Below the pieces are notes generated by a model. That model saw only the letters and a program-made list of their open reading frames with translations. It had not been told where the DNA came from and did no database searches. 64,000 bases of DNA from Centroscyllium fabricii. Taxonomy: Eukaryota. Made by a program: the position numbers and the translations under genes. This document shows positions 1 to 64,000 of the stretch, piece by piece. Each line of letters opens with the position of its first letter. Within the stretch, counting starts at the first letter, position 1. The stretch lies in the NCBI GenBank assembly GCA_051313645.2, contig JBNRSN020000133.1:1302001-1366000 (forward strand). Reading direction: 5' to 3'.

Positions 1-168
1 TTTAATATTCGGCAGCTAAAGTCTCAATGCGAAGTCAGCAAATTCACAGCTGAACTCAAGCTAGAAGAATAATGCAATTTGCTAATGCAGCCAAAATATT
101 ACACGGAATGCTCTCCACGGTATGCACCTAAGATATAGAAATATCTAGAAGTTACAACAATATAATAT

Positions 169-296
169 GATGTGAATGTGCCGGTGTTGGACTGGGGTTG
201 ACAATTGCAAGAAGTCACACAACGCCAGGTTATAGTCCAACAGTTTTATTTTAAATCACAAGCTTTCGGAGCTTCTGCCACTTCGTCAGGTGAAAG
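169..296 (-). mobile_element. Penelope-like element terminal fragment with hammerhead-like core
   Basis: Same sequence as the repeat at 21052-21242. Minus strand reads TCAC-CTGACGA-...-CGAAAGCTT-GTGA, the minimal hammerhead-type signature of Penelope-like termini. Family assigned from recall, not a search. Confidence 0.6.
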
Positions 297-304
297 AGAA
301 ACTG

Positions 305-518
305 ACTTAAAGAACGCACATATGGGAGGAAGGGAGAAATCCGATCTCTCGCACATCTAACCTTAGCAGAGATGGACAGGGCACACAAAGGCTTATTAAC
401 ATATTTTAAAACGTGTTAAAATATGTTAATACGCCTTTGTGTGCTCTGACTATCTCTGCTAAGGTGAGATGTGGGAGATCAGATTGCTCGCTTCCTCCCA
501 TATGTGCGTTCTTTAAGT
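305..518. repeat. ~105-bp-arm inverted repeat (fold-back/MITE-like palindrome)
   Basis: 305-409 is the reverse complement of 416-518 with scattered mismatches (ACTTAAAGAACGCACATATGGGAGGAAG... / ...CTTCCTCCCATATGTGCGTTCTTTAAGT), with a ~6-nt loop. Confidence 0.9.
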
Positions 519-522
519 GCTT

Positions 523-1000
523 TTATAAAACCTCTTGGTTTTTACATTCTATATCTCTGGTGATAATACCGAGAATCCCATCAGCTTTTTTTACAGCCTT
601 ATCAAGCTGCGGTGCTACTTCACTCTTCTCTCCCACTGCACCGAGCCCACTTCCATTCAGAGGATCATTATTATTCCTTTTACAGAAACCCGTCAGCTCA
701 TACTTGCTGATGTTTACTTCCAACTGCCAATTTTCAGCTCATTCCTCCATTGTAACAATATCACTCAGCATCTTCCGTTGGTCTTCCCAATAATGAGCTC
801 TGCCTCCAGTTTTGGTAAAATGCTGACATTTCGAAACACTCACTTTCCGCCAAGACCCAATTCATTGATATACGTGGCAAACAGAAGAATCCCCAGAACG
901 GATTCCTGTGGGAAGCATCTACCCATTTCCAACTGCTCTCAATATAATGAGCTCTCTGCTGTCTCTCTACTAATATCTATTAATCCAATGTGCTTTCCTC
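523..1000 (-). mobile_element. Old CR1 LINE ORF2 fragment
   Basis: Minus ORF contains AVKKADGILGIITRDIECKNQEVL, matching the CR1 ORF2 C-terminal region seen in younger copies in this window. Confidence 0.7.
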
Positions 1001-1142
1001 TCCTTAATTCTCTATTCATTACCCGTTACTTAATGTCCTCTGTAGTAACTTGGCAAAGGCTTTCCTACTGTCTAGTTACATTACAACATAGATTACTGAA
1101 GATCGGTAAAATAAAGCACAATCCAAACTGCAGGACTAGACA

Positions 1143-1520
1143 GAAACATAGAAGATAGGAGCAGGTGTCGGCCATTCGGCCCCTCGAGCCTGCTCCGCCA
1201 TTCAATGAGATCATGGCTGATCATCCAAACCCAGTACCCCGCTCTGCCTTCTCCCCATATCACTTGATCCCTTTACCCTTAAGAAATATATCTAACTCCT
1301 GCTCGAATATATTAAATGAATTGGCCTCTACAGCCTTCAGTGGAATAGAATTGCACAGGTTCACCACTCTCTGGATGAAGGAGTTCCACCTCGTCTCTTT
1401 CCAAAAGGGTGTACCCCTTATCCTTAGACTGTGACCCCTGGCTTTGGACTCCCCGGCCATCGGGAACATCCTCCCTGCATCTAGTCTGTCTAGCCTTGTT
1501 AGAACTTTATACATTTCAAT
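1143..1520 (-). mobile_element. CR1 LINE 3' end
   Basis: Minus ORF LIEMYKVLTRLDRLDAGRMFPMAGE...RGHSLRIRG...FIQRVVNL, plus the CR1 3' UTR with (TTCTATGT)-type tail. Confidence 0.9.
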
Positions 1521-1889
1521 CAACGCGGCCGGTGCCAAGCTGTAGATCCGTGATTACCGCGGGGCGGTCACTCAGTTTCTCAGTAAAGGAATGAGATTTT
1601 CCGTAGGATTTGTTTTGTGAGCGCTTTTTCAGGGTTAACCCTGTCAAGCTGACATATAAGCGTGGATATTATTATTAAAATAGTATTAAAGCATCGCAAA
1701 ATGATTAAACTAGGGATATATGGTAACACAATCAGCGTGGATGCAAACAAACCAAAGACAGTTACCGTGAAGTGTGTTCTCTAGATCTCCACTGATCTGT
1801 TCATGTTAATTGGTGCAATTGCCAACAGTGTGACTATGGGTATTGGGGACACAATGCTGCGCCTCACAGCCCGTGAACTATACTCACTG

Positions 1890-1950
1890 CTATTGGTCCC
1901 TCACTCCGCCCCATGCAAATGAGCCCAGTCTCTCGAGGCTCATAAGGCCG
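1890..1950 (+). promoter_or_regulatory. IgNAR V promoter: reverse CCAAT, GC box, perfect octamer ATGCAAAT (1913-1920), weak TATA-like CATAAG
   Basis: ATTGG 1892-1896, CTCCGCCCC ~1904-1912 and ATGCAAAT 1913-1920 lie ~120 bp upstream of the leader ATG, in heavy-chain orientation. Confidence 0.8.
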
Positions 1951-2039
1951 CTGCTCAGACACACACGGTTACACAGAGCAGTCGCTGTTGGGCTCTTGTG
2001 TTTGCTCCGTTTAAAGTGCTCCCTGCTGGTGAAGGAATA

Positions 2040-2082
2040 ATGAATATTTTCTGTGTTTCCGTCCTTTTAGCCTGGTTACCAA
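2040..2082 (+). CDS. IgNAR: IgNAR leader (signal peptide) exon, MNIFCVSVLLAWLP(N)
   Basis: ATG at 2040, hydrophobic peptide resembling known IgNAR leaders (MNIF...LLAWLPN), phase-1 donor A|GTAAGT at 2083. Confidence 0.95.
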
Positions 2083-2222
2083 GTAAGTTTTGTTTGGTAA
2101 AGAGATTACATGTTAATTGGATAACATTGTGAGGCAGCGTCTACATTGTAGAAATGTCCTTGCCTTTAAACTCGTATATTGTTTCAGATACGTGATGCAT
2201 TAAATGTATTTTCTCCATTCAG

Positions 2223-2496
2223 ATGCCTTCGGTATACGAGTAGACCAAACACCAAGAACGGCAACGAAAGAGACAGGCGAATCCCTGACCATCAACTGCG
2301 TCCTAACTGATACCAGCTATGGTTTGGGCAGCACATACTGGTACCGGGAAAATCCGGGTGCATCAAACCGGGAAAGAATATGGATTGGCGGCCGATATGC
2401 TGAAACAGTCAACAAGGGAGCAAAGTCATTTTCTCTGCGAATCAGGGACCTGACCGTTGAAGACAGTGCCACGTATATCTGCAACGCATATAGTAT
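2223..2496 (+). CDS. IgNAR: IgNAR variable (VNAR) gene segment, germline, type IV/IIb-like
   Basis: Acceptor TTCAG at 2222. Translation (N)[45 protein letters not shown]...[36 protein letters not shown] shows the VNAR framework with CDR2 deletion and only the two canonical Cys. Followed directly by an RSS. Confidence 0.98.
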
Positions 2497-2535
2497 CACA
2501 GCAATGGAGTTGGCGGTTCCTGCAATACACAAACT
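2497..2535 (+). promoter_or_regulatory. V 3' recombination signal sequence (23-bp spacer)
   Basis: CACAGCA + 23 nt + ACACAAACT. Confidence 0.95.
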
Positions 2536-2724
2536 ATCAGCACACTTTGCTAGAAGATGACGGGAACTATTTTTCTGTTGCTTACTCAGGAAGAGAAGAT
2601 GCTCAGTATTTTGGAGGGATAATGCTCTTGGCTATAAAACAAATCCTGACAAGAAGTATTGAGTTAGGAATCTGGTTTGCAGCAAGTGACTGGACCCCAG
2701 GTTCTTGGACTGATGCACATGGAA

Positions 2725-2801
2725 CCTTTTTGTACTGGTCTGTGTGACTGTGGGTATACGACACACAGTAATGAATCTTGGATTCCCGTAATACATAAAC
2801 T
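2725..2801 (+). other. IgNAR: IgNAR D1 segment (coding 2753-2763, GGTATACGACA) with 5' 12-RSS and 3' 22/23-RSS
   Basis: CCTTTTTGT-12nt-GACTGTG | GGTATACGACA | CACAGTA-22nt-ACATAAACT. Confidence 0.93.
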
Positions 2802-3126
2802 GTCCCCACCCCTCTTCATAAAACGTTGGTACAGATTATCCTCTCGGTGGCTAATAACCTCACGGTTAAATGCTCATTGTATCTGTCAGACACTGGGTGG
2901 AATATTGAAGCCTTTCCTCTGTTAATTTCTGTGATTTTCAATCAATTTTATGATCATTTTTATAATGGAACATTGATATTTCGCCAGGACTTTTATGAGT
3001 GGCTGGGAATTAGAAACATCTACGGGGATCCCAATATAAAGGCAATGATTTGAATCATATTTACTGCAATTTTAAGTCACTATCTTGGAATATCCGAAGG
3101 ATTTTCTGCAATATTTGCAACAATGG

Positions 3127-3195
3127 AGTTCTTGTGCTGGAGTGAAATGATGTGTATACTCGAGTGACACAGTGATTCGGGCCATGGCACAAACC
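3127..3195 (+). other. IgNAR: IgNAR D2 segment (coding 3155-3167, TATACTCGAGTGA) flanked by 12-RSS on both sides
   Basis: AGTTCTTGT-12nt-TGATGTG | TATACTCGAGTGA | CACAGTG-12nt-GCACAAACC. Confidence 0.92.
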
Positions 3196-3505
3196 TCTCC
3201 AACTGTTATTTGCTTTCCTATCGTGAAGGTGGCTGCATAATGTGCTTCTTACCCATGGATGTTGCTGCATAGAGCGTGAAATCAATTCCAATTCGAACTT
3301 TGGTTGAAATCTATCCGCATTCCCTGATATTAAATCAATGAATTATCATCATATTTATTACAGGAGTTGGCATTGCACATAATGAATATCTGGATGGATA
3401 GTAACTGACGGAAATGAAGATTTATTAATGATGCCAGTATCTTAGAAAGGTCCTTGTAGCAGTGATGTTTTGGTGTATTTATTCCAGGATCTTTCGTTCA
3501 ATGAC

Positions 3506-3544
3506 CCTTTTTGAACTGGGCTGACTGGGAGCTGACTGACTGTG
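3506..3544 (-). promoter_or_regulatory. J 5' recombination signal sequence (23-bp spacer)
   Basis: CCTTTTTGA + 23 nt + GACTGTG immediately before the J coding region. Confidence 0.92.
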
Positions 3545-3582
3545 TACCTACGGAGCTGGCACCGTGCTGACTGTCAACCCTG
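3545..3582 (+). CDS. IgNAR: IgNAR J segment, TYGAGTVLTVNP
   Basis: GAGTVLTVN motif typical of VNAR FR4; phase-1 donor G|GTAAGT at 3583. Confidence 0.97.
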
Positions 3583-3779
3583 GTAAGTGACCTCTCGCTG
3601 CTTTATTGTGAAGATTTTGATCATAGGATTTATAAAGAATCAGTTTTGTCATTAAAATTGCCTGAAGCGCAAAACACAATAGCCAAAGTTCTTTTTCAAG
3701 ATTCGCTTATCTTCACTGTCAATTTATTGAGATTAAAGTTAAAAATGGGTTTCAAAAGAGATTTTGCCTGACAATAAAA

Positions 3780-3935
3780 GAAACCTATATTTAAATATAA
3801 AACGTACCTTCAACAAACCTGTATTTAAATATATAAATATAAAACTTACCTCCTACCAAAACTGTATTTAATTATAAACGTACCCCCAAACATCCCTGTA
3901 TTTAAACAAAGAACTTACCTCTACAACAAAAATGT
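3780..3935. repeat. AT-rich degenerate tandem repeat (~4 units of ~35-40 bp)
   Basis: Recurrent AAACCTRTATTTAAATATAAAACKTACC motif. Confidence 0.65.
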
Positions 3936-4411
3936 AATTATAGATAGAAATTTGCTGTCATGCATTATGTAAGATGGTTATTTAAATAGATTGTGATAGT
4001 TTAAACTGAAGAAGCGGAACCAGCCCAGTAAAATTGCTCCTTACTGAGGTGTCCCAGTACATCTTAGAATTAAAACAACTCTTGGGCGAGGAAAGTTGTC
4101 AGCAACCAAGGAATGTATGCAACGTGTCATTGTACAACATTTTGCCTGACAATTTCCGTCCCCTTCCAAAAGCGCCCCATATTAAATAAAACAACGTTAC
4201 TAAATTAATATCAGCGCAGATCCTGCAAATATGTTGTTCCTTCGAATCTTGTCATTTGTGGCTCTGGATTAATGGCGCATGCTTCAGTGACCGAGCTGTA
4301 AATCTGGGAAAGCCAGTCCCCTTGATGCGCTGTGTGTGTAAGGTTGCGCGAGCAGCAGAGAACTTGGAAACCACAGTGGGTTTCACGGTAATAAGTTGGC
4401 TCTTTCTCACT

Positions 4412-4866
4412 GTCCGCTGTGGCTCAGTTTGTAGCCTTTGAGTCTGGAGATTGTTAGTTCAAGTCCCATTCCTGAGATTTGATCAGAATATATCCAGGCT
4501 GACCCTCCAGTGTATTGCTGAGGGAGCTCTGTATTGTCAGAGGTGCCGTCTTTTGGATGCGATGTTAAAACCGAGGCCCCGTCTTCTCTCAGATAGATGT
4601 TAATCGATCCCATGGCACTATTTCGAGAGAAGATTAGGGGAGTTAACCCCGCTGTTCTGGCCAATATTTATCCCTACATCAAGATCACAAAAACAGATTA
4701 TCTGGTCATTTTCACGTTGCTGTTTGTGGGAGCTTGCTGTGCGCAATTTTGGCTGTGTTTTCCAGTTTACAACAGTGCCTGCACTCCAAAAGTACTTCAT
4801 TGGCTGTGAAGCATTTTGGTACGTCCGGTGTTCGTGAAAGGCGCTATGTAAATACAGTATTTCTTT
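4412..4866 (+). mobile_element. tRNA-derived DeuSINE (SacSINE1/AmnSINE-like)
   Basis: tRNA-like head (TGGCTCAG...GTTCAAGTCCC), central AGAGGTGCCGTCTTTTGGATG...GATCCCATGGCACTATT...GCTGTTTGTGGGAGCTTGCTGTGCGC block, and an L2-like tail TGAAAGGCGCTATGTAAAT. Recognised from recall. Confidence 0.75.
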
Positions 4867-5370
4867 GTATTTTCTATGTACAGAAATAAAGTTAGCGGTA
4901 TCTTTGTTAGTTAATGCTTCGAGGAGAATATTGAAGGTTCTGAATCATTGTTTATACTATTTACGGTCCGTTTGCTTATTGTAGTTGAAGAAGCAAACAG
5001 TTTATTGAAAGCCTGAGTCTGGGTTTGATCGCCTGTAAATTCAATCAGCGTTTCGAGGAGAGGAGAATCCCAAAGTTAATGTGCAGAGTCAGGATTTTGT
5101 TGTTGCCATCCCGTGGTCTGGCTATCGAGTGCCTGGGGACTGGACCAGTTAACCTTCGGCAAAGAGGATGGAAGTGGGTTCCACATACAAGGGTATCAAT
5201 CGGACACAGAATCTGATAAAATATATGTAGTCAAAATCCAAATAAGTTGGAAAATGGTAAACTCTATCTGCACCATCCCACCAAGTAATTCCAGGTCAGG
5301 TGAAGCTGCTCCACACTCTCCCCGCAGGAGAAGGTACACCGCGAATATTACAGAACGACAGACCAGCTGA

Positions 5371-6162
5371 TAAGAACATACGAACTAGGAGCAGGAGTAG
5401 GCCAATCGGCCCTACGAACCTGCTCCGCCATTCAATAAGATCAAGGTGATCTGATCCTAACAACCAACCTACTATCACAGAAGCTTCGCTGAATCTAACA
5501 TAATTAGACAGACACAAGAGGAGCAGGATCAGGCTACACGCTCACTGGGCCCGCTCCACTACCCATAGGGCCATGACCGATCTGAACCTAGACTCATGTC
5601 CAAATTCCGGCCCGCTCCCCGTAACCCTTAATCCCTTTTACTATTGGAAACTGTCTATTTCTGTTTTAAATTTATGTAATGATGTAGCTTCTACAGCTTT
5701 TTGGGGCAAAATCTTCCATGGACCTACCACCCTCAGAGTGAAATAAGTTCTCCTCATCTCAGTTTCGAAAGAGAAGCCTCTTATTCTAAGATTATGCCCC
5801 CTAGTTCTAGTTTCACCCATCATTGGGAACATCTTCCGCGCATCCACCCGATCCAACCCCTTCACAATCTTATATGTTTCAATAAGAACTCCCCTCATTC
5901 TTCTGAACTCCAATGAGTAGAGTCCCAATCTACTCAACCTCTCCTCATATGTCCAAACCCTCATCCCTGGGATTAACCGAGTGAACCTTCTTTGTACTGA
6001 CTCGAGAGCGAGTATGTCCTTTCTTAAGTATGGACACCAAAGCTGTATGCAGTATTCCAGGTGCGGCCTCACCCATACCTTGTACAACTGAAGCAATACC
6101 TCCCTATGTTTTTATATTATATCCCCCTAGCAATGAAAGCCAACATTCCATTTGCCTTCTTA
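5371..6162 (-). mobile_element. CR1 LINE 3' fragments
   Basis: Minus ORF 5641-6096 (LQLYKVWVRPHLEYCIQLW...RRMRGVLIETYKI) plus CR1 3' UTR/tail pieces. Confidence 0.92.
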
Positions 6163-6629
6163 GGGCCTTCAGAGTGGCCCCTGACCTGAAGCATGTCTGA
6201 TGTAAAAAACCCAAATTGTGGCAGTCAGTAACATGAGGAGAACAATGTCTTTCAATGGGGCGTGGGATGCAGGTAGGAGAGAAACATTGCTCAGGTTCAG
6301 GGTTTCCTCGCAGAGACAGAACACGTCACTGAACAAAAATGAAACACATTCTAAGAAGGCGATGATGTGCGTGGTGAGGAAGGCCGATTGGTTCATTTAC
6401 ACGGCTCCATGGGGATTGTTGCACCCTGGAATTCCCTCCCAAAAACACTGGGTCACCCCAGTTTTAACAGCGCTAAAACAAGCACCTTTGCCGTGTAACA
6501 TGACAGGGCCAACCATTTTACTCAATCCGCTACATTAGCCCAGAACCTAACTGGTGTATGTAAAATGAGTTCACCCATCTGGTAGAAAAGTAACCTGATG
6601 AACGGCTGTTGTTAATTTGAGTCGAGCGC

Positions 6630-8242
6630 CCAGTTGCCATGGGTTGGAGGATGGCTAATGTCACCCCACTGTTTAAAAAAGGAGCTAGAGAGAAAAAGAG
6701 GTAGTTTCGACCGGTAAGTCTGACATTGGAAGTTGGGGAAATTCTAGAGTCCATTATAAAATACGTAATTGCAGAGTACTTGTAAAATAGTGACAGGATC
6801 GTACATTGTCAACATGGATTTACAGAAGGTAATCTACTGGAATTTTTTGCGGATGTAGCAGTCCAAAGATGTGCAGGTTAGGTTGATTGGCCATGATAAA
6901 TTGACCCTTAGTGTTAGGGGGATTACACATGTGGGGTTACGGTAATAGGGTGGGATATGTGTCGGTGCAGGCTCGATGGGCCGAAATGGCGTCTCTCTGC
7001 ACTGTTGGGATTCTGTGATTCTATGATTCTAACTGTTAGAAAGGTTAAGGGAGAAACAGTGGATCTGGTGTATTTGGACTTTCAGAAGGCTTTCGATAAG
7101 GTTTCACGTAAGAGATTACCGTGCAAAGTTAAAGCACACAGGATTGGGGTTACGGTATTGTCTTGGTTAGAGAACTGTTTGGCAGACAAGGAAAGAGTTG
7201 GAATAAACGGTGTTTTTCTGAGTGGCAGGCAGTGACTAGTGGGGTACCTCAGAGATGAGTGCTAGGACACCAGCTATTTACAATATATATATAATATATG
7301 TAACTCGATGTTATGTCACAAATTTGCAGCCGACACCAAGCTCGGACGGCGTCTATGCTGTGAGGAGGATGTCGAGAACTTCCAGTATGATTTGGACAGG
7401 ATGGGTGGTTGGGGCAGATGCATGGCAGATGCATTATAATGCGTATAAATGCGAAATGGTGGCAAAAGCAGGAAGACAGGTTATTACCTGAACGGCAATA
7501 GATTGGGAAAACGGGAGATGCAGCGAGACTTGTGTGTCCATGTGCACCAGTTGCGGAAGGTAAGCATGCAGTTACAGCAGGCGGTTAAGAAGGGAAATAT
7601 TTTGTTGGCTTTCATAACTAGAGGATTCGAGTAAATGAGCAAAGATGACTTGCTGCAGTTGTATAGGGCCTTGGGGAGAACAGACCTTCTATATTGTGCG
7701 CAGTTTTTTGTCACTTTCTCTGAGGACGTATTTTCTTGCCATGGAGGGAGTGCAGCGAAGACTCACCAGACTGATACCTGGGTAAGCCGGAATTATGTAT
7801 GAGGAGAGATTGGGATGATCAGGCTTATATTCGCTAGAGTTTAGAAGAATGAGTGTGGATTTCATTGACACGTAAGATTCTAACAGGAATAGACTGACTA
7901 GATGATGGAAGGATGTTCCCGATTGTCGGGGAGTCCACAACCAGGGGTCACAGTCTAAGGATAAGGTGTAAGCCATTTAGGACTGAGGTGAGAAGGAATT
8001 CCTTCACCCAGAGAGTGGTGAACCTGCGGAATTCTCTGTCACAAAAGGCCGTTGAGGCCAACTCATTAAATATATTCAAGAAGGACTTAGATATATTCCT
8101 TAAGGCTAAAGGGATCAAGGGATATGGGGAGAAAGCAAGGACACGATGCTAAATTTGGATGATGCGCCATGATCTCATTAAATGGCGGATGGGCTCGATG
8201 GGCCGAATGGCCTACTCCTGCTCCTTTATTTTATATTTCTAT
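6630..8242 (+). mobile_element. Degenerate CR1 LINE (RT to 3' end), interrupted by an HE1 SINE fragment (~6860-7030)
   Basis: VDLVYLDFQKAFDKV, RDLCVHVHQ and FTQRVVNL motifs across several frames; CR1 3' UTR at ~8150-8240. Confidence 0.88.
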
Positions 8243-8929
8243 AAGCCTGGCTCCATGAGGTGGGCTACGGTGATTTTAGAGCTAATTTCCTTCACCGCCT
8301 CCTCTGACTGTACAAACCGAGCGAAGCAATGCTATTAATTTATCTGTCAATGATATTCACATTCCCACTATCATAGGGTAATAATTTTATATAATCTTCC
8401 AACTTGCCCAATGATTGTGGAATTAGTACCTGTATTTATAGTCGTTGTCCAGCTTCATGACTTGTTTACTTCCAGATTGCTATTTCATTACTTCCTCTGT
8501 CATTGTTTTAAAGAGCTGTTTCGTTGTCTTCGCTCAGCCTTTTGTGAAACTTCATCAGTTCTAATTTAATATTCATATAGGGCAATGATTGTAAAATTTT
8601 CAAATATGTGATCCTCATCTCTGCTGGAAATGCAGAATGGCAAATCATGCCCAAAACTTAATTTCTTCATTACCTGCAACATCCTTAAGCACATTCCATC
8701 TTTCTCGTTGATCCAGCTTTGAGCAAAGTTTCAGAATTTATTTTCACTGTAACGGTACCGATAGCTTCAGAATGGGTTTTCTGTACACTGGCTTTAGACA
8801 CGCATTATTGTTCCCTGGCCTAAAAATTGAGAGAAATCTCCAACACAACAATATTTATTCAAGCAAGGTTCCAGTTTCAAACCAGTTCCTCAAGTCAGCA
8901 AGAACGACTTGCCGCAAGCCGTTAACTTA

Positions 8930-9425
8930 ACTTCAGGCTGGGGGTTCAGGTCTACAGCAGGTTACAGAAGGCGAGATGTGAAGACAAGCACACGAAATAT
9001 AAACTTGAGGCATTCGGACGCAATACAGATCAGTGCGGACTGGGCTGGTGGTCAATTGGAACTGGAGCAGATGGGACAGGGTTAGCAGTGATTTGGATAA
9101 ACTGGTGTTTCTGCATGGTGGGAGATGAAATGGTGGCAGGTCGAGCATTGCAGCAACCAAAGGTGAGGACGGAATGTCAGAGGGTTCCAGTTCTGGTGGG
9201 TTGAAGTAGGATTGCTGGCAGGTGATGTTACACAGGTTGATGAAGACAGTCATTGTGATGGAAATATTTCGGGTGAAGGTATACTAGGCTCCATTATAAT
9301 GCACACGCAGAGGCTGCAAATAGTTTGCTTGTGCCTGACACCGTGGCCAGGGAGGCGCGTAGAATTAGTGGTCTTGGAACAGAGTTTGCGACGGGGAAAA
9401 ATATTAAAGGTAAAGCTAGCATATA
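8930..9425 (-). mobile_element. Old L2 LINE fragment
   Basis: Similar to the reverse complement of the L2-like region at 27950-28400. Confidence 0.55.
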
Positions 9426-9549
9426 CTATATGTTTTGGTAGCCTGTCACATATATAGTGAGAGGAAACAATCACTGATTACCTAAATATATATATTTGTA
9501 TTTGGAGCCTTGTCTGCAAATTGGCCCAGGTGTATTCACTGAGCCCTTC

Positions 9550-11460
9550 TCATAGAAACATAGAAACATAGAAAGTAGGAGCAGCAGTCGGCCATTCGGC
9601 CCTTCGAGCCTGCTCCGCCATTCAATGAGATAATGGCTGATCATTCAAACCCAGTATACCGCCCCTGCCCTCACCCCATATCCCCCGATCCCTATCGAGC
9701 CTACATCAACACATACCCCACCCAATCCCCATGTGGCATTAGATTAATAACGAGCAATTTTCTAACGCTTTCCGCATTTAAGAACATAAGAAATAGGAAC
9801 AGCAGTCGGACAATCGTCCCCTCGAAACTGCTCCGCCATTCAATAAGATCACAGGTGATCTGATTTTAGCCTCAACTCTACTTTCATCCTCAATCGAACC
9901 CGAAACCATGTGATCTCCCGGGAGAGGCGAAAAGCCAGATAAAAACCCAGGCCAATTTGGGGGTGGGAATCTGCAAACATTCCTCTCCGACACATTTAGA
10001 CGATCAAAACTTTCCAGGAGATCATGTTGGCCCTGAATTTCCTGCAGAACCTGCCTACTGTAAGATGTGATCTCCACCCCAGCCAGGTACAGGCCCGATT
10101 TACTCTTGAAGGAGTCCAGCGAATCATCATGCACTGCCCCAGTTTGCAGCCTGTTCCCGAGGTCTCCACTTCTCCCTGTGAAAAGAACCATCTCCTGACA
10201 TCTAACATAGAATTAGAACACAAGAAATATGAGCTGGACCAGGCCACACGGCCCCTGGGCCCGCTCCGCCACCCACAGGACTATGGCCCATCCGAACCTA
10301 GACTCATGTCCATTCCCTGACCGCTCAGTGGAACCCCTAATTCACTTTACTTCTAGGAAACTGTCGATCGCTGCTTTAAATTTATTTAATGATGTAGATT
10401 CCACAGCTCTCTGGGGTAGACAATTCCACAGATTTAATAAGAACATAAGAACATAAGAAGTAGGAGCAGGAGTAGGCCAATCGGCCCTTCGAGCCTGCTC
10501 CGCCATTCAATAAGATCATGGCTGATCTGATCCTAACCTCAATTTTATTTTTACTCTCTACCCCGCCCAAACCAATTTAATCACCTAGGAGAGGTGAAAA
10601 ACCAGACATGGCCGATCTCAACCTAGCCTCACGTCCACTTAACAGCCCGTTCACCATAACCCCTAATTCCCTTTAATTCCAGGAAACTGTCTATCTCAGT
10701 TTTAAATTTATTCAACGTAGTAGCTTCTACAGCTCTCTGGGGTAGCAAATTCCAGAGCTGCACCACCCTCTGAGTAAAGAAGTTCCCCCTCATCTCAGTT
10801 TTAAAATGGGACCCCTTTATTTTAAGATTATGCCCCCTAGTCCTAGTCTCACCCACCATTGGGAACATCCTCACCGCATCCACCCGATCAAGCCCTCTCA
10901 CAATCTTAAATATTTCAATAAGATCGCCTTTCATTCTTCTGAACTCCAATGAGTAGAGGCCCAATCCACTCAGCCTCTCGTCATATGTTAGCCCCCTCAT
11001 CCCCGGAACTAACCTAGTGAATCTTCTCTGCACTGCCTCGAGAGCAAGTATGTCCTTTCTTAAATAGGGACACCAGAACTGCACGCAGTATTCCAGGTGT
11101 GGTCTCACCAATACCCTGTACAACTGCAACAAGACCTCCCTGCTTTTATACTCATCTCAGTTTTGAAAGGGAAGACGCTTATTCTCAGATTATGCCCCCT
11201 TGTTCTAATCTCCCCATCATTGGAAACATCCTCACCACATCCACCCGATCAAGCCCCCTCACAATCTTTTTGTTCTAAAAGTTTGCATCTCATTCTTCTG
11301 AACTCCAATGAGTAGAGGTCCAATCTACACAAACTCTCCTCATATATCAAACCCCTGATCCTCGGAATTAACCGAGTGAACCTTCTTTGTACTACCTCGA
11401 GAGAAAATATGGAGAACAAATCTATATGTGGTATTCCAGGTGTCATCTCACTAATATCTT
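9550..11460 (-). mobile_element. Cluster of stacked CR1/HE1 3' fragments
   Basis: Repeated (AAGAACAT)n tails with GGAGCAGGAGTAGGCC 3' UTRs at ~9550, 9780, 10215 and 10440; ORF 10629-11132 is a CR1 ORF2 C-terminus; a further fragment at 11150-11460. Confidence 0.88.
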
Positions 11461-12334
11461 TGCAAGAAGAGATCTCCCTGCGATGTCATACTTATCACTG
11501 ATCAGCAATTTAAAAGGCGCTTTATTTATCACAGTCACGGCTCTCCCTCTTGGTTTATTCTTAACGCTCTTGCTGCAATATACACACATTGCATCATTCT
11601 CATGTCGTTCTATGTGAATTAAACAACTTCTTCAATAGGACCAATGTCAGCAAGCTTGCGATGGCCGAAAGTTGCATGTGAGGACACCAAGTATCGAACC
11701 ACTATTATTGCATAGAGAGTCCTGAAATGATGATGAGGTCATTTGCAAGTTGTGGAAGGTTATATAGGTTATTATTGTGAACTCACTTCGATAAGCTGAA
11801 AAACTAAGAGGGAAGTTAAAAGGTGGCACGTGAGAAATCAAAAGATATGATTAGGTTAAAAATGAAGATGAATGATTGAAGGAGATACTAACCAACGACT
11901 TCGCTCGATTTTTGCAACAAAATGCGTTATTGTGATTTGAAATATACACGGGAAGAATGCGGAGCAGCTCAATATGATAACTATAGATAAAGAACGCGTG
12001 CTGAAAACAATGATGAAAGTCAAAAGATGGCCTGTATCCTAGAATGTTGAGAATTGACATGTAGCAAGTATTTGATGCTCTGACCACAAACCTTCAAACA
12101 TGCTTGGTATGAAACTTGTGCCAGAGCACTAATATATTATCTTTGTTCAAGAAGGGAGAGAAGTAGAACTGTGGGGCAGTCAGCCAATCGACAGAGTGGG
12201 TCATTTTCTACAGTCAGAAATTAACATTCACTAACAGAGACTTCATTTAATTAAAGACAATGATCACGCGTCTGTAAAAGGCAAGTTCTCCCTGACAGAT
12301 ATGTAGAGTTCTTCGAAGAACTCTGCACATTTCC

Positions 12335-13255
12335 ATTTCAGTTCTGTGCACCACACCTCAGGAAGGAGAAATTAGACTTGAAGGTGGTGCAGTGCAGATT
12401 CACTAGAATTAAACCAGGGCTAAAAGTGTTAAATTATGTGGACAGGTCACACAGGCTAGGCTTCTACTCTCCTAAATACAAAATATTAAGGGGTGAATTA
12501 AAAGATGTGACTAACATGATTAAAGGATTTAATAGTGTGGATAGAGAAAATATTTCCTGGGAGTGTCAAAAACAAGGGAACATAACCTTAACATTGGAGC
12601 TAGAGCTTTCAGGGATGAATTCCAGTAGCACACCTTCACAAATCTCAAGCTGAAATCTGGAACTCTATCCTTCAAACGGATATTGAGTTTATGTCAACTG
12701 AAAAGAGCAAAAATAACATCAATAGTTTTTTGTCTGAATGGAGGAAAGTAAGCTCGAAAGTTCCTAAAGTGTCAGTATTCGAAATATATATAATAGGATT
12801 CGAGTACAGGAGCCTCAATATCACAATTTGAAACGGAATTCAGCAGCTCCCAGACAGTTTACTAGATTGGGCAGGTAGATGTCAGATGACTTGCAATATG
12901 GAGAATATAAAGTGCTATATGTTGGGAGCAAGAATGAGATAACATATTCATTAAATTGTAACGTTTTAAAATGAGAAGACGAATAGAGACACAGGGGTCC
13001 AGACAGACAGATCTTTCAAAGTGGAAGGCTGTTAAATCAACATACCGGATTCTCGGTTTTCTCAGCAGCGTTAGCCAATGCTAAAGAGAGAGGATAGTAT
13101 CCTACATTTAAAAATCATTGTTTAGGCCTAAAGTGTAAGGTTCTCTCCCGCTGTTGTCCCTTACTTTTGGAAGGATGTCAAAGCAATGGATAACTTGCAG
13201 CAGCTATTCGCCGAGATAATGCCTCCGATGAGCAGTTTTAGTCATATGAAGAACA
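12335..13255 (+). mobile_element. Old degenerate CR1 fragments
   Basis: ORF KVVQCRFTRIKPGLKVLNY...RLGFYS resembles the CR1 ORF2 C-terminus; a second decayed piece lies at ~12860-13250. Confidence 0.6.
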
Positions 13256-13257
13256 TA

Positions 13258-13925
13258 ACAACAGCAGCAAACTTGCATTTATATAGCGCCTTTAACGCAG
13301 GAAAACGTCCCAAGGTGCTTCACTGGAGGCTTTCTATAGAAAATGTGACACCAAGACACATAAGTGGATATTAGAACAGGTGACAGAAAACTTGGGAAAG
13401 TGCTAGGTTTTCAGGAGCTTCTTAAATGAGAATAGAGAGAAGAGCGATGTAGAGATTTCTTGAAAGAAATCCAGAGATTAGGCGCGAGGCATGGCCGCCA
13501 ATGGTGAATAAATGGAAATCGGAATTGCGCAAGAGGCCTGAATTAGAGGAGCGCAGAGATCTCTGAGGGTTTAGGGCTGGAAGATCTGACAGATACCACA
13601 AGGATTCGATGCCAATGTAGATCAGCGAGTGCTTGATGCAAGTTAGGTTACAGGGAGCACAGCTTGGGATCAGCTCAGGTTTACGAATGGTGAATGGTGG
13701 GAGGCCAGCCAGGTGCACATTGGAATATTCAACTCAGATGTGACCAGGGCTCGGATGAGCGTTTCAGCAGCAGAATTGCTGAATCAGGGGCAGAATCTTG
13801 CAATGTAACAGAGGAAACAAGAGGAGCACTAATGATGGCGAGGATGTGGAGTCTAAACCTGAGCTCAGATTGAAGTTGGACGTGGAGGTAGCAAACAGTC
13901 TGGTGCAGCCTGAGACAGTGGCCAT
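13258..13925 (-). mobile_element. L2 LINE 3' fragment
   Basis: Begins with AACTTGCATTTATATAGCGCCTTT (reverse of the L2 tail); minus ORF contains RSLRSSNSGLL...TIGGHA. Homologous to 33350-33975. Confidence 0.8.
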
Positions 13926-14886
13926 GGACGAGTAGTGGTGTCGGTGCTAGCCATGGAGTATGGGCTCGCTGCTGGCCATGAATTATGGTGTCGCTGCAGG
14001 CCATGGAGTGTGGGGTCGCTGCTGGCCATGGAGTATGGCGTCGGTGCTGGCCATGTAGGAGTATGGGGTCGGTGCTGGGCATAGAGTATGAGGTCGCTGC
14101 TGGCCATGGAGTATGTGGTCGGTGCTGGCCATGGAGTGTGGGGTCGCTGCTGGCCATGGACTATGGCGTCGGTTCTGGCCATGGAGTATGGGGTCGGTGC
14201 TGGCCATGGAGTATGGTGTCGGTGCTCGTCATGGAGTATGGTGTCGGTGTTGGCCATGGAGGAGTATGGGGTCGGTGCTGGGCATAGAGTATGGGGTCGC
14301 TGCTGGCCATGGAGTATGGGGTCGCTGTTGGTCATGGAGTATGGTGTCGCTGCTGGCCCTGGAGTATGGGGTCGGCGCTGGCCATGGAGTATGGTGTCGG
14401 TGCTGGTCATGGAGTATGGGGTCGCTGTTGGTCATGGAGTATGGGGTCGCTGCTGGCCATGGAGTATGGTGTCGGTGCTGGCCATGGACTATGGTGTCGG
14501 TGCTGGTCATGGAGTATGGGGTCGCTGCTGGTCATGGAGTATGGGGTCGCTGCTGTCCATGGAGTATGGGGTCGGTGCTGGTCATGGAGGAGTATGGGGT
14601 CGGAGCTGACCACTCAGTGTGGGGTCGGTGCTAGCCATGGACTAAGGGATTGGTGCTGGCCATGGAGTATGGGGTCGGTGCTGGCCATGGAGTATGGGGT
14701 CGGTGCTGGCCATGGAGTATGGGGTCGTTGCTGGCCATGGAGTATGGTGTTGGTGCTGGTCATGGAGTACGGGGTCGCTGCTGGCCATGGAGAATGGGGT
14801 CGGTGCTGGCCATGGAGGAGTATGGGGTCGATGCTGGCCATGGAGTATGGGGTCGGTGCGGGCAATGGAGTATGGGGTCGGTGCTG
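13921..14886 (+). repeat. G-rich 25-bp minisatellite (GGCCATGGAGTATGGGGTCGGTGCT)n, ~38 units, in the J-C1 intron
   Basis: Tandem units read directly; this array explains the many overlapping repetitive ORFs here. Confidence 0.97.
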
Positions 14887-15806
14887 AAGGAACAAATTGA
14901 AACTCGAGCTTTTTCAAGAGAAGAAATTGTGAGGCAGTACAATTCTGAAGCCTTTTGATCAGCTAAGGTTATAATTTTAAAATCATCAGCCAAAGAAATA
15001 AGAGAGAGATAAGGAGAGTTATTTTATTTTAGAGAGGGCCGTGAGGACACGGGACGTCCTACCAGAAACCGAATTCGCACAATATTTTAAAAACGAGCTA
15101 GACACATATTTGAAAATCGCAATATGGGGAAAGCACACGGAAATAGGGCTGTGGGATAAAATATCTGTTACGTCGCTCCTTAACGGGAACTGCACAATAC
15201 CAGCCCTGATTCTGCAATCACCATGTTGAATAGATACAGGCCGGGAATGGACAAATGCTCCATGTGCGCTCCTGGCGTCCGCCACAAGGGCTTTTATTCC
15301 TGTGTGGATTGACCTTGGGTCTTTCACAGAGCCGGCAGTGGCGCCCTGGGCTGAATGAACTCTTCTGTGCTGTAAATGCTATCGATCCATCAACTAATAT
15401 TACCAAAACCTTACTGCTGTCTCTGATCTCTGAGCTCCGAAGTGAAACAGCTCCATAAGCAGGAACATTAAAATAGGTTATTGGTAACAATAATCGATAT
15501 ACTATTTAACATCTGACCAACAGAGCACGTCACACCATGAGTGCATTTATCATCCTTCAGTCCGAAATTAACAAGTGATCAGAACATTATTTGCATGGTC
15601 ATTTATTACCAGAATATTTTTATCCCAACACGCCCATTGTAATATTGCCATATTTTCTCACAGCTTCAATACACCACAGCCACAAAGCAACAGTAAATTG
15701 TAGTGTGTTAAACACAGAGTCACTGGGAAAGTGGCAGCGCAACTTGGGAATAACCCTTTTCAGGCTCTGGCCTTGGACTCTGTCCTTTTCTGTAATAGAA
15801 CAAGGC

Positions 15807-16210
15807 AAACATAGAGACATAGAATCTAGGAGCAGGAGTAGGCCATTCGGCCCTTCGAGCATGCTCCGCCATTCAATGAGATAATGGCTGATCATCCAAA
15901 CCCAGTACCCCTTCCTGCCCTCTCCTTGTATCCTTCGATCCCTATCGAGCCTGCACCGACACATATCCCACCCTATTCCCGTAACCCCATACATTCAATG
16001 CCCCTAACACTAAGGGTCAATTTATCATGGCCAATCAACCTAACCCGCACATCTTTGGACAGTGGGATGAAACCGGAGCACCCGGAGGAAACCCACGCAG
16101 ACACGGGGAGAATGTGCAAAGTCCACACAGATAGTACCCGAGGCTGGATTTGAACCCGGGTCTCCAGTGCTGTGAGACAACAGTGCTAACCACTGTGCCA
16201 CCGTGCCGCC
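15807..16210 (-). mobile_element. HE1-type V-SINE, full length
   Basis: Reverse complement of tRNA head GGCGGCACGGTGGCACAGTGGTTAGC, V-domain TGTGTGGAGTTTGCACATTCTCCCCGTGTCTGCGTGGGTTTCCTCCGG, and a CR1-type tail. Confidence 0.9.
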
Positions 16211-16225
16211 TTGTAATACAATAAT

Positions 16226-16979
16226 GGCCCAAAAATTAGGGTGACCGCGGGCCGTTCTGGAGCCACTTTCTCACGCGTGTGGGCTCCGAATTACAGGTAG
16301 ATGCTGTTTCCCGGTGCTACCTGCAATTCTGATGAAGGCCAGCGGGGTGTCGCGAGCTGCATCACGTTCTCGGGCGCACCAGGAGGTGCGCAGTATAATT
16401 CCAATTTTTTTTAGAGTTTTTTATCTGTGTAAGTATCGGGAAAGTTACGCTGAAAACCATCAGCATTAACGATCACTTTTTATCAGGTAAATATTTTATT
16501 TTATAGAATTTAAGTATTTTTTCACAGGTTTTTACTTTGTTTAAACTTTAAATACAGGTAAGTATTTTTTAAGCCAGTTAATAGCTTACATTTTTTTTGT
16601 ATTTTTTAATTTTTTCTTTAAAATAGGTAATTTATGTTTGTTAGAGTACTGTTAACAAAAATGTGGTGTTTTTTAACTTTTACTTTGTGTTTAGATGTGT
16701 TTTTGAAGCTCTTCCTTTTCATAACTTACACAGATTTCTCCGTGTAAGTTATGAATGGAGGATTGCTCCCATTCATTGGCTGACTACAGGTCACGTGGTC
16801 CCGCGCGAGATCTCCCAATAACTACGACGTTGAGTTACACCAGCGCGGCACCCGGAGCCTGCAGCATCTGTACAATTCGGGATTTCACATCCCACAATTG
16901 CAGAACGGCAGCAGCGCAGGGTTTGTGTACCTCGGAGGCTTACACTCGCAGGAAGGCTCCGAGGCTATATTTTTGGGCC
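16226..16979. mobile_element. Non-autonomous TIR DNA transposon (Harbinger-like MITE), TSD AAT
   Basis: AAT|GGCCCAAAAAT ... ATTTTTGGGCC|AAT; GC-rich ends, AT-rich core. Confidence 0.75.
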
Positions 16980-17041
16980 AATATATTGTGGAAGGTGAAT
17001 GGATCAGTGACATTTCAGATGCGGTTAATTTTAATAATATT

Positions 17042-18235
17042 GGGCCAGAATTTCCTGCGCTCCAGAGGAGCTGCACACGCACAGAGGGGTTCCAAAATGC
17101 ACCGTGTGATGAACGCACGGGGGATGCCCACGGAACGGAGATTTCCAATGCTCAGGGAGAAGAGCCCTCAGCATCAAACGCAGGAGTGAGTTGCACCCAG
17201 AATTTGCAATCCAAAAGGGTGATTTTTGAAGAGTGATTCTCTGTGCAACTGGCCCACAAGCTGCACCCGGGAAAAACAGTAGTAAACTCGTGCGGGAGGG
17301 ACAATATTTAGTTACTAAAGCAGGTAAGTTAATTTTTTTACCTTAATTTTAATTTTTTACAGTTTTTGGGAGTAATGTGGCCAGATCGGTAGCGTTAATT
17401 TTTTAAGGGCGGCATGGTGGCACAGCGGTTAGCCCTGTTGTCTCACAGCACTGGAGACCCGGGTTCAAATCCAGCCTCGGGTACTATCTGTGTGGAGTTT
17501 GCACATTCTCCCCGTGTCTGCGTGGGTTTCCTCCGGGTGCTCCGGTTTCCTCCCACAGTCCAAAGATTTGCGGGTTAGGTTGATTGGCCAGGATAAATTG
17601 ACCCTTAGTGTTAGGGGGATTGAATATGTGCGATTTGTGTCATTGCAGGCTATATGGGGAGAGGGCAGGGGTGGGGTACTGGGATTGGATGATCAGCCAT
17701 GATCTCATTGAATGGCAGAGCAGGCTCGAAGTGCCGAATGGCCTACTCTTGCTTCTATGTTTCTAAGTTAAAGTTTAAAAAAAAACAATTCAAAGCCGAT
17801 ATTAAGTTAATTTACCTGTTTCAAATCGCTAATTTTTAAAGTTAAATTTCTGAATTTTTTAACTAGCTGTAATAAAAAATCTAAGATAAAAAATGGCAGT
17901 CTTACATAGCGTTTCTTCCTCTGAGAAGCTGCTGTGCCCGCGCTGCTCCCCGCCGAGTCGGTGAGTGCAGCTCCGCACGTCCCTGCTCTCACAAAGGTCC
18001 GACTCGGGATCTGTGCGCATTTCTTTATTTAAATTAGATATCTGGGGCGTTTTATATTTCAATTTGGGATCTGTGGACGGGGCATACATTGCGCACCTAG
18101 CGTGGCTGGACTGCCACGCAGCGCAGGAACGGGGAGGAAAGTCAGGGAGCAACATCTGTGCGATGTTGGTGCGTACGATAGGTGTCCGCAGGGTCCTAGC
18201 GCACGCACCAACCTGCACAGACGAAAACCTGGCCC
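17042..18235. mobile_element. Non-autonomous TIR DNA transposon (Harbinger-like MITE), TSD ATT, with nested SINE
   Basis: ATT|GGGCCAGAATTTC ... GAAAACCTGGCCC|ATT. Confidence 0.75.
17407..17765 (+). mobile_element. HE1-type V-SINE nested in the MITE
   Basis: tRNA head, V-domain and CR1-type tail. Confidence 0.9.
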
Positions 18236-18449
18236 ATTGTCTTATATATATATATCCCATGTGTGTTAAACAATTCTGAGCCAGTGCCTGCGAGCCAATC
18301 ATATTATCAGCATCAATAGCTGGTCCCTACTTTTCAAAGTATTTCAGGTGGTGTCAAATTTCACAGCGATGTTAAGTGAAGTAAGACAAAAGGACAATTA
18401 GCCACTGACAATAAGTTCATTACATAAACGAAGAAATACTTGGATTTCT

Positions 18450-18610
18450 ATCATACCTTTCCGACCTCAAGACATCCCAAACCGACTTAAAGGAAATGAG
18501 GAACTTTCTGAAATGCAGTCATTGCTATAATATAGGAAACACGACAGTCAATTTACGCACAACAAGCTCCCACCATCAGCAATGTGATAATGACCAGGTC
18601 ATCTGCTTTA
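18450..18610 (-). mobile_element. DeuSINE 3' fragment just upstream of C1
   Basis: Reverse complement resembles 4700-4850 (CAGATGACCTGGTCATTATCACATTGCTGATGGTGGGAGCTTGTTGTGCG). Confidence 0.65.
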
Positions 18611-18702
18611 TACGTTTGTAGAGGTATACATTTTGTCCAGCACATGGTGGAAATGGTCCGATCGTCATTATAGAGACAGTAAGACTTTTTTTGTTATTGT
18701 AG

Positions 18703-19023
18703 CACCACAACGCAATCCACCAATCATCAGTCTCATCTACTCTGCAACTGACGAACTGAGAGAAAATGGTTTTGTCCAACTGCTTTGCCTCATCAGCAAA
18801 TACCAGCCAGAAAGCATTGGAGTGAGCTGGGAGAAGAACGGAAATGCCATACCGTCTGGCTTTACTACCTCAACACCAGCTAAAAATTCGAACGGAGACT
18901 TTAGCTCCACCAGCTTCCTTCAAGTCCCTCTTCAAGACTGGGTCAGCGGTTCTGTGTACAGCTGCCAAGTGTCCCACTCGGCAACCAGCACTAACCAGCG
19001 GAAAGACATTAGATCAAAATCAG
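18703..19023 (+). CDS. IgNAR: IgNAR constant domain C1 exon
   Basis: Acceptor TTGTAG; APQRNPPIISLIYSATDELRENGFVQLLCLISKYQPESIGVSWEKNG...VYSCQVSHSATSTNQRKDIRSKS; C1-set Cys-Trp-Cys; donor G|GTGAG. Confidence 0.96.
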
Positions 19024-19634
19024 GTGAGCAAATGTAACCAACTCACAAGCTTGTACAGGTGAAACATTCTGCCTTTCTTTATCAGGATTTTATAAATTGG
19101 GATGTTATAGTAATAATTTACCGGTGAGGATGAAACATCCCTGAACTGGTCCTGAGTGAGATCCCTGCCAGTTTAACGGGCAGTGAAATGCTACCACAAA
19201 GAGATTTGGAATTGTTTCAGCGGTAATGGCCGAGGTAACAGAAGGTGATCTTTCAAAGAGCCGGCACAGTGGCCTCGTTCCGTGCTTTCTCATTCAATCA
19301 ATCGAGGTTTCAGCGGCATGGGTGTAGTACCTGACGGCTCTCGCTGCCTGGTGGATGTTACAAAAGGTCTTGAAACCTACACGAGTATTGTGCTGCAGAC
19401 AACAAACACATCGAGCATTATCTTTTATGATATTACAAACGATGTATAACGAATTTTGATACACCCGATTGAATTAATTTACCAAATCAATCCAGGCAAA
19501 ACAGAACAGAAAGATCGAGCGTTGGGCATACTTTACTCAAACAGAATCAAATTTTAACAGCGTGGCTCTATTACTGGTTACACTTGTGGGAATGTATTGT
19601 ATTTGCTGCTAGATATTGGCACAACAATGAAACG

Positions 19635-20510
19635 GGTGAGAGAGGAACGGAGCAAAAAAGGACAGAGGGAGATAGAGAAGGAAAGAGAGAGAGAAATAGA
19701 GACAGAAAGTGAGTGTGAGAGAGATGAGAGAGCGAGTTAAAGAGCCAAAGAGCTAGACAGCGAGATAAACCTGTCACTAGATTAAACCGACAGATATGAT
19801 CACAAAACCAGGTAAACAAAAGCTGTTCTATCGTTTAAATATATCTTTAAAATGCATGGCTAAGGGCTAGGGTACACATGACTAAGTGGAAAGCACTTTC
19901 AGGGAGCTCCGAATCATGATGGACCGAATCTCTTCTACCCTGTATAATTCATTCATTATCCCTCTCGCTCTTCCTCTATATATCTATTTTTGTCTCTCTG
20001 TCAGTCTCTGTCTCTCTGTCCCTCTCTATCACACTTTCTATCTCTCAATGTCTGCCTCGGACTCACTCTGTTTCCCGCTCATCCCTATGTCCCAGTCTCT
20101 CCCCCACAACACCCTCCACTCTCTATATGTCTCTCTCTGCCTCTCACTCTGTCTCTGCCTCACTCTCTGACTGCCTTTCTATCTCCCTCTCTTTATATAT
20201 CCATCTGTCTGTCCCTCATTCTCTGCATCTCTCCCTCTACCTGTCTGTCTCTCTGTCTTTTCCCATATCTCTCTCTCTTTGGGTCTCTGTATTTCTCCGT
20301 CCCCGTCTCTCACACTCTCTTTATATACTTGTCTCTATCTGTCCCTCTCTCTCTGTCTCTGTCTGTCCCCCTCTCTCTGCCTCTGTCTGTCTCTCTATCG
20401 GTCTCTTTATATCTGCTTCTCCCTATGTCTCTGTTACTTTATGTCTCTGTTTTTCTCTGTCTCTGTATTTCTCTCCCTTTCTTTATGTCTCTCTGTCGCT
20501 CTCTCTGTTT
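19635..20510. repeat. Degenerate GA tract (~19635-19770) and long CT-rich low-complexity tract (~19960-20510)
   Basis: Direct reading; produces the spurious Ser/Leu-rich ORFs. Confidence 0.9.
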
Positions 20511-20716
20511 AGATGAATATTACAAAGTTATGATGCGACTCGACACAAGTGGAAAAAGCAAAATAATGCTTTAAACTCAATAATAATCAGTGCGAGACAT
20601 GATCACATATTGCCATTCTATCGACTAAAATTGAAATTTAAATCGTTGTTAATGGTACGAAATCGTCAACTCTAAAATATTGCCCGGATTCTGATCCTCT
20701 GGTTTCTCACTGACAG

Positions 20717-21019
20717 AGCTCGCAGTATTCCTCAGAGACCCTTCCATGAAAGACATTTGGATCAATAAAACTGCCACCTTGGTGTGCGAAGTTGTCTCTA
20801 CAGTCCCCACGGTGATTGCAATCTCTTGGACAGTGGATGGAAAGATGAGGACTGAAGCAGTTCTGACCGAACCAGGTACAAAATATGGAGACCAGTACTT
20901 GACCATTGGCCGCTTGACCAGCAGTGTGGAAGAGTGGGAGAGCGGGGTTGAATACTCGTGTTCGGCACAGGAGGGCCAATCATCGACTGCGGTATCAAAA
21001 CGAACAGCAAAGGCAAAAG
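20717..21019 (+). CDS. IgNAR: IgNAR constant domain C2 exon
   Basis: Acceptor GACAG; ELAVFLRDPSMKDIWINKTATLVCEVVS...SWTVDG...EYSCSAQEGQSSTAVSKRTAKAK; donor G|GTGGGT. Confidence 0.96.
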
Positions 21020-21051
21020 GTGGGTAAAACTCTAAATCCTTGTTTTCCAGT

Positions 21052-21242
21052 GATGTGGCGGTGCCGGTGTTGGACTGGGGTGGACAATTGTAAGAAGTCA
21101 CACAACACCAGGTTATAGTCCAATAGTTTTATTTGAAATCTCTTTTACATGCACCTGATGAAGGAGCACCTCTCCGAAAGCTTGTGATTTCAAATAAAAC
21201 TGTTGGACTATAACCTGATGTTGTGAGACTTCTTATATTTGT
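21052..21242. mobile_element. Penelope-like insertion as an inverted pair in the C2-C3 intron
   Basis: Arms 21084-21140 and 21186-21242 are reverse complements; the loop carries CAC-CTGATGA-AGGAGCACCTCTCC-GAAAGCTT-GTG; flanked by a near-duplicated TTGTTTTC(C)AGTG. Confidence 0.75.
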
Positions 21243-21292
21243 TTTCAGTGGCAGTGGATGGGAGACTAACACTGGGTGAACTTTTGTTACAG

Positions 21293-21610
21293 TGGACCCA
21301 GTGATGCCAAAGGTCCGCCTCCTGCCTCCATCGCCAGAGGAGATTCAAAGTATGACAGCCGCCAGTCTCACCTGTTTGATAAGAGGATTCTACCCAGACA
21401 ACATCTCCGTTTCCTGGGAGAAGGACGGAGCTGCTTTGAGCGCGAACGTCACACGTTTCCCCACTGCTCTTGAACAGGACCAGACCTTCAGCACAAGGAG
21501 CCTCCTCACTGTACCTTCAGCGGAATGGAAGAGAGGATCAGCATACACCTGCGCCGCCTCACACCCACCTTCACAATCCACCGTGAAGGGGACCATCATC
21601 AGCCCGAAAG
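21293..21610 (+). CDS. IgNAR: IgNAR constant domain C3 exon
   Basis: Acceptor TTACAG; VDPVMPKVRLLPPSPEEIQSMTAASLTCLIRGFYPDNISVSWEKDG...YTCAASHPPSQSTVKGTIISPK; donor G|GTAGG. Confidence 0.97.
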
Positions 21611-21924
21611 GTAGGGACATTTCCACAAATACATTCACACAATCAGCGTTTTGTACTTACATCTAAAGCCAACATTGAACAACAAAAGCCCCAGTGATCA
21701 GATCACTCTAGGTTACAGGTCTAACAAACCGTATGGACATCAATTAATGCGGCCTTAACTCACAGGCGGCAAGCAGACGATAACATGATCAGCACGCAAT
21801 ATGTGACCATGACGAGCTATGTGAGGACCAGTGATGAGAATGGGACAGGGTCAGGATTTGTTACCTTCACTGCACGGTATACTGGTGACCGTGGGCAATC
21901 TCTACACAACTACAGTTCTACAGG

Positions 21925-22495
21925 GCATTGGTGAGACCACACCTTATGTATTGTGTACAGTTTTGGTCGCCTTATATGAGGAAGGATGTTCTTCCCATGA
22001 AGGAGTGCAGCGAAGATTCACCAGACTGATACCTGGGATGGCAGGAACGACGTATGAGGAGAGATTGTGTCGATTGTGCTTATACTCGCTGGAGTTTAGA
22101 AGATTGAGGGGGGATCTCATTGAAACTTATAAAATTATAACAGGACTGGACAGACAAGATGCAGGAAGGATGTTCCCGATGGCCGGATAGTCCATACCCA
22201 ACTGTCAAAGTGTAACGATAATGGGTAAGCCATTTAGCATAGAAATGACGAGGAATTTCTTCACCCAGAGAGTGGTGAACCTGTGGAATTCTCTACCACA
22301 GAGGGCAGTAGAGGCCAATTCATTAAACATATTCAAGAAGGAGTTAGATATATTTCTTAAGCTAAAGGGATCAAGGGATATGGGGAGAAGGCAGGGACAG
22401 GAATTTGGATGATCATCCATGGTCGCATTGAATGGCGAAGCAGTCTCGAGGGGCCGAAATGCCTATTCCAGCTCTTATCTTCTGTTTCTATGTTT
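21925..22495 (+). mobile_element. CR1 LINE 3' end
   Basis: EGVQRRFTRLIPGMAG...RRLRGDLIETYKI and FFTQRVVNLWNSLP; tail TTCTGTTTCTATGTTTC. Confidence 0.9.
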
Positions 22496-23555
22496 CCAAA
22501 GACACAGCGTGCCTAACACTATGTGGGGATTTGACATTGCAGGGTGTTTGCTTCACTCTGGACTTCCTGACTTAGGTCTAGCACAACACTGAGTGGTTGC
22601 AGGCAGTGAACTAAAAGACAAAAGTAGCCAGTTCTCAGGGGGTGCAACCAATTGACGGGAGTATCTTTGTAGGTTTCAAGCATTCCAATCTTCTGAACTA
22701 CCAGCGTTAGACGTTACAGGAGAACACACATAATGTCTTCATGGTCTGAACCCAATTATGTGGCCTTCAGTTTTGATGATTATGCACTCCGCTCCTGTGG
22801 TTACTTTTTCATCACTAATTGTTTTTATTCAAACAAATCAACATGTTTGCACATTAATGGCCTCAGCAGTCCCGTGCTAGGGACGTGGAAGCAGTCAAAC
22901 GTCCCTATATCTCATGTTGGATTCCCGTTTTCTGCTGAGTTCGTTGATTTTACCTGGCTGTGTTCGGGACCTTGTTATCGGTCTCAGTGACCATTGATTC
23001 TCGAATTAGTAAAGTGCCTGGTTCTTTCCTGGTCTACAGTAACTGCGCCTGGGATCATTCTGGTGATGACACGGTAGGACTTGTCTGCGATGCCCTCGCG
23101 AAATAACAGCCAGCTGATACTGACCGTGTGCGCAGACTCACGCTGCATATTCAATTGGCTGAGGTACTGGAGGGTGACCAACAGATCTGAAACAGCAGTA
23201 AGGAAATAAGAGAATAGACAAGGCCCATACTGACTGTGTGCGCGAACTCACAATCGGCTGAGATACCAGAGGGCGACCAACAGATCTCAAACATCAGTGA
23301 GGAATGGAGAGGACACTAGAGTGCAAATACTGCTGTTAGGTGCAATCACAAACACTTAATACTCGAGCTCCTCCGGCTGCTAAGCACCTGTTCAGTGTAA
23401 TGGCGAGACCTGCACATTAAGAAGCCTCCATGTTCCACCGCCGGTTATCGCTAAATGAACTGATCTCAACTTTGGGCATTTTGGAATTTGCAGTGGCCAA
23501 GGCACATCCGGTTCAGTGAGCAAACACCCGCTCTTTTCTCTTCCTCCTATGTAAT

Positions 23556-24058
23556 GAGGCCTGGTGGCAGTCGACATGTGTACTGCTCTGCTGAGGGAGG
23601 ACTGGACGGGGCTCTGAGGAGGCCTGGTGGAAGTTCCTGTGTTTACAGATCTGCTGGGGGAGGACTGGACGGGGCTGTGATGAGGCCTGCTGGAGGTTTG
23701 TGTGTTTACAGCTCTGCTCGGGGAGGACTGGACGGGGCTCTGAGGAGGCCTGCTGGAAATCACTGTGTTTACAGCTCTGCTCGGGGAGGACTGGACGAGG
23801 CTCTGAGGAGGCCTGTTGGAAGTTCCTGTGATTACAGCTCTGCTGGCGGAGGACTGGTCGTGGCTCTGAGGAGGCCTGTTGGAAGTTCCTGTGATTACAG
23901 CTCTGCTGGCGGAGGACTGGACGGGGCTCTGGGGAGGCCTGGGGGAAGTCGACATGTTTACACCGCTGCTGGAGGAGGACTGGGCGGGTCTCGGAGGAGG
24001 CCTGGTGGCAGTCGACATGTTTACAGCTCTGCTGGAAGAGGACTGGGCGGGTCTCTGA
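23556..24058 (+). repeat. G-rich 63-bp minisatellite, ~8 units, in the C3-C4 intron
   Basis: GAGGCCTGGTGGAAGTTCCTGTGTTTACAGCTCTGCTGGCGGAGGACTGGACGGGGCTCTGAG repeats with period 63 (GGCCT at 23558, 23621...). Confidence 0.95.
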
Positions 24059-24663
24059 TAATTTCACTGTGGAATAGGCTGTTGATACTCGCTCTATCTG
24101 CGGATCCACTAAGAATGGTCACTTGAGACAGATACTCAAGGCGACCATCGTCAGTGGAGCCTGTGCCTGTGTAACAACAACAACAGGCATTTAATTAGCA
24201 ACTTTAAGATCCTCGTGCCATTTCAGAGTTGTAAGTAAACCGACAGGAAATGAATGTAAAGTTGCCCATTCTCTTTATTTTAGAAGAGTGGGGTGAAGAT
24301 TTCATTGATGGAATCAGCCCATTTCCTATAAGTGAAACGTCTGCTGCTGATTGCTTCAAAGTAGCTCCGTTTTTAAACTCGGTTTACTGGTTAAACCTGT
24401 TGAGTTGAGCCATTTTATTGCAACCAGCCATCTGACATTCTCATTTCTTCTCACCCTCCTATTTTTAACTGCCAAAGGATAGTAATATTTTGCAATGAAC
24501 ATACCGCCAAACACCTTCAAAAAGGAGTAACCTTGTAACATACACTGTGAAATATGTCCCACTGCGTTATGAAGGGATGGCAACTGAACACGATTCAATC
24601 AGGGGTCCCAGTAGAAAGGAACATGTGTGTGTTGGGGAGAGGAGAGAATGGAAGTGATTCATC

Positions 24664-24973
24664 GAATCATAGAATCACTACAGTGCAGATAGAGGCTATT
24701 TCGGCCCATCAAGCCTGCACCAACACATATCCCAACTTATCCCCGTACCCCCACATATTTAATCGCCCTAACACTAAGTATCAATTTAACCTGGCCAATC
24801 AACATAACCCGCACATCTTTGGACTATGGGAGGAAACCGGAGCACCCTGAGGAATCCCACGCAGACACGGGGAGAATGTGCAAACTCCACACAGATAAGT
24901 CCCCCGAGGCCGGATTTGAACCCGGGCCCCTGGCGCTTTGAGGCAACAGTGCTACCCAGTATGCCATCGTGCC
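24664..24973 (-). mobile_element. HE1-type V-SINE
   Basis: Reverse-complement V-domain and tRNA head. Confidence 0.85.
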
Positions 24974-26162
24974 TGACTGATTATAATCAGTAAGGCAACA
25001 GCTTTTACAGCACCCCCAGAACATGCGTGAGTTGGGGAGAGGGGAGAATGGAATTGATCAGTCCGGCAACAGCTTATACAACACTCCCCCCGGAGCATTG
25101 CCATCACTGAGGCCAATTTTAGCATAAGATTTCAAAAAAAAATTACAATGTTGGACTTGTGCAATGACACGTCACTTTGGCCCACTCTGGGACTGTTGGG
25201 AATTTCAGGGTTGCCGTCCTCGGGAATATAATGAAAGTGGCGTCTATCATTTTCAAGTAATGCATTGATCTGTTAGTCAGAACAAAGGGGGGCATTGTTC
25301 ATTCGTTTAGATTTGTTTGTCATGCACCAATAAAGGAACGATTTCAACGTCCAGAGGACCATTTTACTTTAAACTGAAGGCATGTTTTACAATTTCTGGG
25401 ATTAATTCCCTTTCAGTTGTCAAGGTACGGATACTAGAGATGACCATCCCATTGTCACTGATGTCAATAGCGAGCAATTCCGGTCAGATATCTCATGGTA
25501 AAAATATCGGTTGTCTCAGTTTACACACTTCAAACAATGGTGTATTTACCCTCAGCCTTCGCAACAGCGCTCCGTCCAAGGCCTGAGTGGCTGTTCCTAT
25601 GATGCTTCTAAACACATTCCAATCTCTAAGTGAGACAGCGGAATCGGAGTCAAATGATGCAGAACATTTGCAGCTTGGTGCTGATGCTGTGGGCATGTAT
25701 CCATTCAATGGTCAGACCAGGATAAGCTCATTTCAGACCCATCCACTAAGGCTGCAAAAGAGAGGTCGTTTAGTCACTTTAGATTAGCTGAATTGGAACC
25801 CGTCACATGCAGCCCACAGGCCAGCGTTTGCCCTCCAGCATTAGTCACTCTGATGGGTGAAGATTTCCATCACGGGAGCGGGGATAATTAGCCCCCATTA
25901 AAAATCCCAGGCAGGGCAATAATCGAGCTGTGGCATAAATGATCGGAAATACTATCGAGGACATCACCAAAGAACCGGAGGGACGAAACCAATGAGTGCA
26001 GAAGGGCGGCGTGCCATCTTATTAGCTGAGCAGACATAAACTGGAAAAGTCAGAAGTCACTACAGTAAGTGGAATTATTTAACATCTCTGAGTGGGTTGC
26101 GTTTGTTGTTACCCGAGGGTTCAACATGACTATTTGAAATATCCACTCCCTCTTATTTCCAG

Positions 26163-26483
26163 ATGATTGTCGTGAGCCTGACATCTCGGTCAATATACTG
26201 AACCCTCCCTTTGAAGAGATTTGGACCAAACGGACAGCCACCATTGTTTGTGAAGTTGTTTACAGCGATTTGGAGAACGTCAGCGTGTCCTGGCAAGTGG
26301 ATGGGATTGGGAGAGCGGAAGGAGTCGAGACTGGTGCCCCAGAGTGGAGTGGGAGTAAATCCGCCATCGTTAGTAAACTGAAAGTCACCAGTGCAGAGTG
26401 GGACAGCGGGGTTGACTTTCTCTGCTTCGTAGAAGACAGTGAATTGCCCACACCAGTGAAAGTCTCCACTAGAAAAGTAAAGG
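26163..26483 (+). CDS. IgNAR: IgNAR constant domain C4 exon
   Basis: Acceptor TTTCCAG; DDCREPDISVNILNPPFEEIWTKRTATIVCEVVYSDLENVSVSWQVDG...FLCFVEDSELPTPVKVSTRKVK; extra N-terminal Cys; donor G|GTAAG. Confidence 0.96.
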
Positions 26484-26911
26484 GTAAGCAAAGATAATAC
26501 TCGTTAAGGCACTGATTCGGTGACCAATGGTTGGAACGAACCATTCGGCCCTTACAATAAATACTCATATAGTCAGAGAAATATAATCTGGGATCACCTG
26601 CCATTCACCACACGGGTACAGACTCGCAAGAAAATATAAACCGTTTGAAACTGTTGCGTTCCAACAGTGCCAGTGATTTTTAAATATGAGATTTTCTCCA
26701 ACTCGTTACAAACTAACATCAGACCACAATACAACAACTAAAGAAGGAGCATTAAGGACATCCCTGAGCACACAGACTAATGTGCAAACTCTCACAGATT
26801 GGAAACAATTTAAAATGCCCAAGTGTGAAATATCATTGACAGAGAGTGTGATGGGAAATGGAGATTGGACAAGAGACAGACTCAGTTTAACAAATATTTT
26901 TCTCTTTCCAG

Positions 26912-27294
26912 TTGGGGAAATGTATCCTCCTAAAGTCTACGTCCTACATCCATCGGTGGACGAGATTGACACTGAAAAGACGGCTACCCTGGTGTGTCTG
27001 GCCACCGGGTTTTACCCTGCCGAGATTTACATCGCTTGGATGGCCAATGACACCCTTCTGCATTCAGCTTCCCCGAGCCAGGTGGACACCGAGAAGACAA
27101 ACGGTTCCAGCTCAAATGTCAGCAGAATGAGACTGACGGCGGCGGAGTGGACCAGCGGGACCACTTACTCCTGTTTAGTGGGACACCCTTCCCTCACAAT
27201 GAATTTAATCAGAAGTATAAATAAATCTCACGGTAAACCTACTTTAGTGAATGTTACACTTGTTCTAACCGACAGTTTTACATCGTGTACATAA
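26912..27294 (+). CDS. IgNAR: IgNAR constant domain C5 exon plus secretory tail (tail 27233-27294; internal donor after 27232 for the TM form)
   Basis: Acceptor TTTCCAG; VGEMYPPKVYVLHPSVDEIDTEKTATLVCLATGFYP...YSCLVGHPSL...NKSH G|GTAAAC; tail GKPTLVNVTLVLTDSFTSCT* with an NVT sequon and penultimate Cys. Confidence 0.97.
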
Positions 27295-27619
27295 CCTCCC
27301 GGGTTTGAGTCGCTGCTTCCTACAGAAGTGTTTCCGCTGTCCTGTTCATCACTATATGAGCACCTGAATCAGCGAATCTCCCATTTACCCAATCTCACTG
27401 TCACCCTCCAGATCAGAGAGCGATTGTTGAGATATTTCACTAATATAAGAAACTATATCAGTCAATGATGGAGTAATAAGTTTTAAATCTGAAAACCACC
27501 AATAACCATAGTGCCGTTTATACAAGTTGCAACATTTTTGTAGATCCCTTGTGTGTTCAGTGACGCTATTGGATAAATAGGAAATGGCGCTTTAGTCTGT
27601 ATGTGGCTCCGCTAATTGC

Positions 27620-27675
27620 AATAAATGCAGAATGAAAACCTCTGTCTTCCAGAATCTTTGTTTGTGTGCGTTTTA
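27620..27675 (+). terminator. Secretory-form polyadenylation signal
   Basis: AATAAA at 27620-27625 followed ~30 nt later by a GT-rich element TCTTTGTTTGTGTGCGTTTT. Confidence 0.8.
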
Positions 27676-27949
27676 TCCCCGTGATGATGGTTTACAACTT
27701 GTTCCAGATATAACTGATGTCCCTTGTCTTATATTGTACCTGTGCAGCACATTTGCATTCCTCAGTGGTTAGACACATTACGGCGGCTTTCAATCCGGTT
27801 GCACTAATCCACACGATTATTGGCAGATTCCGGAGCTCCTGTGATTTGCAATTGGCCAAAGAGTTATCTACTTGTAGAACGGAGTAAATAAAGGTGGACG
27901 AACATCCGGTCACATTTTAGAACGCCAAATGATCGTCAAGTTTTCTAAT

Positions 27950-29040
27950 TGCCTGGTGCCCCGCTTACATATCCAGTGTTAGAGACTATTTCCTGCAGTG
28001 GCGTCTCTTCCAGCTCCCTCACCATTATGCCGCGAGTCTCCAGAGGATCTATCGCTGCTGCCCATCTAATTCTGATCTACACGGTGCCACTCAGTGACAT
28101 CACCCAAAATCTGAGTCCACATGTCGGCTGATGGCACCCAGCTCGACCTCACCCTCACCTCTCTCAATCCTGCCACTGCCTTTGGTTTGTGACGGTTTTT
28201 GTCCGACATCCAGAATTGGATGAGCAGAGATTTCCTCTCATTAAATATGGGAAGACGGAAGCCATGCTCTTCAAACTGCGTCACAAACTCCATTTCCCAG
28301 CGACGGACTCCAGCTCGGTCCCTGACATTTGTCCGAGGCTGAACCAGACTGTTTGCAAACTTGGCATCATAACTGACCCTGAACTGAGCTTCCGACCATG
28401 TCCTGTCCGCCACCATGACCACCTACTTCCACCTCAGTAATAGCGCCTGTGGCTGACCCTGTCCCATCTCATCTGCTGCTGATTCACTTTCCAGAGTCGA
28501 CCATTCTAACACACCCCTGGCTGGCCATCTACCCTTTACCTCCTTTAAACTTGAGCTCGTCCAAAACTATGCTGCCCATATCCTAAATCGCACCAACTCC
28601 AATTCAGTCATCACCCATATGCTCACTAAATTACTTTGGCTCCTGGTCTGGCAATGCGTCAGTTGTAAAATGCTTATCCATGATTACAATGACTCCAAGG
28701 CCACACCCCTCCGCTTAAGCGCCATCATCCTAATTTCCTCAGAGATCCTTGCGTTCCTCCATATCTGGCCATGTGTGGTTTCCATCACCCACCATTGGTA
28801 TGTGCGCCTTCAGCGCTCTAGGTCCTGAGCTCTGAAATGTTCTCCATAAACATCTGTGCCTCTCTCCGTCTCTCCCTTCAGACGCTCCTTGCAGCCTACC
28901 ACTTTGACCAAGCTTTTGCTTACCTGCTATAATATCTCCTTATTTGGCTTGGTGTCAAATGATGTTTGAGTGCGCTCCTTTGAAGCGTCTTCGCCAATTT
29001 GCAACGTTAAAGATGCTGTATGAATGCAACTTGATGTTGT
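27950..29040 (+). mobile_element. Degenerate L2 LINE fragment
   Basis: ADGTQL-like RT end, KYGKTEAM, LGIITDPELSF-like segments and an L2 tail (TGAAGCGTCTT...AATGCAACTTG). Confidence 0.75.
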
Positions 29041-30035
29041 ATTGGACTATCAGTCTGCAATTTCCAGTGGTGTCATTTCCAAGGGATTTCTGGGATTTGG
29101 AAATATCCTCTTATCAAATTAGTGTCAGCTTGGTTCATTGGCAGCTACCTTGCTTCTGGATCAGAAGGTTGTTAGTTGAAGCTCCTCTCAAGGACCTCGA
29201 CCCATAATCGTGGCTGGCAATCCAGTGCAAATAATCGCGGGGTTTCTGCATTGCCAAGGGTGCGCTTTTCCGGATGAGAAACCTTTTGTGGCATTGGGAC
29301 CTACTGAAGTCCTGAAAGGCGAACTATGATGTAGAATCTACATTTCCTATCAGGATCAGTAAAATCACAGGACAGGGAGAAGCACATATATGGCCTGTTT
29401 ATCCACTGGGAAGCTGAGCCACATAAACCAAGAATATTCGAAGGGGATCCTAGTTTATAGTGTATCAGCTGATCCGATCCTTTCCTCATTGGTGACGCTG
29501 AATTTTCCTCCAATGCGAAAATAAGCCGTTATTTAGTGTGTTCTCTGAATCTTCATAAGCATAGGTCTGTCCACATAGAAGACCCACATTCTCAAATCGT
29601 GCTGAATCAATAACATGGTAGCACGAATAGTCTGTAATATAAACACAGTATGTGCATTTGACCCATGCTTTATGGCAATGAGAATCCGCCCGTTATCTGC
29701 AGTTGGTAATAACAGCGAACTGGCCACAGAATCAATTTTTAGCTCAGGCGCATCTAAACGTGCAAATGCTGAAGTTGTTGTCAGTTATTCAGTGCTCGGA
29801 CACTGGCTGAACTGCGCTGGCAATCAGTGTAATCATTGTAATCAATGTAATCAATGAAAGTGGCAACAAGGATGGCCTTTTCCGCGGTAGGACTGCTGTT
29901 TAACATCACATTAAATGTTAAACGTGGTTGGAATATTTTTAACTGGGGTGTCAACACATAATTGACTGCTAAACTTCCGTTCTGTGCTTGTATTTTATTT
30001 TACATTTGTAGAGTGTCAAATTTCTCCATTATGAT

Positions 30036-30723
30036 GGGCAGCACGGTGGCATAGTGGTTAGCCCTGTTGCCTTACAGCACTAGAGACCCGGGGTCAAATC
30101 CAGCCTCGGGTACTATCTGCGTGGAGTTTGCACATTCTCCCTGTGTCTGCGTGGGTTTCCTCCGGCTGCTCCGGTTTCCTCCCACAGTCCAAAGATGTGC
30201 GGGTTAGGTTGATTGGCCAAGATAAATTGACCCTTAGTGTTAGGGGGATTGAAGATGTCGGGTTACGGGGATAGGGTGGGATATGTGTCGGTGCTGGCTC
30301 GATAGGGATCGAGAGATATGGCGACAAGGCAGGGACAGGGTACTGGGTTTGGATGATCAGCCATGATCACACTGAATGGCGAAGCAGGCTCGAAGGGCTC
30401 AATGGCCTACTCCTGCTCCTATCTTCTATGTTTCTATGTTGCCTCACAGTGCTTGGGGCCCGGGTTCAAATCCTGCGTTGGTAATATCTGTGTGGAGTTT
30501 GCACATTCTCCCCGTGTCTGCGTGGGTTTCGTCCGGGTGCTCCGGTTTCCTCCCACAGTCTAAAGATGTGCGGTTTTGGTTGATTGGCCAGGATAATTTG
30601 ACCCTTAGTGTTAGCGGGATTAAATATGTGGGGTTACGGGGATAGGGTGGAATATGTGTAGTTGCAGGCTCGAGAGGCCGAAATGGCCTCTATCTGCACA
30701 GTAGGAATTCTATGATTCTATGA
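30036..30723 (+). mobile_element. Two tandem HE1-type V-SINEs (30036-30440 full; 30441-30723 5'-truncated)
   Basis: Two consecutive V-domains, each with its own tail. Confidence 0.9.
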
Positions 30724-31181
30724 TAAAAATGAAATTTAATAAAAAAACGGTAGAAAATTTAAAGCTTTGTCATGCCATTGCAGCTTCTAAATTATTCCCA
30801 TGTGAGACTTCCAATCTTTGTTTCACTGTCTATAACATTTGTTTAACTTGCGGATAAAAGCAGATTCCCATTTTCTGGTTTGGGGACTGAGAATTGCTCA
30901 ATGTGATTGGCTGCTCAGACACATTGTTGACGTCACTGCAATCAAATGCAGGGCGAAGAAGGCAAACATCTCGCAGCTTCTTAGGGAACAACGGCGAACA
31001 CCTTGGCTTCGCTGATGACAACACATTTTCGGGCCGCTAATAACAATCAATAAAGCAGAGAATTGTAGAAGTGATATATCTCGTCAGTAATCCGAAACCT
31101 AAGAGTATGGGAGCGCCAGCATCGTGAGCCATAACTAAATGTAATGACAGTGGGGGTCTAACGCTCTGTGTAGATAATAAT

Positions 31182-31549
31182 CTTACAGCAGTAGAGACCC
31201 GGGTTCAAATCCAGCCTCGGGTACTATCTGTGTGGAGTTTGCACATTCTCCCCGTGTCTGCGTGGGTTTCCTCCGGGTGCTCCGGTTTCCTCCCACAGTC
31301 CAAAGATGTGCGGGTTAGGTTGCTTGGCCAGGGTAAATTGACCATCAGTGTTAGGGGGATTGAATATGTGTGGTTACGGGGATAGGGTGGGATATGTGTC
31401 GGTGCAGGCTCGAGAGGGATCGAGGGATACGGGAAGAAAGCAGGGACAGGGTACTGTGTTTGGATGATCAGCCATGATCTCATTGAATGGCGGAGCAGGT
31501 TCGAAGGGCCGAATGGCCTACTCCTGCTCCTATCTTCTATGTTTCTATG
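31182..31549 (+). mobile_element. HE1-type V-SINE, 5'-truncated
   Basis: V-domain and CR1-type tail. Confidence 0.9.
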
Positions 31550-32138
31550 ATGTAAAATAGTTCCACGTCAAACAATGGAATGCCTTTCTTAGAACTTCTC
31601 TGTATTTAAGACTAACCTTTGTTATTATATGTCAATGTGTTTCCACCGTCCAAAATAAATTGCGCTGATCAGACACAATTACATCTTTAGCCCGAAATGT
31701 GACACTGCCCCGTTTTACTGGTGATCTCTTATATCAGTTTAGCAGGCGGAGTGCAAGTGATTTAATCATATATAATCAGCCCACTCTTCTGTTCAGAGTG
31801 GAGTCGAGTTTCATTATTTTTCTAAGTTTGTCAGCGTCATTAAGCCTTTTGAAGATAAAACGGTTTGATATATGTGCCGTATAAGGTCAATCCTCTCTCC
31901 TGTATACTTTGCCTAACCCACTGTCAGCATAAAACAAGCGTTTACCCAGTGTGCTGAAAATCACTTTCATCCACATCGAGTTGGTTAATGTATGAACTAC
32001 ATGTTCATGTTCTGTCAGTTCAACATCGAATGCACCATGTCCCTCGCGACTGCTGGGTTCGTGTTATTACACCGCCTTTCCATCGATTCTGATTTCAACA
32101 TGAACACATTTATAACAATATCCATCTATTGATTCTAG

Positions 32139-32287
32139 GAACACCTTCAATATGTGAAGATCCAGGTGAGCAGGAGATAGAGGAGGAACACCTGGATGAC
32201 GTTGCCGACACTGCAGCCACCGTGATCGCTCTCGTCATCCTGTTCATTCTCAGTATCCTGTACAGCACATTTGCAACCGTCATTAAG
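32139..32287 (+). CDS. IgNAR: IgNAR transmembrane exon TM1
   Basis: Acceptor TTCTAG (phase 1); GTPSICEDPGEQEIEEEHLDDVADTAATVIALVILFILSILYSTFATVIK has an acidic spacer with Cys and the antigen-receptor TM motif LF..S..YST..T..K; phase-0 donor AAG|GTAATA. Confidence 0.95.
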
Positions 32288-33344
32288 GTAATACCGACCT
32301 TCAATAGCATACTGTCACTGTGCAAATTCATTGGAAAGTTGACTTCATACCTTCGTTATAGTTAAGGTGCAATTATTCAAATATAAGCATAAATCCTACC
32401 GTCCACACAGTGTCAGATTGCACTTCATTAGTCGCTCCCATGTGATTCACTGACACAATAAGCCTGCTGAATATGATGACATAACACAGGCATGTAGAGA
32501 GAGATTAGTGGAACATATTAGCAGCATAAAATATCAATGATGGAAAGTATTATGAAAGCAACCTCGTGTAATGATAGGAAAATTGATTTATTTAAACACC
32601 TTTGTAAAAATTGGGATAAATAAGGATATTTCTAACGTCTAGAAAGCAAACCAATTGGAAATTGATGGAATCACGACCGCCATCTCTGAGGATTCTGCAG
32701 GAACCCGACCACCAGAACTCTAGCCCTGAACAAAAATTGTAATATTTGATATTTAATATGTTAAACAGCTTATGCTTGCATGCAGTTCCGTGTGATCTAT
32801 TGTTTCCTAACAAATTTCGTTGCACACATTTATAACTGAAACTGTCGATGTAAAATTTGTCACGCTGTAATGAGACCCTCCAGTCACTGGGGGATCTGTA
32901 GAAGCCCAGATTTTTTTAAATCCATTGATGGGATGTGGGCGTCGCTGGCTGGCTAGTCCTGCATTTAGTGCCCATCCCTAATTGCTCTTGAGAAGATGGT
33001 GGTGAGCCGCCTTCTTGAACCGCTGCAGTCCATATTGTTTTTCGTAGTGGTTGTTTACAACGGAATGGGTTGACAGGCCATTTCAGAGGGCATTAAGAGT
33101 CAACCACATTGCTGTCTGTCTGGAGTCACATGTAGGCCAGACCAGGTAAGGACGATTCCTTCCCTAAAGACATTAGTGAACCAGATGGGTCGCACGGATA
33201 ACCAGCCTGTACTGCAGATCAACTCCAAACAGCACGAGTTCTCCAACTGTTGCTAGTTTGATTCTATTTAGCAATGATTGTGACATAAAATCAAAATACT
33301 TATTAAACAGAAGGACAGACTGCATGCCTGAAAATGTAGACTGG

Positions 33345-33980
33345 AATGTTACCATGCTTTGTCCAATTATTATCCGATGCTAAAACATTCATCCATGCCT
33401 TTGTTACCTCAAAACTTTATTATTCCAACGCACTCCTGGCTGGCCTCCCACATGCCACCCTATATAAACTTCAAATCATTCAAAACTCTGCTGCCCAAAG
33501 CCTGAGTCGCAACAAGTCCCGTTCAACCATCACCCCTGTGCTCACTGATGTACATTGGCTCCCGGTTAAATAGAGCCTCGATTTCAAAATTCCCATCCTT
33601 GTGTTCAAATCCCTCCAGGGCCTCGCCCCTCCCTGTCTCTGTAATCTCCTTCAGCCTCACAACTGCCCCAAATATTGGCGTTCCTCTAATTCTGCCCTCT
33701 AGTGTCCTTGATTATAATGGGCCAACCATTGGTGGCCGTGCTTTCAGTTGCCAAGGCCCGAAGTTCTGAAATACCCTCCCCAATTCTCTCCGCCTCTCTA
33801 CCACTCTTTGCTCCTTTAAGACGCTCCTTAAAACCGACGAGTTTGATAAAGATTTGGGTCATCTCATTTCTCATTAAGTGGCTCGATGTCAGTTGTTTTG
33901 TCTTATAATACACCTGTGCAGCGCCTTGGGACGTTTTAATATATTAAAGGCGCTTTAAAATGCAAGTTGTTGTTGTTGAT
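33345..33980 (+). mobile_element. L2 LINE 3' fragment
   Basis: AKTFIHAFVTSKLYYSNALLAGLP...LQIIQNSAA...ITPVLTDVHWLPV is a classic L2 ORF2 C-terminus; L2 tail present. Confidence 0.9.
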
Positions 33981-33989
33981 ATTGTTGTC

Positions 33990-35340
33990 CTAGAATCATA
34001 GAATGATAGATCAAAGAATGAGGCCATTCGGCCCATTTTACCCGTGCCCTAGTTTTGCGAGAGTTATGAAATTTCTCCCACTCCCCTGCTATTTCTGCAA
34101 ATTCTTCTGCAAACGTTTATCCAATTCCATTTTGAAAGTTATTAGTGAATCTGTTTCCACCAGCATTTCAGGCAGTGCTTTCTAGATCAGAAAAACTCGC
34201 TGCCTAAAAATACGTTTTCCTCACGCCGTATCTTGTTATCCAGCCAACTGCTTTAACTCTGTGTCCTCTGGTTACCGACCATTGTGAGACTGGAATCTGT
34301 TTACCCTTATATACTCGTCTAACAAATCCCCCCTTAACTATCTCTTCTTAATAAGAAAAAACTGTTTCTTCAGTCTGTCCACGTAACTGAATTATTCCAT
34401 TCCTGGTAACATTCTGGAAAATATCCATGCACCCTGTCTGAGGTCTTGACATTATTCCTAAGGGGTCGTGCCCATATTTAGCCACAATACTCCAGTTGCG
34501 TCCCAAATAGCGTTTTATACAGGTTTAGCATAACTTGTTTGCTTCTGTACTCTCTGTCTCTGTTTATAAAGCCTTTTTAACAGGCTTATCAACTTGATCT
34601 GCCACCTTCAAACACTTGTGTACGAACACCCCAGGTCCCTCTCGTCCGGCAACCCTTTAAAATTGTACCATTTTGTTTGTATTGCCTCTGATCATACTTA
34701 CTACAAAAATGTTCCACTTCACACTCCACAGCCTTGAATTTCATCTGCCTTGTGTCAGATCATTTCACCAGTCTGTCTATATCTTCCTGAAACCTGATAC
34801 ACTCCTCCTCACTATTTATTACATTTCCAAGTTACACCTCATCTGCAAATTTTGAAATTATGCTTCGCATAATCAAGTCAAGGTCATTAATATATATGAA
34901 AAAGTGCATTAGTCGCATCACCGACCCCAGGGCACGCCACTGCAAGCTCCCCTCCAGCCTTAAAAACAGCCGTTCACCACTACCCTCTGCTTCCTGTCCA
35001 TTAGACAATTCCGTAACCACTGCCCCTTTAACTTCACGGGATTCAATTTTGATAATAAATTTATTATTTAGTATTTATCAAATGTGTTTTGTAAGTCCAT
35101 ACACAAACCATCAACAGCACTACATTCATCTATTGGCTGCATTACTTCATCAAATAAATCAATCAAGTTTTTCAAACAAGATTTCCCTTTAACAAATCCA
35201 TGTAGCTTTCATGTACGAGCGTTTACTTTCCCAAGTGCCTGTTATTTTTTTCCCCACAATGTGGTCACTATAAGTTTCCCCACCACCGACGTTAGGCTGA
35301 CTGGCCTGTCGATGCCTGGTTTCTCCCTCTCCCCTTTTCT
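33990..35340 (-). mobile_element. Old degenerate CR1 ORF2/3' region
   Basis: FIYINDLD...ISKFAD and PVSLTSVVG motifs on the minus strand; CR1 tail at ~33990. Confidence 0.8.
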
Positions 35341-35344
35341 TGAA

Positions 35345-35562
35345 ACGTGTGTAGCCCGTGGCACTGGGAGTAATCCAGAGATGATCAGCCTGGAGGTTCT
35401 GCTATTTAACTTGCTTTCTGGCTCTTGAATCTATGCCTGTAGGACCTGAACCATTTTTCTACTTAATGTCTTTGGTTCCAACATAGAACACGACTTCTGT
35501 CTGTTCGGATTCTCCTGCGAAGACGTTCTGCGCTATTTCAGTGCTTGTCTTTACCCTGGCAC
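35345..35562 (-). mobile_element. CR1 ORF1 esterase (SGNH) fragment, downstream half of an interrupted host element
   Basis: Minus strand reads GARVK...QNVFAGESEQTEVVFYVGTKDI...SRLIISGLLPVPRA, typical of CR1 ORF1. Confidence 0.7.
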
Positions 35563-35563
35563 C

Positions 35564-38500
35564 ATTAGAACATAGAACATAGAACATACAGCACTGAACA
35601 GGCCCTTGGGCCCTCCATGTAGTGCCGTGCTTAGTCCGTCTCTGATTTTTCCTGTCCCCCCTACTCTTCCTTCCCCTCCATGTACCTATCTATCATCCTT
35701 TTAAAAGCTCCCAGACTGTCCACATCCACTATTTCAGATGGTAGCCTATTCCATTCCCCGACCACTCTCTGCGTAAAGAACTTGCCCCTGCCATCCCTTC
35801 TGAATCTTCCTCCTTGAATATTGTGCTCGTGCCCTCTTGTTGTCCTTCTTCACACCCGGGGAAACAGCCTCTGCACGTTTACTCTATCGATCCCCTTCAT
35901 CATTTTAAACATCTCTATTAAGTCCCCCCTCTTCCTTCTCCGTTCCAGGGAGAAGAGTCCCAGCTCCCTCAACCTCTCCTCGTACGACTTTCTCCCCATT
36001 CCCGGCAGCATCCTGGTGAATCTCCTCTGCACCCTCTCCAGCGCCTCCACATCCCTACTGTAGTATGGTGCCCAGAACTGCACACAGTACTCCAAGTGTG
36101 GTCTCACCAGTGACCTGTACAGCTGTAGCATGACCTCCCGGTTCTTAAACTCTATTCCCCTATTGATGAAGGCCAATTCACCATAGGCCTTATTTACTGC
36201 CTTATCCACCTGGGTGGCAGCCTTCAATGATCTGTGTACATATACTCCCAGATCCCTTTGCTCCTCTGCTTCACTCAGGACCCTGCCGTTGACCATATAT
36301 TCCCTCTTCCTATTTGCCCTACCGAAGTGCATCACCTCGCATTTCCCCGTGTTGAACTCCATTTGCCATTCTTCAGCCCAGCTCTGCATCCTATCTATAT
36401 CCCTCTGAATCTTTCTAATTCCTTTCTCCTCATCCACTACTCCCCCAATCTTTGTGTCATCCGCAAATTTGCTGAACCACCCCTCAGTCCCCTCCTCCAA
36501 GTCATTGATAAAGATTACAAATAGTAGTGGCCCCAACACCGACCCCTGTGGTACCCCACTGGTGATCGGTCTCCAACCCGAGTATTGGCCCTCTACCACT
36601 ACCCTCTGCTTCCACTGAGCCAGCCAGTTCTCAATCCATCCCACCACTTCGTTGTTTACCCCGCAACTCCTTACTTTCTTCAGAGTCGACCGTGCGGGAC
36701 CTTGTCGAACGCCTTGCTGAAGTCCATATATATGACATCAACCGCCTTTCCCTCATCCACACACTTGGTCACCTCTTCAAAGAATTCTATCAGGTTGGTC
36801 AGGCACGATTTGCCCTTAACGAATCCGTGCTGACTGCTCCTGATTAATTTGCCCCTTTCTAGATGGTCGTAGATCCTGTCCCTCAGGACCCTTTCCATCA
36901 CCTTTCCGACCACCGAGGTAAGGCTGACTGGTCTGTAATTCCCTGGCACGTCCCTGCTCCCCTTTTTAAATATGGGAACCACATTCGCCTCTCTCCAGTC
37001 CTCAGGGACTATCCCCGACGATAGCGAGGAACTAACGATAGAGGTCAGTGGCTCTGCGATTTCGTTCCTCGCTTCCCAGAGAATCCTTGGATATATCCCG
37101 TCCGGCCCAGGAGATTTGTCTACCTTCAGTTTCTCCAAAATGTCTAATACCTCCCCCCTCTGAATATTTACTTCCCCCATCCTTTCCCCTTGTATCTTGA
37201 ACTCCTCCTCTACTTTTAGTTCCCTCTCCCTTGTGAACACGGACGCAAAATATTCATTTAGTGCTTCCCCAATTTCCTTTGACTCCGTGCACATTTCTCC
37301 CTTGCCGTCTTTGATCGGCCCTACTCTTATCCTAGTCATCCTTTTATTTCTTACGTAAGCATAGAAAGCCTTAGAGTTCTCCTTTATCCTTCCCGCTAAT
37401 GCCTTCTCATGCTCTCCCTTTGCCTTCCTTAGCCCATTCTTCAGTTTTTTCCTTGCTTCTTTGTACTCCTTTCCCGCCCCTGCTCTACACTGCTTTCTCA
37501 TTCTATCATATGCCTCCTTCTTCTTCTTTACTAATTGTACTAACTCTTTCGTGATCCACGGTTCTCTCATCTTTCCCTTGTTTCCCATCCTACTCGGGAC
37601 ATGCTTATCCAGGGCTTTCATAATTTTCTCCCTGAACACTCTCCATTTTTCTTCCGTTCCTCTCCCAGCAAGTTCCCGTTCCCAATTGGTGTTAGCTAAA
37701 TGGTGCCTAATCCTGTCGTAATTTCCCCTCCCCCAGCTGTATACCTTAACCTGCCTCATGCTCCTATACTTCTCCATTACTATTGTGAACGTCACCCAGT
37801 TGTGGTCACTGTCCCCAAAGTGATCCCTTACCCCCAGTTCTACCACTTGGCCTGGTTCCTTTCCCAGAACCAGGTCCAACGTTGCCCCCCCCCTTGTTGG
37901 TTCCTCCACGTATTGTGTCAGGAAACCTTCCTGCACGCATTGTAAGAAAATCTCTCCATCTGCACTCTTTGACCTTCCTAGATTCCAGTATATATTAGGG
38001 AAATTGAAATCTCCCATGATAACTACCCTATGTCCCCCACATCTTTCCTTGATTTGTCGCACAATTTCCTCCTCCACCTCCCTGTTACTATTTGCTGGTC
38101 TGTGAAAGAATCCCACTAACGTTACCGCCCCTTTCCTATTTCTAAGCTCCGCCCATACTACCTCCGTTCGTGTGTCCCCCTCAAAGTGTTTTTCTGTAGC
38201 TGTCACACTGTCCTTGACCAGCAGTGCTACTCCCCCCCCCGCGCTTTCCTCCCTCCCTGCTCCTCCAGAAGCTTCTGTATCCATGAACCCCAAGCTTCCA
38301 GTTTTGTCCCTGCTCCAGCCATGTCTCTGTAATGGCCACCACATCGAAGTCCCATGTCGACATCCATGCCCCTAGCTCTCCTGCCTTGTTCCGTATACTT
38401 ATTGCATTGAAGTAGGCCGCTGCTCCCCCTATATACAGATACCAATATAAAGGCCCCTCCCCTTCCTGTTAAACTCCCTACTTAAAGATCACCAGTCCAG

Positions 38501-38998
38501 AGTTCCTCCTTCCTCTGCTTCCCCACAGGTCCGACTCCTCGGCCCCGCTCTCTTCTGGCTTTTCAAAAAAGCCCGCGAAGCTGCTGCCTCTGCTGCTGCT
38601 CCTCCTTTGCGCCGCTGCTCCTCCTGTGCCCCGCTCCCTTCTGATGGCCTCGCTGCCTCCTCGGGCTCCTCTTATGCCTCTGCCGACGCTCCTCTGCTTC
38701 CCCACAGGTCCGACTCCTCGGTCCCGCTGTCTTCTGGCTTTTCAAAAAAACCCGCGAAGCTGCTGCCTTTGCCGCTGCTCCTCCTGTGCGCCGCTGCTCC
38801 TCCTGTGCCCCGCTCCCTTCTGATGGCCTCGCTGCCTCCTCGGGATCCTCTTATGCCTCTGCCGCCGCTCCGCTGCTTCCCCACAGGTCCGACTCCTCGG
38901 CCCCGCTCACTTCTGGCTTTTCAAAAAAGCCCGCGAAGCTGCTGCCTCTGCCGCTGCTCCTCCTGTGCGCCGCTGCTCCTCCTGTGCCCCGCTCCCTT
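35564..38998 (-). mobile_element. Young CR1 LINE with near-complete ORF2 (APE + RT) and GC-rich ~180-bp tandem 5' monomers
   Basis: ORFs 38181-38363, 36680-38344 and 35850-36647 give DVVAITETW, GDFNFP, SPGPDG, YRPVSLTS, YMDFSKAFDKV, GVPQGSVLGP and FADD; two 1-nt frameshifts; (TTCTATG)n tail at ~35565-35590. Confidence 0.95.
38513..38998. repeat. GC-rich ~180-bp tandem repeat, ~2.7 copies
   Basis: CTGCTTCCCCACAGGTCCGACTCCTCGG recurs at ~38515, 38694 and 38873. Confidence 0.9.
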
Positions 38999-39480
38999 CA
39001 GAGACTTCTGTCTGTACCCAAACTATCGAATCCCCTATGCCGACAACATTTCTACTCGTTGCTGTGCCTCTATGTGCATTCATTTGCTCCACGTCGCTAT
39101 GGGTGAGCCCGAGACTGCATTCCAACAAGCGCTGGACGCCAGTTTGAGTGTGGCATAACCCAAGAGGGATCCTGCGCTATCTGTCTCGTCCTACCTTGCC
39201 GGATGGCCATGCACCTACTAAGCTCCTGCACCCTCTGTAGCAGCGGAGTGACCAGTTCCCCTTCTGCCCGTTTAAGAAACTTCTCAGCCTTCCTTGTGCC
39301 CTGCACTGACTCAGTCGTTCCTCAAGCTCAGACACTCTGAACTTGACTTCCAGCAACTGGAGCCACTTCCTGCCCAGGTGATTATCCAGGACACATGGAG
39401 CGTCCTGGAGTTCCCAAAAGGCAAACCTTTTGCTGGCAATGGGTAGCAGCTGTCCGAAAATGTTCTTAAAGGTCTATCTG
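38999..39480 (-). mobile_element. CR1 ORF1 N-terminal part (decayed zinc-finger/coiled-coil and GDS esterase start) of the host element
   Basis: Minus strand RNVVGIGDSIV and LQRVQELSR segments. Confidence 0.7.
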
Positions 39481-41755
39481 CTTATGACATATATATAAAT
39501 AATCAGAGCTATTCATTGGGTATCGGGGCAATAAATTAAAATCAACAAAGTAGAGGATACAAAAATTAAATTGGCCACAATTGTATTGAATATAAATCGG
39601 GAATACATCTAACATAACGTTGTAAATAGCAGTACTAGGGTAATGGACATATGTTTTAGTTTTGTACCCGCAAACTCATATTAAATATGTCATTAATTTA
39701 GTACCTGGGTACTCCTATTTAATATGCGTTAATCCAGTACTCCCGGACTCCTATTCACTAGGCAATTAGTTTAGTACCTGGGTACTCCTCTTTACTATGT
39801 TTTAGTCTAGTACTCCTGGACCCCTATTCACTAGGCAGTTAGTTTAGTACCTGGGTACTCCTATTTACTATGTGTTAGTCTAGTACTCCCGGACTCCTAT
39901 TCATTAGGCAGTTAGTTTATTAGCTGGGTACTCCTATTTACTATGATTTAGTCTAGTCCTCCCGTACCCCTATTCACTGGGCAGTTAGTTTTGTACCTGG
40001 ATACACCTATTTACTATCATTTCGTCTAGTACTCCCGGACTCCTGTTCACTAGGCAGTTAGTTTAGTACCTGGGTACTCCTATTTACTATATTTTAGTTC
40101 AATACTCCAGGACTCCAATTCACTAGGCAGATAGTTTAGTACCTGGGTACTTCTATTTACAATGTTTTAGTCTAGTAATCCCGGACTCCTCTTCACTAGG
40201 CAGTTAGATTAGTACCTGGGGACTCCTATTTGCTATGGTTTAGTCTAGTATTCCCGGACCCCTATTCACTAGGTAGTTAGTTTAGTACCTTGGTACTCCT
40301 ATTTACAATATTTTAGTCTAGTACTCCCGGACTCCTATTCACTAGGCAGTTAGGTTATTACCTGGGTACTCCTATTTGCTGTGCTTTAGTCTGGAACTCC
40401 CGGACTCCTGTTCACTAGGCAGTTAGTTTAGTACCTGGGCACTCCTATTTACTATAATTTAGCCCAATACTCCAGGACTCCTATTCACTAGGCAGTTAGG
40501 TTATTACGTGGGTACTCCTACTTACTATGTTTTCGTCCACTAGCCCCAGACTCCTATTCACTAGGCAGTTAGTTTAGTACCAGGGTACTCGCATTTATTA
40601 TGTTTTACTCCAGGAGTCACGGACTCCTACTCACTAGACAGTTACTTTAGTACCTGGGTACTCCTATTTACTATGTTTTAGTCAAGAACTCACGGACTCC
40701 TATTCACTAGGCAGTTAGTTCAGTACCTGGGTACTCCTATTTACTATGGTTTAGTCTTGTACTCACGGACTCCTATTCACTTGGCAGTTAGTTTGGTACC
40801 TGGGTACTCCTAGTTATTGTGTTTAGTCCAGTACTCCCGGAATCCTATTCACTAGGCTGTTAGTTTAGTACCTGGGTACTCCTATTTACTATATTTTAGT
40901 GTAGTGCTCCCGGACTACTTTTCACTAGGCAGGTAGTTTAGTACCTGGGTACTCCTATTCATTATGTTTTAGACCAGTACTCCCTGACTCCTATTCTCTA
41001 GGTCGGTATTGTACTACATGGGTACTCCTATTTGCAGTGTGTTAGTCTATTACCCCCGGACTCCTATTCACTGGGCAGTTAGTTTAGTACCTGGGTACTC
41101 CTATTTACTATGTTTCAGTCTAGTACACCCGGAATCCTACACACTGTGCAGTTAATTTAGTACCTGGGTACTCCTATTTATTATGTTTTAGCCCAGTACT
41201 CCCGGACTCCTTTTCATTGGGCAGTCAGTTTAGTACCTGGGTACTCCTATTTACTATGTTTCAGTCTAGTACACCCGGAATCATATTCACTGGGCAGTTA
41301 ATTTAGTACCTGGGTAGTCCTATTTACTACGTTTTAGTCCAGTACTCCCGGACTTCTGTTCATTAGGCAGTCAGTTTAATACCTGGGAACAACTATTTAC
41401 TATGTCTTAGTCCAGGACTCCCGGACTCCGATTCACTAGGTAGATAGTTTAGTACATGGATACTCCTATTTACTATTGTTTATTCCAGTACTCCCGGACT
41501 CCTATTCACTAGGTAGTTAGTTTAGTACCTGGGAACTCCTCTTTACTATGTTTTAGTCTAGTACTCCCGGACCCCTATTCACTACGTAGTTAGTTTAGTA
41601 CCTGGGTACTCCTATTTACTATGTTTTAGTCTAGGACTCCCGGGCTCGTATTCATAGGCAGTTAGTTTAGTACCTGAGTACTCCTATTTGCTATGTTTAA
41701 TCCAGTACTCCAGGACTCCTATTCACTAGCTAGTTAGTTTAGTACCTTTGTACTC

Positions 41756-44700
41756 ATAGAATCATAGAAGATAGGAGCAGGAGTAGGCCATTCAGCCCTT
41801 CGAGCCTGCTCCACCATTCAATTAGATCATGGCTGATCTTTAGTAAGCTAGTACCCCGTCCCCGCCTTTTCTCCATAACCTTTAATCCCTTTACCTTGAA
41901 GAAATATATCCAATTCCCTCTTGAATATATTTAATGAACTGGCCTCCACCGCCCTCTGTGGCAAGGAATTCCACAGGCCCACCACTCTCTGAGTGAAGAA
42001 ATTCTTCCTCATGTCTGTCCTAAATGGTTTACCCCTTATTCTTAGACCGTGGCCCTGGTTCTGGACTCCCCCACCATTGGAAACATTCTCTCTGAATCCA
42101 ACCGGTCCAGACCCTTCAGAATTTTATACGTCTCAATGAGATCGCCTCTCAATCTTCTAAACTCCAACGAGTACAAGCCCAGACTACATAATCTCTCCTC
42201 GTAGGTCATTCCTGCCATTCCAGGAATCAGCCTGGTGAAACGCCGCTGCACTCCCTCCATGGCAAGAACAACCTTTCTCAGGCGAGGCGACCAGAACTGT
42301 ACACAATACTCGAGGTGTGGTCTCACCAGTGCCTTGTACAGCTGTAGTAAGGTATCCTTATTCCTATACCCGAACCCTCTTGATATGAAGGCCAACATAC
42401 CATTTGCCTTCCTAACCGCCTGCTGCACCTGCGTGCTCGCCTTCAGCGACTGGTGCACAAGAACACCCAGGTCTCTTTGCACCTCCCCATCTCCCAATCT
42501 ATTGCCATTTAAGTAATAATCTACCCTCCTGTTTTTGCCCCCCAAAGTGGATAACCTCACATTTATCCACATTATAGTGCATCTGCCATCTATCTGCCCA
42601 GTCCCCGAACTTATCCAAATCGCCCTGTAACTTCCTGGCACCCTCTTCAGAGCCCGCCTCCCCCCTCCAAGCTTGGTGTCATCTGCGAATTTGGAGATAT
42701 TACATTCAATTCCCTGATCCAGATCATTAATATATATTGTAAACAGCTGGGGTCCCAGGACAGACCCCTGTGGTACCCCACTAGTCACCGGCTGCCACTC
42801 AGAAAACGAGCCATTAATTCCAACTCTCTGTTTTCTGTCTGCCAACCAGTTCTCTATCCACATCAAAACTTTGCCCCCAATCCCATGAGCCTCAATTTTA
42901 CATGCCAATCTTTTATGTGGAACCTTATCGAAGGCTTTCTGGAAGTCAAGGTACACCACATCTACTGGCTCTCCCCCATCTATTTTCCGAGTTACTTCCT
43001 CAAAGAATTCCAATAAATTAGTTAAACAGGATTTAACTTTTGTAAATCCATGTTGACTCTGTCCGATCTCATCCCTAATTGTCAAATGCTCCGAGATTAC
43101 AACCTTGATAATGGACTCGAGCATTTTGCCCACTACTGATGTAAGGCTTACTGGTCTATAATTTCCTGCCTTCTCTCTGCCCCCCTTTTTAAATAGTGGG
43201 GTAACATTACCCACCCTCCAATCCATGGGTACTGATCCAGAGTCTATCGAGTTCTGGAAAATGATCCTTAAAGCACCCGCTATTTCCAGGGCCACCTCTT
43301 TAAGTACCCTAGGATGTAGATTATCTGGCCCTGGGGATTTGTCGGCCTTCAATCCCTTCAACTTCCCCAAAACCATCTCCCTAGAAATACTGATTTCTGT
43401 CAGCTCCTCCCTTGCATTAGACCCTATGTTCGCTGCTATTCCAGGGAGGTTGCTTGTGTCCTCCTTTGTGAAGACAGAACCAAAATATGAATTTATTTGG
43501 TCTGCCATTTCTTTATTCCCCATTATATATTCCCCTGAATCGGACTGCAAGGTACCGACTTGGGATTTTACCAATCTTTTCCTCTTGATGTACCTATAAA
43601 AGCTTTTGCAGTCAGCTTTTATGTTTGCCGCAAGCTTACATTCGTAATCTATCTTCCCCCTCCTGATTAATCCCTTTGTCTTCCTTTGCTGTATCCTGAA
43701 CTGCTCCCAATCTTCCGGCCTGGTACTTTTTTTGGCCAATTGATATGCCCATTTTTTGGATTTAATGTTGTCCCTTATTTCCCTTGTTATCCACGGTTGA
43801 GTCACCTTTCTAGGTTTATTCTTATGCCAAACCGGTATGAACGAGTTCTGTAATTCTTCCATCCTACACTTGAATGCTTGCCATTGTCTATCCACATTCA
43901 ATCCCCCCAGAAACACTGCCCAATCTACCTTACTTAATTCCCTTCTCATACCTTCATAATTCCCTTTATTTAAATTCAGGACCCTAGTCTCTGAGTTGAT
44001 CTTTTCACTTTCCATCTCAACTGAGAATTCGATCATATTATGATCGCTCCGACCCAAGGGGCCTCGAACAACTAGATTGCTAATTAGTCCCTTCTCATTG
44101 CACAATACCCAGTCTAAGATAGACTGATCCCGAGTTGGTTCCTCGACATATTGGTCCAGATAACCGTCCCGTAGACATTCTAGGAATTCCTCCTCCTCAG
44201 TATTTTTACTAACTTGGCTAGTCCAATCAATATGTAGATTAAAGTCGCCCATGACCACAGCTCTGCCCTTATTGCAAGCTTCCCTAATTTCCCTTTTTAT
44301 GCCGTCCCCCACCTCCATATTACTATTTGGAGGCCTGTATATAACTCCCACTAATGTTTTCCGCCCTTTACTATTTCTTAATTCTACCCATATCGATTCC
44401 GTATTATCTGAGTTAATATCCTTCCTTTCAATTGCATTTATCCCCTCTTTCACCAGCAATGCCACCCCATCTCCCTTTCTTTTGTGCCGATCCTTTCTGA
44501 ATGTTGTATACCCCGGGATGTTGAGTTCCCAGCCTTGCCCACCCTGCAGCCATGTTTCCGTAATTACAATCAACTCATATTTGCTTACCTCTATTTCAAC
44601 AGCTAGTTCATCCACCTTGTTCCTAATGCTTCTTGCATTAAGATACAAAGCATTTAGGCTTGTTTTGATCACACTATTATGAATTATTTTGGCCCTTTGT

Positions 44701-44825
44701 GTTTCTCTCCCTTGTTATTGCTTCGCACCTTCCTACCATTTATTTCTGGCTTCCTAGGACTTCCCTCTTTTCCACTACCTAGGTTCCCACCCCCCTGCCA
44801 TACTAGTTTAAAACCTCCCGAACCG
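41756..44825 (-). mobile_element. Young CR1 LINE with near-intact ORF2 (876-aa ORF 42042-44672) inserted in the satellite
   Basis: LYLNARSIRNK, VITETW, GDFNL, SDHN, SPGPD, YLDFQKAFDKV, GVPQGSVLGP, FADD; ORF1 C-terminal end (GFKLVWQGGG) at the 5' end; CR1 tail at 41756. Confidence 0.97.
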
Positions 44826-45990
44826 CTATGTACTATGTTTTCGTCCAGTACTCCCGGACTCCTATTCACTAGGCAATTAGTTTAGTACCTGGGTACTCCT
44901 ATTTATTATGTTTCAGTCCAGTACTCCTGGACTCCTATTCACTAGGTAGTTAGTTTAGTACCTGGGTACTCCTATTTACTATGTTTTAGTACAGTACTCC
45001 CGGACTCCTATTCACTAGGCAATTAGTTCAGAACATGGGAACTCCTATTTACTATCTTTTAGTCCAATGCTCCCGGACTCCTGTTCACCAGGCAGTTAAT
45101 TTAGTACCTGGGTACTCCTATTTACTATGTTTTAGTACAGTACTCCCGGACTCCTATTCACTAGGCAATTAGTTCAGTACATGGGTACTCCTATTTACTA
45201 TGTTTTAGTCCAATGCTCCCGGACTCCTATTCACTAGGCAGTTAGTTTAGTAGCTGGGTACTCCTATTTATTATGTTTTTGTCCAGTACCCACGGAGTCC
45301 TGTTCCTAGGCAGTTAGTTTAGAACCTGGGTACTCTTATTTACTGTGTTTTAGTCTAGTACACCCGGATTCCTATTCACTAGGCAGTTATTTTAGTACCT
45401 TGGAACTCCTATTTACTATGTTTTTGTCCTGTACTTCCGGACAACTATTCACTAGTTGCTTAGTTTAGTACCTGGTTACTCCTATTTACCATGTTTTAGT
45501 CCAGTACTCCCGGACTCCTATTCACTAGGCAGTTAGTTTAGTACCTGGGTACTCCTATTTACAATGATTTAGTCCAGTACTCCGGGGCTCCTATTCACTA
45601 GGTTGTTAGTCTAGTACCTGGGTACTCCTATTTATTATGTTTTAGTCTTGTACTCCCGGACTCCTATTCACTAGGTAGTTTGGTTAGTACCTGGGTACTC
45701 CTATGTACTATGTTTTAGTCCAGTACTCCCAGACTCCTATTCATTAGATCGTTAGTTTATTACCTGGGTACTCCTATTTACCAAGTTTTAGTCCAGTACT
45801 CCCGGACTCCTATTCACTAGGCAATTAGGTCAGTACCTGGGTACTCCTATTTACTATGTTGTAGTCCAATGCTCCCGCACTCCGGTTCACTTATCAGTGA
45901 GTTTAGTACCTGGGTACTCCTATTTACTATGTTTTAGTCCAATACTCCAAGACTCCTATTCACTAGGCAGTTAGTTTTGTACTTGGGTAC

Positions 45991-46218
45991 TGATGTGACA
46001 AAAGCGACTTACACATCAATACTTTAAGCAAAGCTTTAATCAGCTATTTACAGAGTTGAGAGTTTTAACATATTTACATGGAGAAGCATTATCTCAGACT
46101 GAATAGCTGCAGAGTTTATACTACTACACAGGAAGTGACATGTACATGAAGTGATGTCACTGGAAGTTCATAAGCAGAGTTCATCCGACTTCCTACCTGA
46201 AGTCTCAATATAATTACA
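45991..46218 (-). mobile_element. Solo LTR (228 bp) with 5-bp TSD GGTAC
   Basis: GGTAC|TGATGT...ATTACA|GGTAC; TG...CA termini; minus strand has TATAAA-like and ATTAAA motifs. Confidence 0.85.
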
Positions 46219-49200
46219 GGTACACATATTTATTATGTTTTTGTCCAGTACCCCCGGACTCCTGTTCCTAGGCAGTTAGTTTAGTACCTGGGTACTCCTA
46301 TTAAATGTGTTTTAGTCCAGTACTCCCGGACTCCTGTTCCTAGGCAGTTAGTTTAGTACCTGAGTACTCGTATTTACTATACTTTAGTGTAGTACTCCCG
46401 GACTCCTTTTCACTAGGCAGGTAGTTTAGTACCTGGGTACTCCTATTTATTATGTTTTAGTCTAGTACTCACGGAGTCCTATTTACCAGGCAGTTATTTT
46501 AGTACCTGGGTACTCCTACTTACTGTGTTTTAGTCCAGTACTCCCGGACATCTGTTCACTCGGCAGTTAGTTTAGTCCCTGGGTACTCCTATTTACTTTA
46601 TTTTAATCTCGTACTCCCGTTCACCTATTCACAAGACAGTTAGTATAGTACCTGGGTACTCCTACTTATAATGTTTTAGTCCTATACTCGCGGACTCCTA
46701 TTCACTAGGTAGATAATTTCGTACCTGGGTACTCCTACTTACTATGATGTACTCCCGGAGTCCTATTTACTTGGCAGTTAGTTTAGTACCTGAGTACTCC
46801 TATTTACTGTGTTTTAGTCCTGTACTCCCGTTCACCTATTCACAAGACAGGTAGAATAGTACCTGGGTACTCCTATTTATTATGTTTTAGTCCAGTACTC
46901 CCGGACTCCTATTCACGAGGTAGCTAGTTTCGTACCTGGCTATTCCTATTTACTATATTTAGTCTAGTATTCCCGGACCCCTATTCACTAGGTAGTTAGT
47001 TTAGTAACTGGGTACTCCTATTTACTATGTTTAGTCCAGTACTCCTAGACTCGTATTCACTAGGCAGTTAGTTTAGTGCCTGGGTATTCCTATTTAATAT
47101 ATTTAGTCTAGTATTCCAGGACCCCTATTCACTAGGTAGTTAGGTTAGTACCTGACTCCTATTTACTATGTTTTAGTCCAGTACTCCAGGACTCCTGTTC
47201 ACTAGGCAGTTAGTATAGTACATGGGTATTTCTATTTACTATATTTAGTCTAGTATTCCCGGACCCCTATTCACTAGATAGTTAGTTTAGTACCTGGGTA
47301 CTCCTATTAACTATGTTTCAGTCCAGTACTCCCGGAATGCTGTTCACTAGGCAGTTACTTTAGTACCTGGGTACTCCTATTCACTATGTTTTAGTCCAGT
47401 ACTCCAGGACTCCTATTCACTTGTAGTTAATTTAGTACCGGGGTACTACTATTTACTATATTTCGTCCAGTACTCCTAGACTCCTATTCACTAGGCAGTT
47501 TGTTTAGTACCTGGGTATTCCTATTTACTATATTTAGTGTAGCATTCCAGGACCCTATTCACTAGGTAGTTAGTTTAGTACCTGACTCCTATTTACTATG
47601 TTTAGTCCAGTACTCCCGGACTCCTATTCACTAGGCAGTTAGTTTACTCCCTGGGTACTCCTATTTACTTTGTTTTAGTCTAGTACTCCCGGACGCCTAT
47701 TCACTAGGCAGCTAGTTTAGTACCAGGGTACTGCTATTTACTTTGTTTTAGTCTGTACTCCTAGACTCCTATTCACTAGGCAGTTTGTTTAGTACCGGGG
47801 TACTACTATTTACTATATTTCGTCCAGTACTCCTAGACTCCTATTCACTAGGCAGTTTGTTTAGTACCTGGGTATTCCTATTTACTATATTTAGTGTAGC
47901 ATTCCAGGACCCTATTCACTAGGTAGTTAGTTTAGTACCTGACTCCTATTTACTATGTTTAGTCCAGTACTCCCGGACTCCTATTCACTAGGCAGTTAGT
48001 TTACTCCCTGGGTACTCCTATTTACTTTGTTTTAGTCTAGCTTAGTACCTGGGTATACCTATTTATTATGTTTTACTTTAGTACTCCCGGACCCCTATTC
48101 ACTAGGTAGTTAGTTTAGTACCAGGGTACTCCTATTTACTGTGTTTTATTCCAGTACTCCCGGACTCCTATTCACTGGGCAGTTAGTTTAGTGCCTGGGT
48201 ACTCCTATTTCCTGTGTTTTAGTCTGGTACTCCCAGAATCCTCTTCACTAGGCAGTTAGATTAGTACCTGGGTACCGCTATTTACTATGTTATAATCCAG
48301 TACTACCGGAATCCTGTTCACTAGGCAGTTATTTTCGTACCTGGGTACTCCTATTTATTATGTTTTAGTCTAGTGCTCCGTGAATCCTATTAATAAGGTA
48401 GTTAGTTTAGTACCTGGGTACTCCTATTTATTATGCTATAGTCTAGTACTCCCGGACTCCTATTCACTAGGCAGTTAGTTTGGTACTGGGTACTCCTAAT
48501 TGCTATGTTTTAGTCGAGATCTCCCGGACGCCTGTTCAATAGGCAGTTAGTTTCGTACCTGGATACTCCTATTTTCTATATTTTAGTCCAGTACTCCCGG
48601 ACACCTATTCCCTCGGCAGTAAGTTTAGTGCCTGGGTACTCCTATTTATTATGTTTTAGTCTAGTACTCCCGGACTTCTATTCACTAGGCAGTTAGTTTA
48701 GTACCTGGGTACTCCTATTTACTATGTTTTCGTCCAATACTCCCGGACTCCAATACACTAGGCAGATAGGTTAGTACCTGGGTACACCTATTTACTGTGT
48801 TTTATTCCAATACTCCCGTCTACTATTCACTGGGCAGTTAGTTTAGTACCTGGGTACTTATATTTACTATGTTTTCGTCCAGTACTCCCGGAGACCTATA
48901 CACTGAGCAGTTACTCAGTACCTGGGTACTCCGATTTACTATATTTTAATCTAGTACTCCCGGACTCCTATTCACTAGGCAGCTAGTTCAGTACCTGGGT
49001 ACTCCTATTTACTCTGTTTTAGGCAAGTACTCCCGGACTCATATTCACTAGGCAGTTAGTTTAGTATCTGGGTACTCTTATTTACTATGTTTTAGTCCAG
49101 TACTCCCGGACCCCTATTCACTAGGCAGTTAGTTTAGTACCTGGGTACTCCTATTTACTATGTTTTAGTCCAGTACTGCGGGACCCCTATTCACTAGGCA

Positions 49201-49804
49201 GTTAGTTTAGTACCTTGGTCCTCCTATTTACTAGGTTTTAGTCCAGAACTCCCGGACCCCTATTCACTAGGTAGTTAGTTTAGTATCTGGGTACTCCTAG
49301 TTACTATGTTTTAGTACAGTACTCCCGGACCCCTATTCACTAGGCAGTTACTTTTGTACCTGAGTACTCCTATTTTGTATGTTTTAGTCCAGTACTCCCG
49401 GTCTGCTATTCACTAGGCAGTTAGTTTATTACCTAGGTACTCCTAATTACAATGTTTTAGTCCAGTACTCCCGGACTCCTATTCTCTAAGCAGTTTGCTT
49501 AGTACCTGGGTACTCCTATTTAATATGTTTTTAATCTGTGCCCCCGCACTATTATTTAGTGCGTTTTTTATCTGGTACCCCGACTCCTATTTACTAGGTT
49601 TTTAGTATAGTATCTAGATACTCCTATTTGTTATGTTTTTAGTTTAGAACCTGCGTGCACCTATTTACTACTGGGCCATATTCTGCTGCCCCTACAGATA
49701 CGTACCCGGTGTGTAGACACCCAAAGGTGCTGCGCAAGTTGTGGTTTTAGGCATTTGAAGCACTTGCACTCAAACCAGGAACATGCGATCTGGCAGCTAC
49801 TTTC

Positions 49805-50562
49805 CTGACAGATCGACTGCATCCCCAGGAGAAGGTCCTGACTGGTCGCAGGCATCCCCAGGAGACGGTCCTGACAGATCGCCTGCATCGCCAGGAGAAG
49901 GTCCTGACAGGGCGCAGCCATCCCCAGGAGAAGGTCGTGACAGATCGCATGCATCCCCAGGAGATGGTCCTGACAGTACCCCTGCATCCCCAGGAAAAGG
50001 TCCTGACAGATCGCATGCATCCCTAGGAGGTGGTCCTGACAGGTCTCCTGTATCCCCAGGAGAAGTTCCTGACAGGTCGCAGGCATCCCCAGGGGAAGTT
50101 ACTGACAGATTGCAGGCATCCCCAGGGGAAGTTCCTGACAAATCGCATGCATCCCCAGGAGGAGGTCCTGACAAATCGCTTGCATCCCCAGGAGAAGGTC
50201 CTGACAGATCGCATGTATCCCCAGGAGAAGCTCCTGACAGGTCGCATGTATCCCCAGGAGAAGCTCCTGACAGGTCGCATGCATCCCCAGGAGAAGGTCG
50301 TTACAGATTGCATGCATCCCTAGGAGGTGGTCCTGACAGGTCTCCTGCATCCCCAGGAGAAGTTCCTGACAGGTCGCAGGCATCCCCAGGAGAAGGTCGT
50401 GACAGATCGTATGTAACCCCAGGAGAAGCTCCTGACAGGTCGCATGTATCCCCAGGAGAAGCTCCTGACAGGTCACATGCATCCCCAGGAGAAGGGCCTG
50501 ACAGGTCGCATGTATCCCCAGGCGAAGGTCCTGACAGATCGCAGGAATCCACAGGGGAAGGT
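49805..50562 (+). repeat. 33-bp minisatellite (GCATCCCCAGGAGAAGGTCCTGACAGATCGCAT)n, ~23 units
   Basis: Direct reading; gives the 11-aa repeat ORF ASPGEGPDRSH. Confidence 0.95.
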
Positions 50563-50989
50563 CGTCCACGGGTGGCGATTTGCACTTTTTGCCCTGCTGC
50601 TGCCCAGCGAATGCCTGTGAAAATGATATGCCTGGCAGAAGCAGCTGTAAGGCGTGCTTTCACCAGCATAAGCGTCTTAGAAATGTAAAAATATATTTTT
50701 CATTTATTTAAATTTGAAACATATGTACATTTAGGTAAGTTTATTTGCAGACCATTTAAAATTGGTTAATTTATTTTACAAAATAATATTATTTTTGTTT
50801 TAATCGTTTAGTTATTTTGTTTTTAAATAATAATATTTTGTTCATTTGTAATGTTATATTTATATTTATAATAATATACTTCCTGTACTACTCGTACACT
50901 ACTTGCCAGTGCATTCTGTCTTAAATAAAACTAGGCCACACTCGGGTTAGGGTACATTGTTAGAGTTGCATTTCCTTATATTTGCAATC

Positions 50990-51373
50990 ACACGGTGGCA
51001 CACTGGTTAGCACGTTTGTCTCACAGCTCTGGAGATCCGGGTTCAAATCCAGCCTTGGGTACTATCTGTGTGGAGTTTGCACATTCTCCCCGTGTCTGCG
51101 TGGGTTTCCTTCGGGTGCTCCGGTTTCCTCCCACAGTCCAAAGCTGTGCGGGTTAGGTTAATTGGCCATGATAAATTGACCCTTAGTGTTAGGGCGAGTG
51201 AATATGTGGGGTTACGGGGATAGGGTGTGATATGTGTCGATGAAGGCTCGATAGGGATCGAGGCATATGGGGAGAGGTCAGGGGCGGGGTACTGGGTTTG
51301 GATGATCAGCCATGATCTCATTGAATGGCGGAGCAGGCACGAATGGCCTGCTCCTGCTCCTATCTTCTATGTT
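50990..51373 (+). mobile_element. HE1-type V-SINE
   Basis: tRNA head, V-domain and CR1-type tail. Confidence 0.9.
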
Positions 51374-52703
51374 TAGCAGATTGAGCCAATTCTCACCCAG
51401 CTTTGTATCTGTCTATCGGTTTCTATCTCTCTATCTATCTCTGTGTCCATCTATCTTACTCTAAAGATATCTAACTGTCTATCTACATACCTCAATATCT
51501 CTTATGCACACACATATAGAAGTATCATGCAATTGCCCTGGGAGAGTCAAAAAGCAAGTGTTGTCTTCAGAGACAGTGTCCACGGGATAATTGGTCTAAC
51601 GTATGAGGATGTAATTAAGATCCCTTTCCATAACCCTGCATTCTGCCATTATATTGCATTATAAATTCCAAACTCCACATTTGTAATTTAGATGGACAAC
51701 CGACACTTATCACGCTGTAATTACACATACCAGCCAGTAGTAGTGCTGTAGTAATGTTTAAGCTGTCCCCACCTCACCTTATTGTACTACAGGGAACGTT
51801 CTATGTTACAACCAGCTGCGCTTCTCTGCTCCCGAAATTGCCGATGGTTTTGGTATTTAGCTTTAATTTTGCTAATATAAAACCAAAGTTTTATCTAAAA
51901 CGTAGGGAATGATGTATGGCATTGAAATCGGAAATGTATGCACTTATGCATCATGTGAGATTGACACGTATATAAACAATTCACCGGAATAATAAGCAGC
52001 AGATGGGAATATACAAAGAGGTACAGTAGACCAGAAAATTGCAAATGAACATATGCATTAATCGTGTGGGTAAATGAAAAAACAGATCCTATTCACTCCA
52101 GCAATGTGTGAGGTTGTGTACTTTGCATGTAAGTTTGGTAGCTGGGAATAATGTGGAAATGGCGATGTTTGGTGGAGATATACATGAACAAGCGATGTCG
52201 TTGCCCAGGTCAATATGTCACTGAACACTAACAGATGATCAAATGGATTATTAGGTTTCTGGGATACACATCAAGAGGTATAGAATAAACAGCAGGTTCA
52301 ACAGACCGCCAATCGCAGTTCAATTGCAATACCATGTTCAGTTTTTAGATAACATACAGTAACTAACCTAGGTTTACTAGCAGTCCAGTGACAAACCACA
52401 TGGATGGTCATATTTCTCTGAAAATTGTATAAATGTTGCTGTACATATAATCGGGGTTAACACATGAATGCCTTGTCATTGATACACTGGCAGAGACACG
52501 CGACTAGTGAGGCTGCCAGGCCTTAGGGTTGAGCCCATTCATTTCTGGAGGATAACTGTCCAAAGACAGAAAGCTCCAGACATTTCAGAACAATAATCTA
52601 TCATCCTGCCTTTTATTGCACGGTTTGACTATTCAGTCTGATTGAGTATCGTCTTTCTCACACCGTTGCTCACTGTGTTATCATTCTATTGTTTTATCTG
52701 CAG

Positions 52704-52712
52704 GTTCACTAG
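52704..52712 (+). CDS. IgNAR: Probable IgNAR TM2 exon (Val-His-stop; cytoplasmic tail K-V-H)
   Basis: Strong acceptor CTATTGTTTTATCTGCAG|GTT CAC TAG in unique sequence; phase 0 matches the TM1 donor; analogous to the KVK tail of membrane IgM. No closer candidate was noticed. Confidence 0.7.
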   Translation, partial: VH

Positions 52713-53351
52713 CGCCCGATTGTCCAGAAGGTACTTCCGGTTATTAATTAGGGTCATTATGGGAAAGACCGTCGAATGCTGAACACAGACGGGACTGGAT
52801 TGCTTCACTCGCTCATCATTATCGGCTGGTGCACGGCATAACTTCAACTCATATTACTACATAGTCTCACCCAAACCATAACAACTGTTTGCTTTCTGTT
52901 CTTTCATGAGCTAATTTCTTATTTTTGAATTGCTATGTGTCATTGTTGAATAGAATTCCACGTAAATGTGGAAAAACCTTGAGCCGGGAAAATCCCGCCG
53001 AATCGTTTAATATCAGCTAAGTGTTGAATATCCAGGAGGACAGCTTGGAATTTACTGTAACTGGAGAAAATTCGATGTCATATTTTATTTAAATGCGGCA
53101 TTGGATAAAGGCTCATTTTATTAAGACATTGGTGAGTGACGCTCTCTCTGAATATTCAATCGCACAGAACCAGGCAGTCTTCCGAATGATTAACTATTTT
53201 GTTTAACATCTTTTGATATAATTTAACTTTAAATTTGCTAATGCTTTATGATTGAAAGGCAACCAATTAGTAAGAATGGCCTAACCTTTGTGAGTCCAAT
53301 GCTCCCCTGTAAGATTGGCTGATTGGTCGCTCCCTTGCCTTTGGGCAAATC

Positions 53352-53760
53352 AGGCATGGTGGCACAGTGGTTAGCACTGTTGCCTTACAGCACTGGAGAC
53401 CCGGGTTCACATTCAGCCTCGGGTACTATCTGTGTGGAGTTTGCACATTCTCCCCGTGTCTGCGTGGGTTTCCTCCGGGTGCTCCGGTTTCCTCCCACAG
53501 TCCAAAGATGTGCGGGTTAGGTTGATTGGCCAGGATAAATTGACCCTTAATGTTAGGGGGATTGAATATGTGGGGTTACGTGGATAGGGTGGGATGTGTG
53601 TCGGTGCAGGCTCGATAGGGATCGAGGCATATGGGGACAAGGCACGGACGGTACTCGGTTTGGATGATCAGCCATGATCTCATCGAATGGCGGAGCAGGC
53701 TCGAGGGGCCAAATGGCCTACTCCTGCTCCTATCTTCTATGTTTCTATGTTTCTATGTTT
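53352..53760 (+). mobile_element. HE1-type V-SINE
   Basis: tRNA head, V-domain and (TTTCTATG)n tail. Confidence 0.9.
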
Positions 53761-54013
53761 CAGGTGTCACTCCAGCACCACATCCCAGAATATCGTTTGA
53801 CACTCCCAATGCAGCACTAGGGGAGACCTGCATTGTCACACATGCCCCGTCAAATCGCCGATTCGATAAAAACCAAACCGTGTCTGCCAGTACAGAGCTG
53901 CGGAATTATACAGTGGCCATAATTCACACTTTACTGAAAATAACAAATACAAACCATCATTTGGAGCTGTCATTCATCACAATTGAGGGATCTAACTGTT
54001 TTTAAATTGTCTA

Positions 54014-54019
54014 AATAAA
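54014..54019 (+). terminator. Candidate polyadenylation signal for the membrane form
   Basis: First AATAAA noticed downstream of the putative TM2 stop. Confidence 0.35.
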
Positions 54020-54927
54020 AACAGTAACCGAGGTCCGCTGGAGTATTCGGGTTCAGTAACCACATTGACGCCTTCAAGGTCGACTCGTTGTGCATAATTC
54101 CCGAAAGGCAGATATTGATTATTGCTGCCGACTGTGTGTATCATTATTTACAGCCTGCTGTGAGCACCTGTATCCCGTCAGTCTGTGACTGGGAGGAGTT
54201 GTTCACCGAAGCCGAGTGAATGATATTCACTCCACCAATGGCTCCACCGCCGCACCAGCTGCAGCAGAATCCCACGGAAACTATTACAGACCTCGGGTGA
54301 CACATCCCAGCTGAAATTTCTAGGCTCCAATTGTGAACTGGGATTTGTAAAATCGATTACTAAATGTTTTGAATCATTATGCAGGATTTACTCATTGTAT
54401 AATTAATTGGATCTGAAAATAATGTTGGCGCAGATTAGATGTTAGAATGGCCTATGACAGGGGTTTGAGATTTACATGTATTTTATAGGAGCACAGCTGG
54501 TTAGGGAAAATATGCAGAACTGAAACACCCGACTATTGTTATATCACATGACTGGAAACTGAGATTGCTGGGCGTTCAGCCGGGTCTGAGAAACTATGTT
54601 CGTGACGATATTTGTTAGCAGAACCTTGAAACTGCAGGATTATTTCCTTCGTCGGTCATTTGTTAACCATATAATCGCAGTGTCGCTGGGAACAGTAATC
54701 ATTGAAACTTTCCTACCGCTTTCCTGAGGTCTTGGACACAAAGCCATGGGTGAAAATCTTCCCCGTGGATTTTGGATTAGTCAAAACCCGTAGACTGTCC
54801 AGGAATTCCCTGTTAGCAAAGCGTGAAATGCAGCAATCTGAATATTACATGGTTGATCTGACTGCACTCAAGCTCTCCAGTAAAAGTTTCAATTCCTCTA
54901 CTCGCTATTTTCATTGGTAGCTCATAT

Positions 54928-55287
54928 GGACGACACGGTGGCGCAGTGGTTAGCACTGCTGCCTCGCAATAAGGAGCTCCTGGGGTCGAATCCTGCTTGG
55001 CCCGGGACCTCTCTGCGTGGAGTTTGCATGTTCTTCCCGTGTTCATGCGGGTTTCCTCCGGATACTCGAGTTTCCTCCCACCACCCAAAGGCATGCAGGT
55101 TAGGTAAATTCGAGATACTAAATAAATAAAAAATGCCTATCTGTGTGCGATATAGTTCTTAGAGTTGGGGGTGTCGGATGATATGGGTCAGAGGGGAGTG
55201 TTGGGTTTGGATGATTAGCCACTATTTCATTGAATGGCGGAGCAGGCTCTAATGGCCTACTCGCGCTCCTATCTTCTGTGTTTCTGT
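54928..55287 (+). mobile_element. Diverged V-SINE
   Basis: GACACGGTGGCGCAGTGGTTAGCACT head, degenerate V-domain, CR1-type tail. Confidence 0.8.
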
Positions 55288-55667
55288 ATATGTGATAGTG
55301 AAGATTTCGTCAGTTTTACATAACTTGTGCAATCTTTAAGAGGAGATAGTTGGTTTGGTTAGCGATTTTTAACAGAGGAACTCCTCACCAAGGTTTTTCT
55401 GATATTTGAATTCCATTTAAACTAAATAACGCCATGAATGCCCATTGGCGACAATTATATCTGGACCTGTGTGCCAGATCTGACGCTTGGCTACAAGCCC
55501 TGGTTCAGAATTCTTGTGCAATTGCGCTGCAGTGATATGATGACTGCCTTCAAATAAAAATCCCTGATTCGCTAATTCCGACCAAATATTTAACAAATGT
55601 TAAAAGATTCGTTATATATTTGTCAAGAAATACCGAGCAGAGGGAACCTACATCAGAGCCTGTGAAA

Positions 55668-57625
55668 ATTCACTGTCCGTAGCTAGAGATGGATTCTCCC
55701 CTGTAGCTAATGTCAGTGAAAGTCACTGTCCATAGTTAGAGATGGATTCTCACCTGTGTCTAATGTAAGTGTTAGTCACTGTCCATAGCAAGAGATGGAT
55801 TCTCCCCTATATCTAATGTCAGGGAAAGTCACTGTCCATAGTTAGAGATGGATTCTCCCCTGTATCTAATGTCAGTGAAAGTCACCGTCCATAGTTAGAG
55901 ATGGATTCTCCCCTGTGTCTAATGTAAGTGTTAGTCACTGTCCATAGCAAGAGATGGATTCTCCCCTATATCTAATGTCAGGGAAAGTCACTGTCCATAG
56001 TTAGAGATGGATTCTCCCCTGTATCTCATGTCAGTGAAAGTCACTGTCCATAGTTAGAGATGGATTATCAACTGTATCTAATGTCAGTGAAAGTCACTGT
56101 CCATAGTTAGAGATGGATTCTCCCCTGAATCTAATGTCAGTGAAAGTCACTGTCTATAGTTAGAGATGGATTCTCCCATGTATCTAATGTCAGTGAACGT
56201 CACTGTCCATAGTTAGAGGTGGATTCTCCCCTGTATCTAATGTCAGTGAAAGTCACTGTCCATAGTTAGAGATGGATTCTCTCCTGTAACTAATGTCAGT
56301 GAAAGTCACTGTCCATAGTTAGAGATGGATTCTCTCCTGTAACTAATGTCAGTGAAAGTCCCTGTCCATAGTTAGAGATGGATTCCCCCCTGTAACTAAT
56401 GTCAGTGAAAGTCACTGTCCATAGTTAAAGATGGATTCCCCCCTGTAACAAATGTCAGTGAAAGTCACTGTCCATAGTTAGAGATGGATTATCAACTGTA
56501 TCTAATGTCAGTGAAAGTCACTGTCCATAGTGAGAGATGGATTCTCCCCTGAATCTAATATCAGTGAAAGTCACTGTACATAGTTAGAGATGGATTCTCA
56601 CCTGTATCTAATGTCATTTAAAGTCACTGTCCATAGTTAGAGATGGTTTCTCCCCTGTATCTAATGTCAGTGAATGTCACTGTTCATAGTTAGAGATGGA
56701 TTCTCCACTGTTTCTAATGTCAGTGAATGTCACTGTTCATAGTTAGAGATGGATTCTCTCCTGTAACTAATGTCAGTGAAAGTCACTGTCCATGGCCATA
56801 GATGGATTATCACCTGTAACTAATGTCAGTGAAAGTCACTGTCCATAGTTATAGATGGATTCTCCCCTGTATCTAATGTCAGTGAAAGTCACTGTCCATG
56901 GCCATAGATGGATTATCTCCTGTAACTAATGTCAGTGAAAGTCACTGTCCATAGTTAGAGATGGATTATATCCTGTATCTAATGTCAGTGAAAGTCACTG
57001 TCCATAGTTAGTGATGTATTATCACCTGTAACTAATGTCAGTGAAAGTCACTGTCCATAGTTAGAGATGGATTCTACGCTGCATCTAATGTCAGTGAAAG
57101 TCACTGTCCATTGTTAGAGATGAATTATCACCTGTAACTAATGTCAGTGAAAGTCACTGTGCATAGTTAGAGATGGATTCTCCCTTGTATCTAATGTCAG
57201 TGAAAGTCACTGTCCATAGTTAGAGACGGATTCTCCCCTGAATCTAATGTCAGTGAAAGTCACTGTCCATAGTTAAAGATGGATTATCACCTGTAACTAA
57301 TGTCAGTGAAAGTCACTGTCCATAGTTAGAAATGGATTATCCCTTGTATCTAATGTCAGTGAAAGTCACTCTCCATAGTTAGAGATGGATTCTCCCCAGT
57401 AACTAATGTCAGTGAAAGTCACTGTCCATATTTAGAGATGGATTCTCCCCTGTAACTAATGTCAGTGAAAGTCACTGTCCATATTTAGAGATCGATTCCC
57501 CCCTGAATCTAATGTCAGTAAAAGTCACTGTCCATAATTAGAGATGGATTCTCCCCTGTATCTAATGTCAGTCAAAGTCACTGTCCATAGTTATAGATGG
57601 ATTCTCCCGTGTATCTAACTTCAGC
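55668..57625. repeat. 53-bp minisatellite, ~37 units
   Basis: ATGTCAGTGAAAGTCACTGTCCATAGTTAGAGATGGATTCTCCCCTGTATCTA with period 53. Confidence 0.97.
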
Positions 57626-59874
57626 TCAAATTTATGGAATCAGATATCTTCAGCAATCACATTTAAAATGAGGGAAACTGGTAGTGGGATCGATGTGATT
57701 TCATGTTACATTGGGATATTAGGAAATGGAATACTCTATTCATCCCCTTCGATACTTCCCCGCCATTCAATTAGATAATGGTTAATCTGCCTATTAACTC
57801 CAGTTCTCCACCTATTCTCCATATCGCTTTATGCACTTTCCTGACATGACTGTGTTTGCAGTGATTTTCTTAAATAAAGCATAAGAAACAATGGGAAATT
57901 GTGTCCGTTCCCTAATCCTGTGGAAACTAAATGATCTCATCAATAGATTTTATGTTCTGCTTTGTTTGATTGCTGTTGCTGATTTGTTATTTGTATTACT
58001 TGCTTTTAGACTCTGTCAACGCAAGGTTTCAGAATATAATAAAATAACCTGTTCCATGCTGTTAGTCAATGTTTTTACTGGAAGTTATGAGTTTAAATCT
58101 AACACTTATTTGTTACGTGGGTGTTTATTCACCTTTTAGTTTGCGGCAAAAATCAAGTTAGCAAAGCTTACCAGTAAACATCATAAAAGCTGCACCTAAA
58201 ACAAATAAATAATGCAGGGGTGAAATCCAGTCGAGAAACCGGCTCCCTGAATCCCATTCATTCACGACTGATATTGAATGAACTGCAGCATCTGAAGAAT
58301 TGTGTGTGTGACTAGAACTTTGGAAATAACCGGGACAGTTATCCCCATATAATCATTAAGTGCTATGATCAATAGTGAAACAAGGTTCATACATTCTAGG
58401 ACATTTGAATATTCGATCTTAGCATTAATGTTCTGGTCATTACTTGGATTAATTGATTAATTCACTAATAACGCAGGAATCCAATCATCAATTTACCGAA
58501 ATGGCGCTTTCAATGCAATTCAGTTAATGTGAGTGAATCTGCTCTGTAGTTAACTGCGTGGAACAAAAGCCTGGCTGTGACTACAAAGGTTAAGCCGCTT
58601 TCTGTTGTTCTCCATTGTTCCATGACTTGAAAATTAAGCCGTTTAATTTAAACTTTTTGTGCCTCCATTGAAAATGTATTTAAGTGATGTCACACCAAAG
58701 TATTGCTGCACTAATATCACAATCAGCAATTTCCAGTTACTCACCCTTATAATGGCCAGAAGGACTCAAAGTATAAACATGTCTTGGTGTTATTCATGGG
58801 CTAATGGTGCATAACTTCCCATGGATTGCCAGTTTTAAGGCAGACGGCAACACGTTCATTTTAGATGTATTACGCAATTTACAACAACAACTAGCATTTA
58901 TATAGCACCTGTAACCTGGTAGAACGCCCCAAGGCGCTTCACATGAGTGTAATGGAACAAAATATGACACTGAGCCACATAACGCGATTGTGGAACATGA
59001 TGCCCAGCAGATAATGGCGAAACTGTCAGTCAACAGCTCACTAATATGGAATTTTTTTTGGAGTGACTCCCGCCTTGAAGGGTACATTGGGGGAGCCTCT
59101 GAAGTTATGGTGATGGAGCCAGATGATGCTGCAAATAAATCCCTGTTGTAATATGTCTTCAATATTTTGGATTAACCTTGCCTGTGTGCGTTACTGACAG
59201 AGGTGCTGAACTTTTAAACATTAAGAGGTTAAAAACATGTTATATAAAATTGGAATTTCAAGCACACGGATAAATCACCGGCATTTTGCAATCACACAGA
59301 ATAAATCAAGACTCAGGAATCGAGACAAGCGTGTAAAATTAATCTAATAGCCTGACCGGAATGTAACTCAATTGAAGTGATGCAATTGTGTGCGTATGAC
59401 AATGTTTCGCTCCGCCTTCATGAAAACCTGCAAAGGAGTTAACCCTTTCCATTGACAGCTGTTTAAGTTCAACAAACAACAACTTTAGTATTATTGAATG
59501 AAATGTAAAGATATTGGACATTATTAAATTTAAGTTTGTTACTATAAAATTAATATTCTGCACAGTGACAGACGGAAAATTATGATTTGTTAAATCAACC
59601 ACTTAAGCAGGGCCGCAATGTATTCTCTGCTTTCTTCAGTTATGTGGAATTTACATTGAAAACTAATTGCAGCATTTCTGTCTCTACTGTTAAAATAACA
59701 AGTAAGCCACCTACCCTTGGAATCAATTGTTTCTGAAATTGAAATTGATAAGATAAATTGATAGAAATTAAATTGAACATTGACAAATTTTATCAGTCGA
59801 ACAATACAGCTGTTTGAATTTGGAGATAATTTTGAAATGACAAAATGGTCTCAGGCACTATATATTGGGTTATT

Positions 59875-60500
59875 CCAGCTTCAAGTTCCTCGGGGTCCAC
59901 ATCTCGGAACACCTCTCCTGGTCACTAAACACCTCCTCTCTGGTTAAGAAGGCCCAACAACGCCTGTACTTCCTATGGAAGCTGACAAAAACCCAAGCTG
60001 GCACCCAGCATCCTCACCAACTTCTACCGCTGCACAATCGAAAGCATGCTGACAAACTGCATCACAATCTGGTATGGGAACTGCACCATCTCGGACCGGA
60101 TGGCCCTGTAGTGAGTCATCAAAACTGCCCAACGAATCACCGGTACCCAGCTACCGTCAATCGAACGCACCTACCTCAAACGTTGCCTACAGAGGTCTCT
60201 GAATAGTATTAAAGACCCTACACACCCCAGCCACATTGTTTCGCCCCCCCCCCCGCCCTCCGGGAGATGCTACAGATCAATCCGCACCCGCACAACCAGA
60301 TTCAAGAACAGCTTCTTCCACAGGGCTGTCAGTCTCCTGAACTCAAACAAAAAACTCCGGTACCTGCGCACCTGAAAATGTACTTTATTGTATGAAATTG
60401 CATGTAACTTATTGCACTACTCTCGGGAGCGGCGAGTCTTCGTTTCATTGTATTGTACTCGTACTCTGCAATGACAGTAAAACTTGAATTTAATTGAATT
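59875..60500 (+). mobile_element. Rex1/Babar-type LINE 3' fragment
   Basis: SSFKFLGVHISEHLSWSLNTSSLVKKAQQRLYFL...FYRCTIES...CITIWYG; (TTGAA)-type tail. Confidence 0.85.
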
Positions 60501-60919
60501 TGTGGGAAAATAATAGAGCCCCTAAAATAATGATAAATAAGTGTTTATAACTGGGACCAAGTGAGGACGTTTGATCTATGTTTTTAATGGACAGTAAAGT
60601 TCCTGCAGGGCTCCTGAATGAAACATGAATCGTAAATAATGTGGTGTATAAAATGGAGAGAAGAAGTGAGATAGAAAAAGGTAAATTGCACAGCCAAATG
60701 GGAATTTTCCAAACATTTTAGTGAAAGTCAGGGAAGTGTAACTACGAATAATAAATTAATAATTTTCAATTGGAGACGTTTGCACCCCTGCCTATAACGA
60801 ATCTATTAAGGCAACTGAAATTGATAGACTGGCCACTACCCACTATATCAGAACCATGTGGTAAAAGATGAGCAAATATCTGCAGACAATCATTTGGTAA
60901 GATCAACTGAAATCCCGAG

Positions 60920-61455
60920 TTCCTAAGGAAGCTGAAGAAAGCCAGGCTGTCATCCGGCATCCCCTCCAACTTCTACCGCTGCACAATTGAAAGCATACTG
61001 ACAAGCTGCATCACTGTCTGGTATGGAAATTGCACCATCTCGGACCGGAATACCCTGCAGCGGGTAGTCAAAACTGCCCAACGAATCACCGGTACACAGC
61101 TACCGTCAATGGAAAGCATCTACCTCAAACGCTGCTTACGGAGGTCTCTGAACATTATTAAAGACCCCACACACCCCAGCCACAGTCTGTTCGCCCCCTG
61201 CCCTCCGGGAGACGCTACAGAGCAATTCGCATCTGCACAACTAGATTTCAGAACAGCTTCTACTCCAGGGCTGTCAGCCTCCTGAACTCTGAAAATAAAC
61301 TCCGGTACCTGCACGCCTGATAAGGTACTTTACTGTATGCAATTTGCATGTAATTTATTTGCACTACTCTCGGAAGAGTCGAGTCTTCGTCTCGTTGTAT
61401 TGTACTAGTACTCTGCAATGACAATAAAACTTGAATGGAATTGAATTGAATTGAG
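60920..61455 (+). mobile_element. Second Rex1/Babar-type LINE 3' fragment
   Basis: Near-duplicate of 59970-60500, with AATAAA and a (TTGAA)n tail. Confidence 0.85.
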
Positions 61456-61599
61456 TTTGTCTTGTATCGGATGTCACGTGTGACATGATATTGAGATTCT
61501 GATATGAGGGGCAAATATGATTTCTTACTTATGAAGCAATTCTCATCCGGAAATGCATGGTCAATTTGGTCTCAGGAACGGGTCTCACATATGCTCACA

Positions 61600-62432
61600 G
61601 ATTAAGTACGATGAGGATAAATGTGAGGTTATCCACTTTGGTAGTAAAAATAGAAAGACAGACTATTATCTGAATGGAGACAGATTAGGGAAAGGTGCAA
61701 CGAGACCTGGGCGTCATGGTACATCAGTCATTGAAGGTGGAAATGCAGGTACAGCAGGCAGTTAAGAAAGCAAATGGCATGTTGGCATTCATAGCGAGGG
61801 GATTTGAGTACAGGAGTAGGGAGGTGTTGCTACCGATGTACAGGGCCTTGATGAGGCCACACTTGGTGTATTGTGCGCAGTTTTGGCCTCCTAAATTGAG
61901 GTAGGACATTCTTGCTATTGATGGAGTGCAGCGAAGGTTTGCTAGGTTGATTCCCGGGATGGCCAAACTGACTTTATAAGAAAGACTGTATCAACTGAAT
62001 TGCACTCTCTGGAGTTCAGAAGAATGAGGGGGGATCTCATAGAAACGGTAAAAATACTGACTGGTTTAGACAGGTTAGATGCGGGCAGAATGTTCACAAT
62101 GTTGGGGAAGTCCAGACCCAGGGGGCACAGACTAAGGATAAGGGGTAAGCCATTTAGGACCGAGATGAGGAGAAACTTCTTCACCCAGAGAGTGGTGAAC
62201 CTGTGGAATTCTCTACCACAGAAATTTGTTGAGGCCAGTTCACTAAATATATTAAAAATGGGAGTTAGATGTAATACTTACAACTAGGGGGGATCAAGGG
62301 ATATCATGAGAAAGCAGGAATGTGGTACTGATGTAACATGTTCAGCCATGACTGTGTTGAATGGCGGTGCAGGCTCGAATGGTCGACTGGTCTACTCCTG
62401 CACCTATTGTCTATGTTTTCTACGTTTTCTAT
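61600..62432 (+). mobile_element. CR1 LINE 3' part
   Basis: KCEVIHFG, RDLGVMVHQSLK, RPHLVYCAQFW, FFTQRVVNLWNSLP; CR1 tail. Confidence 0.92.
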
Positions 62433-63188
62433 GCTCAATTACTTGACAACAGTACGACATGTAATGGTTAATGTGACTCGGGAATGTGGGAAACTGTAAA
62501 TGTATTGACACATACTCCATCGATAAACTAACTAATAATGAAATAATCAGAATAGACTTAAACACATTGGCAGCTGTTAGAGGGATACAAATTCAAGTTG
62601 AACTGGAGTTACATGTAATTTCGATTGGAACAACTGAGGGCTAAGTGGAAATCATGTTTAGCAAGAATTATCCACACGATGGATACGAGTAAAAGAGATC
62701 TGGAGAATCTTTTAAGTCCATGAATTGTTGATTGGACGTTAAAGTGTATTGTCGCTTGAAATGATTGAAAGACTGAATTACAACTTGTAACTGTAATAAT
62801 TGAACCCAGGCCTATAATGAAAGGGGAATATAACCTCATTTGAGAGGCGCTCCGTTCCCCTCAATTAGAGGACTCCGATTTGCAGCAATGATTGTCAGAG
62901 TATAGATTGAAATAGTCAAGTAATCAATCTTTCAAACATTCCATCCTCGAGGAGGGAACTGTACGAATGATTGGTATTTAGAGACCATATATTAGATGAG
63001 AATCTTATATGTATAAATCCAAGTGTAGGCATTGGCCAACTAGTCTTACCCATGATGCCCTGGGGATATGAGAATGTTTATTACTGTTCGAGTAAAGCTG
63101 TGAGGAATGTCAGAAGCAGTGTTAATTAAATTCTGATAACAAACAGCCATATGCTGCGCGTGAAGGTTAAATTGTTAAATAACATATT

Positions 63189-63945
63189 GGCCTAGAAATT
63201 CCAGTCAGTGCATATCGGGTTTAAGCTCTGCGAGCGCACCAGAGCTTAAACCCGCAGGAAGCAGCAGGTAGCACACACTTCGGGTTTTCCTGTGCGGCCC
63301 AGTGGTGGGGTCGCTGCTTCCTGCAAGGTCCAGCGCAGGAAGCAGCGAACTATGGGATCACCCAGTCGTTCCGATAATTTTTTTAAGTTTTTCTCCGGAC
63401 CAAGAGCAGAAAATTCAACGCTGGAAAATAGGAGTCGTAAACACCCGTTTTTACCTGTTAAGTGTGTATTTTATTTATTTTAATTGTTGTTTTTTCAGGT
63501 TTTTATTTGTTGATAACTTTAAAGACAGGTAAGTATATTTGTAGACCTGTTGGAAGTTGAAAAATTTTCTGCAATTTTTTTTTTCTTTAAAATAATTTAT
63601 TTGTGTTAGTTGGGGTAATGTTTAAACATGTGGTGTTTGTAAAATTTTATTTTTGTGTTTAGATGTCTTTTGGGAATATCTCCTTTCAAAACTCGCACAG
63701 ATTTCTCTGTGGAAGTTTTGAACGGAGAATTGATTCCACTGATTGTCTCCCTGCCAATCAGGTGGTATCAAAAGCCACCTCGCACTGATTACGCCATTCA
63801 GATGCCCATGAAACTCGCATGGAGCTCTGACAGGCTGGGTAACTGCAATTTCTCAGTGCCAAAAAAGCAAAACTGAATATTGGCAATTAAAGTGCGTAAA
63901 GCAGGTACTGCACCCGCACGAAGGCTCCACTGCAATTTCTCGGAC
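63189..63945. mobile_element. Non-autonomous TIR DNA transposon (Harbinger-like MITE), TSD ATT
   Basis: ATT|GGCCTAGAAATTCCAGT ... ACTGCAATTTCTCGGAC|ATT; AT-rich core resembles 16226-16979. Confidence 0.7.
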
Positions 63946-64000
63946 ATTATGATGCTGATATTAGTTAGAGATCGCTTAAGAATGCTTGTATGATGGATGC

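Follow-up and report, generated by a model that had tools for sequence, protein, structure and literature searches.

The 64-kb stretch of Centroscyllium fabricii DNA that we analyzed (hereafter, the window) contains an intact IgNAR gene cluster in which two D segments accompany a V segment of type IV/IIb. It is the one complete open cluster in the window and runs on the plus strand from the leader through V, D1, D2, J, and C1–C5 to a secretory tail and a transmembrane (TM) exon (Table 1). With moderate confidence, we take this intact type IV/IIb two-D cluster, which would be assembled by three or two RAG joins, to be the product of an old loss from a three-D cluster, for which a D-D join is the likeliest route.

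Table 1. Features of the IgNAR cluster, with coordinates in the window
Feature	Coordinates	Strand	Evidence and remarks
IgH-type octamer, putative promoter element upstream of leader	1913..1920	+	sole octamer match in 1-4500
Leader exon, GT donor	2040..2082	+	in-frame splice to V; resembles leaders of IgNARs P0018 and P0021
VNAR exon, type IV/IIb	2223..2496	+	82% identity to spiny dogfish E06 (PDB 4HGK); Pfam V-set; Cys count
V 3' RSS, 23-bp spacer	2497..2535	+	heptamer CACAGCA, nonamer ACACAAACT
D1 5' RSS, 12-bp spacer	2725..2752	-	heptamer CACAGTC, nonamer ACAAAAAGG
D1, 11 nt	2753..2763	+	three open forward frames, 0 Cys
D1 3' RSS, spacer 22 bp rather than 23	2764..2801	+	heptamer CACAGTA, nonamer ACATAAACT
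D2 5' RSS, 12-bp spacer	3127..3154	-	weak heptamer CACATCA (4/7), nonamer ACAAGAACT
D2, 13 nt	3155..3167	+	Cys-free in both orientations; stop in one forward frame
D2 3' RSS, 12-bp spacer	3168..3195	+	perfect heptamer CACAGTG, nonamer GCACAAACC
J 5' RSS, 23-bp spacer	3506..3544	-	direct reading and RSS scoring
J segment, 38 nt	3545..3582	+	GT donor; only 7 nt before G-A-G motif
IgNAR C1 exon	18703..19023	+	62-76% identity to four IgNARs, 27-32% to four IgWs; AG/GT sites
C2 exon	20717..21019	+	IgNAR identity, splice sites
C3 exon	21293..21610	+	IgNAR identity, splice sites
C4 exon	26163..26483	+	IgNAR identity, splice sites
C5 exon and secretory tail	26912..27294	+	penultimate Cys, stop; IgNAR match
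Transmembrane exon 1	32139..32287	+	tblastn match to P0022; in frame after C5

In-silico splicing of the ten segments and exons from the leader to C5 gave a 674-aa secreted form with no internal stops, and the reading frame of the TM form is likewise open. All exon borders are AG/GT, and frames and splice sites are intact across 30 kb. Taken together, V and C1–C5 are 62–81% identical to four IgNARs and 24–63% identical to four IgWs (for C1–C5 alone, 62–81% versus 27–63%), with the contrast greatest in V and C1. An internal donor in the C5 exon, after window position 27232, would serve the membrane form, and a motif search of the window for the final small TM exon returned no match. The organization of one V, two Ds, a single J, and a single set of C exons fits the IgNAR plan, and the IgNAR identity proposed in an earlier, sequence-only reading of this DNA was borne out by the VNAR-type V, the IgNAR-specific C1, the five C exons, and the secretory and TM tails. 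The J–C1 intron (3583–18702) contains repeats, among them a G-rich 25-bp tandem array (13930–14886), and at 15.1 kb is more than twice the length of the 6.3–6.8 kb described for nurse shark IgM (PMC2435157). Elsewhere in the window, we observed tandem arrays with units of 63 bp (23556–24058), 33 bp (49803–50563), and 53 bp (55666–57618), as well as a 73-bp array (39650–49531) that encloses an 890-aa stop-to-stop frame on the minus strand (42045–44714) with endonuclease and reverse-transcriptase domains (Pfam) of a LINE-type retrotransposon.

The V segment carries Cys residues only at positions 22 and 83, which are the two canonical ones, and non-canonical Cys is absent. Its CDR1 has neither Cys nor Trp, which makes it type IV and not type III. 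V is 65–74% identical to the V of the four IgNARs and 24–28% to that of the four IgWs, and a PDB search with it yielded 30 matches at E ≤ 1e-20, labelled VNAR, antigen receptor, or nanobody. The closest V is that of the spiny dogfish type IV/IIb VNAR E06, which likewise has two canonical Cys only; this agreement, together with the 82% identity, upholds the type IV/IIb assignment that had been made from the sequence. E06, with its 10-aa Cys-free CDR3, is an expressed, antigen-selected protein, whereas the Centroscyllium fabricii cluster is a germline locus. Beyond the V exon, the reading frame meets no stop across the 23-RSS and up to position 2557 (2497–2557).

Between V and J, the sequence read directly gives the RSS order V-23 / 12-D1-22 / 12-D2-12 / 23-J. 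Shark IgM has the same spacer order, 23 / 12-D-22 / 12-D-12 / 23. To score candidate RSSs we used our own mismatch penalty (lower is better, CAC required), which is distinct from published RIC models, over the interval 2536–3545, with 2,000 dinucleotide shuffles as a control for chance. The interval holds 16 GTG..CAC pairs. The D1 pair scores 6, and none of the 2,000 shuffles reaches a score of 7 or lower; the D2 pair scores 7.5, and a single shuffle reaches 8 or lower. Across the whole window, D1 and D2 are the only pairs scoring 8 or lower. Both Ds thus lie far beyond the shuffles, in agreement with the sequence-only reading, which had counted exactly two RSS-flanked Ds between V and J and had called for an RSS scan of this region. 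Taken alone, the D2 5′ RSS scores just 5.5, and hits at that level occur at 0.46 per kb in the background, so that it is not clearly above background; we consider it credible because it lies 13 nt from a perfect-heptamer RSS and because there is no legal route to J without D2. By eye, palindromes are seen in D2 (8 nt, 3158–3165) and D1 (6 nt, 2754–2759), and the two Ds have an identical 5-nt word near their 5′ ends. Post hoc hand arithmetic puts chance at roughly 2% and 9%, and these features could represent a P-nucleotide relic of a germline join, an old duplication, or chance.

We enumerated the rearrangements that the 12/23 rule permits, counting both deletions and inversions, and obtained six legal products. 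D2 is present in 6/6, D1 is omitted in two, and none joins V directly to J. The rule therefore places D2 in every product and leaves D1 optional, as had been claimed for this locus along with a ban on direct V–J joining. With these RSSs, RAG would need three joins (V-D1-D2-J), or two if D1 is skipped (V-D2-J), to build the gene's one antigen-binding domain; the weak D2 5′ RSS may limit the rate of rearrangement. Without trimming or N bases, V-D1-D2-J joining would yield a CDR3 of 42 nt, which is in frame and encodes 14 aa, and leaving out D1 would give 31 nt (about 10 aa). A length of 15–17 aa is described as common for VNAR CDR3s (PMC5192425), and the loop predicted from the germline segments would be Cys-free and somewhat shorter than this; compared with CDR3s from three-D clusters, it would be shorter by a few residues and less diverse. 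The sequence-only reading, upheld in part here, had suggested that the layout might underlie the short CDR3s of type IV/IIb VNARs, or reflect an ancestral or derived two-D state. The forward frames of D1 and D2 contain no Cys codons; inverted D2 also has none, inverted D1 carries one, and N bases could add one. Cys-free forward D frames fit a type IV V, which has no CDR1 Cys to pair with. We also considered CDR3 lengths of database VNARs as a test of this prediction and rejected this approach: 25 of 28 proteins from the VNAR search, and none of 31 further proteins, could be parsed, only two of the seven lacking Cys in both CDR1 and CDR3 were 11 aa or shorter, one Cys-bearing CDR3 was also 10 aa long, and several entries were apparently engineered.

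To compare D number with other sharks, we used contigs from 4/9 sequencing runs that matched the window at 80% likeness, so that the comparison covers contigs resembling the window. Run X6 (organism B) contributed four low-depth contigs covering 16/30 bins and was left out. Organism A is a related shark represented by runs X1 and X3 (two samples from one study), mostly 90–99% alike to the window, with the listed long pieces about 94–100% alike. The listed X3 contigs tile 2383–2929, 2900–3035, 3006–3308, and 3420–3687, and those of X1 tile 2371–2755, 2764–3203, and 3280–3760. The first X3 contig bridges the end of V, D1, and the D1 3′ RSS, and the third bridges D2; the X1 contig 2764–3203 bridges the entire D1–D2 spacer as well as D2. 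Overlaps are about 30 nt, and V–J is covered by several contigs, none spanning the whole. No contig of organism A was partly matched (0/31 and 0/32), there were no joints, and listed pieces contain at most 12 gap letters each. As to the comparison of D number proposed earlier, organism A is colinear through V–J with no extra D in the listed contigs, which cover copies resembling the window.

In organism C (run X7, about 90% alike to the window), pieces cover 2764–2998, 2969–3073, and 3050–3167, and one contig passes from the exact coding end of D2 (3167) through 11 intervening letters into J (3550). The depth at this joint is 58.5, against 51–55 in its neighbors. Its position at the exact coding end and its single-copy depth point to a germline D–J join, and organism C probably carries a germline D2–J joined IgNAR copy; the joint is seen in one contig with a short side of 29 letters at 80% likeness, from a run whose kind we guessed to be DNA. 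For the X7 copy with an unjoined D2 3′ RSS (3168–3344), the J-joined contig is the only one directly upstream among the matched pieces, which speaks neither for nor against an extra D there. Judging by this joint, the homologue of D2 may be the final D in organism C as well. The IgNAR pre-joins described in PMC8692893, PMC4622739, and PMC3149040 are D-D, unlike this D2–J joint. Judged from these contigs, the two-D layout appears to be common to related sharks; a scan of metagenome contigs for further relatives gave 166 pattern matches and no relatives. Several V variants occur per run in organisms A and C. The J 5′ end is short in the window (3544–3547): in organism C some 10 further letters stand here, and among the organism A contigs some carry 12 gap letters within 3420–3577 and others carry none. 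CDR3 length may depend on the length of J no less than on the number of Ds. Contigs of X1 and X7 break at D1, one ending at 2755 and others beginning at 2764, a hint that alleles or paralogues may differ in D1.

In cluster layout, VNAR, five C exons, and secretory and TM tails, the cluster resembles those of nurse shark type I/II and bamboo shark IgNAR1 (V-D1-D2-D3-J-C1-5). It differs from them in having two Ds, at most three joins, and no non-canonical Cys in V or the forward D frames; three separate RSS-flanked Ds are the mark of the canonical nurse shark type I/II cluster, and only two are found here. Nurse shark type III, in which D1 and D2 are germline-fused, and bamboo shark IgNAR2, 5, and 6, which have a pre-joined D, likewise have two D units and three joins, but in contrast to type III the present V has no CDR1 Cys or Trp, and its Ds are only 11–13 nt long and appear unfused. 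In published descriptions, IgNAR clusters are said to have "up to three D" (PMC5192425), nurse shark type III is a two-unit cluster (PMC4622739, PMC3149040), and 3/4 complete bamboo shark IgNAR clusters are described as two-unit through germline D-D joins, with 12-, 22-, and 23-bp spacers also in use (PMC8692893). Two-unit IgNAR clusters and germline joining are therefore already known, and the mechanism is not new. The shark IgM minilocus VH-D1-D2-JH also has two Ds, about 400 bp apart (PMC2435157). The two Ds here match the pattern of shark IgM/IgW, whereas the VH-type V and light-chain-binding CH1 of those clusters are absent: the V is a VNAR (24–28% identical to IgW V) and the constant exons are those of IgNAR (C1 27–32% identical to IgW).

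Three-D clusters are laid out as 12-D-22/23, 12-D-22/23, 12-D-12, and if this layout holds, the RSS order observed here would result from any of three origins: a D-D join, deletion of a unit, or an ancestral two-D state. We lean toward two Ds being a derived loss because germline joins are documented, one probably occurs in organism C, and dogfish type III is reported not to be pre-joined. Loss of one D unit by joining in the germline has been described as a route to two-unit IgNAR clusters (PMC8692893, PMC4622739, PMC3149040), and spiny dogfish type III clusters are reported in a review as not pre-joined (PMC4622739), which suggests that three Ds also exist outside carpet sharks. A three-D cluster would accordingly be the starting state in this scheme, losing one D unit long ago, most likely via a germline D-D join. 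As to the route itself, we tentatively place a germline RAG join with heavy trimming slightly above the loss of one 12-D-22 unit through simple deletion or unequal crossover, and each of the two, taken singly, is possible more than probable. Counting against an origin by joining, a fusion of two Ds with added N bases would be expected to be longer than D1 or D2; counting against loss, self-comparison of the three spacers found only RSS-like and 10–14-nt matches and no relic of duplication.

The strongest competitor to a derived loss, though in our judgment an unlikely one, is that two Ds are ancestral, with V-D-D-J as in shark IgM/IgW, and that nurse and bamboo sharks gained their third D later, when a 12-D-22 unit was duplicated. 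In keeping with this, D1 and D2 are short and seem not to be fused, their common 5-nt word near the 5′ end is what old duplicates might have, and the layout is common to relatives at about 90% identity. IgM clusters offer a two-D model with Ds about 400 bp apart (PMC2435157), IgNAR is thought to have arisen when a NAR V-D-J unit was placed on an IgW cluster (PMC12227049, PMC4622739), and three-D genomic maps are described from two orectolobiform sharks (PMC8692893, PMC4622739). Reviews, however, give three Ds for the species studied (PMC4279169, PMC12907318), and the unjoined dogfish type III clusters imply three Ds in a second shark lineage (PMC4622739). A D count for NAR-TCR clusters, looked for in the accessible text of PMC3964593 and PMC1845163, was not found there. 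More speculative still is the fuller version of the ancestral scenario, in which type IV/IIb clusters would keep a primitive V-D-D-J with two unfused Ds, three-D IgNAR with a long, disulfide-tethered CDR3 would have come later by duplication, short Cys-free loops of the E06 type would be hard-wired by D number, and RAG germline joins, such as D2–J in organism C, would still be cutting the number of joins.

Less probable again is that the two-D cluster is rarely or never used, as a decaying or developmentally restricted paralogue, a reading suggested by the poor 5′ heptamer of the obligatory D2, whose RSS has a score that recurs in the background at the rate given above. Silent or weakly expressed IgNAR loci are on record, such as nurse shark GcIgNAR3 (PMC11641339), and among the V differences listed for organisms A and C, some fall in CDR1 and HV2 (2322, 2327, 2328, 2348, 2380, 2382). 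Set against disuse are the upstream octamer, the frames and splice sites that remain intact across 30 kb, and the colinearity of spacers and RSSs in relatives. The first three bases of the heptamer (CAC) are those essential for cleavage, and the D2 5′ RSS retains them.

We regard it as very improbable that a third D is present but cryptic, with degenerate RSSs, or that a D unit was collapsed in assembly. Segment spacings for V–D1, D1–D2, and D2–J are 256, 391, and 377 nt, within the 250–500 bp described for shark Ig segments (PMC5192425), which means that any additional D within a spacer would be abnormally close to its neighbors. Of the pairs that avoid both real 3′ RSSs, the best has a score of 17.5, which is worse than chance (39% of shuffles reach 15 or lower), and no plus-strand CAC in 2802–3126 or 3196–3505 scores better than 9, which leaves no third 3′ RSS; the sequence-only reading had found no third RSS pair in these two intervals, and the scan, with two pairs beyond chance and no third, supports it. 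RSS-like orphans at 2872–2899 and 3099–3136 could be taken as traces of a cryptic D, but they are partnerless and occur at background rates: we rejected the former as a 12-RSS (score 7.5; 5.7 per kb in the remaining window) and the latter as a 22-spacer RSS alternative (score 5.5; 0.46 per kb). Also rejected were an orphan 12-RSS facing J at 2541–2568 (score 6.5; 2.1 per kb elsewhere in the window) and, as chance, a 24-spacer reading of the D1 3′ RSS. A collapsed D would be favored by the repetitive nature of Ig clusters, which makes them hard to assemble, and by the gaps described in nurse shark loci (PMC11641339); the window, however, contains no N, and contigs from two other samples are colinear across both D spacers.

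That the V-D-D-J unit belongs to NAR-TCR, IgW, or IgM instead of IgNAR is already largely refuted and carries almost no weight with us: two Ds are the IgM/IgW pattern (PMC5192425, PMC2435157) and the TCR-delta locus likewise contains NAR V genes (PMC3149040), but NAR-TCR V is described as having no WYRK Trp, a Cys in the a-b loop, and then a supporting TCR-delta V (PMC1845163), whereas the present V retains a WYRK-type Trp without the extra Cys, searches of the 64-kb window, including the J–C1 interval, matched no other Ig exon, and C1–C5 side with the IgNARs over the IgWs in identity.

The accessible text of the literature covered, which includes PMC12227049, PMC7916673, PMC6312525, PMC11767079, and PMC9514858 and whose scope lies outside the key primary cluster papers, yielded no type IV cluster with two apparently unfused Ds as short as these (11 and 13 nt). 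The three-D design is the standard explanation of the long VNAR CDR3, yet few species underlie it. With a type IV cluster that is complete, has two short Ds, and is apparently common to related sharks, D number is shown to vary by lineage or by cluster. The cluster allows a direct test of how D number relates to CDR3 length and of whether three Ds are ancestral, and it has a practical bearing on the choice of shark species for VNAR libraries.
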